Below, piece by piece: positions 1 to 64,000 of a stretch of 64,000 nt of DNA. The position numbers and the translations under genes are program-made. Origin of the DNA: Longimicrobiales bacterium (GTDB lineage: Bacteria > Gemmatimonadota > Gemmatimonadetes > Longimicrobiales > Gaopeijiaceae); contig CBDBCF010000002.1 in the NCBI GenBank assembly GCA_965202985.1, positions 288,001-352,000 of the forward strand, read 5' to 3'. Position 1 is the stretch's first letter. The number at the start of each line of letters is the position of its first letter. Below the pieces are notes generated by a model. The model was not told the DNA's origin. It ran no database searches and worked only from the letters and a program-made list of their open reading frames with translations.

Positions 1-18
1 GGTGCCAGAAGCGTTCAT
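1..18 (-). CDS. Probable 5' end of a gene running off the left edge (MNASGT...)
   Basis: ATG at 18-16 preceded on the minus strand by an AGGAGG RBS; only 6 codons visible. Confidence 0.4.
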
Positions 19-165
19 GACGCAGTCGCCTCCTGGACACTCTGCACGGGCCAGAGGCACCCTCGGAGATGGATAAGGAAAGCCGAGACGTGACTTGCGG
101 TAGAGGTGCTTCGATTGGACTCGGTTATTTTCTAAGCAAGCGGTCTCGCGACTGACCAGCTCGGT

Positions 166-2463
166 CTACGGCTTGCGGGCCCGTTCTGCCGAGCGCCCGA
201 ACGATTGTGCGACTTGGCCGGACACTCGGAAGCGGCGTTCGACGAAGCCCTGCCAGCCGTCGGGTTGGGCGTTGAAGACGTTGCCCACTCCGGCGATCAG
301 GGAGAAGCGCCCGTCGCCGATCTCCAGGGCCGCGCTCAGGTCCAGGGCCGCGAACCGACCTTGGGTGCCTACGCGGGCGGGCGCGCCGTCCGGGCCGACG
401 CCGACGATCGGGGCTTGACCGGTGACGTGGCCCGTGGCGTCCAGACGGAGCCGCCCGGCGGTCCAGCTGGCGCGAGCGCGGGCCGAGTGCTTGGCCTGTC
501 GGTCCAGTGGGAGGTCGGGTCGAAGGGAGCGGGCGTCCAGGAAGGCGTAGGCGGCGACGATCTCGCCACCACCTTCGTGAACGGCCCGCAGGTCGAGCTC
601 GAAGCCTCGGGTGACGGCGTCCGCCACGTTGCGGGGCGAGTAGATCGCCAGCCCGCTGGGTGCGTATCCCACGAACCCGGACTCGATCAGATTGCGGACC
701 CGGTTGGCGAATAGTTCGACGCCGGCGCGAACGCCGGTGCGCGGGCGCCACTCCACGCCCCCCGAGGCGTTCCACGAGCGCTCGGGTTCCAGGTCGGCGA
801 AGCCCTGAAGCACGTAGCCGCCGCCCAGGTTCACGAAGTTCCAAGCAAGCTCCTTGAACGACGGCGCCCGGAAGCCGCGAGCCACGGCGCCCCGCACACG
901 GACCCGATCCCCAATCGCGAAGACGGCCCCCAGGGAGGGGGATACGGTGGACCCCCAGCGGCTGTTCCGGGTAATCCGCGCACCCGCCGTCAGCACCGTG
1001 GCCGCGCCGGGTGCGTGGTTGCCGGGCACGGCCGAGTCGCCCAGGCCGCCCGAGCCCCTTGAGCCGTCCGAGCCCCCCGAGGCGCCCAGGCCCCCCAGCC
1101 GCCAGGCGTCCTGTACGTACAGCTCCACTTGCCGGTCCTCCGCGCGGTCCTCCAGCAGCTTCTCGGGCGAGCGGATCCCCCGAAGCGCGCCCTCCACGCC
1201 CACGTCGAAGCGGTGACGGCCCCACGTTGCCGAGTAGGCCGCGGTCGCCTTGGCCAAGCGCTCCTGCTGCTCGGGGGCGCCGCTTCCCTCGATCGGCGCG
1301 CTTCCTCGGGCGCTCCGGTACAGGTGGTCGTAGTCGTGAGCGAAGATGCGTCCGATCCACTCTCCCCGTCCCGCTTGACGTCGGGCCTCGACCCAGCCGG
1401 ACACACCGGCGTTGTCGTTGAAGCCGGAGAAGCCGCCGCCCACAGGCCAGCGCTGCCGTTCGCGGAGGAAGCTCGCGTCGCCGCGCACCACCCACCTTCG
1501 GGTCGCGAACCGCAGGCTCGACCGAAGGTCCCACACTCGGGCGAAGGCCGTCTCCCGGTCCGCGACCCCCGGCACCCGGTCCTCTTGCCTCCAGCTCCCG
1601 CTGACCCGGTAGACCAAGCTGCTGCCGGAACTCAACCGCCCGCCCCCGCTCGCGCTCGCTTCCGCCCCGCGCCGGCCCGCGCCTCCCGACGACGCCCGTG
1701 CCTCCACCCGAAAGCCCGGCGCCGGCGTGCGGGTCACGATGTTCACCACGCCTCCCACGGCGTCGGAGCCGTAAAGCGACGACAGGGGACCCTTCACCAC
1801 TTCGATCCGGTCCACGCCGGTCATCGACGCGCGGCTCAAGTCCTGGTTCTCGATCAGCGCACCTCCGGCCGGCTGTCCGTCCAGCAGCACCAGCACCCGC
1901 GGCCCGCCGATCCCCCGGATCGAGATGCGGGAGCCCGTGGGAACCCCCCTGCCGACTTGCACGCCCGGCATCCGCGCCAGAAGGCGGTCGGCGGAAGCGG
2001 CCCCGGCGGCGCGTATCTCGGCGGGACCGACGCTAGCCACATGGAGGGCGACTTCGGACCGACGCCGGGGGCGTCCATCGGCGGTGACGACGACCTCTTC
2101 CAGCGCCAGGGGGTCGCGAACAAGGGCGATCTGCCACCCCGCCAGCGCCGCGTCGTCCCAGGGCACGGTCCGGGTTCGGTAGCCCAGGGCCGACACCTCC
2201 ACGGCGCCGCCGGGTCCCCACGGCGTCTCCGACTCGAACCAGCCGCCTTCGCCCGCGAGCACTTCGACCGAGCGCGCCCCGCCGTCCGCCGTCCACGCCA
2301 CCAGGCCGCCGACAACGGGCGCGCCCGTCTCCGCGTCCGTCACCTGTCCGCGGACTTCCGCCGCCATCCCGCGCCGCTGCTCGAGGCCGTGGACCGGCGC
2401 GACGGCAACGACCGCCCAAGCTGCAACCCCGATCCCGGCCCCGACCCAGCGTCCGGCCTTCAC
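166..2463 (-). CDS. TonB-dependent outer membrane receptor (haem/cobalamin-like class) with N-terminal carboxypeptidase-regulatory-like domain
   Basis: GTG start overlapping the HmuY stop (GTGA); VRGQVTDAETGAPV domain; LEEVVVTA TonB-box region; plug motifs ISIRG, LVLLDG, RIEVVKGPLSSLYGSDAVGGVVNIVT; barrel motif GFRAPSFKEL...LEPE. Confidence 0.93.
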   Translation of the reverse strand: MKAGRWVGAGIGVAAWAVVAVAPVHGLEQRRGMAAEVRGQVTDAETGAPVVGGLVAWTADGGARSVEVLAGEGGWFESETPWGPGGAVEVSALGYRTRTVPWDDAALAGWQIALVRDPLALEEVVVTADGRPRRRSEVALHVASVGPAEIRAAGAASADRLLARMPGVQVGRGVPTGSRISIRGIGGPRVLVLLDGQPAGGALIENQDLSRASMTGVDRIEVVKGPLSSLYGSDAVGGVVNIVTRTPAPGFRVEARASSGGAGRRGAEASASGGGRLSSGSSLVYRVSGSWRQEDRVPGVADRETAFARVWDLRSSLRFATRRWVVRGDASFLRERQRWPVGGGFSGFNDNAGVSGWVEARRQAGRGEWIGRIFAHDYDHLYRSARGSAPIEGSGAPEQQERLAKATAAYSATWGRHRFDVGVEGALRGIRSPEKLLEDRAEDRQVELYVQDAWRLGGLGASGGSDGSRGSGGLGDSAVPGNHAPGAATVLTAGARITRNSRWGSTVSPSLGAVFAIGDRVRVRGAVARGFRAPSFKELAWNFVNLGGGYVLQGFADLEPERSWNASGGVEWRPRTGVRAGVELFANRVRNLIESGFVGYAPSGLAIYSPRNVADAVTRGFELDLRAVHEGGGEIVAAYAFLDARSLRPDLPLDRQAKHSARARASWTAGRLRLDATGHVTGQAPIVGVGPDGAPARVGTQGRFAALDLSAALEIGDGRFSLIAGVGNVFNAQPDGWQGFVERRFRVSGQVAQSFGRSAERARKP

Positions 2464-3542
2464 CGGAGCCGCAGGAACCTCACGGTGGGGAAGCCCGACG
2501 CGCCGTCGGCGGAGTAGTAGCTGGTGATTTGGACCTTGTAGACCTGCTGGCCGTCCCGCACCAGGAAGACGTTGTAGGTCGGCCACATCCGATTGCCGCC
2601 CTCGATGTTGTACCAGAAGGTTCCGCTGGCGTCGCTCACGGCCGCGGGGAACGCCCCGCCGACGGCCGACAGGAAGCCTCCGTACTTGGGCGCGTCGGCG
2701 GCGGTGGTCAGGGCCGCGAAGTCGTCGTCGGCGGCCAGGGGGAACGTTCCGCCGTCGCAATCGGCGTTCACCTCGATCTCCAGGGCGGGCGTCGCTCCAA
2801 GGTCCCACGCGCAGGCGTTCTGGCCCTGCACCTCGCCGGCTCCGAGCGCCCGGCCGTTCGCGAGAGCGACGTAAGCCGGCCCCCGCGTCAGGTCCAGCGC
2901 CACGGTTTCGGCCTCGCCCAAAGCGCCGCCCGGGTCCTGCCGCCGATACTCCACGACAAGGCCGACGGGCCGCTGCCCCTGCATCGTCAGCTCGCTCACC
3001 CGGAAGACGGCGTGACCCCGGCCCGAGCCCTCTTGCACCTTCCACGCCGCGCCGGGGTTCGCCACGACGGTGCCCGCCCGCCCGTCGAACCGGAACCAGC
3101 TGGCGCCGGGGTCGGGCACCACGTCGTCCTCGACGAAGGTCGCGCCGGCGATGTCGTCCGCCGTGACGGCCTGGAACGCGCTCTCGCCGTCGGCCGCGTC
3201 CAGAGCCGCCACCTGCTCCTGGGTCAGCGCGGCGTTGTTGCGCAGGTTGGCGCCGGCCACCGACCCCGCTCCGCTGACGCCGCCGTTGAGGCGCACGGCG
3301 AAGCGCTGGAAGCTCATGTGCCAAGCCGTCGAGGCAGCGTCGGGGGAAGTCACGACCGTTCCCCCGTCGGCCAGGCTCAGGTAGGCGGGGGCGCGGTGCG
3401 AAGAGGCGTCGACCGTGATCGTGCCTTCCTCGAAGACATCGTCGGGCGGCGCCACGGTGTCCTCGCAGGCGGCGGGAACGAGGGAAAGGATCGTCGCGGC
3501 GGTCGCGGCCGCGAAGGACGGGTACTGGAAGCGATTGCGCAT
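2460..3542 (-). CDS. HmuY-family haem-binding lipoprotein, probably two HmuY-like domains
   Basis: Lipobox-like VPAAC; TVDAS..AYLSL, WHMSFQRFAVRLNGGVSG, WYN...PTYNVFLVR..VYKVQITSYY...SGFPTVRF are typical HmuY motifs; adjacent to TonB receptor. Confidence 0.82.
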   Translation of the reverse strand: MRNRFQYPSFAAATAATILSLVPAACEDTVAPPDDVFEEGTITVDASSHRAPAYLSLADGGTVVTSPDAASTAWHMSFQRFAVRLNGGVSGAGSVAGANLRNNAALTQEQVAALDAADGESAFQAVTADDIAGATFVEDDVVPDPGASWFRFDGRAGTVVANPGAAWKVQEGSGRGHAVFRVSELTMQGQRPVGLVVEYRRQDPGGALGEAETVALDLTRGPAYVALANGRALGAGEVQGQNACAWDLGATPALEIEVNADCDGGTFPLAADDDFAALTTAADAPKYGGFLSAVGGAFPAAVSDASGTFWYNIEGGNRMWPTYNVFLVRDGQQVYKVQITSYYSADGASGFPTVRFLRLR

Positions 3543-3562
3543 GACTGGAAGAATCCTCGAGT

Positions 3563-4660
3563 TCAGAAGGATGCAGGTTCGCGCCCTCGTGCCGGATTGG
3601 CCGAAAGGGCGCAGGAAGCGAGGGGCGACGGCAGGCCAGCGGCGCAGAAGCGACTCGTGGCCCGTTCGGCGACCCACTCGGTGATCAGGGGATGGGGAAG
3701 GAGGGCGGGACCGCTTTCGTAGGCGAGTCCCTCCAGCACGTCCGCGTAGGGGCCGAAGCCGTAGAGACGGTACGGCAGCACGACGACCCGACCGTGCCGG
3801 CGCCGCATCTCCTCGACGGCCGCCCGGATGTCGTCCTCGGCCACTGCCCGGGCCTCCGCCCAGTCCTCGCGAAGTGTGGCCGTCCGCACCTCCGGGTGCC
3901 CGGTGGTCCGCAGCTCCTGCGCGCTGCGCTCCATCAGGGCCAGCAGCCGGTCGTTCTCGTCCTCGGCGCCCATGCCGTGGGCCACCAGAAGCACGCCGGC
4001 GTCCCGTTCGGGGGCCGCCGCCGCCGCCCGCCCCGCCATGATGCCGCCGGCCGCGCGGGAGCCCGCCAAGCCGTCCGGGTCAAGCAGTATCCTCGCCTCC
4101 GTGGTCAGAGGCCGAAGGTCGGCGCCGTCGGTCATGCGATGTCCGATCATGCCCCAGGACGGGGGATCGGAGCGCAGGCCGAAGAGGTACTCGGTCTGGT
4201 GCAGGAAGGAAGCGCCGGACAGGAAGAGTCGGACGACGGCCACGTCGCGCGCCCCATGCGCCGCAAGGCTGTCCAGCCCCGCCTGCAGCGTGCGCGGGTC
4301 CGCCATTCCAAGCGCCAGGACAAGGGGGATGCGGTCTCGGAGCGGAGCGACGGCCTGGGCGACGGCGGCGTTCCATTCGGCCCCGCCGCCGTGCGCCATG
4401 ACGAGGACGCCGGTCGAGTGGGCGGCGACTGGGTTCGCCGGGGAATCGCCGGTATCGGGTGAGTCGGCCGTGATGGGGGAGTCGCCCGGGGCGGGGAAGT
4501 CGCCTGCCGCAGGGAGCGGCTCGGGGACGGGCGCACCGACGCCGGCGCACGCCGACAGCGCTGCAAAGGCCGCGAAGCACGGGGCGAGCACGAGGGCGGC
4601 GCGCCCGCGGCGGGCGGGTCGGATCGGCTCCGGCATCGGTGGTGGCTCCTTCTCCTGCAT
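3563..4660 (-). CDS. CbiX/SirB-type chelatase-like protein with predicted lipoprotein signal (alternative start 4636)
   Basis: Two repeated domains GVLVMAHGG and GVLLVAHGM; VVRLFLSG and VLPYRL..LLPHP motifs of CbiX family; signal peptide ending LSAC. Confidence 0.75.
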   Translation of the reverse strand: MQEKEPPPMPEPIRPARRGRAALVLAPCFAAFAALSACAGVGAPVPEPLPAAGDFPAPGDSPITADSPDTGDSPANPVAAHSTGVLVMAHGGGAEWNAAVAQAVAPLRDRIPLVLALGMADPRTLQAGLDSLAAHGARDVAVVRLFLSGASFLHQTEYLFGLRSDPPSWGMIGHRMTDGADLRPLTTEARILLDPDGLAGSRAAGGIMAGRAAAAAPERDAGVLLVAHGMGAEDENDRLLALMERSAQELRTTGHPEVRTATLREDWAEARAVAEDDIRAAVEEMRRRHGRVVVLPYRLYGFGPYADVLEGLAYESGPALLPHPLITEWVAERATSRFCAAGLPSPLASCALSANPARGREPASF

Positions 4661-4681
4661 CGTCGATGATCTCCTTGATGA

Positions 4682-4702
4682 AAATGAGAAGCGTTCTCAT
4701 TT
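4682..4702. promoter_or_regulatory. Fur-box-like operator AAATGAGAA-GCG-TTCTCATTT
   Basis: Perfect 9-3-9 AT-rich inverted repeat resembling the 7-1-7 TGA(T/G)AATnATT(A/C)TCA Fur motif, directly upstream of the haem uptake operon. Confidence 0.75.
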
Positions 4703-4816
4703 AGCGCGAAACGCGCCGGAGTATGGACGAACACGGAGAAGAGGTCAACCCCGGACCGTCGGTCCCCTCGGCTGCCCCCCGTTGACAGGCCGGGCCGCCG
4801 GGCGATTCTTCCAGTC

Positions 4817-5686
4817 ATGGCCTTGACTCTTGCTTACCTGGGACCGGAGGGGACGTACAGCGAGCAAGCGGCGCTGGGGTACGGTCCGCGGGCTCGGCGG
4901 GTGCCGTTCGGAAGCATTCCGGCGGCGATCCGGGCGGCGGAGGGCGGGGAGGCGGACGAGGCGGTCGTGCCGATCGAGAACAGCTTGGAGGGCGCCGTCA
5001 CCTCGACGACCGACCTGCTGATCCACGAGACGGCGCTCAAGATCAAGCGCGAGATCGTCGTCCCGATCCGCCATTGCCTGGTCCTGCCGCCGGGCGCCGA
5101 CGCGGCCCAGGTCGCCGTGATCTTCTCCCACCCCCAAGCGACGGCGCAGTGCCGCGGCTACTTGGGACGGCGCTTCCCGGACGCGGGGCTCTCGGCGTCG
5201 CTCAGCACCGCCGCGGCCGTGGGGGACATGTTGGTGAGCAAGCGCCCCGCCGCGGCCGTCTCCAGCCGTCGCGCGGCCGAACTGTTCGGCGGCGAAGTCG
5301 TCGCGAGCGGGATCGAGGACGCCGCGAACAACCAGACCCGGTTCGTGGTCCTGGGCGCCGACGACGCCCCGCCCACGGGCCGCGACAAGACGTCCGTCTG
5401 CTTCGACTTCAGCCACGACGGCCCCGGCATCCTCCACAACGCCCTAGGCGCGCTGGCGTCGCGCGAGATCAACATGCTCAAGATCGAGTCCCGCCCCGAC
5501 AAGCGAAGCCCCGGCCGCTACTACTTCCTGCTGGACGTGGAGGGCCACCGCACCGACCCCGCCGTCCGCGACGCCCTTGCGGACATTGCCCGGCCCGCCG
5601 CGTCGTTCAAGGTTCTAGGCTCGTATCCCAGGGCGGACCGAGAGGGGGACAGGGACAAGGCCGCTGTTGAACGACGACCAAGATGA
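4817..5686 (+). CDS. pheA: Prephenate dehydratase with C-terminal ACT domain
   Basis: AYLGPEGTYSEQAA, VVPIENSLEG, SHPQA..QC, NQTRF, PGIL, KIESRP motifs. Confidence 0.96.
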   Translation: MALTLAYLGPEGTYSEQAALGYGPRARRVPFGSIPAAIRAAEGGEADEAVVPIENSLEGAVTSTTDLLIHETALKIKREIVVPIRHCLVLPPGADAAQVAVIFSHPQATAQCRGYLGRRFPDAGLSASLSTAAAVGDMLVSKRPAAAVSSRRAAELFGGEVVASGIEDAANNQTRFVVLGADDAPPTGRDKTSVCFDFSHDGPGILHNALGALASREINMLKIESRPDKRSPGRYYFLLDVEGHRTDPAVRDALADIARPAASFKVLGSYPRADREGDRDKAAVERRPR

Positions 5687-5995
5687 GACGGTAGTGACAA
5701 CCAGATGAGACCGTCGGAGGCGGCTGTGATCCGAGGTCGAGGGTTCGCGTGCGGGCTTGGTCCTGTCGTTCGGAGTCGATCGTCGGTGATCGTGGAGAGG
5801 GTCCAGCTACATCAGCCTGCCCGAATGAGGAGGAGTGCTGATGGCCAGCTGGCACGTGAAATGATGGCCAGGTGAGGTAGTACATCGGACCCGATCGGAC
5901 CGACCGCTCCCGCGTGGACAACGTTGTTCCCAATCGGTTGGCGACTACGAGTGCGCAGCCAAGCTTGAACGACGCTGTCCCCCACGGCTGCAACC

Positions 5996-6024
5996 TTGAC
6001 GCACAGACGAAATCCCACTTTAAT
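5996..6024 (+). promoter_or_regulatory. Sigma70-type promoter for the small ORF at 6079
   Basis: TTGACG (5996-6001), 17 bp spacer, TTTAAT (6019-6024); AAGGAG RBS at 6061-6066. Confidence 0.6.
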
Positions 6025-6078
6025 GTGCGACTATTTGTAGGCAACCAACCACATTCTCGAAAGGAGTCCAAGATCACC

Positions 6079-6315
6079 ATGAGCAGACTCGCCAAGAAAC
6101 CCGTCGCCCCGATCGTCGAGATCCTCCTACAGATCAAAGAAGGCCAGCGCCCCACGCAGGGAGACGCCCTGGAAGAGGCGATCGCACGTAGGTGCGTCAC
6201 GGAGCGGATTTCCGAGCCACCGCTTGATCCGGATGTTCCTCCCCCGCCTCCCGTGTACGCACTTACGGGCAAGGGCGAGGAGTACCTAGCGCAACAGGAA
6301 GACGCCAACCAGTAG
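6079..6315 (+). CDS. 78 aa hypothetical protein, winged-helix-like
   Basis: RBS and promoter upstream; IVEILLQI helix and YALTGKGEEYL wing motif (YxLTxKGxxxL); second decayed copy downstream. Confidence 0.6.
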   Translation: MSRLAKKPVAPIVEILLQIKEGQRPTQGDALEEAIARRCVTERISEPPLDPDVPPPPPVYALTGKGEEYLAQQEDANQ

Positions 6316-6343
6316 GAGACGATAAGAAGACGAGTGCGGAGGC

Positions 6344-6445
6344 CGCTCAACGAAGGCCGGTGCCTCGACCCCGGTGCCACTGCCGACTTCTTCGCTGGGC
6401 TGGGTGGAGCACGGCACGGTCTATCCCCGCACACACGGGGAAGCC
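6344..6445 (-). CRISPR. Hybrid mini-array: degenerate I-G repeat (6344-6380), 36 nt spacer (6381-6416), type I-E-like 29 bp repeat (6417-6445)
   Basis: CGCTCAACGAAGGCCGGTGCCTCGACCCCGGTGCCAC differs from the array consensus at 4 positions; minus strand of 6417-6445 reads GGCTTCCCCGTGTGTGCGGGGATAGACCG, closely resembling the I-E repeat GTGTTCCCCGCGCCAGCGGGGATAAACCG. Confidence 0.8.
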
Positions 6446-6489
6446 CCCGTCCGTCAGGCGTCCGGCCGACGACGACGGCGCGACGAACC

Positions 6490-6697
6490 GCCCCGATCAT
6501 CGAGATCCTGCGGACAGATCAAAAACGGCCAGCGCTCCACGCAAGGGGATGCCCTGGAAGGGGCAATCGCACGCTGGTACGTCACGGAGTGGACTCCCGA
6601 TCAACCGCTTGATCCAGGTGTCCCTACCCAGCCTCCCATGTACGCACTTACGGGCAAGGGCGACGAGTGCCTAGCGCAACAGGAAGACGCCAACTAG
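6490..6697 (+). pseudogene. Decayed second copy of the 78 aa winged-helix-like ORF
   Basis: Start and RBS missing; +1 frameshift near 6511 (GATCCTGCGGACAGATC vs GATCCTCCTACAGATC); reads QIKNGQRSTQGDALEGAIAR...YALTGKGDECLAQQEDAN. Confidence 0.8.
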
Positions 6698-6728
6698 TAG
6701 GAGACGACAAGAAAACGAGTGCGCAGGC

Positions 6729-9700
6729 CGCTCAAACGAAGGCCGGGGTCGACCCCGGCAACACGCGTGCAGGGCAGGGGTGGTCACCGAGACCGGTCCC
6801 GCTCAACGAAGGCCGGGATCTCGACCCCGACAACACCCGAAGGTTCCGGCTTGCAATGTGTCGCAAATCGCTCGCTCAACAAAGGCTGGGGCCTCGACCC
6901 CGGCAACACACCTCGGCGCACGCGGCTTCCCACAACACGGACGCGCGCTCAACGAAGGCCGGGGCCTCGACCCCGGCAACACGTCGGTGTCCCACTTCAA
7001 CATGACCGGCTCTGGGCGCGCTCAACGAAGGCCGGGGCCTCGACCCCGGCAACACTCGCACCTGCCATGGGCAGGTTGGACCGACGGGCAGCGCTCAACG
7101 AAGGCCGGGGCCTCGACCCCGGCAACACTCGCACCTGCCATGGGCAGGTTGGACCGACGGGCAGCGCTCAACGAAGGCCGGGGCCTCGACCCCGGCAACA
7201 CGGGCGGTGGTCGGGTTGGCCATGGTGGCGCATCCGGTCGCTCAACGAAGGCCGGGGCCTCGACCCCGGCAACACCGGCCCGGGGCGGGTTGCGCGCGTT
7301 GCGAAAAAGCTCGCTCAACGAAGGCCGGGGCCTCGACCCCGGCAACACCAGCGTGCCGGCTGGCCACGCGGCCTCGATTTCGAACGCTCAACGAAGGCCG
7401 GGGCCTCGACCCCGGCAACACTCGAGCAAGCGACGTATGGCGCGGCGTGGTTCGACGCCGCTCAACGAAGGCCGGGGCCTCGACCCCGGCAACACGACGC
7501 CCTAGGGCGCGTCTAGGGCAGGCTGGACGCCCGCTCAACGAAGGCCGGGGCCTCGACCCCGGCAACACGTGCCCCGGCGCATCTCCACGCCGGTGTCGGT
7601 GAACGCTCAACGAAGGCCGGGGCCTCGACCCCGGCAACACCGGATCGGGGCCGACGCGCGATTGCCCACCTCGAGCGCTCAACGAAGGCCGGGGCCTCGA
7701 CCCCGGCAACACTTGCAGGATCAAGTGGGGCGTGGCGCCGCGAAAGTACGCTCAACGAAGGCCGGGGCCTCGACCCCGGCAACACTTCAGCGGATGCGTC
7801 GATGGTGAGCACGAACGAGGACGCTCAACGAAGGCCGGGGCCTCGACCCCGGCAACACGACGGATGGCCGCTTCCAGCGCTGGACATTGAAAACGCTCAA
7901 CGAAGGCCGGGGCCTCGACCCCGGCAACACCTGCTCGCCAGACATCGGGGACTCGGTCTCCGGCCCGCTCAACGAAGGCCGGGGCCTCGACCCCGGCAAC
8001 ACACGCCAGTATCGAACGACGGCGCCACGGTCCGGCACGCTCAACGAAGGCCGGGGCCTCGACCCCGGCAACACCCCATCTCCTGAAGACCCGCGGAGAG
8101 CAGGCGGGCCGCTCAACGAAGGCCGGGGCCTCGACCCCGGCAACACGAAGCGTCATGACGCTGGCCCGCCTCGAGTCCAGCCGCTCAACGAAGGCCGGGG
8201 CCTCGACCCCGGCAACACTGTCTCCGTTGGTTGGCGATGGTCCATGCACTAATCCGCTCAACGAAGGCCGGGGCCTCGACCCCGGCAACACACGACGCGA
8301 TACGGCTGGCGACCGAGCGCATGGAGCTCGCTCAACGAAGGCCGGGGCCTCGACCCCGGCAACACGTCATGACCGACGAAACAATCTCCGTGCTGGACCC
8401 GCTCAACGAAGGCCGGGGCCTCGACCCCGGCAACACGCGTCCGATCCGCCCGTCGCCGACGAGGTGCAGCGCGCTCAACGAAGGCCGGGGCCTCGACCCC
8501 GGCAACACCGCGTGTTCGTGCCGTATTGCGGGCACGGCGTGGCCGCTCAACGAAGGCCGGGGCCTCGACCCCGGCAACACCCGGCCCGGAACCGACAGAA
8601 ACGCACGAAGAGGATCGCTCAACGAAGGCCGGGGCCTCGACCCCGGCAACACACCGACGCGCAGATCAACACGCTGGCCGATGGTCGCCGCTCAACGAAG
8701 GCCGGGGCCTCGACCCCGGCAACACATCCCGCCGCCCAGCATGACCCGGCCGCTCCCGACCGCTCAACGAAGGCCGGGGCCTCGACCCCGGCAACACGAG
8801 GCCAGCGCGATCGCGAGGCAGCACGTGCTGCACGCTCAACGAAGGCCGGGGCCTCGACCCCGGCAACACCGGGATCAGAGACGCCATCATGTCGGGCAGG
8901 CGGGCCGCTCAACGAAGGCCGGGGCCTCGACCCCGGCAACACTCGCCGCCGCGATGTCACTTCGGTTCCAGCTTTACATACGCTCAACGAAGGCCGGGGC
9001 CTCGACCCCGGCAACACGAGCAGCTGGCGGAGCGGTTCACGTTCGATCGAGTGACCGCTCAACGAAGGCCGGGGCCTCGACCCCGGCAACACATCACCGT
9101 GGTCGAGACGGTGCCGACGCGAGGGCTCGCTCAACGAAGGCCGGGGCCTCGACCCCGGCAACACAGGCGCCGCCGGGTAGTCCGAGACATAGTCTCAATC
9201 CGCTCAACGAAGGCCGGGGCCTCGACCCCGGCAACACAATAGTTCGCGACTCTCTCCCGATACGATCATGTCCGCTCAACGAAGGCCGGGGCCTCGACCC
9301 CGGCAACACGCGGAGCCGTCGTTGCGACTCCGGGCGCTGGAGCCCGCTCAACGAAGGCCGGGGCCTCGACCCCGGCAACACATCTGATCGTCCAGCAGCA
9401 ATGCGAGCTTTTCGAGATCGCTCAACGAAGGCCGGGGCCTCGACCCCGGCAACACTCGGCCCAGAAGTCCTTCAGCGCGTACTTCGAGATCGCTCAACGA
9501 AGGCCGGGGCCTCGACCCCGGCAACACATGCCGTAGTCGTCGCAGTCGGCGACCTCCGGCGTCGCTCAACGAAGGCCGGGGCCTCGACCCCGGCAACACA
9601 CCACTCGTCCGGGCGCATCGGCGTGCCCGGCCCGCGCTCAACGAAGGCCGGGGCCTCGACCCCGGCAACACTGCACCACTAGTCCGGGCGCATCGGCGTG

Positions 9701-12700
9701 CCCGGCCCTCGCTCAACGAAGGCCGGGGCCTCGACCCCGGCAACACCTCGTCGCGCACGCGCGTGCCCCACTTGGTCTGCTCGCTCAACGAAGGCCGGGG
9801 CCTCGACCCCGGCAACACCTCCGACAACGCCTCGTGGCCTTCGTGGTCAAGGCCGCTCAACGAAGGCCGGGGCCTCGACCCCGGCAACACCTCCGACAAC
9901 GCCTCGTGGCCTTCGTGGTCAAGGCCGCTCAACGAAGGCCGGGGCCTCGACCCCGGCAACACTCACGGGCATCGACGAACCCGTGAAAGGCGCCGCGCGC
10001 TCAACGAAGGCCGGGGCCTCGACCCCGGCAACACGAAGCTGAACCGCGACGTCTATTTCCCGATGGCGGACCGCTCAACGAAGGCCGGGGCCTCGACCCC
10101 GGCAACACACGTGCACGCACGTGGCCCGCGCGGCGCCGCGGACCGCTCAACGAAGGCCGGGGCCTCGACCCCGGCAACACACGTGCACGCACGTGGCCCG
10201 CGCGGCGCCGCAGACCGCTCAACGAAGGCCGGGGCCTCGACCCCGGCAACACACGCCCCCGAGCTACAAGACCCAGAAGCACGTGCTCGCTCAACGAAGG
10301 CCGGGGCCTCGACCCCGGCAACACTTTCGAGGGAGCGTCGGCCGGCCCGTGCCGAACAGCCGCTCAACGAAGGCCGGGGCCTCGACCCCGGCAACACGAC
10401 CGGGAAGCCTCGCGCCTCCCGCGTATCCTAATGCGCTCAACGAAGGCCGGGGCCTCGACCCCGGCAACACTTGCTGCAAACAGTGAATACGAACAGTATC
10501 GGACGTCGCTCAACGAAGGCCGGGGCCTCGACCCCGGCAACACGAGACGACGAGGACGTGGCCCTGGCGGAGGCGGAGCGCTCAACGAAGGCCGGGGCCT
10601 CGACCCCGGCAACACCGGGCTTCCGCCGCCGCCGCTGAACGTGGACACGTCCGCTCAACGAAGGCCGGGGCCTCGACCCCGGCAACACCGCCCACTTTCG
10701 CTTGCGTTCGCGCTCCCATTGTGCGCTCAACGAAGGCCGGGGCCTCGACCCCGGCAACACTTGGCGTTGCCCGTGCCGCTCGCCGCATGGGCGGACGCTC
10801 AACGAAGGCCGGGGCCTCGACCCCGGCAACACGTCGTGTCCTCGTCCGTGATCACGATGGGCTTGACCGCTCAACGAAGGCCGGGGCCTCGACCCCGGCA
10901 ACACGGTTCAATCGTTCCAAGATTCGCTGCGGTTGATCGCGCTCAACGAAGGCCGGGGCCTCGACCCCGGCAACACTGGTGCTCTTGGTGGTGCTCATGT
11001 CGTTCTCCTAGAACGCTCAACGAAGGCCGGGGCCTCGACCCCGGCAACACGTAGCGTGGAGGCCCGCGTAGATGGCGCGCCCGAGACGCTCAACGAAGGC
11101 CGGGGCCTCGACCCCGGCAACACCCGCGCGAGACGGTGCCCAGGGGGAACGAGCCGAACGCTCAACGAAGGCCGGGGCCTCGACCCCGGCAACACCGCCG
11201 CCGTGCCGTTGCTCGCGCTCGTGACCACCCACGCTCAACGAAGGCCGGGGCCTCGACCCCGGCAACACCGCAAGCGGCAGTGGGCTCCGTCGCCATCCCG
11301 ACCAGCGCTCAACGAAGGCCGGGGCCTCGACCCCGGCAACACAGCTGGTCGATCCCCTGCTGGTCCTGCGGTGCCATCCGCTCAACGAAGGCCGGGGCCT
11401 CGACCCCGGCAACACCGCGTCGTCGTGATGGCGGACATGCACATGTGGCACGCTCAACGAAGGCCGGGGCCTCGACCCCGGCAACACCACGACCTTTCCG
11501 ACACGTCCTGCGCTTCTTCGAGCGCTCAACGAAGGCCGGGGCCTCGACCCCGGCAACACCCGTGTCGTGGTCGATGCCCCTTTCCCTGGCGGCCGCCGCT
11601 CAACGAAGGCCGGGGCCTCGACCCCGGCAACACGGTCGTGTACGCGCCAAGCGTCGCAGACCCGATCCCTCGCTCAACGAAGGCCGGGGCCTCGACCCCG
11701 GCAACACCTCCGCCAAGCCGTCGGTGTCGAACTTCGCCATCACCGCTCAACGAAGGCCGGGGCCTCGACCCCGGCAACACAGCTGCCGGCCACGCGCACG
11801 GCAAGGGCATGAAGTCCGCTCAACGAAGGCCGGGGCCTCGACCCCGGCAACACCCAGTCGGCCAGCACGTCGTCGTACAGATCGTTGGGCGCTCAACGAA
11901 GGCCGGGGCCTCGACCCCGGCAACACGTCCGCAACGTCAACAGGAGACGCCGCGACATGCACGCTCAACGAAGGCCGGGGCCTCGACCCCGGCAACACCC
12001 GGCGGTGCGCCAGCGCCCATGCCAAACGATGAGCCGCTCAACGAAGGCCGGGGCCTCGACCCCGGCAACACTGGCCACCTTCCACGCCGCCTGCGTGCGC
12101 GACATCGCTCAACGATGGCCGGGGCCTCGACCCCGGCAACACGGCCGACGTGGCGCCTGGCCCCAGCGCGTCGGCAACGCTCAACGAAGGCCGGGGCCTC
12201 GACCCCGGCAACACGCCGGCAGCGAGCGCGGGGAGATCGGGATTTTCGACCGCTCAACGAAGGCCGGGGCCTCGACCCCGGCAACACCATCGGAGAGCGG
12301 ACGCATCTGCGCCTGCACGGTCACGCTCAACGAAGGCCGGGGCCTCGACCCCGGCAACACGGCCGGCGAGAGCCACGTCGAGCCTCCGTCCAGGGACGCT
12401 CAACGAAGGCCGGGGCCTCGACCCCGGCAACACTGGCGGGCGGCTGGAAGTCCCCGCAGATGCCGGCGTACGCTCAACGAAGGCCGGGGCCTCGACCCCG
12501 GCAACACCGCCGGCAGCGAGCGGGGGGAGATCGGGATTTTCGATCGCTCAACGAAGGCCGGGGCCTCGACCCCGGCAACACCACCTCCGGACACCAGCCC
12601 AGCACCGCCTGCAACGACGCTCAACGAAGGCCGGGGCCTCGACCCCGGCAACACCTGTCACGTCACCACCGTGCCGACGAGCTGACCCTCCGCTCAACGA

Positions 12701-15700
12701 AGGCCGGGGCCTCGACCCCGGCAACACGAGGCAGTTGGGCTCGCACGTGCGGCAGACGCCCCACGCTCAACGAAGGCCGGGGCCTCGACCCCGGCAACAC
12801 GTGGAGGCATTGGAAGCGCAGGTTCGGACGCAATCCGCTCAACGAAGGCCGGGGCCTCGACCCCGGCAACACGACTACGAGGGGCTCTACACGTCCGAGC
12901 GGGTGCACGCTCAACGAAGGCCGGGGCCTCGACCCCGGCAACACGAGAGAGACATGACGGACGCTACGACGACGACCGCTCAACGAAGGCCGGGGCCTCG
13001 ACCCCGGCAACACTCGTGTGGATGACTGCCGACGGCCGCGACTGGGTCGCTCAACGAAGGCCGGGGCCTCGACCCCGGCAACACAGGCGCGCCGCCGGGA
13101 GCGCAAGGTGCGCAAGGTCGCGCTCAACGAAGGCCGGGGCCTCGACCCCGGCAACACCAGGAACAAAGGACGTCATCGCTCCTCCTCCATCGCCGCTCAA
13201 CGAAGGCCGGGGCCTCGACCCCGGCAACACTTCGGGCAGCGCGTCCAGCATCTGACGAACGGGGTCCGCTCAACGAAGGCCGGGGCCTCGACCCCGGCAA
13301 CACACGAAGAGAAGTCCGCGCGGACGTTCGCCGCGGACGTCGCTCAACGAAGGCCGGGGCCTCGACCCCGGCAACACGTCTCCGACGAACACTCGCAAGT
13401 CGACGACGTAGCCGCTCAACGAAGGCCGGGGCCTCGACCCCGGCAACACCTCGCCGTCGCCGACGCGCACGCAAACCATGCGGCCCGCTCAACGAAGGCC
13501 GGGGCCTCGACCCCGGCAACACTCCTCGCGACGTGCGGCGCGAACGTAATGCACAAGCGCTCAACGAAGGCCGGGGCCTCGACCCCGGCAACACGGCCGA
13601 CGTAGAGAAGCGTAACACTTCCGACCATGCGCTCAACGAAGGCCGGGGCCTCGACCCCGGCAACACCCCTTTCCGTTGGTCGGCTGCTCGTCGCCCGGCT
13701 CCGCTCAACGAAGGCCGGGGCCTCGACCCCGGCAACACGCCTTGGCGGCGCGCAGCGTGGAAGCATACACGCTGGCGCTCAACGAAGGCCGGGGCCTCGA
13801 CCCCGGCAACACCGCCGCAGGCGTCCATGTTCCGAAGTCGATGGGCTCCGCTCAACGAAGGCCGGGGCCTCGACCCCGGCAACACCAGCTCTTCCAACGC
13901 CAGGCTGTCGGACCTCTGGACCGCTCAACGAAGGCCGGGGCCTCGACCCCGGCAACACACGGTCACGGTGACAGACAACGACGACTTCGTGCGACGCTCA
14001 ACGAAGGCCGGGGCCTCGACCCCGGCAACACGGACTGCGCCGTCGCGGCGGCGCGGCGCTTGGGCACGCTCAACGAAGGCCGGGGCCTCGACCCCGGCAA
14101 CACCCTGGCGGGGCTGGGGGGATCGTCGGCCAGCTTGAACGCTCAACGAAGGCCGGGGCCTCGACCCCGGCAACACCGTCGCGGCAAGGCGGGCGTGGCG
14201 CCGGAATCCGCACCGCTCAACGAAGGCCGGGGCCTCGACCCCGGCAACACCGGCGCGTCGGTCAGCCAGTTCGCGATCGGACAGGCCGCTCAACGAAGGC
14301 CGGGGCCTCGACCCCGGCAACACGATACGGCGAGCCGCCGTCCGGACAGACCAGCGCCGCTCAACGAAGGCCGGGGCCTCGACCCCGGCAACACTGCGTC
14401 CCCGCCGTAATGCGCCTCGACCAGCGGGACGCTCAACGAAGGCCGGGGCCTCGACCCCGGCAACACGCCGCCCCCGCCCCCCAGCCGGGCCGGGAGGATG
14501 CACGCTCAACGAAGGCCGGGGCCTCGACCCCGGCAACACAGGGCGCGATGGCGCCGCTCGAGATGCTGATGGCGCACGCTCAACGAAGGCCGGGGCCTCG
14601 ACCCCGGCAACACACGTTCAGCAAGACGGGTTCGCCCCTGCTCAACCGCGCTCAACGAAGGCCGGGGCCTCGACCCCGGCAACACGCCTGGTACAGCGCG
14701 CGCTTGCGCCCCCGGACGGTCGCTCAACGAAGGCCGGGGCCTCGACCCCGGCAACACAACCGGATCTCGCCCTTCCTCGCGAAGATGCACGGCGCTCAAC
14801 GAAGGCCGGGGCCTCGACCCCGGCAACACGTCGAGGGTCTCGGACGCCGGTACGGAGTCCACGAACGCTCAACGAAGGCCGGGGCCTCGACCCCGGCAAC
14901 ACATGGCCGCGATCCCCAGGATGGCCGCGGGGGCGACCGCTCAACGAAGGCCGGGGCCTCGACCCCGGCAACACGCGTATCCACCCTGCACCCGCGCGGA
15001 CACGTCAGGACCGCTCAACGAAGGCCGGGGCCTCGACCCCGGCAACACGGGAAACGACCATGATAGCCACCAATACCATGGTCACGCTCAACGAAGGCCG
15101 GGGCCTCGACCCCGGCAACACCTCCCACCCGATGAAGAGGGACTCCACGCCTCGCCGCCGCTCAACGAAGGCCGGGGCCTCGACCCCGGCAACACTGGTG
15201 GCGCGCGCCGTCCGCGCCTTCGGTCCGGTCCGCTCAACGAAGGCCGGGGCCTCGACCCCGGCAACACCGCGCCGCCGAACTACAAGACGCAGAAGCAGAC
15301 GCTCGCTCAACGAAGGCCGGGGCCTCGACCCCGGCAACACAGGCTGTCCTTGGTGCTCATGTCTTCTTCTCCTAGAACGCTCAACGAAGGCCGGGGCCTC
15401 GACCCCGGCAACACCGCACGCCACGGGTCAGCCCCCGGTACACGCCCTGCGCTCAACGAAGGCCGGGGCCTCGACCCCGGCAACACCGCGAGGTGCGGCA
15501 CGAGGCCGCGGAGCAGCATGCCCGCTCAACGAAGGCCGGGGCCTCGACCCCGGCAACACAGCCGCATCGTTCGTCGGCAGTCCAGTTCTTCACGGCGCTC
15601 AACGAAGGCCGGGGCCTCGACCCCGGCAACACATCACGACCAGGTCGGGCAAGGATTTCAGCTACTCCGCTCAACGAAGGCCGGGGCCTCGACCCCGGCA

Positions 15701-16500
15701 ACACGGTACAGCATCGGCGACCTGTGGGTAGACATCCCCCGCTCAACGAAGGCCGGGGCCTCGACCCCGGCAACACCGGAACATCGGGCAAGGATTGACC
15801 AGATGCTGGTCCGCTCAACGAAGGCCGGGGCCTCGACCCCGGCAACACCCCCGGCGAGCAGCGCGTGCCGCCGCGTTCTTTGCGCGCTCAACGAAGGCCG
15901 GGGCCTCGACCCCGGCAACACCAGACCTCGACTTCCTCTGCGACGAAACCTGCCTCGCTCAACGAAGGCCGGGGCCTCGACCCCGGCAACACCGCTGATG
16001 CACTGGCGGCCGTCCGACGCACTGTACCCCGCTCAACGAAGGCCGGGGCCTCGACCCCGGCAACACACGAGCCTCGTCGCCCGTCTGCCCTGGTGGCCGC
16101 ACGCTCAACGAAGGCCGGGGCCTCGACCCCGGCAACACGTTTTCCACGGAACGTATGCTGGCTTCTTTACCCACGCTCAACGAAGGCCGGGGCCTCGACC
16201 CCGGCAACACCTGTGCGTCGCCGCCGGCGTGGAGGCCGTGAAGGCCGCTCAACGAAGGCCGGGGCCTCGACCCCGGCAACACCTTTTCGTGCGCTTCGCG
16301 CTCCGACTTGATTTTGGCCGCTCAACGAAGGCCGGGGCCTCGACCCCGGCAACACGGTCGTGTGGATGACCGCCGACGGCCGCGACTGGGTCGCTCAACG
16401 AAGGCCGGGGCCTCGACCCCGGCAACACATCTCGAACTCGGGCAGCAGCCCCTTGCGCGAAGCCGCTCAACGAAGGCCGGGGCCTCGACCCCGGCAACAC
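6729..16500 (-). CRISPR. Type I-G CRISPR array, about 135 repeats and 134 spacers (manual count); 37 bp repeat GTGTTGCCGGGGTCGAGGCCCCGGCCTTCGTTGAGCG; spacers 32-38 nt
   Basis: Near-invariant repeat every ~72-73 bp with GCCGGGG/CCCCGGC hairpin; three degenerate repeats at left (6729, 6800, 6873) mark the trailer; one internal variant at 12106; leader side abuts cas2. Confidence 0.99.
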
Positions 16501-16663
16501 CCCTAATGAGTAAGAAACTCGCCGCTCAAGCCGACGAACCACCCATTTCGGCCAATTTCGTGCCAAGACCGCCCTACACCGCGTCCTCACCGGCGGAAAT
16601 CCGGCGGCCCGTGGGCACGATATCACTCCCCTGTGCCCGGATCACCGAAGGTTCGCATGCCGG
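16501..16663 (-). promoter_or_regulatory. CRISPR leader
   Basis: Non-coding interval between cas2 stop and the first perfect repeat, opposite the degenerate end. Confidence 0.75.
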
Positions 16664-16954
16664 TCAGACGACCCAAGGATCTCCGAGACGGCGAGCGCTG
16701 CGCCTTCCGTACTCCAACTTCGAGTCGTTGATTTCTCCGGAAAACCGATAGACGATCACCGAGTCATGTTCTTCGTCGATAGCATCCTGAACCTCGCCGA
16801 TCATCCGGGCGAATGAAGTTGGAGAGACCCTGCACTCGAACACGGAGAACTGGACGCGCTGTCCGTACTTCTTACATACCTGCGCTATTCTCCGCAGGCG
16901 CGGCGCTCCCGCACCCTCCGTGTCTCCAATATCGTACGACACCAGTATGTCCAT
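16664..16954 (-). CDS. cas2: CRISPR-associated endonuclease Cas2
   Basis: MDILVSYDI..RLRRIAQVCKKYGQRVQFSVFEC; 96 aa; between cas1 and array. Confidence 0.97.
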   Translation of the reverse strand: MDILVSYDIGDTEGAGAPRLRRIAQVCKKYGQRVQFSVFECRVSPTSFARMIGEVQDAIDEEHDSVIVYRFSGEINDSKLEYGRRSARRLGDPWVV

Positions 16955-16958
16955 GGTC

Positions 16959-17975
16959 TCACGCCAGCACGAACGGAGGATAGGCTGGCAGGTCCCCACG
17001 CAAGGACCGGGCAAGCAGTGTGGCCTGAACCGACGGCAGTGCCCATCGGCCCACCGTTCTGTCGCACACCCGGTGATACAATTCGTCTTCCTTGTGTCTC
17101 TCCCATGCATGCAACAGATTGGTTCTTCCGTCGTCGCTCAAGTAACACGCACCACCGGGCGTCTCGACGAAACTATCACGCGAGACCTGTCTTCTGCGAA
17201 TGAGCGACACGACAAACCGATCCGAAAGCGGGCGCAATTCCTCCACAAGGTCAAGCGCTAGCGAGGGCCGACCCGATCGTGGCCGATGGAGAAACCCAAT
17301 CTGGTAGTCGAGGCCCACACTCTCCAAGGCTCCTATGAATTCAGTCAGCAACAGGCCATAACAGAATCCAAGCAGTGCGTTGGCCGGATCCCGGGGCGGT
17401 CTCCGCTTACGCCCAAAAAAGGGAAACCGGCTCTTCGCAAGAGCCTGTCTAACCGCCCGGAAGTAGACCCGTGCGGCATCGCCTTCGATCCCGCGCACAT
17501 GGTCCGCAGATTCCGCGTCCGCCACGCGTTCGATGCGTTGGCGGATTGATTCTGCTCGTTCGCCGAGTGTACGAGACCTGTCGTCATCCTGATCGTCACG
17601 TGACCATCTGCCTACCACTGTCCTGCAATTCTGAAGCTTTGCCGCCACGATCGACTTAGCAATCGCCAGCGACCGAGCTTCGTCGCTCGACGCTCGGTAC
17701 TGTGCGCTTCGCAGGTGAACGTTACCACCAGTTGCTCCGCCAACCACGAACCTGATTGCGCCGCTCCGACGCAGCGCTGCCACTCGTACACCTCTCCTAA
17801 CGCACTCTTCCATGGCCTGAGAAGTCAATTGGCCCCCGCCCAACAGGACAAGAGCGTCTATCGCTTCAAGGGGGATGTGCTGGCTCCCGTCTGGGGTAGT
17901 GATCCGAAGTGCGCCTTTCCGATGCCTGACCTTGGCCCGATGGTGGCGAACGTAGGCCGTATTCAAGTAGCGCAC
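16959..17975 (-). CDS. cas1: CRISPR-associated endonuclease Cas1 (unfused)
   Basis: RGIEGDAARVYF, RRPPRDPANALLGFCY, GFLHRPRSGRPSLALDLVEELRP. Confidence 0.98.
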   Translation of the reverse strand: MRYLNTAYVRHHRAKVRHRKGALRITTPDGSQHIPLEAIDALVLLGGGQLTSQAMEECVRRGVRVAALRRSGAIRFVVGGATGGNVHLRSAQYRASSDEARSLAIAKSIVAAKLQNCRTVVGRWSRDDQDDDRSRTLGERAESIRQRIERVADAESADHVRGIEGDAARVYFRAVRQALAKSRFPFFGRKRRPPRDPANALLGFCYGLLLTEFIGALESVGLDYQIGFLHRPRSGRPSLALDLVEELRPLSDRFVVSLIRRRQVSRDSFVETPGGACYLSDDGRTNLLHAWERHKEDELYHRVCDRTVGRWALPSVQATLLARSLRGDLPAYPPFVLA

Positions 17976-18583
17976 GAATAGACAACCTCCTTCATGTACC
18001 GGGCGACACGTTCCGGCGCACCGGTCACCTCAGGTAGGCAGTGATGTCTCAACTGACATTCGGTGCACCGTTGGTCATTCGGTGCAACGGGCAACACACC
18101 CGTTCGCAGCTGTTCTCGTATTGATCGAATTGTCGCCTTCACTGTCTGCCGTAGCGATGACGTCAACGACACCCTTTCGCGACGTCTCGGCCCGCCGTAC
18201 CATATGTCGCCTTCGGTGACGGTGGTATCGAGCATTTCTTCTAAGCACAGTGCCTGTGCGCAAAGCTGCAGATCGGCCGCATTTCCATGTCGAACGCCTG
18301 ATTTGTACTCAACGGGACGGAGGATGCCATTCTCGATTTCCACAACATCTGCCCGCCCCGAGAGTCCCAGGACCTCCGACCACAGCGGGATTGATCGCAT
18401 TACAAGTCTGCCTCGTTCCCTTCGATGTCGATCGGTGTCTACCCGGTGATGTGCGCGTAGTCCACGAACCGTATGTTTGTTGTGGAGCCAGACACCGTCG
18501 CCGTGAATGAGTGCGCATTGCCGGGAACAGTACGCGTAGTGCTCGAGGGCTGATATTCGAACGATCGGCTCTGGGCTCACCAT
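17963..18583 (-). CDS. cas4: CRISPR-associated exonuclease Cas4
   Basis: ISALEHYAYCSRQ, GRADVVE..PVEYK, QLCAQALCLEEM, C-terminal CTECQLRHHC Fe-S cysteines. Confidence 0.96.
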   Translation of the reverse strand: MVSPEPIVRISALEHYAYCSRQCALIHGDGVWLHNKHTVRGLRAHHRVDTDRHRRERGRLVMRSIPLWSEVLGLSGRADVVEIENGILRPVEYKSGVRHGNAADLQLCAQALCLEEMLDTTVTEGDIWYGGPRRRERVSLTSSLRQTVKATIRSIREQLRTGVLPVAPNDQRCTECQLRHHCLPEVTGAPERVARYMKEVVYSCAT

Positions 18584-19488
18584 GGCTCTGAACCGAAAGC
18601 GCATGTGTAGTCACCCGAAGATCTTCTAGGGACGATTTTCCAGGCTGCGTGCACGCCGAGTCGGTGCCAGGTCGATCTGGCTTCAGGGTTCCAAACATCA
18701 AGCAATGCATCAATACCGTGGTGTTCCAGGGGTTGAGACCAAGCTGGCCAGAGAAACCGCCGTTCTCTCCGCTTGTCCAGTGCATCCTCGACTTCAACCA
18801 TTCGCCAGCCTCTTTGTAGGGGCGACACGCCAGACGCGCGGCCTAACCGTTCATCAGTCCCGTTGCCGCGGACAGGAAGAAGAGCCAGGCCAAAGAATGC
18901 GAGTATTTCAACGACAGGATCGACGAACTTGCCGTGTTCGTCAGATTGTGATCCTAAACGTGTCAGATCAAATCCCAACCCATTGTCCTTGACCCGTGCT
19001 GCTCGTCCCGCGAGGGAGTCCATCAGTCGATCTCGTGAAGACTGCGACAACGCCTTTTGCAATTTCAGAATGCGGTGATGAAGCCACTTGATGGGTCCAG
19101 GTCCGGCAGCGTCAAAAGGCGCGTGGGCAACTTCCCCATTTTTGTCCACATGCAAGTCCGTAAGTGTGGAAGATATCGTCCACGACTGAGGATCGCCGCG
19201 AGCGGCACGTGTTCGGGCAACCAGTGCGTCAACATGCACCTTGCGTTCCAATGGATTGTCGGGCTGCCATTCGGACGCCAATGGCATCGAGTCAAGTGCA
19301 TCTGCATCTGGCCACGCAGCCTCGAGAAGCGAAATCGGATCGTTGTCGTCGGCCGACAGAACTGCGATAGGCGTGGGCTCGGAGGTCCATCCCAACCGAA
19401 TTCGGGAATCAAGAACAGTGGCACCGACGGCCGCGAGCCAACCGTTGATCCAATCAGCCGGCAAGCCGATGCAGGATACATGGGCCAT
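18577..19488 (-). CDS. Type I-G large subunit, short Csb3/Cas8g-like form (303 aa)
   Basis: Position between cas3 and cas4; N-terminal GLPADWINGWLAAVG and PVVEILAFFGLALLPV, FLWPAW motifs resembling Cas8u/Csb3. Confidence 0.72.
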   Translation of the reverse strand: MAHVSCIGLPADWINGWLAAVGATVLDSRIRLGWTSEPTPIAVLSADDNDPISLLEAAWPDADALDSMPLASEWQPDNPLERKVHVDALVARTRAARGDPQSWTISSTLTDLHVDKNGEVAHAPFDAAGPGPIKWLHHRILKLQKALSQSSRDRLMDSLAGRAARVKDNGLGFDLTRLGSQSDEHGKFVDPVVEILAFFGLALLPVRGNGTDERLGRASGVSPLQRGWRMVEVEDALDKRRERRFLWPAWSQPLEHHGIDALLDVWNPEARSTWHRLGVHAAWKIVPRRSSGDYTCAFGSEPW

Positions 19489-22338
19489 TTATGTGGTCCT
19501 CTTGGTGGACAAAGTGGAGTTGCGTCCAGATACCGCATGGTCCGCCCGGCATACTATCGATTCCAGTAGCGCGAGGCCCCAGGGTCCGAATTCCGAATTG
19601 AGCCTATGGAACCTGGCTGGTTGCTCCCAATCGACCTCGGAAAGATCAGCAGACGTCGTGAGGGAATGGCCATCGATGCTGCAAGCCAAGGCCGCCGGAG
19701 CTTCGTCGAGCACAGGGCCGACGAGCGGCCGTCCGTGGCCATGATGGCTGATGACGAGATGAAGAAGCAATTCTCGCAGAAGTCCGGTGCCCCATTCGGA
19801 GTCGAAGTCGAGCCACTGACTCACGAGACGTGCGGACAGCACCTCGTGACGGCCTCCACGGGGCCATCCGGCGGCAACGCGGGCTGCGTTCCAACTGTGG
19901 CGCGGCAAGCCCGACTTGGCGAGCATAGCGCATGTGTGGTCGCCTCTGGGGTCCAGCCATCGCTGGAAGCGCTCGTCCGCTTTTCCAATGTCGTGTAGGC
20001 GACCGGCCCGTGCCACGACCTCAACCAAGTCGCGACGCATGCCAAGGCGATTTGCAATCGTCTGCGCATGCTTCTCGACATCCTCACTGTGACGGTCCAA
20101 GGATTCGACGTTCGCAGCCAAGGATCTCTCGTCGAACTCGTCGCTACTGCGCTCTTTCTCTGTGGTTTCAACACGAAGTCGAGCAACCTCTCCTCGTGGG
20201 ACAACTGCCACGGGATTCAGGGAGTCAACGAAGTCTGTCCACTCCTCTTGACGCCATCCCGACGGCGTATTTGCTTCCCGAAGGTTGTCCACAATCCGCT
20301 CGACAGCCTGTCGTTGCTCGGCAGGATCGAGATCGACGCCGTCTTCCTGGGGAATCCCCGTGGCCGTCCGGATCAACTTGTCGGGAAGGGCAACGCCGGA
20401 CATGCGCTTGATCGCAACCGGATCGAGTGGCAACCCGTTGCCAGGGAGGGACACGTCGACCACTGGCGACGCTCGCGACGACGGTTCCCACCCAAATTCG
20501 TCGAGAAGCCCACGGTCAACCGGAAGCACCAGCGAGTCTCCGGGTCGCAAGTCGTCGGCTCCGACCCTTTCGACGGTCACGCGATCTGCGGCGATCCGAT
20601 GTATTTCTTCATCCTGCTCCAGAGCTTCTCGAAATTCCCAAATTGGAACACTAACCGCCTCTCGGTCTTTTGCTCTGGGCCACAACCGAGCTCCTGCCAA
20701 GTCGCGCTGGCCGGTCGGGTCGCCGTCACCGTCGGGAATGTGCGCTCGCCAAATCACAGAGACCATGCGATCGACTCTGGCAATCCCAGAGAAAAACGAC
20801 TCCACCGGCGCTTCGCCAGGAGGCGGCGTGGTTGTCTTGATCCACTCCCACAGCAGTCCATAGAGAATTTCTGGCGCGCGTCCGCACTCGTCTTTGGGAA
20901 GGCCAAGGACCTCCTTGATGTGACGGGAGCAAAGGTTCAGTTCTTCCGACTCTTCGCCAGACCGTTTCTGAAGCCGCTGCCAGACGATCGCCGGCTCTGG
21001 ACCGTAGACAGGCCATTCAGCAGGATTGTTGGTTGGCGTGACGCGATGTTGCTTTGGTGGAGGTGCATGGAGGTACACAGCGCGAGCGTGATCATGACGG
21101 CCGAGCCGGTTCATCCGTCCGAATCGCTGCGTAAGCGCCCTTACTCCACAAGTCTCCGTAACGACATATTCGGCGTCGATGTCCGCTCCAACTTCCAGTG
21201 TTTGGGTCGCAACAACGACCAAGTGACGGTCTCGACACGCGCCATGCTCCCTGTCAGACGCCATGCCGTGCTCCGGATGGAGTATTCGACTTCGGATGTC
21301 CTCCGCTTCGCGTTCTCGTGCTCGCCCGGTCAGCAGCTTGACTTCCGCGTCGCGGCCCAGCAGCTTTCTCAGCAAACCGAACACTTGGCGTGCGGTTTTC
21401 GGAGTGTTGGCGAACACCACGCCTGCTGCCGGTGCTCGTGCGCGATCAAGCAAATCTCTCATCGCCTCGGCAAGCTTACTTGGCACGTCTTTGGCTTCGC
21501 ATTTTCGAAGTTCCACCGGCTTGGGCGCATCCAAGCGCTTTTTGACGATGGCGTTGTCGAAGTCGTTTTCGTCCAGGTCGAATCGCGAGGCGACCGGTTC
21601 GCCGCCGGTTGCGGTTAGGGATACGAGCTGTGGTTCGGATCGCGATTGAGGCAGAACGTCGTGTCCATGGGGAGCGCACCCCTGAAGGGCATCGCAGAGT
21701 GTTCGCAGGTGTGGCGCGAGATGGGCTTCGTCGAGCAAGACGAGACTGTCGGTTCCGGCCATGGCGGCGTCGATGGGACGCCGCATTCGGCTCGATCCGT
21801 AGCCACGAAACAAAAGCCGCGACCCGTACATCGGGAGTGTGGACAAGATGACTGCAGGCTGGGACGGATCGGTGGGCGTGCGGGATTCAACACCTCCTCG
21901 GAGCCGTATGACCTCCAAAGCACATGCCGAGGAAGATGCGCTGAGGGAACGCAGTCTGTCGCCGACGGCTGTGATGTCTCCACCAGCGGCGTCGGATCTC
22001 AATTCGACGCTCGATAGATCATCCAGGGCGGCCGCGAGCTTGTCAGCATGCTCCCAGGTGGAATCGACAAGCATGCGCCGGTTGACTACCCACCAGATCC
22101 GGGTTGGCGCGGACCGGAGAGTGGGATCAAGGTGCGCTTGGGACGCCAACCACCATACGGCAATGTCCAAACACGCCGTCTTGCCAAGGCCAGTCGGCAC
22201 ACCGACTTCAATCGGCCATCTGTTGTCTTCGCGGACTTGACGAGCAAGCCGAGCCTGCCAGGGAAACGGTTCACGGCCCTTGTTGATGGCCCGGTAGAAC
22301 GCTTCAAAGTCCGGCATTGGAAGCTGAGATTCGGTCAC
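19489..22338 (-). CDS. cas3: Type I-G Cas3 helicase with C-terminal HD nuclease domain
   Basis: PFPWQ, PTGLGKT, DEAH, SLTAT, ATQTLEVGADID, QRFGRMNR; C-terminal LHDIGK, RHE, SHHG, ADH. Confidence 0.97.
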   Translation of the reverse strand: MTESQLPMPDFEAFYRAINKGREPFPWQARLARQVREDNRWPIEVGVPTGLGKTACLDIAVWWLASQAHLDPTLRSAPTRIWWVVNRRMLVDSTWEHADKLAAALDDLSSVELRSDAAGGDITAVGDRLRSLSASSSACALEVIRLRGGVESRTPTDPSQPAVILSTLPMYGSRLLFRGYGSSRMRRPIDAAMAGTDSLVLLDEAHLAPHLRTLCDALQGCAPHGHDVLPQSRSEPQLVSLTATGGEPVASRFDLDENDFDNAIVKKRLDAPKPVELRKCEAKDVPSKLAEAMRDLLDRARAPAAGVVFANTPKTARQVFGLLRKLLGRDAEVKLLTGRAREREAEDIRSRILHPEHGMASDREHGACRDRHLVVVATQTLEVGADIDAEYVVTETCGVRALTQRFGRMNRLGRHDHARAVYLHAPPPKQHRVTPTNNPAEWPVYGPEPAIVWQRLQKRSGEESEELNLCSRHIKEVLGLPKDECGRAPEILYGLLWEWIKTTTPPPGEAPVESFFSGIARVDRMVSVIWRAHIPDGDGDPTGQRDLAGARLWPRAKDREAVSVPIWEFREALEQDEEIHRIAADRVTVERVGADDLRPGDSLVLPVDRGLLDEFGWEPSSRASPVVDVSLPGNGLPLDPVAIKRMSGVALPDKLIRTATGIPQEDGVDLDPAEQRQAVERIVDNLREANTPSGWRQEEWTDFVDSLNPVAVVPRGEVARLRVETTEKERSSDEFDERSLAANVESLDRHSEDVEKHAQTIANRLGMRRDLVEVVARAGRLHDIGKADERFQRWLDPRGDHTCAMLAKSGLPRHSWNAARVAAGWPRGGRHEVLSARLVSQWLDFDSEWGTGLLRELLLHLVISHHGHGRPLVGPVLDEAPAALACSIDGHSLTTSADLSEVDWEQPARFHRLNSEFGPWGLALLESIVCRADHAVSGRNSTLSTKRTT

Positions 22339-22343
22339 GGTTT

Positions 22344-23756
22344 CTAGGTTCTGCTATGTGAGTCGAGCGGTGCACACAGCCCGAACCCCCGTTGCCGCCC
22401 GCTGCCGATGACGATTGGCCCACGAACGGGCTCAGCAAACTGCAGCGCCACATGGCAATAGGGCAATCGAGGCCGGTCGCGTCGGTGCACTTCGACCGGC
22501 GCAAGATCGACGGCTCCCCTAACAAGTGGAGCCCGCGCCGCACGAAACGCTATCGGCTCTGGAAGTCCGGCGTGACGACACCAACGGGAGACTTCGTCCA
22601 AGTCGAGCGTTCCGTGCCGCTCGTGGACTGCAGGAAAGGCGGTAACCCACTCGCGGGATTCTCTTTCCCATCTGCGGGGCTGGACAGCCCAAGGGCGGTC
22701 CATGTGTCGACGTGCGACCGACACGTCGACGCCGTTGCCAACCAGTCGCCGCACCGAATACACCGCACTTCGCACGCTCCGGCGTTCGGCGGCGTCCGAC
22801 TCGGGCGGCAACCACAACGCCAGTCCGTGAATTCGCCCTCTCGAATGAGGGAAAGCCACGTCGGGCAGAGCGAGGAAGCGAGCAAGTTCGTAGCCCTTTC
22901 CACTCCAGCCGTGCCCATGGAGAACCGCGGGCGGCTGTCCGAACATCCGTTGATAGTGGCTGAGAACAGCTTTCTTGAACAAGCCCGTCAGGACGCCGAT
23001 TCGCCGGCCAGAAACGGCCTTGTCCAGGCTCATCCAAGCCACGACGCTCCCACCCGATGGCCGCCGTCCCGACCGTGGGTCGCGGTAGGCAGCCTCGTGA
23101 CGCAACCCCGGGAACTGCGAGCGACTGACACTTGCCCCCTCCCGTTGCCATGCCTGGTACATCTGGTCGAGGATGCTGAGGTCTCCTGGCCTCGGAACAT
23201 TGATGTGGAGCGTGCCGTCGGAATCGGGTACGTATGCAACCCCCCGGCCGATCGGAGGCGGATCACCGGTGCGCACTCGGACGCGGGCCGGGGAATCGGA
23301 AGTGCCCAGGTACCCAATGCGGGCCGCGCGAAACCGCAGTGCGTCGAGGATTCGCTTTGAGGGCGGTGCCACATCCCACGAGTAGACAAGCCGGGGGTCC
23401 TTCGGTGCCACCCGGATGCTGGGTCGAACGAGCGCCCCCTCTCGAGCGACGTACTCCTGGTGCGTTTTCTGTTTGCCCGTGGAGTGGTGCTTGACCACAT
23501 AACGGGGCTGCATCTCCGAGTGTGGCGGGTTGCAGTCTGCGTGAATCACGGGGGGCGGCAACCGCTCGATCCACTCCAGTTCTGATCCATCGGTAGCGGT
23601 GCAACGATCTCCCGTCCCGTCTGCTGCGACGAACGCGGCGAAGAGCCGGAAGGGAGTAGGCGGCCACTCCGGGACCACCAGACGCCCCGTGTTCGCCGTG
23701 CCGAGTGCGTCTCCCCGGAAGGTTCCGTGAAGCAGCTCGGCCGATACCGAGAACAT
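22344..23756 (-). CDS. csb2: Type I-G Csb2 (Cas5-Cas6 fusion)
   Basis: PEWPPTPFRLFAAFVA, IGYLGTSDS, C-terminal VRGPIVIGSGRQRGFGLCAP G-rich loop; TGATG coupling to cas7. Confidence 0.93.
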   Translation of the reverse strand: MFSVSAELLHGTFRGDALGTANTGRLVVPEWPPTPFRLFAAFVAADGTGDRCTATDGSELEWIERLPPPVIHADCNPPHSEMQPRYVVKHHSTGKQKTHQEYVAREGALVRPSIRVAPKDPRLVYSWDVAPPSKRILDALRFRAARIGYLGTSDSPARVRVRTGDPPPIGRGVAYVPDSDGTLHINVPRPGDLSILDQMYQAWQREGASVSRSQFPGLRHEAAYRDPRSGRRPSGGSVVAWMSLDKAVSGRRIGVLTGLFKKAVLSHYQRMFGQPPAVLHGHGWSGKGYELARFLALPDVAFPHSRGRIHGLALWLPPESDAAERRSVRSAVYSVRRLVGNGVDVSVARRHMDRPWAVQPRRWERESREWVTAFPAVHERHGTLDLDEVSRWCRHAGLPEPIAFRAARAPLVRGAVDLAPVEVHRRDRPRLPYCHVALQFAEPVRGPIVIGSGRQRGFGLCAPLDSHSRT

Positions 23757-24955
23757 CAGCCGTCTCCGGCTTCCTCGCCGTCCAGATTGGGCCACGTCTT
23801 GCTGATCGCGTTGCACAGGTTGGGTTTGGGCGAAAGCACGAGCGGCTCTTGGTCCCAACCATCCAGTGGAACCCCGACGGCCCTCGCGTTCTCCTTGGCC
23901 TCGTTCACCATGCTCAGAACCCCCTCGGCGTTGATGATAGCACACGACTCATCGCCAGCACTTCCCAGCCACGTCACGACCGCCGTGGCCGGTCGAAGCT
24001 CGGCTCCCGACCGAAGCGCGAAGCCTCGCCCGAACGCGAGGACGTGCGCGTACAGGCCGAGAGCAACAAGCAGCGCGCGGGCCGCGCCGTCCGCTTTATC
24101 GTCATAGCCGCTTCCCAGATGGATCCGCCGGAGCTGGGCGAACGAAACCGTGGCCCGCTGACTGATCCGCGAGAAAGACACCGCCGCCGCGGTGGCCTCT
24201 TTGCCCATGAACGGCACCTGACCGTGACCGATCTCGGAGAGGGCGGCCTTCTTCTTGCCCTTGCCGAACTGCCAATAGGTGGAGTCATTGGGATCGAAGG
24301 CGACGCTCTCGTCGACGCTGAGATTCAGCGAGTCACCCTTGAGACCCCGCGTCCGTGTGTCCGTCGAGGCTGGATTCCAGCCGATGATCTCGGAGACCCA
24401 CGCCCTAGCGTGCTTGGCGTTGGAGCGCTTCTTCCCCAGGTGGGACTGCCAGAACCCGAAGAGAAGGGCTTGTGGGAACCACTTCATAAGCGGGGCGCAG
24501 GTCTGCGCGGTGGCTCCAAAGATGTCGCGCCCGATTTCTGTGTTAAGGAAGTCGCTGCCGCCCAGCATAGCGTCGCGGAGGTAGGCGTCGGCGTTCCTGT
24601 GGGGGAACTGCCAGCTGGACAGTTGCCGGGGCAGGTGGGGTGGAAGGTGGAGTCCATCCAGGTCAAGGACGAGTTCGGGGAGACCAGCGTCGGCCCGGCG
24701 TCGCCGCAGGGCGTCTTCCAGGCGGTTTGCCTGCGAGGGGACGTTGTCGATGACGATCACAGGCGTCGGCTTGTCATCATCGATCGACGCCCAACGACGA
24801 TCCTGCTGATACTCGCCGCCCTCGTAGACGGCTGGCTTCACCGGTGCCCCAGGCCCGGCCAGCGGTTCCAGATCAGTGTCGATGCGAATGCCGTCGTCAA
24901 AGTGGCTGTCGGCGCAACCGGCCAGCAGCGAGTCCAGAGTGATCGTTCGGGCCAT
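23756..24955 (-). CDS. csb1: Type I-G Cas7 (Csb1) backbone subunit
   Basis: VKPAVY, IDNVPSQANRLE, PHRNADAY, PQALLFGFWQS, SEIGHGQVP, LRSGAEL; GGAGG RBS. Confidence 0.94.
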   Translation of the reverse strand: MARTITLDSLLAGCADSHFDDGIRIDTDLEPLAGPGAPVKPAVYEGGEYQQDRRWASIDDDKPTPVIVIDNVPSQANRLEDALRRRRADAGLPELVLDLDGLHLPPHLPRQLSSWQFPHRNADAYLRDAMLGGSDFLNTEIGRDIFGATAQTCAPLMKWFPQALLFGFWQSHLGKKRSNAKHARAWVSEIIGWNPASTDTRTRGLKGDSLNLSVDESVAFDPNDSTYWQFGKGKKKAALSEIGHGQVPFMGKEATAAAVSFSRISQRATVSFAQLRRIHLGSGYDDKADGAARALLVALGLYAHVLAFGRGFALRSGAELRPATAVVTWLGSAGDESCAIINAEGVLSMVNEAKENARAVGVPLDGWDQEPLVLSPKPNLCNAISKTWPNLDGEEAGDG

Positions 24956-26262
24956 GTGATCCTCCAAGAGTGGATGGGATTGGGGCGTATGGACAGCAAG
25001 ATAACAGCCCCCCGTGACAGCCGCACGGGTGGCGACCCATGGTTACCGCGAAAGTCGTCTCCCGGCAAGTCCCAGCGGAACGTGGGGTAGGGGGTGGCCC
25101 CGATTTCTCGGGCCGGTCCTTGGCGTACGAGGTCGAAGTCGGGACGCCGCGAGCCGACGGCCAGTCCTCCCGGCTTGGCCGACGAGCCGATGTGGGGCCG
25201 CCCCAGCGCCCGGTGGGGTTCCACGAGATCGGACACCGGGCCAGCGTCGGCAATCTGCACCGTCCTGGCCGCCGCCAATCCAGCTTGCTGGAGGAAGGCG
25301 CGCCAAGTGCCCTGGCAAGCCTTCGGAGTCCGACTCCCGAGTGCGGCGCTCGGTCCCCCAATCCCGGTCATCGCCAACGTGTTGACCGGCGTTCTCGCGG
25401 CCCATGCCGCGGAATTGGCACCGTCGCCCGCGGCTTGAATGGGGCTCCACTTGCAAGCCAGACGGAGTCGTGGTACCATTAGTGACGCCCGAGTCGGGCA
25501 AGCCCAGCAGTCCCGGGTGTCGAGGTGCCCAGTCTGGAAGTTGCGGGAGGTCGGGACCCTGTGCGGTGTGTCGACATGAGGAAGTGGAAGGAGAACAGGA
25601 CACTCAAGCGAATATATCCAGCCTATATTTGTCTACAAGATAACAATATGGACTAAAGGGCTAATGCTTCATATTTTGTCGTTTCCAGTGATGCATATGA
25701 ACCATAGCTTCGTATCTGACTGAATACAGCATCCGCCGGGGTCGGATGCTGACGGAAACAATGGATGGGATCTAGCATTTACCAGGACAAAGCATCGCTG
25801 CTTTCGGGGGCCAACAAATGAACAGTTCGAATTGCAGGCCATGGCCAAGAGCGCCGCCCTTACAGGTGTTCGGCCTCCATGGAGGTATCAGGAAGTTGAC
25901 AATATATGCTCACCAGAATTGAGGCACAAATGAAGAGAAACGTAGCATTTCCTAGGATACGGAGAAATAATACAGTCCCCAAAAAGAAAGGAGGAAAGAT
26001 GAATGGATATCTGAACAGACGTCCAATGGAGCCGTTGCCGTTGCGTGTCAGGCTAATGCTTCGCTATGGTGCGGGTAACGGCCCAAGATCCTCTCCAGCG
26101 AAAGGCGGTGGAAGTCTGACATTGGACCAGAATAGCAATCCACTGCTATTCTTGGTGGGAACCCGTCCCGGTGTTGTCAGCAGGAGCTGGCAACCCTGGG
26201 GCGGGTTCGCGACGCCCGTTCGAGACGGCCCGTTCCGGAGACGAACGTCAATTCGCCAAGCA

Positions 26263-26632
26263 ACCCTCGCCTGCGGCCCCCCCCCGACGCCCCCCACCCA
26301 ACAACCCGCCACCCAGTGGCCCGTTTGCCGAGTGGCCCGTCTCCACCCCCGAAGCCGAGGGCCTGGACGCCGCCGCCGTGGATTCCCTCCTGGCCGACAT
26401 CGATGCCGAGCGCTACGGCCTGATCGACCACTTCCTCCTCGTCCGCCACGGTCGCGTCGTTGCCGACCGTCGCTGGGACCACGCCGCCCGCTACGCCGAA
26501 CTCCTGGCCGCGCAGGACGACACCGCCGCCCACCAGTACAACACGTCGGACCCCAGGCGCGCCGCGGCCACGCAGGAGGACTTCCTCACCATGCGAAGCG
26601 GGATCGAGTGGGCGACCCCCGGCCAGAGCTAC
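26263..26632 (+). pseudogene. Truncated, internally deleted duplicate of the downstream serine hydrolase gene
   Basis: Highly similar to 27447-27713 joined directly to 27882-27971; lacks start, catalytic SxxK segment and 3' half. Confidence 0.92.
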
Positions 26633-26652
26633 CCACCGGGGTCGGCCCCCCA

Positions 26653-26682
26653 TTGACCTTCAACGGAAACGTTACGTACCTT
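26653..26682 (+). promoter_or_regulatory. Possible promoter of the TA operon
   Basis: TTGACC, 18 bp, TACCTT with short palindromes (AACGTT, TACGTA) overlapping. Confidence 0.35.
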
Positions 26683-26728
26683 TATCGTGTCCATTTTTCG
26701 TTCCTGCGAACGCGAGGCCAACCCGAAG

Positions 26729-26971
26729 ATGAGCAAGACCATCGGAGCCGCGGCATTCAAGGCGACCTGCCTTCGGGTCATCAAGCAGATCAACCGGGAC
26801 GGGGAGTCGGTCGTCGTCACCAGGCACGGCCGGCCCGTCGCCGTCGTGTCGCCGGCGCCGGCCGACGCCGAGAGTCCGCTCTTGGTCGGAGCCATGCGGG
26901 GATCGGTGCTCGGCTACGACGATCCGTTCGAGCCCGCCGCCGACCCGGCCGATTGGACCGCGCATCGTTGA
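26729..26971 (+). CDS. Phd/YefM-family antitoxin
   Basis: MSKTIGAAAFKATCLRVI...VVVTRHGRPVAVV; 80 aa; overlaps toxin start. Confidence 0.92.
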   Translation: MSKTIGAAAFKATCLRVIKQINRDGESVVVTRHGRPVAVVSPAPADAESPLLVGAMRGSVLGYDDPFEPAADPADWTAHR

Positions 26972-27381
26972 TCGTCCTCGACACCCATGTGCTCGTGTGG
27001 GTTGTGGACGGCAGCAGGCGATTGGGAGCAACTGCGCGCGATCTGGTCAACCAAGCCGCGCGCGCCGGAGGCGTCGGCCTTTCGGCGATCACGCCGTGGG
27101 AAGTTGCCCTGCTGGCGGAAAAGGGCCGCCTCCGGCTGGGGCGCGACATCGCCGCTTGGCTGGACGAAGCTCTCGCTCTGCCCGGCTTGCGCTTGATCCC
27201 CATCGACCCCTCCATCGCCGTGGCAAGCGTGAGTCTGCCGGGAGACCTTGGCGCCGATCCCGCGGACCGCTTCATCGTCGCCACGGCGCGACACCTCGGC
27301 GTGCCGCTCGCGACCGCCGACCGAGCCATCCTCGCCTACGGCCGTCAAGGCCATGTCCGCGTATTGGACGCCCGTCGCTAG
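26968..27381 (+). CDS. vapC: VapC-family PIN-domain toxin
   Basis: LIVLDTHVLVW, SAITPWEV, DPADRFIVATA, LATAD; TTG start overlapping antitoxin stop. Confidence 0.92.
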   Translation: MIVLDTHVLVWVVDGSRRLGATARDLVNQAARAGGVGLSAITPWEVALLAEKGRLRLGRDIAAWLDEALALPGLRLIPIDPSIAVASVSLPGDLGADPADRFIVATARHLGVPLATADRAILAYGRQGHVRVLDARR

Positions 27382-27383
27382 TC

Positions 27384-28565
27384 GTGACCCGCAACTTGGT
27401 CCCCCGCGCGCTCGCCTGCTCGCTCGCCCTCGCCCTCGCCCCAACGACCCTCGCCTGCCGCCCACCAGTCCAGCAACCCGCCGCCCAATGGCCCGCTGCC
27501 GAGTGGCCCGTCTCCACCCCCGAAGCCGAGGGCCTGGACCACGCCGCCGTGGACTCCCTCCTGGCCGACATCGACGCCGGGCGCTACGGCCTGATCGACC
27601 ACTTCCTCCTCGTCCGCCACGGCCGCGTCGTCGCCGACCGCCGCTGGGACCACGCCGCCCGCTACGCCGAACTCCTGGCCGCGCAGGACGACACCGCCGC
27701 CCACCAGTACAACTACGACCACCCCGCTTGGCACCCGTTCTACCGCGACACCCGGCTCCACACCCTCCAGTCCGTCACCAAGAGCGTGCTCTCCGTGGCG
27801 TTCGGCATCGCCGTGGACGAGGGCCACCTGCCCGGCGTCGAGTCCCCGGCGTGGCCCTACCTGCGGGCCTACCAGCCCGACACGTCGGACCCCAGGCGCG
27901 CCGCGGCCACGCTGGAGGACTTCCTCACCATGCGAAGCGGGATCGAGTGGGCGGCCCCCGGCCAGACCTACGACGACGAGACCCACCCCACCGTGGTCCT
28001 GGAGGCCAGCGACGAGTGGATCGCCTACGCCGCCGGCCGCCCCATGGCGGAAGACCCCGGAACCCGCTTCGACTACAACGACGGCGTGAGCGTCCTGCTG
28101 GGCAAGATCGTCCGCGAAGCCACGGGCGCGAGAATGGACGAATGGGCGGCGGAGCGCCTCTTCCGCCCCATCGGAATCGACGAGCACTACTGGAAGATCA
28201 CGCCCGACGGCGAAGCCGACACCGAAGGGGGACTCTACCTGGCGCCCCACGACCTGGCCCGGATCGGCTACCTCATGCTGCGCGGCGGCCGGTGGGACGG
28301 CCGGCAGATCGTCTCGGAAGCCTGGGTGCGCGCCTCCACGTCCCCCGTCGTCCCCGACCCCGGCTACGGCTACCAGTGGTGGGTCCCCGTCCACCGCGAC
28401 GGCGAGCCCGTCGTCTTCGCCGCCAACGGCTACGGCGGCCAGTTCCTCCACGTCTCCCCCGAGCACGACCTGATCTCGGTCTTCAACGGCTGGACCCTCC
28501 ACGACCAGCCCGAACTCTCCAGCTGGACCGCCTTCCAGGACCGAATCCTGCCGGCGGTCAGGTAG
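27384..28565 (+). CDS. Beta-lactamase class C-like serine hydrolase, predicted lipoprotein
   Basis: TLAC lipobox; QSVTKS (SxxK), LTMRSG, PGTRFDYND (YxN), GYGYQWW, ANGYGGQ. Confidence 0.92.
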   Translation: MTRNLVPRALACSLALALAPTTLACRPPVQQPAAQWPAAEWPVSTPEAEGLDHAAVDSLLADIDAGRYGLIDHFLLVRHGRVVADRRWDHAARYAELLAAQDDTAAHQYNYDHPAWHPFYRDTRLHTLQSVTKSVLSVAFGIAVDEGHLPGVESPAWPYLRAYQPDTSDPRRAAATLEDFLTMRSGIEWAAPGQTYDDETHPTVVLEASDEWIAYAAGRPMAEDPGTRFDYNDGVSVLLGKIVREATGARMDEWAAERLFRPIGIDEHYWKITPDGEADTEGGLYLAPHDLARIGYLMLRGGRWDGRQIVSEAWVRASTSPVVPDPGYGYQWWVPVHRDGEPVVFAANGYGGQFLHVSPEHDLISVFNGWTLHDQPELSSWTAFQDRILPAVR

Positions 28566-29727
28566 CTGCCAACGGTGCCCAGCCTACCTCGTCGATACCC
28601 AGCCGGCGAGCGAACTTCTCAAAAGTCCTTCCGTGCAGACCGGTAAGTTCGTATGCCTCCAAGTACGGCAACTTGCCGCTCTTGGCGGCAGCGATGACCG
28701 CACCGGCAAAGGTGACGCCAACACGCATGTTCTGCGTGTTGTAAAAGTTGCCGCCGCCGCCCGAAGTCGTCTTGTGCTCTCTATTCTGCCAATCCGCATA
28801 GAACGCGCGAAAGGTCGGTCCGTCGATGAGGTCGGCGTCCAGCGCGCGACGGGCGGCGACGACCACGCTGACCTTGAAGCGGCCTCCCAGGAACTTGAAC
28901 GGATCGTCCGTGCGCTTCGCCCGCTCCCACTGCTGCCGCAAGGCGCGGGACGGCACAAGGAACTCCGCGGCCACGCGATTGCAGGCCCTCTCGGTGGCGT
29001 TCGCGGCCGGCTGGAGCTGGCGCAGGTCAAAGGCTGCGCTGCTCCCGAAGAAGACGTGCGCCAGCTCGTGAGCGAGCGTGAACATCTGGGCTGCCTGGGC
29101 GTCTGCGCCGTTTACGAATACGAACGGCGCATACTCGTCGGCGAGCACGAACCCGCGAAACTCCGATACGTCGAGCCTGCGATGGGTATTGTTCCCCACG
29201 ACGCCGTTGGAAACGACGAAGACGCCCGCGCGCTCCATGCGGTCTCGCAAGCAAGCCAACGCTTCTTGCCAGGTATGCCGGCCTTCGGCCCAGTTCGGGT
29301 CGAGGCCGAGGACGTCGCGCATGTTGTCGACCACCGCCTCGACAGAGTCGTGAACCGTGGCCGACCCGACGTACGGCAACCGAGCGCAGCCCTGCTCGAT
29401 CAAGTGGCGTCGCATCCACACCTGGCGTCTCTCCAGCGTGTAGATCGTGTCCAGCAGGTCGGGACTGGGGTTGCGAGGCGGGGCGTCGCGTTCGCTGCGG
29501 TAGTGCGGGATCGGGATCTTCTTCTCGGGCGGATCGGCCAGAAAGAGATATCCGAAGGGTACGAACACGGCTTTGGCGAAGTTCTCCAGCTGCTTGAAGG
29601 TGGGGCGCAGCTCGCCGCGCTCCCATTCGACGAGCTTCGGGAACCTGCGGAGCAGGTCGGTCTGGCCGATCCCGGCCCGTTCGCGCGCCCACGTCAACAG
29701 CTTCGGATTGACGTCGGCGCGGGTCAT
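28558..29727 (-). CDS. XRE-type HTH fused to ImmA/IrrE metallo-endopeptidase
   Basis: VNPKLLTWARERAG..WERGELRPTFKQL HTH; FRGF, FVNGAD, FTLAHELAH (HExxH), ERACNRVAAEFLVP. Confidence 0.92.
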   Translation of the reverse strand: MTRADVNPKLLTWARERAGIGQTDLLRRFPKLVEWERGELRPTFKQLENFAKAVFVPFGYLFLADPPEKKIPIPHYRSERDAPPRNPSPDLLDTIYTLERRQVWMRRHLIEQGCARLPYVGSATVHDSVEAVVDNMRDVLGLDPNWAEGRHTWQEALACLRDRMERAGVFVVSNGVVGNNTHRRLDVSEFRGFVLADEYAPFVFVNGADAQAAQMFTLAHELAHVFFGSSAAFDLRQLQPAANATERACNRVAAEFLVPSRALRQQWERAKRTDDPFKFLGGRFKVSVVVAARRALDADLIDGPTFRAFYADWQNREHKTTSGGGGNFYNTQNMRVGVTFAGAVIAAAKSGKLPYLEAYELTGLHGRTFEKFARRLGIDEVGWAPLAAT

Positions 29728-30776
29728 GGAGGGCAACCGCCCGTCGCCCAACTCAGCTCCCGAGGCGCTGCTTCGGCGTAGATCGGGTTGGCGATGCGAA
29801 GCGGTGTGTCGAGGGCGACCAGCCCCAATTCCCGTACGTACTTCAAGTCGCGCTCCGACAGTCCCAGCGGATCGGCGCCCGCCAGCAACGGCTCGACCAC
29901 CCGCCGCACCCGCTCTTCCCGGAGATTGTCCGCCAGCTGGTCCAGATGGGGGTCGCGGCGCAGGAACAGCGCTTCCTTGGCGTTCATCACGTCGGCCTCT
30001 TCGATCCGTCGCCCGTGGTCCGGCGCGTCGTCCCCTCTGAAGCAAGCCTCGTAGGCCAGCGCGTTGACCAGCCACGGCTGGCCGAGCGTCTGGGCCCACA
30101 CCGCCTCCAGCGCTTCGTCGGCGAACGCCTGGCCGGTCTCCGCCGTATGCTGGCCCAGCAAGGCGGCCACGTCCGCTCGCGAGAAGTCTCCCAGGCGCAA
30201 CGACTCCGCCTTGCTGAAGGCGCTTCCGCGCACGTCCCGCACCCCGCACAGCACTATGCTCTGGGGGAAGCTCTTCGGCCGACCGGGATAGTCCGCCCGA
30301 AGCTGGCGCAAGACGGACAAGAGCGTGTCGCCCACCAGCGCGTCGATCTCGTCGATCAGCAGCACGACCGGCCTTTCGTCCGCCTCGGACCAGAGCGCCA
30401 GCGCCTCCCCCAGCGCGCTGGAACCATACTCGGCGAACACACCCGACCACGTTTCGGTCAAGAAGCGATCGCCAACCTGTCGCGCTTGGCGAGCCATCTG
30501 GGTCAGGATCGCTTGGGTCGCCCCCCGCACGTCTTCCCGCATCGCCTGGGCGGCCTCGACGTTCGCGTAGACGCAGCGGTAGCGGCCCTCGCCGTGCAGC
30601 AGCTCCTGGAGCGCCAGCAGCACCGACGTCTTGCCCGTCTGACGGGGCGCGTGGAGCACGAAGTACCGCTCCTCGTCCACTAGCCGCCGCAGTTCGGCAA
30701 GGTTCACGCGGTCCAGCGGCGGTATGTGGTAGTGGCGCGCCGGCTTCACCGGTCCCGTCGTGTTGAAGAAGCGCAT
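29724..30776 (-). CDS. AAA-type P-loop ATPase, apparently C-terminally shortened
   Basis: MRFFNTTGP start; Walker A APRQTGKTS; Walker B LLIDEID; GQPWLVNAL; ends soon after IANPIYAE. Confidence 0.85.
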   Translation of the reverse strand: MRFFNTTGPVKPARHYHIPPLDRVNLAELRRLVDEERYFVLHAPRQTGKTSVLLALQELLHGEGRYRCVYANVEAAQAMREDVRGATQAILTQMARQARQVGDRFLTETWSGVFAEYGSSALGEALALWSEADERPVVLLIDEIDALVGDTLLSVLRQLRADYPGRPKSFPQSIVLCGVRDVRGSAFSKAESLRLGDFSRADVAALLGQHTAETGQAFADEALEAVWAQTLGQPWLVNALAYEACFRGDDAPDHGRRIEEADVMNAKEALFLRRDPHLDQLADNLREERVRRVVEPLLAGADPLGLSERDLKYVRELGLVALDTPLRIANPIYAEAAPRELSWATGGCPP

Positions 30777-30832
30777 GGCGTCAATTTCGCCCACGGGACA
30801 GGGCGGCGCAAAGGAAAACGCGCAGCACGCCC

Positions 30833-33790
30833 CTACGCCTCCGCGACCGTCCGCCCCGCGCGCACGCTCGGCTCCGCGCACCACTTCCGGCGCAGCACGT
30901 CCAGCGGCCTCTCCACGACCTCCCAGTCCAGTCCCAGCACGTCGCGAAGCACGCGTGCGTCCAGTTCCTTCCGGGCCGCGTCCCGGTCCGCCAGATAGGC
31001 CGGCTTCAGATCGCGGTGCTTCATCTCCGCGAACACGGCTTCGGCGTCGTCGAGCTGCTTCCGCGCCAGAGAGGTCACGTCCAGAAACGGCATCCGCCCG
31101 ATCGCGGTCACCGGCATCAGTCCCCGCCCGATCTGCTGCTTGCTCGCGTGTTGCCAGTACAGGAGCAGCCCCATCGTGGTGTTGCCCCACAGGCAGTACG
31201 CCTTCTCGTGGGCCTGGGTCGGCAGCTGCACGTTCGGCCAACCCCGTCCGCCGATCGTGCGCCCCTCGGTGTACGCGGCCCCCAGCGACTGGGAAGTGAA
31301 GCTGAGGTCGCGGTTGTGATGAGCCCAGCTTCGCGTCGCCCAGACCTTGCCCGCCTTGGCTTCGCGGCCCTCCCGCACCAGCCCGTGCATGTCCGGGGCG
31401 ACCACCATCTTCCGCTGAACGGCAGCCCGACTGCGCCAGAGCATCGGGTACGCCGGCTCGCCAGAGATCGGATGGCGGTCGAAGGGGGCGGCCTGGTTGT
31501 TGGCGATGTTGTTGTCGGCCCAGCCCACCGCCGCGAACTCGCCGACCGGACGCACCGGAACCGACGGCGCATCCTCCCGGAGCGTCGTGGGCAGCCACAG
31601 AGCGCCCCGGGCTAGCTGGTGTCCGGCTTGAACCACCATGGCGTCCAGCACCGGGCAGCAACCCCACGGCGCGGCGCTCAACGGCGCATCGACGGCCTCG
31701 CCGACCGGCTCCCCTCCAATCGCCAGCACGGTGCCCCCGACAGGTCCGTCCTCGATCCTGCGCAGCCGCTCCGGCCCGGACACGACCCGCCGAATCGCCC
31801 TCGCCACCTCCGTCGCCTCCATGGCGCTGGACGGCCGTCGGCGCAAGGTGACGAAGGCGCCCCGGCCGCTCCCGCGCCCCGTACCCGCCTGCCGCCCGAC
31901 GATCAGCGCTTCGGCCATCTTGGTGTCCGCCGACCAGGACTGGTCGATCGGCTTCGGTCCCGCCAAGCCCACGACCGTCACGTCGTCGTAGTCGGAGGCC
32001 AACAGCTTGCGGACCCCCTGCCAGCTCGTTCCTTGAATCGCCGTCAAGGGCAGCACGAACGCCACGGTGCCCCCGGGCTTGCACATCTTGTCGGCCACGG
32101 CGACGAACGCGGAGGCGATCCCCGCGGACCCGTGATAGCACGTGCCTCGGCCAAGCTCCTTCATCCGGTCGTCCATCTTCTTCTGAAGCCGCGCGCCGGT
32201 CCCCAGCCCTCGGTACTGCTTCCACTGTCCTTCGGCGCCCGCCTCCCAGTCCGACATCGCCCGAGTGAAGGGCGGGTTCATGATCACCAGGTCCTGGCTG
32301 GACGGCTCGGTGTCGATCGCGAACTCGGCCGTTCTGCCGGACTTTGCCGAGATCGCCTCGGGCGCGCTCATCGGAAAGAGGGAAGGGAGCGTGGCGCTGT
32401 CGCTCAGCAGATCGAGCGATCCGATGGCGGTGCTTCGGTCCCGCCGTTCCCCGTACTCGGCGATCAGGACCCGCGCCTTGTCGTACAGGACATTGGGGTG
32501 GACGGACGACAGCATCGCCGCCGTCAGGTGGGCCGCGGACGGCACGATGTCGCACGCCGTCAGCGCTTCCTCGATCATCGTGTCGTGCAGGGGAGCGGGA
32601 TCGCCGCCGGCCAGTTCGTGCAGCTGATTGAGACGATGGTAGGCCGCGTGGATCAGCGTTCCCGTGCCGCATGCGTAGTCGGCCGCCCGAAAGCTCGTCA
32701 TCCGCTCCGCGCTGTTCCAGTCGCCCTCGGGCAGGGCCAGGTGGGAGAGCAGGGCGGCGGACTCGGGGCGGGTGTAGAACGACGCCAAGTACTTGCGGTC
32801 CCCGATGAAGCGCTGGAAGACGATGCCGGCCAAGTCGTGGGAGCGCGCCACGCCCAAGTCCACGAGCGCGGCGGCCGTGCCCGCAGCCGTTCGAAGCGCG
32901 TCGTTGGCGTCCTTGGGCGGGTTGACGCCGGCCAGCAGTTCGCGAGCCAAGTGAAATATCGACCAATAGTTGATTAGGAGGATCTTGTCCCACTCGGCCA
33001 TGACGCCCGCTTGGTTCAGGTCGCCGGCGGCCTTGATCTGGGCCAGGCTGCGCACCCCGCGATTGCCCGCCAGCCCCTCTTGAAAGACCATGGCGTTGAC
33101 AAGGATTGTGGCGGCGATCCCCAGCATCTGGTCCAACCTGGAGTCGTCGTAATCCTGCCGGAGCACGGTAGCGATCTCGGCCTTCCAGTCCTCGCTCCGC
33201 AGCGCCGCGCCCCGAAGTCGTCCCACCAGCTCGGCCACGCCGCGCTCGAGCACTTCGGTGGCTTCTCGAAGCGCGTCGGCGGACACGCCTGCGTGGTCCA
33301 CGAGCACGGCCAAGTCCGCCAGCGTCCCCGAGATGAACCCCGAGGCGGGGAAGCGGCTGCACTTGTCGTCGGAGCGCCCCGCGAACAGGGCGTACTCCAG
33401 CGGCGTTCCCGGCCCCTCGACGCCCGTCCCCCCGGTCCCCGGCCCCTGGAGCGCGGCAGCAACCTCCCGAGGCGTGTTGCAGTGGTCGAGGCCGGCCCGA
33501 GGCGTCCGCAGCGCCACCACCGACCGAACCTCGCCGGCGTGATCGACCGCATTCGCATCCAGCTCCTCCCCCAGCCGCGACCGCGCCTCGGCCTCCACCG
33601 AGTGCGCCGGCAGCCACTCGTTCTCGATCAGCACCGGCTGTCGGCCGTAACTGGTCACAACGATGTCGGGGCACCGCTGATTGCCCACGAAGCACGGCCT
33701 TTCGGCGTACACCTGCCAGCGCGGGTTCATGCCCTGCAACAGGTCGGCAAGGCCCCCGTTTACGAGCTGCTCGGACATGCGCGGGTTCAT
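30833..33790 (-). CDS. Fused restriction endonuclease-N6-adenine methyltransferase (type IIG-like); alternative start 33778
   Basis: N-terminal PDIVV...VLIENE nuclease-like motif; FYTRP; motif I DYACGTGTL; motif IV MNPPF; long C-terminal TRD-like region. Confidence 0.82.
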   Translation of the reverse strand: MNPRMSEQLVNGGLADLLQGMNPRWQVYAERPCFVGNQRCPDIVVTSYGRQPVLIENEWLPAHSVEAEARSRLGEELDANAVDHAGEVRSVVALRTPRAGLDHCNTPREVAAALQGPGTGGTGVEGPGTPLEYALFAGRSDDKCSRFPASGFISGTLADLAVLVDHAGVSADALREATEVLERGVAELVGRLRGAALRSEDWKAEIATVLRQDYDDSRLDQMLGIAATILVNAMVFQEGLAGNRGVRSLAQIKAAGDLNQAGVMAEWDKILLINYWSIFHLARELLAGVNPPKDANDALRTAAGTAAALVDLGVARSHDLAGIVFQRFIGDRKYLASFYTRPESAALLSHLALPEGDWNSAERMTSFRAADYACGTGTLIHAAYHRLNQLHELAGGDPAPLHDTMIEEALTACDIVPSAAHLTAAMLSSVHPNVLYDKARVLIAEYGERRDRSTAIGSLDLLSDSATLPSLFPMSAPEAISAKSGRTAEFAIDTEPSSQDLVIMNPPFTRAMSDWEAGAEGQWKQYRGLGTGARLQKKMDDRMKELGRGTCYHGSAGIASAFVAVADKMCKPGGTVAFVLPLTAIQGTSWQGVRKLLASDYDDVTVVGLAGPKPIDQSWSADTKMAEALIVGRQAGTGRGSGRGAFVTLRRRPSSAMEATEVARAIRRVVSGPERLRRIEDGPVGGTVLAIGGEPVGEAVDAPLSAAPWGCCPVLDAMVVQAGHQLARGALWLPTTLREDAPSVPVRPVGEFAAVGWADNNIANNQAAPFDRHPISGEPAYPMLWRSRAAVQRKMVVAPDMHGLVREGREAKAGKVWATRSWAHHNRDLSFTSQSLGAAYTEGRTIGGRGWPNVQLPTQAHEKAYCLWGNTTMGLLLYWQHASKQQIGRGLMPVTAIGRMPFLDVTSLARKQLDDAEAVFAEMKHRDLKPAYLADRDAARKELDARVLRDVLGLDWEVVERPLDVLRRKWCAEPSVRAGRTVAEA

Positions 33791-33851
33791 AAGTCGTAAC
33801 TTACTACGAGACGCGAACCCTGCCGTCCACAACGGAGACGCCCCCAAGATC

Positions 33852-36773
33852 ATGACACGCCGCTTCCCCATGACGACACGCTGCTTTCTGCCCCGCGCCG
33901 CCGCATGCGCGCTCCTCGCCCTTCTGGCCGCGGCCTGCGACCGCGCCCCCGAGGCTCCCTCCGTCGCCATCGACTACGAGCACTACGAGCTCGACAACGG
34001 CCTGGACGTGATCCTGCACGTGGACCGCTCCGACCCCGTGGCCGCGGTCGCCATGACCTTCCACGTGGGCTCGGCCCGCGAGACCGAGGGGCGCACCGGC
34101 TTCGCCCACCTCTTCGAGCACCTCTTCTTCCTGGACTCGGAGAACCTGGGACCCGGCGGCCTGGACCGCCTGATGACCCGGATCGGCAGCGCCACCAACG
34201 GCTCCACCAGCCGCGACCGCACCAACTACTTCGAGGTCGTGCCCGTGGACGGGCTGGAGAAGGCGCTGTGGGCCGAGGCCGACAAGCTGGGCTTCTTCAT
34301 CAACACCGTGACCGAGTCGGTCGTGGCCAAGGAGAAGCAGGTCGTCAAGAACGAGAAGCGGCAGAGCGTGGACAACCGTCCCTACGGCCACACCAACTTC
34401 GTGATCGACCACGCCCTGTACCCGGAGGGGCACCCCTACCGCTGGCAGGTGATCGGCTCGCTCCAGGACTTGGACGCCGCCACGCTGGCCGACGCCAGGG
34501 AGTTCCACGCCCGCTGGTACGGTCCCGGCAACGCCACGCTGGTCGTGGCCGGCGACATCGCCAAGGGCCAGACGCGCGCCTGGATCCACAAGTACTTCGG
34601 CGAAATCCCCGCCCGCGAAACGCCCCCCGCGCCCGAGCCGCCCCCGGTCGAACTGGCCGAAACCCGCCTCCTCTTCCACGAGGACAACTTCGCGCGGCTG
34701 CCCCGCCTGACCCTGGCTTGGCCCACGGTGCCGCTCTACCATCCCGACGCCTACCCACTGGCCGCGCTGGCCGCCCTGCTGGCCGACGGCAAGTCCACCC
34801 CCCTCTACAAGGTGCTGGTCGAGGAAGAGGAGCTGGCGCCCGACGTGTCCGCGTTCAACTTCTCCCAGGAGCTGGCGGGGCGCTTCACCGTGCAGGTCGG
34901 CGCCTTCGCCGGCACGGACCTGGACGATGTGCGGGCCGCGGTCGAGTCGGCGTTCGCGCGATTCGAGCAGGAAGGCGTCCCCGAGGCCGAGCTGCAACGG
35001 GTCAAGGCCGCCACCGAGAGCGCGTTCCACCGGGGCTTGTCGAGCGTGTTAGGGAAGGCGTTCCAGCTGGCCCGCTACGCCATCTTCGCGGACGACGCGG
35101 GCTTCGCCGAGGAGGACCTTCGGCGCACGCTGGCCGTCACCGAGGCCGACGTGATGCGCGTCTACCAGGCCTACTTGGCGGACCGCCCGTACGTGGCCAC
35201 CAGCTTCGTGCCGCGCGGAGAGGCCGGGCTGGCCGTAGAGGGCTCGGAGCGGGCCTCCGTGGTCGAAGAGCCGATCGTCCAGGGCGCCGAGGCCGAATTC
35301 ACCGTCGTGCGGGGCGAGGAACGCACGCCTCAAGGCGCCTTCGACCGCTCGGTGGAGCCCCCCATCGGCTACTCTCCGGGCCTGTCCGCCCCCGAGGTCT
35401 GGAGCACCACGGTTCCGACGGCGGGCTCGCCGACCGAAGACGACGCGACCGACGCCGCCGCGCCGACCGACGCCGTTGCCCCAGCCGCGCAGTTCCGTGC
35501 CTACGGCATCGAGGACCGCGAAGTGCCCGTGGCCGAGTTCGAGCTGCGCTTCCGGGGCGGCATGATGCTCGAAGACCCGTCCCGCATCGGCGTCGCCAAC
35601 CTGCTGGCCGAGACGATGCTCGAGGGCACCGCCAACCGCACGCCCGAAGAGCTGGAGCAGGCGATGGACCTGCTGGGCGCGTCGATCAACGTCTCCGCCG
35701 GCCCCCGCGACCTGACCCTCTCCGGCAGCGTCCTGGCCCGCAACTACGCCGAGACGATCGCCCTCGTGGAGGAGATCCTCCTGGAGCCTCGCTTCGACTC
35801 GGCGCGCTTCGCCCTGGCCAAGCAGCGCGTCGAGAACGGCATCCGCCGCCAAGCCGCCAACCCCAACGCCGTGGCCGCCTGGGCCTTCAACCGCCTGGTC
35901 TACGGCGACCACGTCCTGGCCGAGAACCCCAGCGGCACCCTCGAATCGGTCGCCGCCGTCACCCTGAGCGACCTGCGCGACTACCGCGCCCGCGCCCTAG
36001 TGCCCGGCGCCGCGGCCTTCCACGTGGCGGGCGCCGTCTCCCAGGAAGAGGCGCTGGAGCCCTTGGAGCGCCTGGCCTCGCGCTGGGCGTACGCCCCGGC
36101 CCCAGAGTATCCGCCGCCCCCCGCTTGGTCGCCGGAGCGGGCCGGCCTGTATTTCATCGACGTGCCCGGCGCCGCGCAATCGGTGCTGGCCGTCGGCAGA
36201 CTGGCCCTGGCCCAGACCGACACCGCCTTCTACCCGGCCACCGTCATGAACTTCCGGCTGGGCGGGGGCGGCTTCGCGTCGGAGCTGACCCTGGAACTGC
36301 GGGAAGGGAAGGGGTACACCTACGGCATCGGCTCCGGCTTCCAGGGGTCGGACGTGCCGGGACCCTTCGTAGTCCGCTCGGCGGTGCGCTCCAACGTGAC
36401 CCTGGAGTCGCTGGCGCTGATCAAGGATATCGTGGAGCGCCACGGTCCCCAGTTCGACGAAGAGGACCTAGAGGTCACCAAGGGCTTCCTCCTCCGCGCC
36501 AACGCCGGCGCCTTCGAGACGCTCCGCGCCAAGCTGGGCATCCTCCGCGCCGTCAGCGCCTACGGCTTCGAGCCCGACTACGTCCTCCAGCGAGAGCAGA
36601 TCGTCCGCGACATGACCGTGGACCGCATCCGCGAACTCGCGTCCCGCCACCTGGACACGAACGACATGATCTGGCTGGTCGTCGGCGACGCCGCCACGCA
36701 ACGCGCCCGCCTCCGCGCCCTAGGCCTGGGCACCGCAATCGCCCTCGACCGCGACGGCCGCCGACTCCCTTGA
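33852..36773 (+). CDS. M16 (pitrilysin-like) zinc peptidase, lipoprotein (alternative start 33870)
   Basis: LAAAC lipobox; LDNGL, GFAHLFEH (HxxEH), NGSTSRDRTNYFE, LREGKGYTYG. Confidence 0.94.
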   Translation: MTRRFPMTTRCFLPRAAACALLALLAAACDRAPEAPSVAIDYEHYELDNGLDVILHVDRSDPVAAVAMTFHVGSARETEGRTGFAHLFEHLFFLDSENLGPGGLDRLMTRIGSATNGSTSRDRTNYFEVVPVDGLEKALWAEADKLGFFINTVTESVVAKEKQVVKNEKRQSVDNRPYGHTNFVIDHALYPEGHPYRWQVIGSLQDLDAATLADAREFHARWYGPGNATLVVAGDIAKGQTRAWIHKYFGEIPARETPPAPEPPPVELAETRLLFHEDNFARLPRLTLAWPTVPLYHPDAYPLAALAALLADGKSTPLYKVLVEEEELAPDVSAFNFSQELAGRFTVQVGAFAGTDLDDVRAAVESAFARFEQEGVPEAELQRVKAATESAFHRGLSSVLGKAFQLARYAIFADDAGFAEEDLRRTLAVTEADVMRVYQAYLADRPYVATSFVPRGEAGLAVEGSERASVVEEPIVQGAEAEFTVVRGEERTPQGAFDRSVEPPIGYSPGLSAPEVWSTTVPTAGSPTEDDATDAAAPTDAVAPAAQFRAYGIEDREVPVAEFELRFRGGMMLEDPSRIGVANLLAETMLEGTANRTPEELEQAMDLLGASINVSAGPRDLTLSGSVLARNYAETIALVEEILLEPRFDSARFALAKQRVENGIRRQAANPNAVAAWAFNRLVYGDHVLAENPSGTLESVAAVTLSDLRDYRARALVPGAAAFHVAGAVSQEEALEPLERLASRWAYAPAPEYPPPPAWSPERAGLYFIDVPGAAQSVLAVGRLALAQTDTAFYPATVMNFRLGGGGFASELTLELREGKGYTYGIGSGFQGSDVPGPFVVRSAVRSNVTLESLALIKDIVERHGPQFDEEDLEVTKGFLLRANAGAFETLRAKLGILRAVSAYGFEPDYVLQREQIVRDMTVDRIRELASRHLDTNDMIWLVVGDAATQRARLRALGLGTAIALDRDGRRLP

Positions 36774-36874
36774 GTTCCCGACTCGCGTGAGCCGAGTTCT
36801 CCGGCGGCCCGAGAAGCCTTGCCCTCCCGGATCGGCGTCCGCTGGCGACTTGCGTCGCGTGTGTCGAACGCTTA

Positions 36875-36888
36875 TCAATTAGAATTGA
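36875..36888. promoter_or_regulatory. Candidate operator TCAATT-AG-AATTGA
   Basis: Perfect 6-2-6 AT-rich palindrome in a GC-rich intergenic region, 45 bp upstream of the ORF at 36934. Confidence 0.35.
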
Positions 36889-36933
36889 GCAGGCTTGGGG
36901 GCGGGCGGCCCCCGCAACTCGGGACGAAACTCC

Positions 36934-37437
36934 ATGTTCAAGCATGTGTTTGGACGCCTCGACCGCGCGCACGGCCTCGCACGCACGCCCAGGCGCCTCG
37001 CCGGCGTGCTGGCGGCGACCTCCGTTGCCGCGATTTCGGCCTGCTCCGAAGTCGCTCGTCCGACCTCGGAAGAGGAGCAGTTCCAGCTTCCCGACCCGGG
37101 CACGTCCGTCGCTCTCGACCGCGAGGGCAGCGTTCTGGCAACCCGAGAACTCTGGCACGCCCCGGCGACCGAGCGCGGAAACTGGATGGCGACGTGGACT
37201 CTTTGGAGGTTCGTGTCTTCAAGCAGCGAACGGACGCCTCCGACCGGCCACATCTCGACGTACGCCGGTCCTGACCCCGAGCACAGTGCCAACGCGAGCG
37301 ACTCGAAGGCGGTGTTGGACGACTTCGGAGACCGCGTCGCCGAGCTGCATGCCGATCCGGTTTGCGAGGTGGTCGTGGTGGAGCACTTCAAGGAGTCGGG
37401 TGACCTGCACGCGCACTGCGGGGAGTTGCCGGGCTAG
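36934..37437 (+). CDS. Hypothetical lipoprotein
   Basis: Signal-like LAGVLAATSVAAISAC; fills the gap between two plus-strand genes; no recognised family. Confidence 0.5.
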   Translation: MFKHVFGRLDRAHGLARTPRRLAGVLAATSVAAISACSEVARPTSEEEQFQLPDPGTSVALDREGSVLATRELWHAPATERGNWMATWTLWRFVSSSSERTPPTGHISTYAGPDPEHSANASDSKAVLDDFGDRVAELHADPVCEVVVVEHFKESGDLHAHCGELPG

Positions 37438-37599
37438 TTTCGGGCTCGCCTTGCCAGGATCAGATCGACGAGCTTGAAGACGACACAAAGGGCGGCCAGC
37501 GTGACTGCCGCTACCGTAATCGCCTGCCAAAGGCTCCAACGCGCCGACCGGGGCTCAACCCCCTTGTTCGGCCCCTTGTCCGGGCGTTATCGTGCTAGC

Positions 37600-39924
37600 G
37601 TGAAAACGAAGAGAACTCCCGCTTGGGCCGCCGCCTTCCTGGCCTTCTCCTGCTGGGCGATTCTCCAAGTCGCCAGCCCCCCGGAGGCCGCCGCCCAGGC
37701 CGCCCACGCCCACGCCGCCGACACGCAGGACGCGCCCCGAACCGAAGCCCCCTCGGACGAACCGTCGTCGTCCCGCACCGGCATCGCCGTTGCCGCCCGG
37801 ACCGACGCGCCGCCGATCGTGGACGGCGTTCCCGACGACGAAGCTTGGCTGGTGGCTTCGCCCCTGGGCGACTTCGTGCAGCGCGAGCCCGCCGACGGCC
37901 AGCCCGCGTCCGAGCCCACCGAACTCCGCATCCTCTTCGACGAGGAGGCCGTGTACGTGGCGGTGTGGGCCTACGACTCGCGGGCGGGAGAGATCGTTCC
38001 CGGCGAATCGATCCGCGACTACGAGATCACCGACGCCGACGCCGTGCTCATGGTCTTCGACACCTACAACGACCAGCAGAACGGCTTCGTCTTCGGCACC
38101 ACGCCGGCGGGCATCGAGTACGACGGCCAAGTGGCGGCCGCCGGAAGCGGGGGCGGCTTCTTCCTGGGCGGGGGAGGGAACACGCGCCGCAGGTTCCAGG
38201 CCGGGGCGGGCGGCGGCTTCAACAAGAACTGGGACGGCAGCTGGACCGTGGCGACGTCCCGCGACGACCGGGGCTGGTACGCCGAGTTCCGCATTCCGTT
38301 CAGCACCCTGCGCTACGGCTCCGAGACCGACTCCTGGGGCTTCAACGTCTCGCGACGCATCCGCCGGCTGAACGAAGAAGACTTTTGGTCGCCCGTGCCC
38401 CGGGAGTTCGGCCTGTACCGCCTGGACTTCGCGGGCGAGCTGACCGGCGTGGAGCCGCCTTTCCGCCGGGCCGCGACGATCACGCCCTACGTTCTGGGCT
38501 CCACGGAGCGGGACTACACCGACGCCGCCCAGACCTCGTTCGCTCAGAGCGCGGAGGTCGGCGGCGAAGCCAAGCTGCAGGTCACGCAGGGGCTGACCCT
38601 GGACGTGACCGCCAACACCGACTTCGCCCAAGTCGAGGTGGACGACCAGCAGGTCAACCTGACCCGGTTCTCGCTGCTGTTCCCTGAGAAGCGGCCCTTC
38701 TTCCTGGAGAACGCCGGGTTCTTCACCGTCGGGGCCGGCGGGGCCGACCTGTTCTTCAGCCGCAGAATCGGCATCTCCGGCGGCCAGCCCGTGCCGATCA
38801 AGGGCGGGGGACGCCTGTCGGGCCGGGCGGCCGGGCTCAACCTGGGGCTGCTCCACATCCGAACCGACGCGCCCGAGGTCGGCGCCGCCGCGAACCACTA
38901 CTCGGTCGCCCGCGTGGCGAAGGAGCTGCCCAGTCGGTCGCGCCTGGGAGGCATCTTCGTGAACCGCGGCAGCAACCTGGACGGCGACTTCAACCGCACC
39001 TACGGCCTGGACGCTCGCGTGGGGCTGGGCGACCAGTTCACCGTGAGTTCGTTCGTCGCGCGCACCGACACGCCCGAGCTGGAGGGCGCCGACCATGCCT
39101 GGGACGTGACGGCGGGCTGGGCCAGCCGCAACTGGCGGGCCAACGCCACCGCGCGCGAGATCGGCGAGCACTTCAACCCCGAGGTCGGGTTCCTGCCCCG
39201 GAACGGCCATCGCTACTACCAAGTGTTCGGCATGTGGTACTCCCGTCCCGAGCGCTTCTTCCGGGAGATTCGGCCCCACATCTCCTACTACGTCTACCAA
39301 GCCCAGCGCGGGGGCGTGACCCGAGGCTTCAACGAGTCGTCGCGCTGGCACATCGACACCCACTGGGAGTGGCCCTCCGGCATGGAACTCCACACCGGTG
39401 CCAACTACGTCACCGAGGGCCTCTACGAGCCGTTCAACATCTCGGGGACCGAAGTGATCGTGCCCGCCGGCACCTACGGGGGCTGGGAGTCCCAGATCGT
39501 CTTCTTCACCGACCAGTCGCGCACGCTGTCTTTCAACTCCCGCTTCAACTGGGGCGAATTCCTGTCCGGGGGCCGGAGGTCCACGACCGCCGACGTGACG
39601 GTCCGCCGAGACGAGCGGGCCACCGCCACTATCCGCGTGAGCCACAACGACGTGCACCTGCCCGAGGGCGACTTCACTGCCACGCTGGCCGGCGTCAACC
39701 TGGGCTACTTCTTCACGCCCCGGATCTACCTGCAGTCGCTGATCCAGTACTCGAACCAGATCGACCAGTGGTCCGCCAACGTGCGCTTCGGCTGGCTGAA
39801 CACGGCGGGAACCGGGCTGTTCGTCGTCTACAACGACGTTCAGGGCATCGACGATCTGGCTGGGCCGGTGGGGCGCTCGGTCTTCGTGAAGTTCACCCGC
39901 CAGCTGAACGTTCTAGGGCGGTAG
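37600..39924 (+). CDS. DUF5916 / CBM9-like domain outer membrane protein
   Basis: PIVDGVPDDEAW, GWYAEFRIPFSTLRY, NTDFAQVEVD, NLTRFSLLFPEKRPFFLE, LFFSRRIG. Confidence 0.88.
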   Translation: MKTKRTPAWAAAFLAFSCWAILQVASPPEAAAQAAHAHAADTQDAPRTEAPSDEPSSSRTGIAVAARTDAPPIVDGVPDDEAWLVASPLGDFVQREPADGQPASEPTELRILFDEEAVYVAVWAYDSRAGEIVPGESIRDYEITDADAVLMVFDTYNDQQNGFVFGTTPAGIEYDGQVAAAGSGGGFFLGGGGNTRRRFQAGAGGGFNKNWDGSWTVATSRDDRGWYAEFRIPFSTLRYGSETDSWGFNVSRRIRRLNEEDFWSPVPREFGLYRLDFAGELTGVEPPFRRAATITPYVLGSTERDYTDAAQTSFAQSAEVGGEAKLQVTQGLTLDVTANTDFAQVEVDDQQVNLTRFSLLFPEKRPFFLENAGFFTVGAGGADLFFSRRIGISGGQPVPIKGGGRLSGRAAGLNLGLLHIRTDAPEVGAAANHYSVARVAKELPSRSRLGGIFVNRGSNLDGDFNRTYGLDARVGLGDQFTVSSFVARTDTPELEGADHAWDVTAGWASRNWRANATAREIGEHFNPEVGFLPRNGHRYYQVFGMWYSRPERFFREIRPHISYYVYQAQRGGVTRGFNESSRWHIDTHWEWPSGMELHTGANYVTEGLYEPFNISGTEVIVPAGTYGGWESQIVFFTDQSRTLSFNSRFNWGEFLSGGRRSTTADVTVRRDERATATIRVSHNDVHLPEGDFTATLAGVNLGYFFTPRIYLQSLIQYSNQIDQWSANVRFGWLNTAGTGLFVVYNDVQGIDDLAGPVGRSVFVKFTRQLNVLGR

Positions 39925-39931
39925 GCCCCTC

Positions 39932-40456
39932 CTACTCGCCGGGCCCCTCTTCCTCCGCGTTGGCCGCTTGGAACGCCTCCGCGAAGTCGGCCAGCGTCTC
40001 CCGCAGGACCGCGCCCATCGTGTCCGCCGTGTTCGCTGCTTCGGACACGCCCACCGTCGTGGCGAACCAAGTGACCGCCTCCGAGTGCGTGATCTGCGTG
40101 TCCCGGATCAGCTGGACGGCCTGCTGGACGCGAACCGACACCGAGTAGCCCACCACGCCGGCCACGCCGCCCCCGCACTCGAAGGTGACGCGCAGTTCGG
40201 GCAGGCCGGGGCTGGCCAGCATCTCCTCGCGGGTCAGGAGCGGGACGCCCTCCAGCGCCTCTTCCGACTGGGCGCGAACGGACTCGGCGGACACGCCGGC
40301 CCCCTGGCAGCCCTCGTTGGTCTCGGCGCGCACATGCACGCCGGCCAAGCCGTCCAACGTGTACCGGTTCCACTCGGTGTCCTGCGCGGCCGCCGCGCCC
40401 GGCCCCAAGAGCGAGCTGGCCGCGAAGGCGATCAGCCTTATCTGCTGCCGCCGCAC
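39932..40456 (-). CDS. Exported hypothetical protein
   Basis: Signal peptide ending AAAAQ; overlaps the ankyrin gene stop; protein-like composition. Confidence 0.65.
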   Translation of the reverse strand: MRRQQIRLIAFAASSLLGPGAAAAQDTEWNRYTLDGLAGVHVRAETNEGCQGAGVSAESVRAQSEEALEGVPLLTREEMLASPGLPELRVTFECGGGVAGVVGYSVSVRVQQAVQLIRDTQITHSEAVTWFATTVGVSEAANTADTMGAVLRETLADFAEAFQAANAEEEGPGE

Positions 40457-42399
40457 GACCTGCACTGGTGGTTGTTCGCGGACCCCAGCTTCTCCAGCAG
40501 CGCCACGGTGGCCGGTTGCGGCTGCGCGCGCTGCTCCGGGCTGTTGGCCAAGTCCGCCGTCGTCTGGCCCCGGCGGCTGATGGCGTGGATGTCGGTTCCG
40601 ACGGAAGCCAAGTACAGGATCGTGGCGTTGTCGCCTCGGGCCGCGGCGTGGTGGATCGCGTTGTAGCCGTCCTTGTCGCGCAGGTTGGGGTCCACGCCCA
40701 GCTCTTCGATCAGGTAGCGGACCGCGGGCAGCCAGCCGTCGGGCACGGCCCGATGCTGCTGGGCCACCCTGGACGTGCCGAACCCCACGCCCGACGCTGC
40801 GTGCAGGGGGTGGACTGCAGGTCCCCCGACCGGAACTGGCGGCAACCCCGACGGGTCCGCCGGCTCGTCTTCCGGCTGGGTGTCGGGGAAGTTGGGGTCG
40901 CGGTAGCGCCGTCGGTCCGGCAGGCGGGTCGTCCAGATGTTGGGGTCGGCCCCGTGCTCGACCAGCAGACGCATGGCGTCCACGTCCACGGCGTAGGCGG
41001 CGCGCCAGAACGGGGTGGCCCCGGTGAAGTCCACGCCCATGCGTCCGGCGTTGTACGCGGCGTACCAGATGTGGGTCGAGGTGCGCTGGTTGGGATCGGC
41101 GCCGGCGTCCAGCAGCAGCTTCATGAACTCCAGGTAGCCGGTCTCCTGCTGGCGGAACGCCTGCGGCTGCGGGTACCAAGTCCGAAGCGACCACTCGATG
41201 TTGAGCACGGCGAAGAGCGGACCGGCGCCGTCGTCGCTGACCGCGTTGGGGTCGGCGCCGCGCTCCAACAGGTCGCGGGCCAGGTCGTAGTTGCCGTTCA
41301 CCACCGCCACGAGCAGCGGCGTCGAGCGATCGCCGGCGGTGGGCTGCCCGATGTCGGCGCCCGCGTCCGCCAGCAGCGCCACGGTGCTTCGATGGCCCTC
41401 GCGGGCGGCGAAGTGCACGGCCGCGAACCCTCCCTGCTTGCCGATCTGCTGGGCAGAGGTCAGCGCCTTGACGGGGGGCTCCGGCTCCGGCGGCGGCTCC
41501 TTGGGCTCGGACTCGTCCGGCTCCGTCTCCGAGGCGGCCGGGTCCGGCGGCTCGGCCGGAGTCGCAGGGGTCGCGGGTTCGGGGGTTGCAGGCTGCTGGG
41601 GGGCCGCGGGTTGGGGCGTCGGGGCCGCCGGAGCTTCCGGCGTTTCCGGCTCCTCGCCGGCCTCCACGGCCTTCGCGGCGGCCCTGATCTGGGCGCGACG
41701 GCGCTGCTCGGCCCGCATCTCTTGGTCCAAGGTCTCGTAGTCCTTGACGCGGGTCACCAGCGAAGCGTCCGCCCCGTCCGCGATCAGCGCATCCAAGGCC
41801 CGGTTGGCCCCCCGGACCGCGGCGAACATCAGCGGCGTACGTTCGGCGAATCGGTCTCGGGCGTTCAAGTCGGCTCCCCGCGCCGCCAGCGCCTCGATCA
41901 CGTCGGCCGCGTCGGCTTCGGCCGCGAAGTGCAGCGCCGCGACCCCGGTGGTCGTGAACCGATTCGGGTCGGCCCCGGCCTCCAGCAGCATGTCCGCGAC
42001 CTCGGCGTGTCCCGCTCGACTTGCCAAGTGCAGCGGCGCATACCCGCCCAATCGCGTTGCGGCGCGCACCGTGGCTCCGGCGTACAGAAGCGTCCGGGCC
42101 ATCTCCACGTCGTTGCCGCTCGCGGCCCAGTGAAGCGCCGTCATGCCGTCGTTCTGGGCGGCGTTGGCGTCGGCCCCGTCCCGAAGAAGCTCCCGCACCG
42201 CCTTCAAGTCTCCCCGCTGGGCGGCGTCCGCCACCGGCGAGCGGGTCGAAAGCGAAGCGCCGTCTTGCGCGCCCGCCGCAGGCCCCGCGAGCACCCCGAG
42301 CCCCACGAGCCCCACGAGCCCCACGAGCACCGCCGTTGCCAGCGACAACCGAAACGCCCCTGCGCCTTCTCGTGTCGCCCGACCTTGCCTTGCCGTCAT
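40438..42399 (-). CDS. Exported ankyrin-repeat protein
   Basis: Many ankyrin repeats (GMTALHWAA, GYAPLHLAS, TPLMFAA, TPLLVAV, GATPFWRAA); signal peptide; Pro/Glu-rich insert. Confidence 0.93.
   Translation of the reverse strand: MTARQGRATREGAGAFRLSLATAVLVGLVGLVGLGVLAGPAAGAQDGASLSTRSPVADAAQRGDLKAVRELLRDGADANAAQNDGMTALHWAASGNDVEMARTLLYAGATVRAATRLGGYAPLHLASRAGHAEVADMLLEAGADPNRFTTTGVAALHFAAEADAADVIEALAARGADLNARDRFAERTPLMFAAVRGANRALDALIADGADASLVTRVKDYETLDQEMRAEQRRRAQIRAAAKAVEAGEEPETPEAPAAPTPQPAAPQQPATPEPATPATPAEPPDPAASETEPDESEPKEPPPEPEPPVKALTSAQQIGKQGGFAAVHFAAREGHRSTVALLADAGADIGQPTAGDRSTPLLVAVVNGNYDLARDLLERGADPNAVSDDGAGPLFAVLNIEWSLRTWYPQPQAFRQQETGYLEFMKLLLDAGADPNQRTSTHIWYAAYNAGRMGVDFTGATPFWRAAYAVDVDAMRLLVEHGADPNIWTTRLPDRRRYRDPNFPDTQPEDEPADPSGLPPVPVGGPAVHPLHAASGVGFGTSRVAQQHRAVPDGWLPAVRYLIEELGVDPNLRDKDGYNAIHHAAARGDNATILYLASVGTDIHAISRRGQTTADLANSPEQRAQPQPATVALLEKLGSANNHQCRSCGGSR
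42298..42324. repeat. 9 bp tandem repeat (GAGCCCCAC)x3 in the ankyrin signal peptide
   Basis: Encodes LVG-LVG-LVG on the minus strand. Confidence 0.85.
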
Positions 42400-42415
42400 A
42401 TCCGCCGCCCCCTCC

Positions 42416-43804
42416 TTACAGCGCGAAGACGCCGTTGCTGTTGCCGAACTTCTCCATGTCCGTGGCGCCCAGCTTGTGCAGCATGGCGAGCATGACGTTC
42501 GCCATCGGCGTGCCCGGCTTGGCCCGGATGTGCCGCCCGCCCTCCAGCACGCCGTTCGCGCCGCCGGCCAGGAACAGCGGGCAGCGCGCGTGGTTGTGCA
42601 GGTTGCTGTCGGCCATGGCGGAGCCGTACACCACCATGGTCTTGTCCAGCAGGTTGGCGTCGCCCTCGGTGGAGGCCTGCAACTTCTCCAGCAGGTAGGG
42701 CACCATCGACACGTGGTACTCGTTGATCTTGGCGAACTGTCGCACGCGCTCTTCCCGGCCGCCGTGGTGCGAGGCCGCGTGGAACGGCGTGTCCACGCCC
42801 GACTCGGGGTAGACTCGGGGCGAAGCGTCCCGCCCCAGCTTGAGCGAGAACACGCGCGTGGTGTCCGACCGGAACGCCAGCACCTGCAGGTCGAACATGA
42901 GCTTGACGTGCTCTTCGAACGAATCAGGAACGCCGACCGGCGCCTCGGGGATCTGCCGCTCCGCGCCGCTGGAGTTCTGCGCCTCGATCCGCTGGATGCG
43001 CTGCTCGAGCTCGCGGATGTTCTGGGCGTACTGGTCCAGCCGATGCACGTCCGCCACGGCCAGCTCGCGCCGCAACGAGGCCATCTCGCCCATCACCCAG
43101 TCCAGGATGCTGCGGTCCGTGTCCAGCCGCTTCGCCCGCTGCTCCGGCGTTCCCCCGGCCCCGAAGAGCTGCTCGAAGACGGCGCGCGGGTCGCGGATCA
43201 TCGGCAGCGGCTGCGTGGGCGACGACCAGCTGATCGTGTCGGTGTACACGCACGCGTAGCCGTAGGCGCATCCGCCGGCCTGGTCTACGTTCTCGATCGA
43301 CAGTTGGAGCGACGGGATCGGCGTGTCCTGCCCGAAGCGCTGCACGTAGAGCTGGTCCAGCGAAGTCCCGACCCGCACGTCCGACCCCTCGGTCTGCTTG
43401 GGGTGCGACTGCGTCAGGAACACGGCGCTGGTGCGGAAGTGGTCGCCGCCGATCTCGCTGGGCGCGTAGGCGTCGGCCATGCGAGCGTCGGTGTCGCTGA
43501 TGATCGTGAGGTAGTCCCGGAACGGTTCCAGCGGCTTGAGGCTGGTGCCGGTCAGGTCGAAGTTGCGGCCCGTGTCGGCGGGCGACCAGAGGTTCTGGGT
43601 CGCGCCCCACTCGTTGCAGCCGGCCGCGCCGTGGACCTGCTCGATGCAGATCAGCCGGGTCGTGTCGGCGGCTCTTCCGGCGGCCGTGGCCCCCCACAGG
43701 CGACCCGCGGGGATCATCGCGTCGAGCAGGGGAAGGCCGATCGCCGCTCCCGCTCCCTTGAGCGCGGCGCGCCGCGAGATGTGCTTGCCGGTGATGATTT
43801 CCAT
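42416..43804 (-). CDS. DUF1552 domain protein with Tat-like signal
   Basis: ISRRAALKGAGAAIGLPLLDAM, GYACVYTDTISW, HAASHH, DSNLHNH. Confidence 0.9.
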   Translation of the reverse strand: MEIITGKHISRRAALKGAGAAIGLPLLDAMIPAGRLWGATAAGRAADTTRLICIEQVHGAAGCNEWGATQNLWSPADTGRNFDLTGTSLKPLEPFRDYLTIISDTDARMADAYAPSEIGGDHFRTSAVFLTQSHPKQTEGSDVRVGTSLDQLYVQRFGQDTPIPSLQLSIENVDQAGGCAYGYACVYTDTISWSSPTQPLPMIRDPRAVFEQLFGAGGTPEQRAKRLDTDRSILDWVMGEMASLRRELAVADVHRLDQYAQNIRELEQRIQRIEAQNSSGAERQIPEAPVGVPDSFEEHVKLMFDLQVLAFRSDTTRVFSLKLGRDASPRVYPESGVDTPFHAASHHGGREERVRQFAKINEYHVSMVPYLLEKLQASTEGDANLLDKTMVVYGSAMADSNLHNHARCPLFLAGGANGVLEGGRHIRAKPGTPMANVMLAMLHKLGATDMEKFGNSNGVFAL

Positions 43805-43832
43805 CGCTGTTTGGGCCTCGGAGGTTGAGGTG

Positions 43833-46319
43833 TCAGTCGGGTTGGCCGTTCCCGGCCTCGGCGTCGACCAGCGTCTCGGCTCGCGCCAGTCGGAACGGCG
43901 GGCTGCCCACGACCCCCAGCACGAACGAAGAGATGCGGTAGTCGTTGGCTTCGGCCTGCCGGACGATCTGCCGAACCGTGGGCATGTCGTAGTACTCCAC
44001 GCGACGCCCCAGGGCATAGGCCATGAGGTTCTCGGTGAAGGTCCTCAGCACGACTTCCTTGAGCCGGAGCAGGGCCTCCTGCAAGTCGCCCGGACCGGAG
44101 AGTTCGGTGCCGTCGTACATGACGTCCGTCGGGTCCACGTAGTTGCCCTCGTCGCGGATCCGCCAAGCGCCGGTCACGTCGAAGTTCTCGAGCGCCAGTC
44201 CCAGGGGGTCGATCGCGGCGTGGCAGGAGTTGCACGTCGGGTTGGCGCGGTGCATCTCCATCCGCTCCCGCACCGTCAGGAACCGGCCCTCTTCGGCGGC
44301 GCTGGTCTCCTCGAACGCGGGGATGTCCGGGGGCGGAGGCGGGGGCGGCGCGCCGAGCAGCACCTCCAGCACCCACTTGCCCCGCAGCACGGGCGACGTG
44401 CGGTCCGGGTGCGAAGTCAACGTCAGGATGCTGCCGTGTCCAAGGATGCCGCGCCGGCCGTCGTCCGCGTACTCGACCTTGCGGAAGTCGGGGCCGGTCA
44501 CGCCGGTCAGGCCGTAGTGCCGGGCCAGGCGCTCGTTGGCGAAGGTGTAGCGCGCGGCGAGCAGGTCCAGCACCGGTCGGTCCTCGTCCACCAAGTGGGC
44601 GAAGAACAGCTCCGTCTCCCGGTGCATGGCATCGGCCAGCGTCTGGTCGAAGTACGGGAACGTAAGCGCGTCCGGGTGAATCTTCTCCAGGTCCTGAAGC
44701 CGGAGCCACTGGGCCGCGAACCGAGTGGCCAAGGCGCGCGACCGGGGGTCGGCCAGCATTCGACGGGCTTGGCGCTCGAGCTCGGCCGGGTCCGACAGAG
44801 CGCCGGAGCGGGCCGACTCCAGAAGCACGGCGTCGGGCGGCGATCCCCACAGGAAGAACGACAGTCGCGACGCCAGGTCCACGTCGGTCACGGCGTAGGC
44901 GCCCTCGGCCACGCTCTCCTTGGGCTGGCGCTCCAGGCGGAAGATGAAGTGCGGGCTGGCCAGCACCGCTTGCAGCGCCGTGCGGATGCCGCTCTCGAAG
45001 CCGCCTTGGGCCGCGCCCCTTTGGTAGAAGCCCATCAAGCCCTCGACGTCGCTGTCTCGCACGGGCCGGCGGTACGCCCGCTCGGCCAGCTTGGCGACGA
45101 TCTGCCGGGCGCAGGGAGCCTCTTCCTCGGGAGATGTGGGCCGACACGCGAAGACGGCGCGGCGGGCAGGCGTCTCCGACACGCCGGTGACGCCGAAGGG
45201 TCCAAGCACCGTGAGGCGCTGCAGGTGCTGTTGCGTGGTCACCCCCAGACCGATGCCGATCTGGCCGTCGGCCAAGGTGTGGTCGATGGGCCGGATCAGG
45301 TCGTCGACCTCGCCCTCGAACTGGCGCACGAACGCCACGGACACGCGCTTGGGGCCGGCGGTCACGTAGATCGAGTCGGTCCGAATGTTCAAGCCGGTGG
45401 GCTCGGACTCGGACATCCACCGGTCGACCTCCAGGAGGGCGGCGCGCGCGCCGTCGATGGAGACCTCCAGCTGTTCCGTTCCGAACGTGCGCCCGAAGAC
45501 CTCGCCCTCCACCGCGCCGTAGGGCATGACGTGGAAGACGTAGGCGCCGTCGGCGGGGAAGTTGTGCACGACCGACAGCCCGCCGCGCGTGCCGATGGGG
45601 GCGCCCTCCACGCGATCCTTCTGGGAGGACACGCGCGGGACCCGGTAGATCGCGGACGCGACCTCGGCGTCGGGGTCGCCCAAGGCCAGGCGGCTGATCT
45701 GCCCGGCGGCCCGAAGGTACCCCTCCATGACCGTGGCCGACGGCATCTGCACGTCGGCAATGTTGTCGAAGTTGGCGCTCTTGGTGTCCAGCGGCAGGAA
45801 GGCGCCCACGTCCACGCGAAGGCCCAGCAGGTCCTCCACCGCACGGGCGTACTCGGCGCGGTTCAGTCGCTGGAACGTCCTGCGTCCCGGGTCGGGGTCG
45901 CTCGCCGCGACGCGGTCCATCTCGGCTTCCAGCTCTTGGGCCATGGCGGCCAAGACCGGCGCTTCGGGCCTGCGCACGCCTCGGGGCGGCATCATCCCCG
46001 CCCGAAGCTTGCGGATCATCTTCTCGACGGTGGGCCGCATCTGCCCCGCGGCGGCCACGTCGAAGCCCTCCAGCACCAAGTCGCCCCGCCGTCGGCGCTC
46101 GCTGTGGCAACGCACGCAGTACTCCTCGACGACCTCGTTGGGGCCAAGATCGTCGCGGGCGTCGACAGCCCCATGGGAACCTACGGCGCCGCTCGGCTCC
46201 GCTGCGCGATGCACGACCGCGGTCGAAGCCTTTCCTGGACGCTGGGGCGCGGAGGCCCACTGGTGGCCGGCGGCTCCAAGCACGCTCGCCGCCAGCATCG
46301 CGAGGACGAGTCTACTCAT
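43833..46319 (-). CDS. DUF1592/DUF1588-family multi-domain protein with cytochrome c-like motifs
   Basis: CVRCH, RKLRAGMMPP, RLNRAEY, LASRLSFFLW, RTSPVLRGKW, CNSCH, LENFD. Confidence 0.9.
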   Translation of the reverse strand: MSRLVLAMLAASVLGAAGHQWASAPQRPGKASTAVVHRAAEPSGAVGSHGAVDARDDLGPNEVVEEYCVRCHSERRRRGDLVLEGFDVAAAGQMRPTVEKMIRKLRAGMMPPRGVRRPEAPVLAAMAQELEAEMDRVAASDPDPGRRTFQRLNRAEYARAVEDLLGLRVDVGAFLPLDTKSANFDNIADVQMPSATVMEGYLRAAGQISRLALGDPDAEVASAIYRVPRVSSQKDRVEGAPIGTRGGLSVVHNFPADGAYVFHVMPYGAVEGEVFGRTFGTEQLEVSIDGARAALLEVDRWMSESEPTGLNIRTDSIYVTAGPKRVSVAFVRQFEGEVDDLIRPIDHTLADGQIGIGLGVTTQQHLQRLTVLGPFGVTGVSETPARRAVFACRPTSPEEEAPCARQIVAKLAERAYRRPVRDSDVEGLMGFYQRGAAQGGFESGIRTALQAVLASPHFIFRLERQPKESVAEGAYAVTDVDLASRLSFFLWGSPPDAVLLESARSGALSDPAELERQARRMLADPRSRALATRFAAQWLRLQDLEKIHPDALTFPYFDQTLADAMHRETELFFAHLVDEDRPVLDLLAARYTFANERLARHYGLTGVTGPDFRKVEYADDGRRGILGHGSILTLTSHPDRTSPVLRGKWVLEVLLGAPPPPPPPDIPAFEETSAAEEGRFLTVRERMEMHRANPTCNSCHAAIDPLGLALENFDVTGAWRIRDEGNYVDPTDVMYDGTELSGPGDLQEALLRLKEVVLRTFTENLMAYALGRRVEYYDMPTVRQIVRQAEANDYRISSFVLGVVGSPPFRLARAETLVDAEAGNGQPD

Positions 46320-46478
46320 ACCGAACAAATGTAGGACAACGGCGCGCTCGCCGCCAGCCGGGGGACGCCATGCGACTCGGGGGAGCGGCCAGCGCGCTCG
46401 GGAGTGGCAGCGTTCGCGCGCGTCTGGCGCCTTCGTTGCCGAGACCGCATCTTCAAGGCCAGACCTTGGAGGACCTGC

Positions 46479-47537
46479 ATGACCCGAAGGCACCCGTCCG
46501 CAACGTTGACCTGCGCACCGGCGTTGACCCGCGTGGCCCTGCTCGTGCCGGCGATCGCCTTGCTGCCGGCGGACGCCGCGTCGCAAGAGGCGGGGACGGC
46601 ATCGGAGACGGTCGAGATCACGGCCCGAGTTCACGACGTGGACGACCGTCGGCCGCTTGCGGGGGCCGTCGTCTCGCTGTCGGGCGTCGCGACTCGCCAC
46701 GCGACGGGCGTGGACGGCAGTGCCACGTTCGGCGTCGCCCTGGGCGACTACGAGCTCACGGTTCGCAAAGGCGGCTACGAGACCCTGGCCGGCGCCTTCA
46801 CCGTCTACCGGCCGGGCGAGTTCACGCTGTGGATGACGAAGGCCGACGGCGTGGACCCGGGAGCGCCCGCGAGGTTGCTGGTCAGGGTCGTGGACGGCGA
46901 CACCGGGACGCCGGTGGAGGGTGCGGCCGTGTCGGTGCTGCCAGGGGGAAGCCGGCCCACCGACGTCAACGGGCGGGCGGAGTTTCGGAACTTGGCCCCG
47001 GCGCTGGCCCAGGTGACGGTGGAGATGATCGGCTACGCCCGCCGCGCCGAGCCCGTGTCGCTGCACCCGGGCCGCACCACAGCGATGGAAGTGGCCATGG
47101 CGATCGAGGCGGTGCGGCTGCGCCCGATCGAGGTGGTCGTGCGGATCCCGTTCCTGGAGGCCAACGGCGTGTATCGGCGGATCGACCAGGGGGTCGCTCG
47201 GCGGCTGCTGACCCGCCGGACGATCGAGGACCGAGGGTCGCCCCGCATCTCCGACTCCTTCTCCCACATTTCGGGGGTCGAGGTCCGGCGCGAAGGATCG
47301 GCGATGGGGTTTCCCAACCGGGCCGTTCTGTACGCCCGAGGTTGTTCCCTGTCGATCTGGGTGGACGGCGTCGAGTGGAATCCCGACATCGAGGGCTCGG
47401 TGGACATCGACCAGATCTCGCCGGAGTGGGTGGAACTCGCCGAGGTCTACTCGGAGGCGCGGCTGCCCATGCAGTACACCTCCCGGCACGGATGCGGCGG
47501 CGTCCTGATCTGGACCCGGCAGGGACGGCGCCCGTAG
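46479..47537 (+). CDS. Exported protein with two carboxypeptidase-regulatory-like domains and a C-terminal plug-like domain, no barrel
   Basis: GGAGG RBS; signal peptide; VHDVDDRRPLAGAVV, VVDGDTGTPVEGAAV; IWVDG...AEVY...CGGVLIWTR. Confidence 0.75.
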   Translation: MTRRHPSATLTCAPALTRVALLVPAIALLPADAASQEAGTASETVEITARVHDVDDRRPLAGAVVSLSGVATRHATGVDGSATFGVALGDYELTVRKGGYETLAGAFTVYRPGEFTLWMTKADGVDPGAPARLLVRVVDGDTGTPVEGAAVSVLPGGSRPTDVNGRAEFRNLAPALAQVTVEMIGYARRAEPVSLHPGRTTAMEVAMAIEAVRLRPIEVVVRIPFLEANGVYRRIDQGVARRLLTRRTIEDRGSPRISDSFSHISGVEVRREGSAMGFPNRAVLYARGCSLSIWVDGVEWNPDIEGSVDIDQISPEWVELAEVYSEARLPMQYTSRHGCGGVLIWTRQGRRP

Positions 47538-47653
47538 GGAAGGGCGGCGGCCCCCAAGGCGGAACGCGCAGCCGGCCTTCCCCCCGAAGTTACCTTGGAG
47601 GCGTCGCCCCCAAGGGACCCCCCCCAACCTTCCGACAGGACGGGCTAGCCACG

Positions 47654-48127
47654 ATGAGCACACCGGCGGTGGGAAGCGTCGCCCCCGATTTCTCCCTTCT
47701 GCGCGCGATGGGCCAAGCACCGGTCACCCTGTCCGAACACCGGGGCGGCCCCGTGGTCCTGCTGTTCGTGCCCTTGGCGTTCTCCGGCACCTGCACGGAA
47801 GAGATGTGCCGGATGGCGGAGACTTGGGACGACTGGGCGGGCGTGGGCGCCAAGGTGCTGGGCATCAGCATCGACTCGCCGTTCGCGAACCAGAAGTGGG
47901 TGGACGACACGGGCGTTCCGTTCCCGGTGCTCTCCGACTTCAACAAGGAGGCGGCCAGCGCCTACGGCGTGTTGCAGGAGGACTTCTTCGGCCTGCGCGG
48001 CGTGGCCAAGCGCTCGGTCTTCGTCGTGGACGGGGCCGGTCGAATCGCGTACGCCTGGGCCAGCGACGACCCGGGGGTGCTGCCGCCGTTCGCCGAGGTG
48101 CTGGAGGCGGTGCGGGGCCTGGGGTGA
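47654..48127 (+). CDS. Peroxiredoxin (AhpC/TSA, AhpE/BCP-like)
   Basis: APDFSL, PLAFSGTCTEEMC (PxxxSxxC-like), GISIDS, LSDFN, RSVFVVD. Confidence 0.92.
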   Translation: MSTPAVGSVAPDFSLLRAMGQAPVTLSEHRGGPVVLLFVPLAFSGTCTEEMCRMAETWDDWAGVGAKVLGISIDSPFANQKWVDDTGVPFPVLSDFNKEAASAYGVLQEDFFGLRGVAKRSVFVVDGAGRIAYAWASDDPGVLPPFAEVLEAVRGLG

Positions 48128-48924
48128 TGAGCGGGCTTCGCAAGTCCTGGGGACGCTCGTTCGCCGCGGCGGCGTTGGCCGTGCTCTGGGCGCTGGCCGG
48201 GGCTGGTGCGGCGCCGGGCCAGAACGCCGACCAAGCGGGAGTCGGATTCGCGGGGAAGGTGGTGGACACGTACCAGGGAGCGCCGGTCGCGGGCGCCGTG
48301 GTGCAGCTGCCGGAAGCGCGGCGCGCCGACGGTTCGGCGTTCGCGGCGGTCACCGACGACGGGGGCCGCTTCGTCATTGAAGACGCGCCGGCGGGCCCGA
48401 ACGCCGTCGAGATCTCCCGGATCGGGTACGCTCCGCTGGTTCAGGTCCTGGACATCCAAGACGGTCAGTTCGTGGAGGCGGCGTTGATCCCCAAGCCCGT
48501 CGTGCTTGAGGGGATCGAGGTCTACGTGGATCGCCTCGAGTCCCGTCTGCGGAGCCTGCCGTTCGGGGCCTCCACCTTCGACGAGACGGCGTTGCGGTTC
48601 GCGCCGGACCTCAACGTGGCGGACTACCTGGCCAGCCAGCCCGGCTTCGAGTTCGTGCCCTGCTTCCAGGGCTCGTCCGACGGCGCCCTATTCACTCGGC
48701 GCCGGGACTGCATCCGCACGCGCGGGACCACCCCGCAGAGACCCAGCGTCTTCTTGGACGACGCGCCGGCGTTCGGCGGCGTCCAGGAGCTGGCCACGCT
48801 GCCCACGACCGAGATCTATCGCGTGGAGGTGATCCGAGGTTGCGGCCAGATTCGCGTCTACACGCTGTCCTACGCGGAGGGGAGGGCGAGCCGGCAGCGG
48901 CCGCTGCTTCCCATCGTTTGCTGA
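48127..48924 (+). CDS. Exported carboxypeptidase-regulatory-like plus plug-like domain protein
   Basis: GKVVDTYQGAPVAGAVV, TDDGGRF, RIGY; VFLDD...IYRVEVIRG; TGATG coupling to peroxiredoxin. Confidence 0.72.
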   Translation: MSGLRKSWGRSFAAAALAVLWALAGAGAAPGQNADQAGVGFAGKVVDTYQGAPVAGAVVQLPEARRADGSAFAAVTDDGGRFVIEDAPAGPNAVEISRIGYAPLVQVLDIQDGQFVEAALIPKPVVLEGIEVYVDRLESRLRSLPFGASTFDETALRFAPDLNVADYLASQPGFEFVPCFQGSSDGALFTRRRDCIRTRGTTPQRPSVFLDDAPAFGGVQELATLPTTEIYRVEVIRGCGQIRVYTLSYAEGRASRQRPLLPIVC

Positions 48925-48944
48925 CTTCCGGGCCGACCCAGGGC

Positions 48945-50060
48945 ATGACGGCGGTCGGCAGGCTGGACCGGAACCCCGGCCTGCGGTTTCTGTTCATGCT
49001 GGCGGTGATCGTGGTTCTCGTTCAAGGTCTCCGGATCGCCCAGCCCATTCTGCTGCCGGCGGCCGTGGCCGTCTTCCTGGCCATCACCAGCCTGCCGATC
49101 GTGGTCTGGTTGCGCAGGAAGCGCCTGCCGAACCCGCTGGCGATCCTGCTCACGGTGCTGGTCGTCGCGGCCGTCTTCGGCATGGTCATCCTCTTGGCGA
49201 GTCAGCAGCTGGCGGAGCTTCAGACCATCGGTCCGGCCTACGTCCGAGCGGTGAATGACCAAGTGAACGTCTGGCTGCAAGGCGTGGAGGACAGAGTTCC
49301 GTTCCTGGAAGGGGTGCGGGACAGCCTGACCGGGCCCCTCAACTCCACCCTTCTCGCGGTGGCCGGAGGCACGTTCACTTGGGCGCTGTCGTTCGCGTCC
49401 ACGACGTTCCTGGTGTTTCTGATCTTGGCGTTCGCGCTGGGAGAGGCGGCGGTCTTGCCCCGCAAGCTCCGGGCTGTGACCGGCGGGTTCGTGGCCTCCG
49501 ACGAGCGCATGGGCAAGATCGTCCGGGAGGTGCAGGGCTACTTGGTCATCAAGACGCTCGTGAGCCTGGGCACCGGACTGATAATCGGGCTCTGGACCTG
49601 GACCGTGGGGCTGGACTCGCCGATCCTTCTGGGGCTCGTGGCGTTCGTGCTGAACTACGTGCCCACGATCGGGTCGGTGATCGCCTCGGTGCCGGCGCTC
49701 GTGCTGGCCTTGGTGGACTTCGACGTCCAGGGGTCCGCCATCGCCGGCTTCGACGTGCAGCGCGCCTTCGTGGTGGGCATCGGCTACTTGGCGGTGAACG
49801 TCCTGTTCGGCAACTGGCTGGAACCGACCCTGCTGGGACGTCGCCTGGGGTTGTCCACCCTGGTCGTCGTTCTCTCCCTGGTCTTCTGGGGATGGGTCTG
49901 GGGACCCGTCGGCGCCCTGCTGTCCGTGCCCCTGACCGTGGTCGTGAAGATCATGCTCGAGAACACGGAGGACCTTCGGTGGGTCGCCGTGCTGCTGGAC
50001 AAGGACGCGCCCCCAGGAACGCCGGTGGTCGGGGTCGAGGCCGCCGCCGCAGAGCCTTGA
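48945..50060 (+). CDS. AI-2E family transporter
   Basis: Multi-TM protein; FVLNYVPTIGS, GNWLEP, LSLVFWGWVWGPVGALLSVPLT. Confidence 0.93.
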   Translation: MTAVGRLDRNPGLRFLFMLAVIVVLVQGLRIAQPILLPAAVAVFLAITSLPIVVWLRRKRLPNPLAILLTVLVVAAVFGMVILLASQQLAELQTIGPAYVRAVNDQVNVWLQGVEDRVPFLEGVRDSLTGPLNSTLLAVAGGTFTWALSFASTTFLVFLILAFALGEAAVLPRKLRAVTGGFVASDERMGKIVREVQGYLVIKTLVSLGTGLIIGLWTWTVGLDSPILLGLVAFVLNYVPTIGSVIASVPALVLALVDFDVQGSAIAGFDVQRAFVVGIGYLAVNVLFGNWLEPTLLGRRLGLSTLVVVLSLVFWGWVWGPVGALLSVPLTVVVKIMLENTEDLRWVAVLLDKDAPPGTPVVGVEAAAAEP

Positions 50061-50572
50061 CGCCCGTGGCGAATGCGGCGAGGCCGACGGGGTTGGACGA
50101 CCTGCCGGGAAGCGCCCGGATATGGATCTTCGGCGCCGGCCGACGCCTCGACCGTAGCGAGACCGTCAAGCTGCTGGGCGCCGTGGACGGGTTCCTGGCG
50201 GGGTGGCGGGCGCACGGGGTTCCGTTGCGCGCCGCGCGGGACTGGCGCTACGACCGCTTCCTGTTGGTGGGGGTGGACCCGGGGGCCGCGCCGCCGACCG
50301 GTTGCTCGGTGGACGCCCTGGTCGGCGTGCTCCGGGACCTGGAGCGCGAGATCGGCGCCCGCTTCCTGGGGAACGACGCCGTGTGGTACCGAGACGCGCA
50401 AGGGTCGGTGCGGAGCGCGTCCCGGGCGGAATTCGGCGCCTTGGCGCGAGAGGGGCGGGTGACGCCCGATTCGGTCGTCTTCGACAACTCCGTCACCGAG
50501 TTGGCGGAGCTGCGGGACGGCCGCTGGGAAGGTCCGGCCAGGGAGCGCTGGCACGCCGCGTTCTTTCGGTAG
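50057..50572 (+). CDS. Conserved hypothetical protein (WxAHG...GCSVD family)
   Basis: ARIWIFGA, WRAHGVPL, RFLLVGVD, TGCSVD, VFDNSV; start overlaps AI-2E stop (alternative GTG 50066). Confidence 0.75.
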   Translation: MTPVANAARPTGLDDLPGSARIWIFGAGRRLDRSETVKLLGAVDGFLAGWRAHGVPLRAARDWRYDRFLLVGVDPGAAPPTGCSVDALVGVLRDLEREIGARFLGNDAVWYRDAQGSVRSASRAEFGALAREGRVTPDSVVFDNSVTELAELRDGRWEGPARERWHAAFFR

Positions 50573-50608
50573 GCCGCCCAAGGCGTCCGGGCCCAAGACA
50601 TCTGGCAG

Positions 50609-50645
50609 GAAACGCAAAGAGGGCCGGCGGAACTTCCACCGGCCC
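50609..50645 (-). terminator. Probable intrinsic terminator downstream of cspA, possibly bidirectional
   Basis: GGGCCGGTGGAA-G-TTCCGCCGGCCC hairpin followed by TCTTTGCGTTT on the minus strand, between convergent genes. Confidence 0.6.
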
Positions 50646-50716
50646 CCTTGTCGGTTTGGCGAATGCGCGAAGCCGCGGTCTCGATCAGCGGCGGGGTTGC
50701 GCGTGCGCGTCGGGCG

Positions 50717-50935
50717 TCAGGCCATGGCCTCGACCCGTGTGACGTTCTCCGCGGCCGGTCCCTTCGGGCCGTCCACCAGGTCGAACTCGACGTGGTCGCC
50801 TTCGGCCAAGCTCCGGAAACCTTCTCCCGAGATCGCCGAGTAGTGGACGAAACAGTCCCGTTCGCCGGCTTCCGGGCTGATGAACCCGAACCCCTTCGCG
50901 TCGTTGAACCACTTCACGGTTCCCGTGGTCCGCAT
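50717..50935 (-). CDS. cspA: Cold-shock protein
   Basis: [34 protein letters not shown]. Confidence 0.96.
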
Positions 50936-51206
50936 CCTCTGCTCCTTCATGCTGCGTGTTGTCGTTCTCCGGCCCCTGCCGCTTGCCGAGGCCGTCCGAC
51001 GGCTCGCTCCGAACATGCGCCCGGTTCGACGCCACCGATTGGTTGCCTGCAACGCTAGCGCTTTCGAGCAGGCGGGTCAACTGCTGCGTGGAGTCGGAAC
51101 GGGACGCCGCATCGGGGCCGCCCCTCGGCTCTTTGGGGACGGCTTCGTTCCGATTAGGTTCTTGCGCATCGGATGCATGGGGGGATGTGCGCACGGGACG
51201 GGGAGC

Positions 51207-52718
51207 ATGGGCATACACGGAGGAGGGGGGCGGCGCCGGAGGCCGCGCCTTGTCGCAACGACCGCTGTTGCGGGCATTCTGGCTTGCGGACTGGGGCCGC
51301 CTCGCGTAGAGGCGCAGCAGACTCGGATCGCCCCGGGTTTCGGCGACGAGCCCGTGCGTCTCGGCACGGCAATCGCCGCCTCCTTGGAGCGGAACCGCGA
51401 CATACTGGACGCCACGTACCAGCTGGCCGTGGCTCGGGGCCAAGTCTCGGAGGCGTGGAGTTCCTTCTACCCCACCATCGACCTGACCAGTTCCTTCACG
51501 CGCAACGTGGCGCCCCAAGTCAGCTTCCTGCCGGCGCAGATCTTCGACCCGACCGCCACCGAGGGCGACTTCATTCCCGTGCAGTTCGGGGCCGACAACC
51601 TCTGGAACCTGAGCGTGAACGCCGAGCAGTCCCTCTTCCGACCGGCCGTCTTCGCCGGTGTCGGGGCGGCCGCCCACTACCGGGGGCTCCAGCGGGAAGC
51701 TCTTCGAGGGCGGACCCAGCAGGCCGTGACGCGGGTTCGGATCGCGTTCTACGAGATGCTGCTCGCCCAAGAAGACGTGCGCTTGACCGAGAACTCCCTT
51801 CGGCGAGTCGGAGTCGCCTTGAAGGAGACGCGCGCCATGCAGGAAGCGGGCCTGGCCCAGACCTACGACGTTCTGCGGCTGGAGGTGGAGCTGGCCAACT
51901 TGGAGCCGAACCTGGGGCGGGCGCGGCAACGCCGCACGGCTGCCCGTCGCACTCTTGCCTCCGAACTGGACATGGACCCGGAGGCGGAGTTCGACGTGGC
52001 GGGTTCCCTTGCCGAAATGGACCTGGACGACATCGGCGCCAACTTGCCGGCGAACCGGGAGATCCTGGAGTTCGCGGGCGCGGCGACGGAGGTGGGCGTG
52101 GACGTGTCGGCCGTGGTCGCCCGAAGCACCGCCGACCGGTCCGACCTGCGGCAGCTCGAGATCACCGAGGACCTGCGGCAGGCCGAACTCCGGATCGAAC
52201 AGGCGGGCTACCTGCCCAGCATCTTCGCGTTCGGCACCTACGGCTTGGCCGCCCAGCAGAACGGCCCGCCGGACTTCTTCGGCACCAGCGCGCAACGAGG
52301 CTCCACCAAGCAGATAGGCCTGCGCGTCAGCTTCCCCATCTTCTCGGGCTTCAGCCGCGACGCACGGATCGACCAGAAGCGGGCGGTGCTGCGTCAGGCG
52401 GAGGTGCAGACTCGGATGGCGCTGGACCGCGCCGAAGTGGAGCTGCGCAACTTGGCGGACCAGGTGCAGGAGGCGCGGGCGCGGGCGTCCGGCCAGCGTC
52501 TCGCGGTGTCCCAGGCGCGGCGCGGGTACGAGATCGCCAGCGCCCAGTACGCCGAGGGGCTGAACAGCCAGCTGGAACGGACCGACGCGGAAGTGGCCTT
52601 GCGCGCGAGCGAATTCAACTATGCGCAGGCCGTGTACGATTTTCTTGTCGCCGGGGCGCGCTTGGACCAAGCGGCCGGGCGGGTTCCCATGGTGGACGTG
52701 GAAGGCGGAAGACGATGA
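51207..52718 (+). CDS. TolC-family outer membrane efflux protein
   Basis: ALERN-like start, YPTIDL and YLPSI repeats, VSFPIFSG, coiled-coil segments; first gene of RND operon. Confidence 0.92.
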   Translation: MGIHGGGGRRRRPRLVATTAVAGILACGLGPPRVEAQQTRIAPGFGDEPVRLGTAIAASLERNRDILDATYQLAVARGQVSEAWSSFYPTIDLTSSFTRNVAPQVSFLPAQIFDPTATEGDFIPVQFGADNLWNLSVNAEQSLFRPAVFAGVGAAAHYRGLQREALRGRTQQAVTRVRIAFYEMLLAQEDVRLTENSLRRVGVALKETRAMQEAGLAQTYDVLRLEVELANLEPNLGRARQRRTAARRTLASELDMDPEAEFDVAGSLAEMDLDDIGANLPANREILEFAGAATEVGVDVSAVVARSTADRSDLRQLEITEDLRQAELRIEQAGYLPSIFAFGTYGLAAQQNGPPDFFGTSAQRGSTKQIGLRVSFPIFSGFSRDARIDQKRAVLRQAEVQTRMALDRAEVELRNLADQVQEARARASGQRLAVSQARRGYEIASAQYAEGLNSQLERTDAEVALRASEFNYAQAVYDFLVAGARLDQAAGRVPMVDVEGGRR

Positions 52719-53836
52719 TCACGCGAAATAGAAGGGGCGCCGGGGCGGCGGTTTTCGCCACGCTCCTTGGAGGCGCCGCGTCGGCGGGATGCGGCGGCGG
52801 GGCCGAGGCCGGCTCTTCGGCAGCGGCCGGCGGCGAAGAGCGGACGCAGGCGTTTGCCCGCGTTGTGAACGTGGAGGTGGCGGAAGTGCGGTCTCGGACG
52901 TTCGAGCGCGCCGTTCGGCTGACCGGCGTGGTTCAGGCCATGCGCGACGTCTTGGTGTCCGCCGAGGAAGCGGGCGTCGTGCGGCGGATCGTGCGGGACA
53001 AGGGGCGGACCGTGCGTCGAGGCCAAGCGATCCTTCGGCTGGACGACGCGATCCTGTCCGCCCAGCTCCGGACGGCGTCCGCCCAGGCGGAACTGGCCCA
53101 GGAGGTCTGGGAACGGCGGAAGCGGCTCTACGAAGAAGACGAGATCGGCTCCGAAATCAGCTATCTGGAAGCCAAGTCCAACGCCGAGCAGACGCAGGCC
53201 AACTTGGCCGCCCTGCGCGAGCGCATGGACCGCACCGTCGTGGTCGCGCCGATCGGCGGCGTTCTGGACGAAAGGCTGGTCGAGGTGGGCGCTCGCGTGT
53301 CGCCCGGCTCGCCCGTGGCTCGGATCGTGCAGGTGGACTCGGTGAAGGTGCTGGCCGGGGTGCCCGAGCGCTACGCCCTGGACGTGACGGTGGGGGCCCG
53401 CGCAACGGTCGCCTTCGACGTGCTCGAGGCCGAGAGCTTCCAAGGAGAGATCGCCTACGTGGGCGCCACGGTGGACCCAGACAGCCGCACCTTCGCCGTC
53501 GAGCTGCTGCTTGAGAACCCGGGGGGCCGGATCAAGCCCGAGATGATCGCCGAGATCACGATCGTGCGCGCCGAGATCGACGCCGCCATCGTGGTGCCGC
53601 AGCAAGCCCTCGTGGCCGCCGAGGAGGGCTACGTGGCCTTCGTGGTCGAGGGCGCCGGCGACGAGGCCGAAGCGGTGGCCCGGCGCGTGGAGGTGCTGGC
53701 GGGGCAGGGCAACGAGGCCGTCGTCGGGTCGGGGCTGGTCGAGGGCGACCGTCTCGTCGTGGTCGGTCAGCAGGGCCTGACGGCCGGGGACCGCGTGCGC
53801 GTCGTGGCGGGCGACGGCGCGGGCGGCGCCACGTGA
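52715..53836 (+). CDS. RND efflux periplasmic adaptor subunit
   Basis: APIGGV lipoyl motif, VPE, VDPDSRTF, IKPEM, VPQQAL, GLVEGDRLVVVG. Confidence 0.93.
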   Translation: MITRNRRGAGAAVFATLLGGAASAGCGGGAEAGSSAAAGGEERTQAFARVVNVEVAEVRSRTFERAVRLTGVVQAMRDVLVSAEEAGVVRRIVRDKGRTVRRGQAILRLDDAILSAQLRTASAQAELAQEVWERRKRLYEEDEIGSEISYLEAKSNAEQTQANLAALRERMDRTVVVAPIGGVLDERLVEVGARVSPGSPVARIVQVDSVKVLAGVPERYALDVTVGARATVAFDVLEAESFQGEIAYVGATVDPDSRTFAVELLLENPGGRIKPEMIAEITIVRAEIDAAIVVPQQALVAAEEGYVAFVVEGAGDEAEAVARRVEVLAGQGNEAVVGSGLVEGDRLVVVGQQGLTAGDRVRVVAGDGAGGAT

Positions 53837-56800
53837 GCGGTCGCGACGACGCCCCCGGCAAGGGCCGCGGGTTCAAGGAGTTCCCCGTCACGTCGTTCGC
53901 GGTCGAACACTCCACCTCCGTGATCGTCCTGTTTCTGTTCGTGACGATCGCCGGCCTGCTCAGCTACCGCTCGATCCCGAAGGAATCCTTCCCCGAGGCC
54001 GAGATCCCCAACATCGTCGTCAACACGATCTACCCCGGCGTGTCTCCGGCCGACGTGGAGAGCTTGGTCACCCGGAAGATCGAGGAAGAGCTGACCACGA
54101 TCTCGGACATCAAGGAACTCACGTCCACGTCCGTCGAGGGCTACTCGTCGGTGGCGGCCGAGTTCGAGTCCGACGTGAACATGGACGAGGCGTTGCAGAA
54201 GGTCCGCGAGAAGGTGGACTTGGCGCGCCCCGAGCTGCCTGCGGACGCCGAGGACCCGTCGATCTTCGAGTTCTCAATGGCCGACATCCCGGTCATGCAG
54301 GTGAACTTGGCCGGCGGCTACGGGCTGGTGCGGCTCAAAGAGCTCGGCGAGGACCTGCAGGACCGGATCGAGTCGATCCCGGCCGTGCTGCGCGTGGCCC
54401 TGCGGGGCGGCCTGGAGCGCGAGGTCAAGGTCGACGTGGACTTGGCCAAGCTCAAGTACTACGACGTGTCGTTCAACGACGTGCTGGACGCGATTCGACT
54501 GGAGAACGTCAACGTCCCCGGCGGCTCGATCGACGTGAACGGCCTGAAGTACCTGGTGCGCGTGGACGGCGAGTTCTCGGACCCGTCGCTGATCCGCGAC
54601 TTGGTGGTCAAGACCGCGGCCGGACGGCCGGTGTACGTGCGCGACGTGGCGGACGTGGAGTTCGGGTTCGCCGAGCGCGAGACCTACGCCCGCCTGGGCG
54701 ACGAGCCGGTGGTGACGCTGGACGTGGTGAAGCGCTCCGGCGAGAACATCATCGCCACGGCCGAAGCCGTTCGCGCCGAAGTGGAGGCGATGCGGCCCCT
54801 GTTCCCGCCCTCCACGGTGGTGTCGATCACCTCGGACCAGTCCGAGGACATCAGCGAGATGGTCAAGAGCCTCCAGAACAACATCATCTCGGGGCTGGTG
54901 CTCATCGTGGGCGTGCTCCTCTTCGTGCTGGGCCTGCGCACGTCGATCTTCGTGGCCGTGTCGATCCCCACGTCGATGCTCCTGTCGTTCGTGATCCTGG
55001 GCCTGATGGGCGTGTCGATGAACATGGTGGTGCTGTTCTCGCTGATCCTGGCCCTGGGAATGCTGGTGGACAACGCCATCGTCGTGGTGGAGAACATCTA
55101 CCGCTTCGTCGAGGAGGGATGGGACCGCAAGACCGCGGCCAAGAAGGCCACGGGCGAGGTGGCGGTGCCCGTGATCGCCGCCACGGCCACGACGCTGGCG
55201 GCCTTCGCGCCGCTGCTCTTTTGGCCGGGCATGGCGGGCGAGTTCATGAAGTACTTGCCGATGACGCTCATCGTCACGCTCTCGAGTTCGCTCTTCGTGG
55301 CGCTGGTCATCGTTCCCACGCTGTGCTCGATCTTCGTCCGGCCCGAAAGCGCTGCGCCCCGACGCATGCGCCGTCGCGCGCTGGTTGCTCTCGCGATCGC
55401 ATCCGTCTTCGCGCTGCTGTTGATCGGCCGGCTGGTCAGCCCCCTGACCGCGGTGCTGCTGTCGGCGGCGGCGGCTGGGCTGTGGTTCGTCCACGCCAAG
55501 CTGCTCGACCGCATGGGCAAGGCTTTCATGGCCCGCGGCATGCCGCGCGTGGTCCGATGGTACGAGCGTCGCCTCGTCTGGTCGCTCAACCATCGCTTCC
55601 TAATCCTGCTCGGTTCGCTCTTGGCCCTCGTGGGCTCGTTCGTGACCTACTTCAGGTTGGCGCCGCCCGTCGAGTACTTCCCGGAAGACATTCCCCCGGC
55701 CAACGTGTTCGTCGCCATCGAGTCGCCCACGGGCACCTCGGCGCGGGTAACCAACGAGTACGCCCTGCGGTTGAAGCGCGAACTGGAAGGGATCGAGGGG
55801 GTCGGCGACGCCGAATCCGTCGTGACCACGGTGGGCGCCACGGGCGGCGGCAACTTCATGGAGGGAGGAGGGGGACCGTCCGGCCCCGAGGCGGGGCGGA
55901 TCAACCTCAGCATGGTGGACTACCAGGACCGGCGGTTCGACGTGTTCGCCACGTTGCAGGCCATGCAGGAGAGGGTGGGCGCCGACTTGGCCGGGGCCGA
56001 GGTTCGGGTCGACAAGGTCACCGAGGGCCCGGCGGCCGGGCCGCCCGTGAACATCGAGATCGTGGGCGAAGACCCGGAGCGGCTGCGAACGCTGGCCAAC
56101 CGCGCGATCGACCTGATCGAGGCCTCGTCCGTCTATCCGCGCCTGGTCGGGCTGGAGAGCGACATGAACGACGCGCGGCCCGAGTTGCGCGTGGACGTGG
56201 ACCGGGAGAAGGCCGGCCTCTACGGGCTTTCCACCAACGAGGTCGGCTTTGCGGTGCGGACCGCGATCAACGGGATCGAAGCCGCCAAGTACCGGACGGG
56301 CAACGACGAGTACGACATCATGGTGCGCCTGCGGGAAGAGGACCGGAGCGACCTGTCCGCGCTGGGCGACCTGACGGTGGTCGCCGACGGACAGCAGGTG
56401 CCGCTCCTGTCGGTGGCGAAGTGGGCGGTGGACGAAGGCTACGGGTCGATCCAACGGAAGGACATGGACCGGGTGGCCACGATCAGCGCGGAAGTGGCGG
56501 CGGGGTTCAACAGCAACGCCGTGCGCAACCAGGTGGAGCAGGTGCTGGCGGGGTTCTCGGACGGGCTGCCGCCGGGGTACGCGATGAGGTTCACGGGCGA
56601 GCAGGAAGAGCAGCAGGAGGCCATGTCGTTTCTCATGACCGCCTTCATGGCGGCGCTCATGCTGATCGCCCTGATCCTGGTTTCGCAGTTCAACTCGGTC
56701 GTCAAGCCGATCATCATCCTGTCGTCGGTGATCATGTCCACCGTGGGCGTGCTGGTGGGGCTGCTCGTCTTCCGGATGCCCTTCGTGATCATCATGACGG

Positions 56801-57330
56801 GAGTGGGGGTCATCTCGCTGGCCGGGATCGTCGTGAACAACGCCATCGTGCTCATCGACTACATCGACGTGCTTCGCAAGCGAGACGGCATGGGCCGTCG
56901 CGAGGCGCTGGTGCAGGGAGGCAAGACGCGACTGCGGCCCGTGCTGCTCACGGCCTTCACCACCGCCTTGGGGCTGATCCCCCTGGCGATCGGCTTGAAC
57001 TTCGACTTCTTCGGCTTGTTCGCCAGCTTGTCTCCGGAGTTCTACTGGGGAGGCGAACAGGCCGCGTGGTGGGGTCCCATGGCCGTGGCGGTGATCGTGG
57101 GGATCGTCTTCGCCACCTTCCTGACCCTGGTCCTGGTGCCCGTGCTGTACAGCTTGGTGGACGACATGGTCGTGTACTTCAAGCGACACTACTCCCGTCA
57201 AGAAGAGGTCGTGCGGCCGTTGATCGACACCGACCCGCAGCCGTCCGAGATCGGCTTTCCCGCAGTACCTCCGCCGCTGGCGCCCTCGCCCAGCCCCGAA
57301 GTCGCCGCATCCGCATCCGCAAGGAGCTGA
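53833..57330 (+). CDS. RND efflux permease (AcrB/AcrD/AcrF family)
   Basis: YPGVSPADVESLVT, GMLVDNAIVVVENI, GIVVNNAIVLID, RLRPVLLT. Confidence 0.96.
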   Translation: MSGRDDAPGKGRGFKEFPVTSFAVEHSTSVIVLFLFVTIAGLLSYRSIPKESFPEAEIPNIVVNTIYPGVSPADVESLVTRKIEEELTTISDIKELTSTSVEGYSSVAAEFESDVNMDEALQKVREKVDLARPELPADAEDPSIFEFSMADIPVMQVNLAGGYGLVRLKELGEDLQDRIESIPAVLRVALRGGLEREVKVDVDLAKLKYYDVSFNDVLDAIRLENVNVPGGSIDVNGLKYLVRVDGEFSDPSLIRDLVVKTAAGRPVYVRDVADVEFGFAERETYARLGDEPVVTLDVVKRSGENIIATAEAVRAEVEAMRPLFPPSTVVSITSDQSEDISEMVKSLQNNIISGLVLIVGVLLFVLGLRTSIFVAVSIPTSMLLSFVILGLMGVSMNMVVLFSLILALGMLVDNAIVVVENIYRFVEEGWDRKTAAKKATGEVAVPVIAATATTLAAFAPLLFWPGMAGEFMKYLPMTLIVTLSSSLFVALVIVPTLCSIFVRPESAAPRRMRRRALVALAIASVFALLLIGRLVSPLTAVLLSAAAAGLWFVHAKLLDRMGKAFMARGMPRVVRWYERRLVWSLNHRFLILLGSLLALVGSFVTYFRLAPPVEYFPEDIPPANVFVAIESPTGTSARVTNEYALRLKRELEGIEGVGDAESVVTTVGATGGGNFMEGGGGPSGPEAGRINLSMVDYQDRRFDVFATLQAMQERVGADLAGAEVRVDKVTEGPAAGPPVNIEIVGEDPERLRTLANRAIDLIEASSVYPRLVGLESDMNDARPELRVDVDREKAGLYGLSTNEVGFAVRTAINGIEAAKYRTGNDEYDIMVRLREEDRSDLSALGDLTVVADGQQVPLLSVAKWAVDEGYGSIQRKDMDRVATISAEVAAGFNSNAVRNQVEQVLAGFSDGLPPGYAMRFTGEQEEQQEAMSFLMTAFMAALMLIALILVSQFNSVVKPIIILSSVIMSTVGVLVGLLVFRMPFVIIMTGVGVISLAGIVVNNAIVLIDYIDVLRKRDGMGRREALVQGGKTRLRPVLLTAFTTALGLIPLAIGLNFDFFGLFASLSPEFYWGGEQAAWWGPMAVAVIVGIVFATFLTLVLVPVLYSLVDDMVVYFKRHYSRQEEVVRPLIDTDPQPSEIGFPAVPPPLAPSPSPEVAASASARS

Positions 57331-57337
57331 CCCCCTC

Positions 57338-59212
57338 GTGATACCTCGATCCGTTTCCGCGCCTCGACGCGCGGCCATGTCCACGCAGCCGGCGGTTGCC
57401 TCCGCGCTCGTCGCCGCCGCCGTGCCCGCAACCCCCGTGCCCGGCGCCCCCGCGCCTGCCGTCCCTTGGCAACGGCGCGCTGCCGCTCCATGGCGCTCCG
57501 TGCCGGCGCTCTTGCTGGCGGCGTTCCTGCCCGGCGCCTGCGCCCCGGACGCGGGCCCGTCCGAACTCCGAGTCGCCCAGGACACGGTGCGGGCCGACGG
57601 CGCGATGGTCGTGTCGGCCTACCCTGACGCCAGCGCGATCGGCGCCCAGGTGCTTCGCGACGGCGGGAACGCCGTGGACGCCGCGATCGCGACCGGATTC
57701 GCGCTGGCCGTGACGCACCCCGCGGCGGGGAACATCGGCGGCGGCGGCTTCATGGTGATCCGCTTTCCCGACGGCCGGACCACGGCGTTCGACTTCCGCG
57801 AGAAGGCGCCCCTGGCGGCGCATCCCGAGATGTTCGTGGACGAGGACGACGAGTACTCCTTCCAGCTTCATCACCGAAGCCACCTTGCCGTGGGCGTGCC
57901 CGGGACCGTGGCAGGCTTTGCGCTGGCCCACGAGAGCTACGGCAGCGGCGAGTGGGGGCGGCTGGTCGAGCCGGCGGCGGCCCTGGCCCGAGACGGCTTC
58001 GAGGTCAGCGAGCGACTCGCGGTCTCGTTGGAACGCATGTTGCCCGCGTTCCAGGACTATCCCGCGACGCACGCCCAGTTCTCGAAGGACGGGGAGCCGT
58101 TCGTGCCCGGCGACACGCTCGTGCAGGCCGACTTGGCGGCCACGCTGGAGCGCGTTCGCGACCAGGGCCGAGACGGCTTCTACGCGGGCGCCACGGCGCG
58201 CCTCTTGGCCGAGGAGATGGAGCGCGGCGGCGGCTGGATCACCGAAGAAGACCTGGCGCGCTACCAGGCGGTGGAGCGCGAGCCCGTGACGGGGAGCTAC
58301 CGCGGCTTCGACGTGATCAGCATGCCGCCGCCGTCGTCGGGAGGCACGGCGCTGGTGGAGATGCTCAACCTGCTGGAGGGGTACGACTTGGCGGCTATGG
58401 GGCACAACAGTCCCCAGTACGCGCACCACTTGGTCGAGGCCATGCGCATGGCGTTCCGGGACCGTGCGGCGTTTCTGGCCGATCCCGACTTCGCGGAGGT
58501 GCCGGTGGATCGCTTGACCAGCAAGGCGTACGCCGACCAGCTGCGGGCGGGCATCGCGCCGGCCGCGGCAGGAGCGTCCAGTCCGGATGACGTGAAGGCG
58601 GCGGCCGCCGCCCTGGCGCCCGAGAGCATGGAGACGACCCACTACTCGGTCGTGGACGCCGACGGAATGGCCGTGTCGGTGACCTACACGCTTGAGGGCG
58701 GCTACGGTTCGTTCATCACCGTGCCGGGGGCCGGCTTCCTGCTGAACAACGAGATGGGCGACTTCAACGCTCGGCCCGGCCTGACCGACGAACGAGGCCT
58801 GATCGGCACGGACGCCAACTTGGCCCGCCCCGAGCAACGGATGCTGTCCTCGATGACGCCCACGATCTTGGCTCGGGACGGCGAGCTCGTGGCCGTGATC
58901 GGGAGCCCGGGGGGCCGCACCATCATCAACACGGTCCTCCAGATCGTCTTGAATCGGGTGGAGTTCGGCCAGTCGCCCGCCGACGCGGTGGCCTCGCGGC
59001 GGCTGCACCACCAGTGGCTGCCCGACGAGGCCCGCCTGGAGGAGGGGTACATGTCCGCCGAAGACGCGGCGACGTTCGCGGCGATGGGACACGCGGTCGA
59101 GTGGCGCGCGCGCCAGGGGATCGCGCACTGCATCTTCGTGGACGCGGACGCGAGGGCGCTGATCGGGGTGCCCGACCCGCGGGACTCGGACGGGACGGCG
59201 GCGGGCTACTGA
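57338..59212 (+). CDS. ggt: Gamma-glutamyltransferase (start uncertain, 57338-57377 or later)
   Basis: GGNAVDAA, GNIGGGGF, DFREKAP, PPPSSGG, ETTHYS (catalytic Thr), LNNEMGDF, SSMTP, GSPGG. Confidence 0.95.
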   Translation: MIPRSVSAPRRAAMSTQPAVASALVAAAVPATPVPGAPAPAVPWQRRAAAPWRSVPALLLAAFLPGACAPDAGPSELRVAQDTVRADGAMVVSAYPDASAIGAQVLRDGGNAVDAAIATGFALAVTHPAAGNIGGGGFMVIRFPDGRTTAFDFREKAPLAAHPEMFVDEDDEYSFQLHHRSHLAVGVPGTVAGFALAHESYGSGEWGRLVEPAAALARDGFEVSERLAVSLERMLPAFQDYPATHAQFSKDGEPFVPGDTLVQADLAATLERVRDQGRDGFYAGATARLLAEEMERGGGWITEEDLARYQAVEREPVTGSYRGFDVISMPPPSSGGTALVEMLNLLEGYDLAAMGHNSPQYAHHLVEAMRMAFRDRAAFLADPDFAEVPVDRLTSKAYADQLRAGIAPAAAGASSPDDVKAAAAALAPESMETTHYSVVDADGMAVSVTYTLEGGYGSFITVPGAGFLLNNEMGDFNARPGLTDERGLIGTDANLARPEQRMLSSMTPTILARDGELVAVIGSPGGRTIINTVLQIVLNRVEFGQSPADAVASRRLHHQWLPDEARLEEGYMSAEDAATFAAMGHAVEWRARQGIAHCIFVDADARALIGVPDPRDSDGTAAGY

Positions 59213-59266
59213 CGGGCCGTCGCGCCGGCTCGGCGGAATGCCGACGCCTGCCGAACAGCGTCGCCG

Positions 59267-61573
59267 CTAAGATCGCCCCGGGTGCTGCTCCTTCAGCAGC
59301 GCCGTCGCCAGTCGACTGGCCCTGCGGGGGTCCGCTTTGCCCTGCGTGCGCTTCATGACTTCGCCGACGAAGAAGCCCAGGAGGCCCGAACGGCCGTTGC
59401 GGTAGGCCGCGGCCTTGTCCGGGTACTCTTGGACGATCTCGGCCAGGAGCCCGCCGATCACGTCGTCGTCGGCGATCTCCGTCAGGTCCAAGCCGGCCTG
59501 GGCTTCCAGGAAAGAACCACCTCGGGCGACCAAGACCGACAACACGGTCCTCCCTTGTCGGCGCGACAGCTCCCCACGATCCACGGCCCGGACCAGGTCG
59601 GCCAGCGCCGGCGCGGCCAGCCGGACGGCTCCGTCCTCGGTTCCCCCGGCCAGCGCAGCCACCTCGTTCGCGATCCACGACGCCAGAGAGGCGGCGCCCT
59701 GCGAGTAGTGCGTCAGCGCGTCGCGAAAGAGGCGCAAGAGCTGGGGGGACCGGCACAGGGAGGCCGCCGTCGCATCGGCAACGCCGAGGGACCGCAGCTC
59801 GTCGAACGCGGCCTGCCGCTCCGGCGCCAACGGCGCGCGCTCTTCTGCGGGGCGGGCGCGGTCTCCCGAGGAGGCGGTCCGCCGAACACGGGCCTGCGCT
59901 TCCGACCCGGACTTGGCCAGGGCGGGCGCGCCTTGCGCCTTCCATCCGTCGCGCAGCGCCATCGTCCGGTTGAAGACGGGACGGCCGGGACGCGAGTCCG
60001 TCGGATCGGCGAAGAAGTAGCCGAGTCGCTCGAACTGGTAGCGGGTGCCCGCTGCCGCCTCCGCCAAGTCGGGTTCCAGCAGCGCGTCGGCCACGATCCG
60101 CTCCGAGTCCGGGTTCAGCGCGGCCGTGAAGTCGTCCTGGCCGGCCAAGGGGTCTGGCACGCGAAACAGCCTGTCGTACAGCCGGACCTCCGCCCGCACC
60201 GCATGGCGCTCCGACAGCCAGTGGACGGCGCCCTTGGGGCGAGGGCCGGACTCGGGCTCGAAGGTGCAGCGAAGCTCCACGGGCCGACCGGTCTCCGGGT
60301 CCTTCTCCACCGAGTCGCATCGGATCGCGCCGGCGTACTTGAGGCGCACCGCGCCGCCCGGCGACAATCTGCGAAAGCCCGGCGGAGGGTCCTCCTGAAA
60401 GTCGTCCCGGTCGATCCGGAGCACGCGCCCGAACGGAAGCTTCCGCGTCCCCGGCTTGCCCACGTCCGGCGGGAAGCAGGGCGCCGATATCCACTCTTCT
60501 CGGTCGGCGGGGTAGTTGGTCAGCACCACCTTCAGGGGCCGCAAGACGCAGAAGGCCCGAGGCGCGCGCCGGTTGAGGTCGTTCCGCACGGCGAACTCCA
60601 GCTTGCCCAGGTCGACCCGGGAATTGGCCTTGGACACGCCCACCATCTCGCACAGCGTCCGGATTGCCGCCGCGGTGACGCCCCGCCGCCTGAGCCCCGC
60701 CAGCGTGGGCATCCGAGGATCGTCCCAGCCGCGCACGAGTCCCTGGTCCACCAAGGCGGCCAGCTTGCGCTTGCTGGTCACCACGTAGTCCAGCGCGAGC
60801 CGCGCGAACTCGGTCTGCTCGGGTCGGGGCCGGGGCGCGTCCACGTGTTCCAGCAGCCAGTCGTAGATCTCGCGGTTGTTGTCGAACTCCAGCGTGCACA
60901 GCGAATGGGTGACGCCCTCCAGCGAGTCCGACAGGCAGTGGGCGAAGTCGTACAGTGGGTAGATCGGCCACGCGTCGCCCTGGCGGTAGTGGACCGCGTG
61001 GCGGATGCGATAGAGCACCGGATCGCGCATGACCATGTTGGCGTGGGCCATGTCGATCTTGGCCCGAAGCACGTGGCTCCCGTCGGGGAACTCGCCGGCC
61101 CGCATGCGACGGAACAGGTCGCGGTTCTCGTCCACCGTCCGCTCTCGGAAGGGGCTGTTCGTGCCCGGCTGGGTCACGGAGCCCCGTCGTTCCCGGATCT
61201 CCGCCTCGGAAGACGAGTCCACGTACGCCAGCCCCTTGTCCACCAAGACCATGGCGAAGCGGTACAGCTCCTCGAAGTAGTCGGAGGCGTGGTACAGGTG
61301 CTCGCCCCAGTCGAAGCCCAGCCAGCGGATGTCCCGCTTCATCGCCTCGACGTACTCCGCCTTCTCCGTGTCCGGGTTGGTGTCGTCCAGGCGCAGGTGG
61401 CAACGTCCGCCGGGGTGCTCGGACGCAATGCCGAAGTTCAGGCAGATCGCCTTGGCGTGGCCGATGTGCAGGAAGCCGTTCGGCTCCGGAGGGAAGCGGG
61501 TGGCCACGCGCCCCCCGTACTTGCCGGTCTCCAAGTCCCGTGCCACCATGCTGCGGATAAAGTCCATTTGCAT
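59267..61573 (-). CDS. glnS: Glutamine--tRNA ligase with C-terminal YqeY/GatB-like domain
   Basis: TRFPPEPNGFLHIGHAK, LRLDDTNP, TSKRKL, YQFERLGYF; C-terminal LLGFFVGEVMKRTQGKADP. Confidence 0.96.
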   Translation of the reverse strand: MQMDFIRSMVARDLETGKYGGRVATRFPPEPNGFLHIGHAKAICLNFGIASEHPGGRCHLRLDDTNPDTEKAEYVEAMKRDIRWLGFDWGEHLYHASDYFEELYRFAMVLVDKGLAYVDSSSEAEIRERRGSVTQPGTNSPFRERTVDENRDLFRRMRAGEFPDGSHVLRAKIDMAHANMVMRDPVLYRIRHAVHYRQGDAWPIYPLYDFAHCLSDSLEGVTHSLCTLEFDNNREIYDWLLEHVDAPRPRPEQTEFARLALDYVVTSKRKLAALVDQGLVRGWDDPRMPTLAGLRRRGVTAAAIRTLCEMVGVSKANSRVDLGKLEFAVRNDLNRRAPRAFCVLRPLKVVLTNYPADREEWISAPCFPPDVGKPGTRKLPFGRVLRIDRDDFQEDPPPGFRRLSPGGAVRLKYAGAIRCDSVEKDPETGRPVELRCTFEPESGPRPKGAVHWLSERHAVRAEVRLYDRLFRVPDPLAGQDDFTAALNPDSERIVADALLEPDLAEAAAGTRYQFERLGYFFADPTDSRPGRPVFNRTMALRDGWKAQGAPALAKSGSEAQARVRRTASSGDRARPAEERAPLAPERQAAFDELRSLGVADATAASLCRSPQLLRLFRDALTHYSQGAASLASWIANEVAALAGGTEDGAVRLAAPALADLVRAVDRGELSRRQGRTVLSVLVARGGSFLEAQAGLDLTEIADDDVIGGLLAEIVQEYPDKAAAYRNGRSGLLGFFVGEVMKRTQGKADPRRASRLATALLKEQHPGRS

Positions 61574-61631
61574 AAGTTTAGCCCAGCCGACGAGCAGTTC
61601 CTACCACCCCCGCGACTCCCGGGAGACGCGC

Positions 61632-63506
61632 ATGACCTTCGGATCGAACCCCCGCCGCGCCGCGCTTCCCGCGGCCGTCGCCGCCCTTCTCGCGCTTGCC
61701 TTTTCCGCTTCGCCCGGCGGCGCCCAGCGAACCCAGAAGCCGGTGCTCCACGGCAAGGACTGGATCGCGATCACCGGGAAGCCGCTGGGGGCCACCGCCG
61801 GCGCCATGATGTTCCTCAAGGGCGGGAACGCCGTGGACGCCGCCGCGGCGATGCTGGGCGCGACCGCCACGATGTGGGATGTGCTGGGCTGGGGCGGCGA
61901 GACGCAGGCGCTCGTCTTCAACCCCGAGACGGGCCGGGTCGTGGGCGTGAACGCGCTGGGGGTCGCGCCGACCGGCGCCACGCCCGAGTTCTTCGCGGAG
62001 CAGGGGATGACCGTGCCGCCGGCTCACGGTCCGCTGGCGGCCGTCACGCCCGGCACTCCCGGCGGACTGATGGTGATGCTGGCCGAGTTCGGACGCCTGA
62101 GCCTGGCCGACGTGCTCGCCCCCTCGATCGACATGGCACGGGGCTACCCCATCGAGGCCCAGGCCGCCGACGCCATCGAGCGCGAGAAGGAGCGGCTCGC
62201 GGAGTGGCCCTACTCCAAGGCCGTCTTCCTGCCCCGCTTCGGAGAGGAGCGGGCCGCGCCCAGCGCCGGCGAGCTCTTCGTCCAGGAGGACCTGGCCCGC
62301 ACTCTGGAGGCGCTCGTCGAGGCGGAGGCGAAGGCCCTGGCCGAAGGCGCCTCGCGACGGGACGCGATCATGGCCGCCTACGACCGGTTCTACCAAGGCG
62401 ACATCGCCCAAGAGTTCGTGCGGGGGTCTCAAGAGCAGGGCGGCCTTCACACCCTGGACGACCTGTCCAACTGGCAGGTGCACCTGGAAGAGCCCGTGAG
62501 CGCGTCGTACAAGGGCATCGACGTCTACAAGCTCACCACGTGGGTCCAAGGACCCGTGCTTCTCCAAGCCCTCAACATCCTGGAGGACCTGGATGTGGGG
62601 GCGATGGGCTACAACTCCGCGCGCTACATCCACGCCCTCTACCAAGCCATGAACCTGGCCTTCGCCGACCGCGACTTCTACTACGGCGATCCCTACTTCC
62701 CGCCCGAGGAACCCGTTCAAGGCCTGCTGTCCAAGGAGTACGCCCGCTCCCGCGCCGCCCAGATCGACTGGGAGCGGAACGACCCGGACGCCCGGCCCGG
62801 CGACCCGTACCCCTTCCAGGGCGGCTCGAACCCCTTCCTCCACCTGATCGAGAGCTGGAACGCGCCCGACCCCGCGGTCTCCCCCCAAGCACCCGACGAG
62901 CCCGCCTACGAAGACGCGTTCTATGCCGGGACCACCTCGATCCAGGCCGCCGACGCCGAAGGCTGGGTCGTGTCGGTCACGCCCTCGGGCGCGTGGATCC
63001 CCGCGGTCGTGGCCGGCAATACCGGCATCGGCATGAGCCAGCGCATGCAAAGCTTCGTGCTGGACGAGCGGGCGGGCCCCTACAACGTGCTGGAGCCGGG
63101 CAAGCGTCCTCGGGCCACGCTGACGCCGTCGTTGGCGCTGAAGGACGGACGGCCCTTCCTGTCCTTCGCGGTGCAGGGCGGGGACGGACAGGACCAGAAC
63201 CTGCTCCAGTTCTTCTTGAACGTGGTGGAGTTCGGCATGAACGTTCAGGAAGCGGCGGAGGCCGCCAACTTCAACAGCTACCAGATGCGGAGCTCCTTCG
63301 GCGAGCACGAGTCCCGCCCCGGGCGCCTCCTCTTGAACGACCGAGTGCCTCCGTGGGTTCGAGCCCAGCTTCGGGAGATGGGCTATGACCTGACGTTCGG
63401 GTCGCGCACGTCGGGACCGATCAACGCCGTCTACTTCGACGCGGCCGCGGGCACCATGTGGGGCGGCTCCAGCAACCACGGAGAAGACTACGGGATTGCA
63501 TGGTAG
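61632..63506 (+). CDS. Gamma-glutamyltransferase-family protein (second, divergent paralogue)
   Basis: GGNAVDAA, GWGGE, AFADRDFYYGDP, GTTSIQAAD (Thr nucleophile), PGKRPRATLTP, GGDGQDQ. Confidence 0.92.
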   Translation: MTFGSNPRRAALPAAVAALLALAFSASPGGAQRTQKPVLHGKDWIAITGKPLGATAGAMMFLKGGNAVDAAAAMLGATATMWDVLGWGGETQALVFNPETGRVVGVNALGVAPTGATPEFFAEQGMTVPPAHGPLAAVTPGTPGGLMVMLAEFGRLSLADVLAPSIDMARGYPIEAQAADAIEREKERLAEWPYSKAVFLPRFGEERAAPSAGELFVQEDLARTLEALVEAEAKALAEGASRRDAIMAAYDRFYQGDIAQEFVRGSQEQGGLHTLDDLSNWQVHLEEPVSASYKGIDVYKLTTWVQGPVLLQALNILEDLDVGAMGYNSARYIHALYQAMNLAFADRDFYYGDPYFPPEEPVQGLLSKEYARSRAAQIDWERNDPDARPGDPYPFQGGSNPFLHLIESWNAPDPAVSPQAPDEPAYEDAFYAGTTSIQAADAEGWVVSVTPSGAWIPAVVAGNTGIGMSQRMQSFVLDERAGPYNVLEPGKRPRATLTPSLALKDGRPFLSFAVQGGDGQDQNLLQFFLNVVEFGMNVQEAAEAANFNSYQMRSSFGEHESRPGRLLLNDRVPPWVRAQLREMGYDLTFGSRTSGPINAVYFDAAAGTMWGGSSNHGEDYGIAW

Positions 63507-63584
63507 CGCCGCGACCAAGGGGCGGACGCGCATGACTGCTCCTGGACTGCGCGGGCGTGGGTTGCGCTCCGACGGGCCTCGGCG

Positions 63585-64000
63585 ATGACCGGTCGCCCCA
63601 ATCCGCTGCTGGACCGCAGCCTGCCGATTCCGTTCGACAGGATCGAGCCGGCGCACGTGGGTCCGGCCGTCGAGGAGACGCTGGCGTGGGCGCGGCGGCG
63701 GATCGACGAAGTGGCCCAGGGCGCTTCGGCGGACGGCGCCGACGTGCTGGCGCAGCTGGACGCCGTGGGCGACGAGGTGGCGCGCACGTGGGCGCCGGTC
63801 TCTCACCTGGCCAACGTGGACGCCACCCCCGAACTGCGGGAGGCCCACGCCGCGGCGCTGCCCGAGATCGTGCGCTTCGGCAGTCGCTTCTTCCAGCACG
63901 AAGGCGTCTTCGCTCGGCTGCGGGCACTGGAAGGCTCGCCGGAGCGGGCGCGCATGTCGCCGCTGGAGCGACGCCACCTGGACAAGACGCTCCGCGATTT
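63585..64000 (+). CDS. M3-family oligopeptidase (oligopeptidase A-like), 5' part
   Basis: MTGRPNPLLDRSLPIPFDRIEPAHVGPAV...WAPVSHLANV..TPELREA; runs off the right edge. Confidence 0.82.
   Translation, partial: MTGRPNPLLDRSLPIPFDRIEPAHVGPAVEETLAWARRRIDEVAQGASADGADVLAQLDAVGDEVARTWAPVSHLANVDATPELREAHAAALPEIVRFGSRFFQHEGVFARLRALEGSPERARMSPLERRHLDKTLRD

Follow-up and report, generated by a model that had tools for sequence, protein, structure and literature searches.

The window analysed here, a 64,000-nucleotide stretch of a Longimicrobiales genome, contains a type I-G cas operon and a long I-G array, both on the minus strand, with the prephenate dehydratase gene pheA beyond the far end of the array. 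Between the array and pheA lies a short hybrid unit, in which a lone type I-E repeat is followed, one spacer length further on, by a degenerate I-G repeat. The features referred to below are, in window coordinates (G001 and G002 are congeners; G141 is a further genome):

4817..5686, plus strand: prephenate dehydratase gene (pheA), the fixed flank of a CRISPR slot; it stands beside CRISPR-cas in G001 and G002 as well.
5665..5885, strand not assigned: end of a repeated element that recurs at 8 other places in the genome and has two matches each in G001 and G141.
6079..6315, plus strand: orphan open reading frame (ORF) of 78 aa within trailer copy T2, antisense to the array; the copy in T1 is truncated and frameshifted.
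6102..6343, minus strand: trailer copy T2, behind the degenerate repeat.
6344..6380, minus strand: degenerate I-G terminal repeat, older copy, with 4 substitutions and 2 of 8 stem pairs broken.
6381..6416, minus strand: spacer-like stretch of 36 nt; it may have closed an old I-G array as its final spacer, or be an I-E spacer plus the start of a repeat.
6417..6445, minus strand: lone type I-E repeat; the invariant 28 nt are 6445-6418, and 6417 is the variable 29th base.
6446..6490, minus strand: GC-rich linker of 45 nt, between the T1 breakpoint and the I-E repeat.
6491..6728, minus strand: trailer copy T1, directly behind the main array.
6729..16500, minus strand: main type I-G array with 135 repeats, each of 37 nt (a script located 134; one further variant lies in a 106 nt gap).
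6765..6799, minus strand: spacer s133, the oldest (trailer-end) spacer, an anti-cas spacer that matches the cas4g-cas1g gene of G001 in frame at 33 of 35 positions.
16664..24967, minus strand: type I-G cas operon with csb1/cas7g, csb2, cas3g, a Cas3-extension family gene, cas4, cas1 and cas2, assigned from NCBIfam matches, that of the Cas3-extension family gene lying below the family cut-off.

The spacers of the main array are 32–38 nt long. Several are duplicated or nearly identical (s128/129, s90/91, s86/87, s93/94, s2/48, s55/59 and s17/85), which suggests repeated sampling of related phages together with local duplications. Neither spacer overlaps nor the genomes of relatives yielded a usable protospacer set from which the PAM of this system could be read. 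A strong blast match in G141 was rejected as a protospacer, since no spacer matched there at ≤7 mismatches.

Read along the minus strand from 6445 to 6344, the hybrid unit consists of a 29 nt I-E-type repeat, 36 nt of spacer-like DNA and a 37 nt I-G repeat, with both repeats in the same orientation as the main array (16500-6729). This is the layout given in an earlier note on this DNA, which had also pointed out that the gap equals the spacer length of the resident I-G array; 124 of the 132 cleanly measured spacers are indeed 35–37 nt long. Two details of that description need adjustment. The 29 bp repeat and 36 nt gap hold as read, but the invariant I-E repeat in relatives is 28 nt, so that the gap comes to 36 or 37 nt according to where the boundary is placed. 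The mini-array is real, but it does not stand by itself: behind its I-G repeat follows another copy of the trailer, the older of the two. In the I-G register, the gap of the unit is a normal spacer. In the alternative I-E reading, the stretch is a 33 nt spacer, counted from 6417, with 3 opening bases of the next I-E repeat behind it, which at a period of 61 would begin at 6384; the 3-base match found at that position is also produced by chance in 5 of 127 array spacers used as a control. The I-E and I-G repeats have 9 of 12 bases in common in one frame, and over those 12 bases the degenerate I-G copy matches the I-E repeat at 8 and the I-G repeat at 9. Judged from these shared letters, a crossover between I-E and I-G repeats within the 12-base frame is possible. 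On the other side of the I-E repeat, the linker has no I-E repeat end 33 nt upstream, is unlike the leader ends of relatives' I-E arrays and has no match in relatives' loci.

The substitutions in the degenerate I-G copy fall at positions 4-6 and 20 of the array consensus. Its canonical hairpin has a probability of 0.00, versus 0.73–1.0 in consensus copies, and two other old I-G repeats have values of 0.2–0.7 for most hairpin pairs.

The unit was compared with metagenome contigs from four of seven listed runs. A contig of 1386 nt from run X1, possibly the source sample, covers 5587-6972, and a contig of 314 nt from run X4, which belongs to another study, covers 6280-6593 at a depth of 3.2. Both cross the joint with 0 differences. 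Among the listed contigs of run X6 none crosses the unit, which tells neither for nor against it. The unit is a real feature and not a misassembly, the outcome that the earlier note had held up as a threat to its own reading.

The lone repeat is of type I-E, as had been proposed from its letters. Its 28 invariant bases are identical (28/28) to all 46 repeats of an array in another genome (locus L048 of G118; period 61 nt), in which the 29th base is variable (G15/T14/C14/A3) and which adjoins cse1, cas7e, cas5e, cas6e and cas1e. The I-E arrays of the congeners G001 and G002, which lie behind complete I-E operons, differ from the repeat of the unit by one loop base. The hairpin of the repeat has a z of −3.4 and, in context, forms 7 pairs with probabilities of 0.90–0.98. 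The repeat is present as a single copy in the 3.86 Mb genome at ≤7 substitutions, and a looser, degenerate I-E motif occurred once in the genome and 0 times in three genome shuffles. (Genome G125 also has a solitary I-E repeat, at about 10470 of locus L079; the 20 kb there contain neither another copy nor cas matches.)

The absence of I-E cas genes from the window, which the earlier note had recorded, extends to the whole genome as far as our searches went. Cas6e and Cas7e had no match in the assembly (92% complete, 2 contigs), and when six I-E proteins of G001 were used in a tblastn search, five gave no match and Cas3e matched only the resident cas3g. The genome is likely to be without I-E cas genes. 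Of the features of a working I-E array, the genome shows one repeat copy, with 3 bases matching at +61 and no cognate cas genes.

The site between pheA and a serine hydrolase gene is a swappable CRISPR-cas slot. A complete I-E operon with its array occupies the pheA side of the slot in two of three congeners. In G001, the slot holds an I-E operon, an I-E array, two I-G effector modules, cas4-cas1, cas2 and an I-G array, all directed toward pheA; the I-G array belongs to a different repeat family from that of the window. (The slot in G001, loci L011-L013 at about 2066800-2102000 of contig C1, also contains an IS3, its cas4-cas1 is a fusion, and its two I-G effector modules differ, one having Cas8g1 and the other a Cas3-extension gene.) In G002, the slot holds an I-E operon and array plus a decayed I-E array of five repeats beside pheA. 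The decayed array (L015, about 8130-8460, minus strand) runs opposite to the main I-E array of G002. In the third congener, G003, no cas genes or repeats were found in the 8.8 kb stretch examined behind pheA. Arrays of the I-E repeat were present in three of the four metagenome runs compared, those in X1 and X6 carrying spacers of G001, which indicates that an I-E donor lives alongside this organism. At the other flank of the slot in the window, the start of the serine hydrolase region (26290-27970) contains duplicated blocks of 100–220 nt. Beyond it lies a gene for an IrrE-like peptidase/repressor (28558-30450, minus strand), the orthologue of which (89% DNA identity) belongs, in G001, to the CRISPR slot, where it is flanked by the two I-G modules.

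Behind the main array, the terminal I-G repeat and about 240 nt of trailer are present twice, and the I-E repeat sits between the two copies. T1 and T2 are identical in 206 of 243 columns. From the duplication of repeat plus trailer, the degenerate repeat can be identified as the last one of an older I-G array, which places the I-E repeat between two array ends. The two copies of the 78-aa ORF differ in 24 of 62 codons (17 non-synonymous, 7 synonymous), with changes distributed 8/7/10 over the codon positions and a frameshift in T1, a pattern that looks like neutral decay. The ORF was rejected as a functional partner of the unit, since no homologue was found: the matches in 17 of 400 other genomes were all weak and partial (E 0.001–0.01) and are read as noise, one Pfam match lay far below the cut-off, and the best Atlas score, 0.89, is a lead only. 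The product may have the look of a winged-helix protein. A purine-rich stretch precedes the start of the ORF, and a ribosome-site-like stretch behind its stop resembles array spacers 16 and 75, a hint that the trailer may be of phage-like origin. An insertion-sequence-like end, the repeated element at 5665-5885, lies ~200 nt from the unit; we presume it to be an insertion-sequence remnant.

The unit has been lost from a near-identical strain. A contig from run X3, with 3 differences in 893 bases, joins position 6223 to an I-G repeat via 19 other letters, thereby skipping T1 and the whole unit; its depth is 9, and only 35 bases lie on the short side of the joint. The spacer remnant in this joint has no match in the window. 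The spacer and trailer of the unit occur in no relative searched, the same-family I-G arrays of genomes G067 and G206 have no such unit behind them, and no strain with an intermediate state was found.

Most likely, turnover of CRISPR-cas cassettes left the unit behind as an inert scar. Recombination or replacement between I-E and I-G arrays, which the earlier note had kept as its fallback, gives the best fit to the observed parts of the unit, the I-E cassettes that congeners carry at this slot, the duplicated and decaying trailer, and the loss in the sister strain. The order of events and the recombination route that we infer are as follows. Counting outward from pheA, the first layer would be what remains of an older I-G array, its terminal repeat with trailer T2. 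The second layer would be one repeat of an I-E array, joined to the older I-G end by a deletion or crossover between co-oriented arrays, which the 9 of 12 shared repeat bases could have guided. The third would be the present I-G cassette; trailer T1 would have come with it or been duplicated by it, and its arrival would have pushed out whatever else there was of the I-E cassette. Since all arrays in G001 are co-oriented toward pheA, one deletion in such a layout would give an I-E-to-I-G joint. G001 is a model for this layout, not the ancestor, its I-G repeat being of another family. The unit may be transcribed by read-through, and would probably give no functional guide.

The features expected of a relic array are present, namely relatives with cognate cas genes and a full array at the same site, decay, and sporadic loss; the exception to the decay is the I-E repeat itself, which is undamaged. 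Several observations count against a scar. Its neighbours have decayed, yet the I-E repeat is intact (28/28 to an active repeat, hairpin >0.9); selection could explain this, and so could a recent arrival. The unit is letter-identical in the contigs of two studies. The gap has the length of an I-G spacer, which a random joint need not produce. The failure to find an intermediate strain, or the spacer or trailer in any relative, also weighs against a scar.

Similar I-E-to-I-G joints were sought with a degenerate-pattern scan of 185,579 species genomes. The scan returned 23 loci, 18 of which were dropped (16 within ordinary I-E arrays, where the 12-base motif fell in a spacer; L022, apparently a chance match in coding DNA; and L043, ambiguous). 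The five that were kept come from unrelated organisms: Hydrogenophilus (L026), Synechococcus (L027), Rhodospirillaceae (L032), Entotheonella (L035) and a deltaproteobacterium (L040). Five is neither a full count nor proof of enrichment, because the scan was confined to a single direction, gap range and motif set. The joints are uneven, measuring 101–115 nt from the I-E start to the I-G end, and three of the five have a second, damaged I-E repeat at period 61 that is fused to, or abuts, the 3' part of the I-G repeat. Among the five genomes, all drafts, csb2 was found in two and cas7e in two, with both genes in one and neither in two. Uneven joints without matching machinery fit scars better than they fit a selected RNA. 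Most like the present case is the genome of L032 (G460), which has I-G genes and an array of 39 repeats but no cas7e, and in which the hybrid unit lies at a remote position. Behind that hybrid unit (about 2990-3110, minus strand) stand some three tandem copies of the I-G handle. L040 (2995-3980) is a co-oriented chain of I-E, I-G and third-type repeats with duplicated units, the third type presumably being I-C-like; csb2 and cas7e were not found in that genome.

A more specific course of events, compatible with a scar, would name its driver. Spacer s133 was the only strong spacer-length match among G001-G003. At ≤3 mismatches it was matched in 1 of 120 other family genomes, and it had no match in the organism's own cas1. 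Its target in G001 lies between the I-E array and the I-G array of the same slot, and the 5' flank of the protospacer is TAC. (At loose contig ends in X1 and X4, the cas4g-cas1g gene was seen to be present in the same metagenomes.) An incoming I-G system might thus have taken its first spacer from a resident, G001-like cas4-cas1, after which Cas3 attack would have selected a deletion of the I-E plus I-G cassette, leaving the hybrid unit as the repair joint. The position of the target favours this course, since attack between the two arrays could select a joint-leaving deletion. The TAC flank resembles the TAT PAM reported for the B. lactis I-G system in the accessible part of PMC12915315 (the PAM given for T. 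sulfidiphilus is TTN; 10.1101/2022.08.08.503147), and anti-cas spacers have been described in E. coli (PMC2886076). However, the repeat that remains in the unit belongs to the family in which cas4 and cas1 are separate and not fused, as seen in its other carriers, G067 and G206; the spacer could equally stem from a mobile element or from free DNA of a neighbour; and no spacer of the array matches I-E genes. We consider eviction by an anti-cas spacer rather unlikely as the cause of the scar.

The main proposal of the earlier note was that the unit gives a chimeric regulatory or anti-CRISPR RNA. According to this idea, read-through from the array would be cut at both repeats to yield a guide or decoy with an I-E handle, which would load into the I-G Cascade or act on an incoming I-E system. 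The intact I-E hairpin is in its favour. So is the presence, in three of the four runs, of co-resident relatives that carry this I-E repeat in full arrays and from which Cas6e could arrive by transfer. The accessible literature offers two further points: the I-G Cascade shows no specific binding of the 5' handle (10.1101/2022.08.08.503147), and one Csb2/Csb1 pair, from B. animalis, is reported to cut repeat variants with altered stems (10.1101/2022.08.19.504415), which would make cleavage possible. However, there is no Cas6e in the genome, and T. sulfidiphilus Csb2 binds the 3' hairpin, leaving an 8 nt handle (10.1101/2022.08.08.503147), whereas that hairpin is broken in the degenerate copy. 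A search for sigma-70-like promoters in 5600-6900 gave 0 sites with 0.1 expected, a weak test in a GC-rich (69%) organism. The best seed match of the unit's spacer in the cas region (16501-27000) is 12 nt long and lies inside cas3; since 9 of 132 control spacers met or exceeded that level, no cas-promoter match stands above background. A 21-mer of the 36 nt spacer had 0 exact matches in viral and metagenome contigs; the spacer had no target in phages and six plasmid records at chance level, and it showed no similarity to array spacers here or in relatives. An Rfam search gave 0 matches at E up to 5.

The arrangement is not conserved. The survey of other I-G loci that the earlier note had recommended found it in 0 of 313 other family genomes; the reverse order occurred in 0 of 314 family genomes, and metagenome and viral contigs gave 0 matches. 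Given the missing Cas6e, the broken I-G hairpin, the lack of conservation and the deletion in the sister strain, a chimeric RNA is unsupported; we regard it as disfavoured, not refuted, and as improbable. We give the same low credence to an elaboration in which the hybrid RNA locks the slot, soaking up incoming I-E Cas proteins while the oldest spacer destroys incoming cas4-cas1 cassettes. If this were true, the five unrelated joints would represent independent origins of such RNAs.

A precise joint made by Cas1-Cas2 is slightly less credible still. Here, one prespacer with its ends at an I-E and an I-G repeat would have joined two arrays, as might be suggested by the 36–37 nt gap of the unit and by L027, in which 35 nt separate an intact I-E repeat from a full I-G-like one. 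This geometry is found in only one of the five other joints, which is the chance level, since 26 gap lengths were allowed and ~5 of them fit; three of the five have chimeric or abutting repeats instead, and the 5' end of the I-G repeat is damaged in the present unit. Least credible of all is that the assembly falsely joined the organism's own I-G array end to the I-E array of a co-resident relative, which run X1 does hold at about ten times the depth of this genome, because two studies' contigs cross the joint unchanged, the repeat differs by one loop base from that of G001 and the spacer is absent from the G001 array.

Taken as a scar, the unit is a small, direct record of cas cassettes replacing one another. 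Repeats of different subtypes are joined in six unrelated lineages, including this one, and such joints open to testing the old proposal that recombination acting on the arrays themselves exchanges cas loci. They also carry a warning for searches for mini-arrays and RNA anti-CRISPRs, as a lone foreign repeat one spacer away from a cognate repeat can be debris. Should an RNA be made from the unit and be active, nature would have provided a cross-subtype guide or a decoy encoded on the chromosome, neither of which was found described in the literature searched.

Recombination at CRISPRs is a proposed route of cas locus replacement in E. coli (PMC2886076); PMC7145637 discusses recombination between arrays. 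In the literature searched, the coverage of which was incomplete and did not extend to supplements (that of the mini-array preprint included), no description of an I-E/I-G joint was found, and the accessible part of PMC12814883 has no mention of hybrid, chimeric or mixed arrays. The following comparisons likewise refer to the accessible parts of the sources cited.

Solitary repeat units and RNA anti-CRISPRs (Racr; PMC10651486) resemble the present unit in having one intact hairpin repeat without adjoining cognate cas genes. Those units are viral or plasmid-borne, often stand behind a promoter and match the cas subtype of the host in 83% of cases. Unlike them, the unit described here is chromosomal, lying between the cas operon and pheA, and has another repeat beside it in a host without I-E genes. 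The crlRNA/CreA/CreR mini-arrays (10.1101/2023.03.03.530964, in the text of which the terms I-G and I-U are absent) are similar in that two repeat-like sequences surround one spacer within a CRISPR-cas locus. They are conserved in related CRISPR-cas loci, derive from cognate, processable repeats and pair with promoters of cas or cargo genes, none of which applies to the present unit: its I-E repeat is non-cognate and its I-G hairpin is broken, it is not conserved in related loci, and its spacer does not pair with cas promoters above background.

In Pyrobaculum, mixed-repeat arrays contain two repeat variants in one run, which have been attributed to recombination or to copying out of a different array (PMC3396285). 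The unit is likewise mixed, but whereas the Pyrobaculum arrays keep the CRISPR type, subtype, repeat length (28–29 versus 37 nt) and period (61 versus 72–73 nt) all differ here. The remaining likeness is to the relic or orphan arrays at hot spots of cas exchange described by Touchon and Rocha in 2010 (PMC2886076), which shrink to a few repeats after loss of their cas genes. The same is seen here, as are replaced cas loci and anti-cas spacers where the target genes are absent. Unlike those relics, the present unit couples a single repeat of another subtype with an I-G one, and the anti-cas spacer sits in an active array and is directed against another I-G variant instead of cognate genes.
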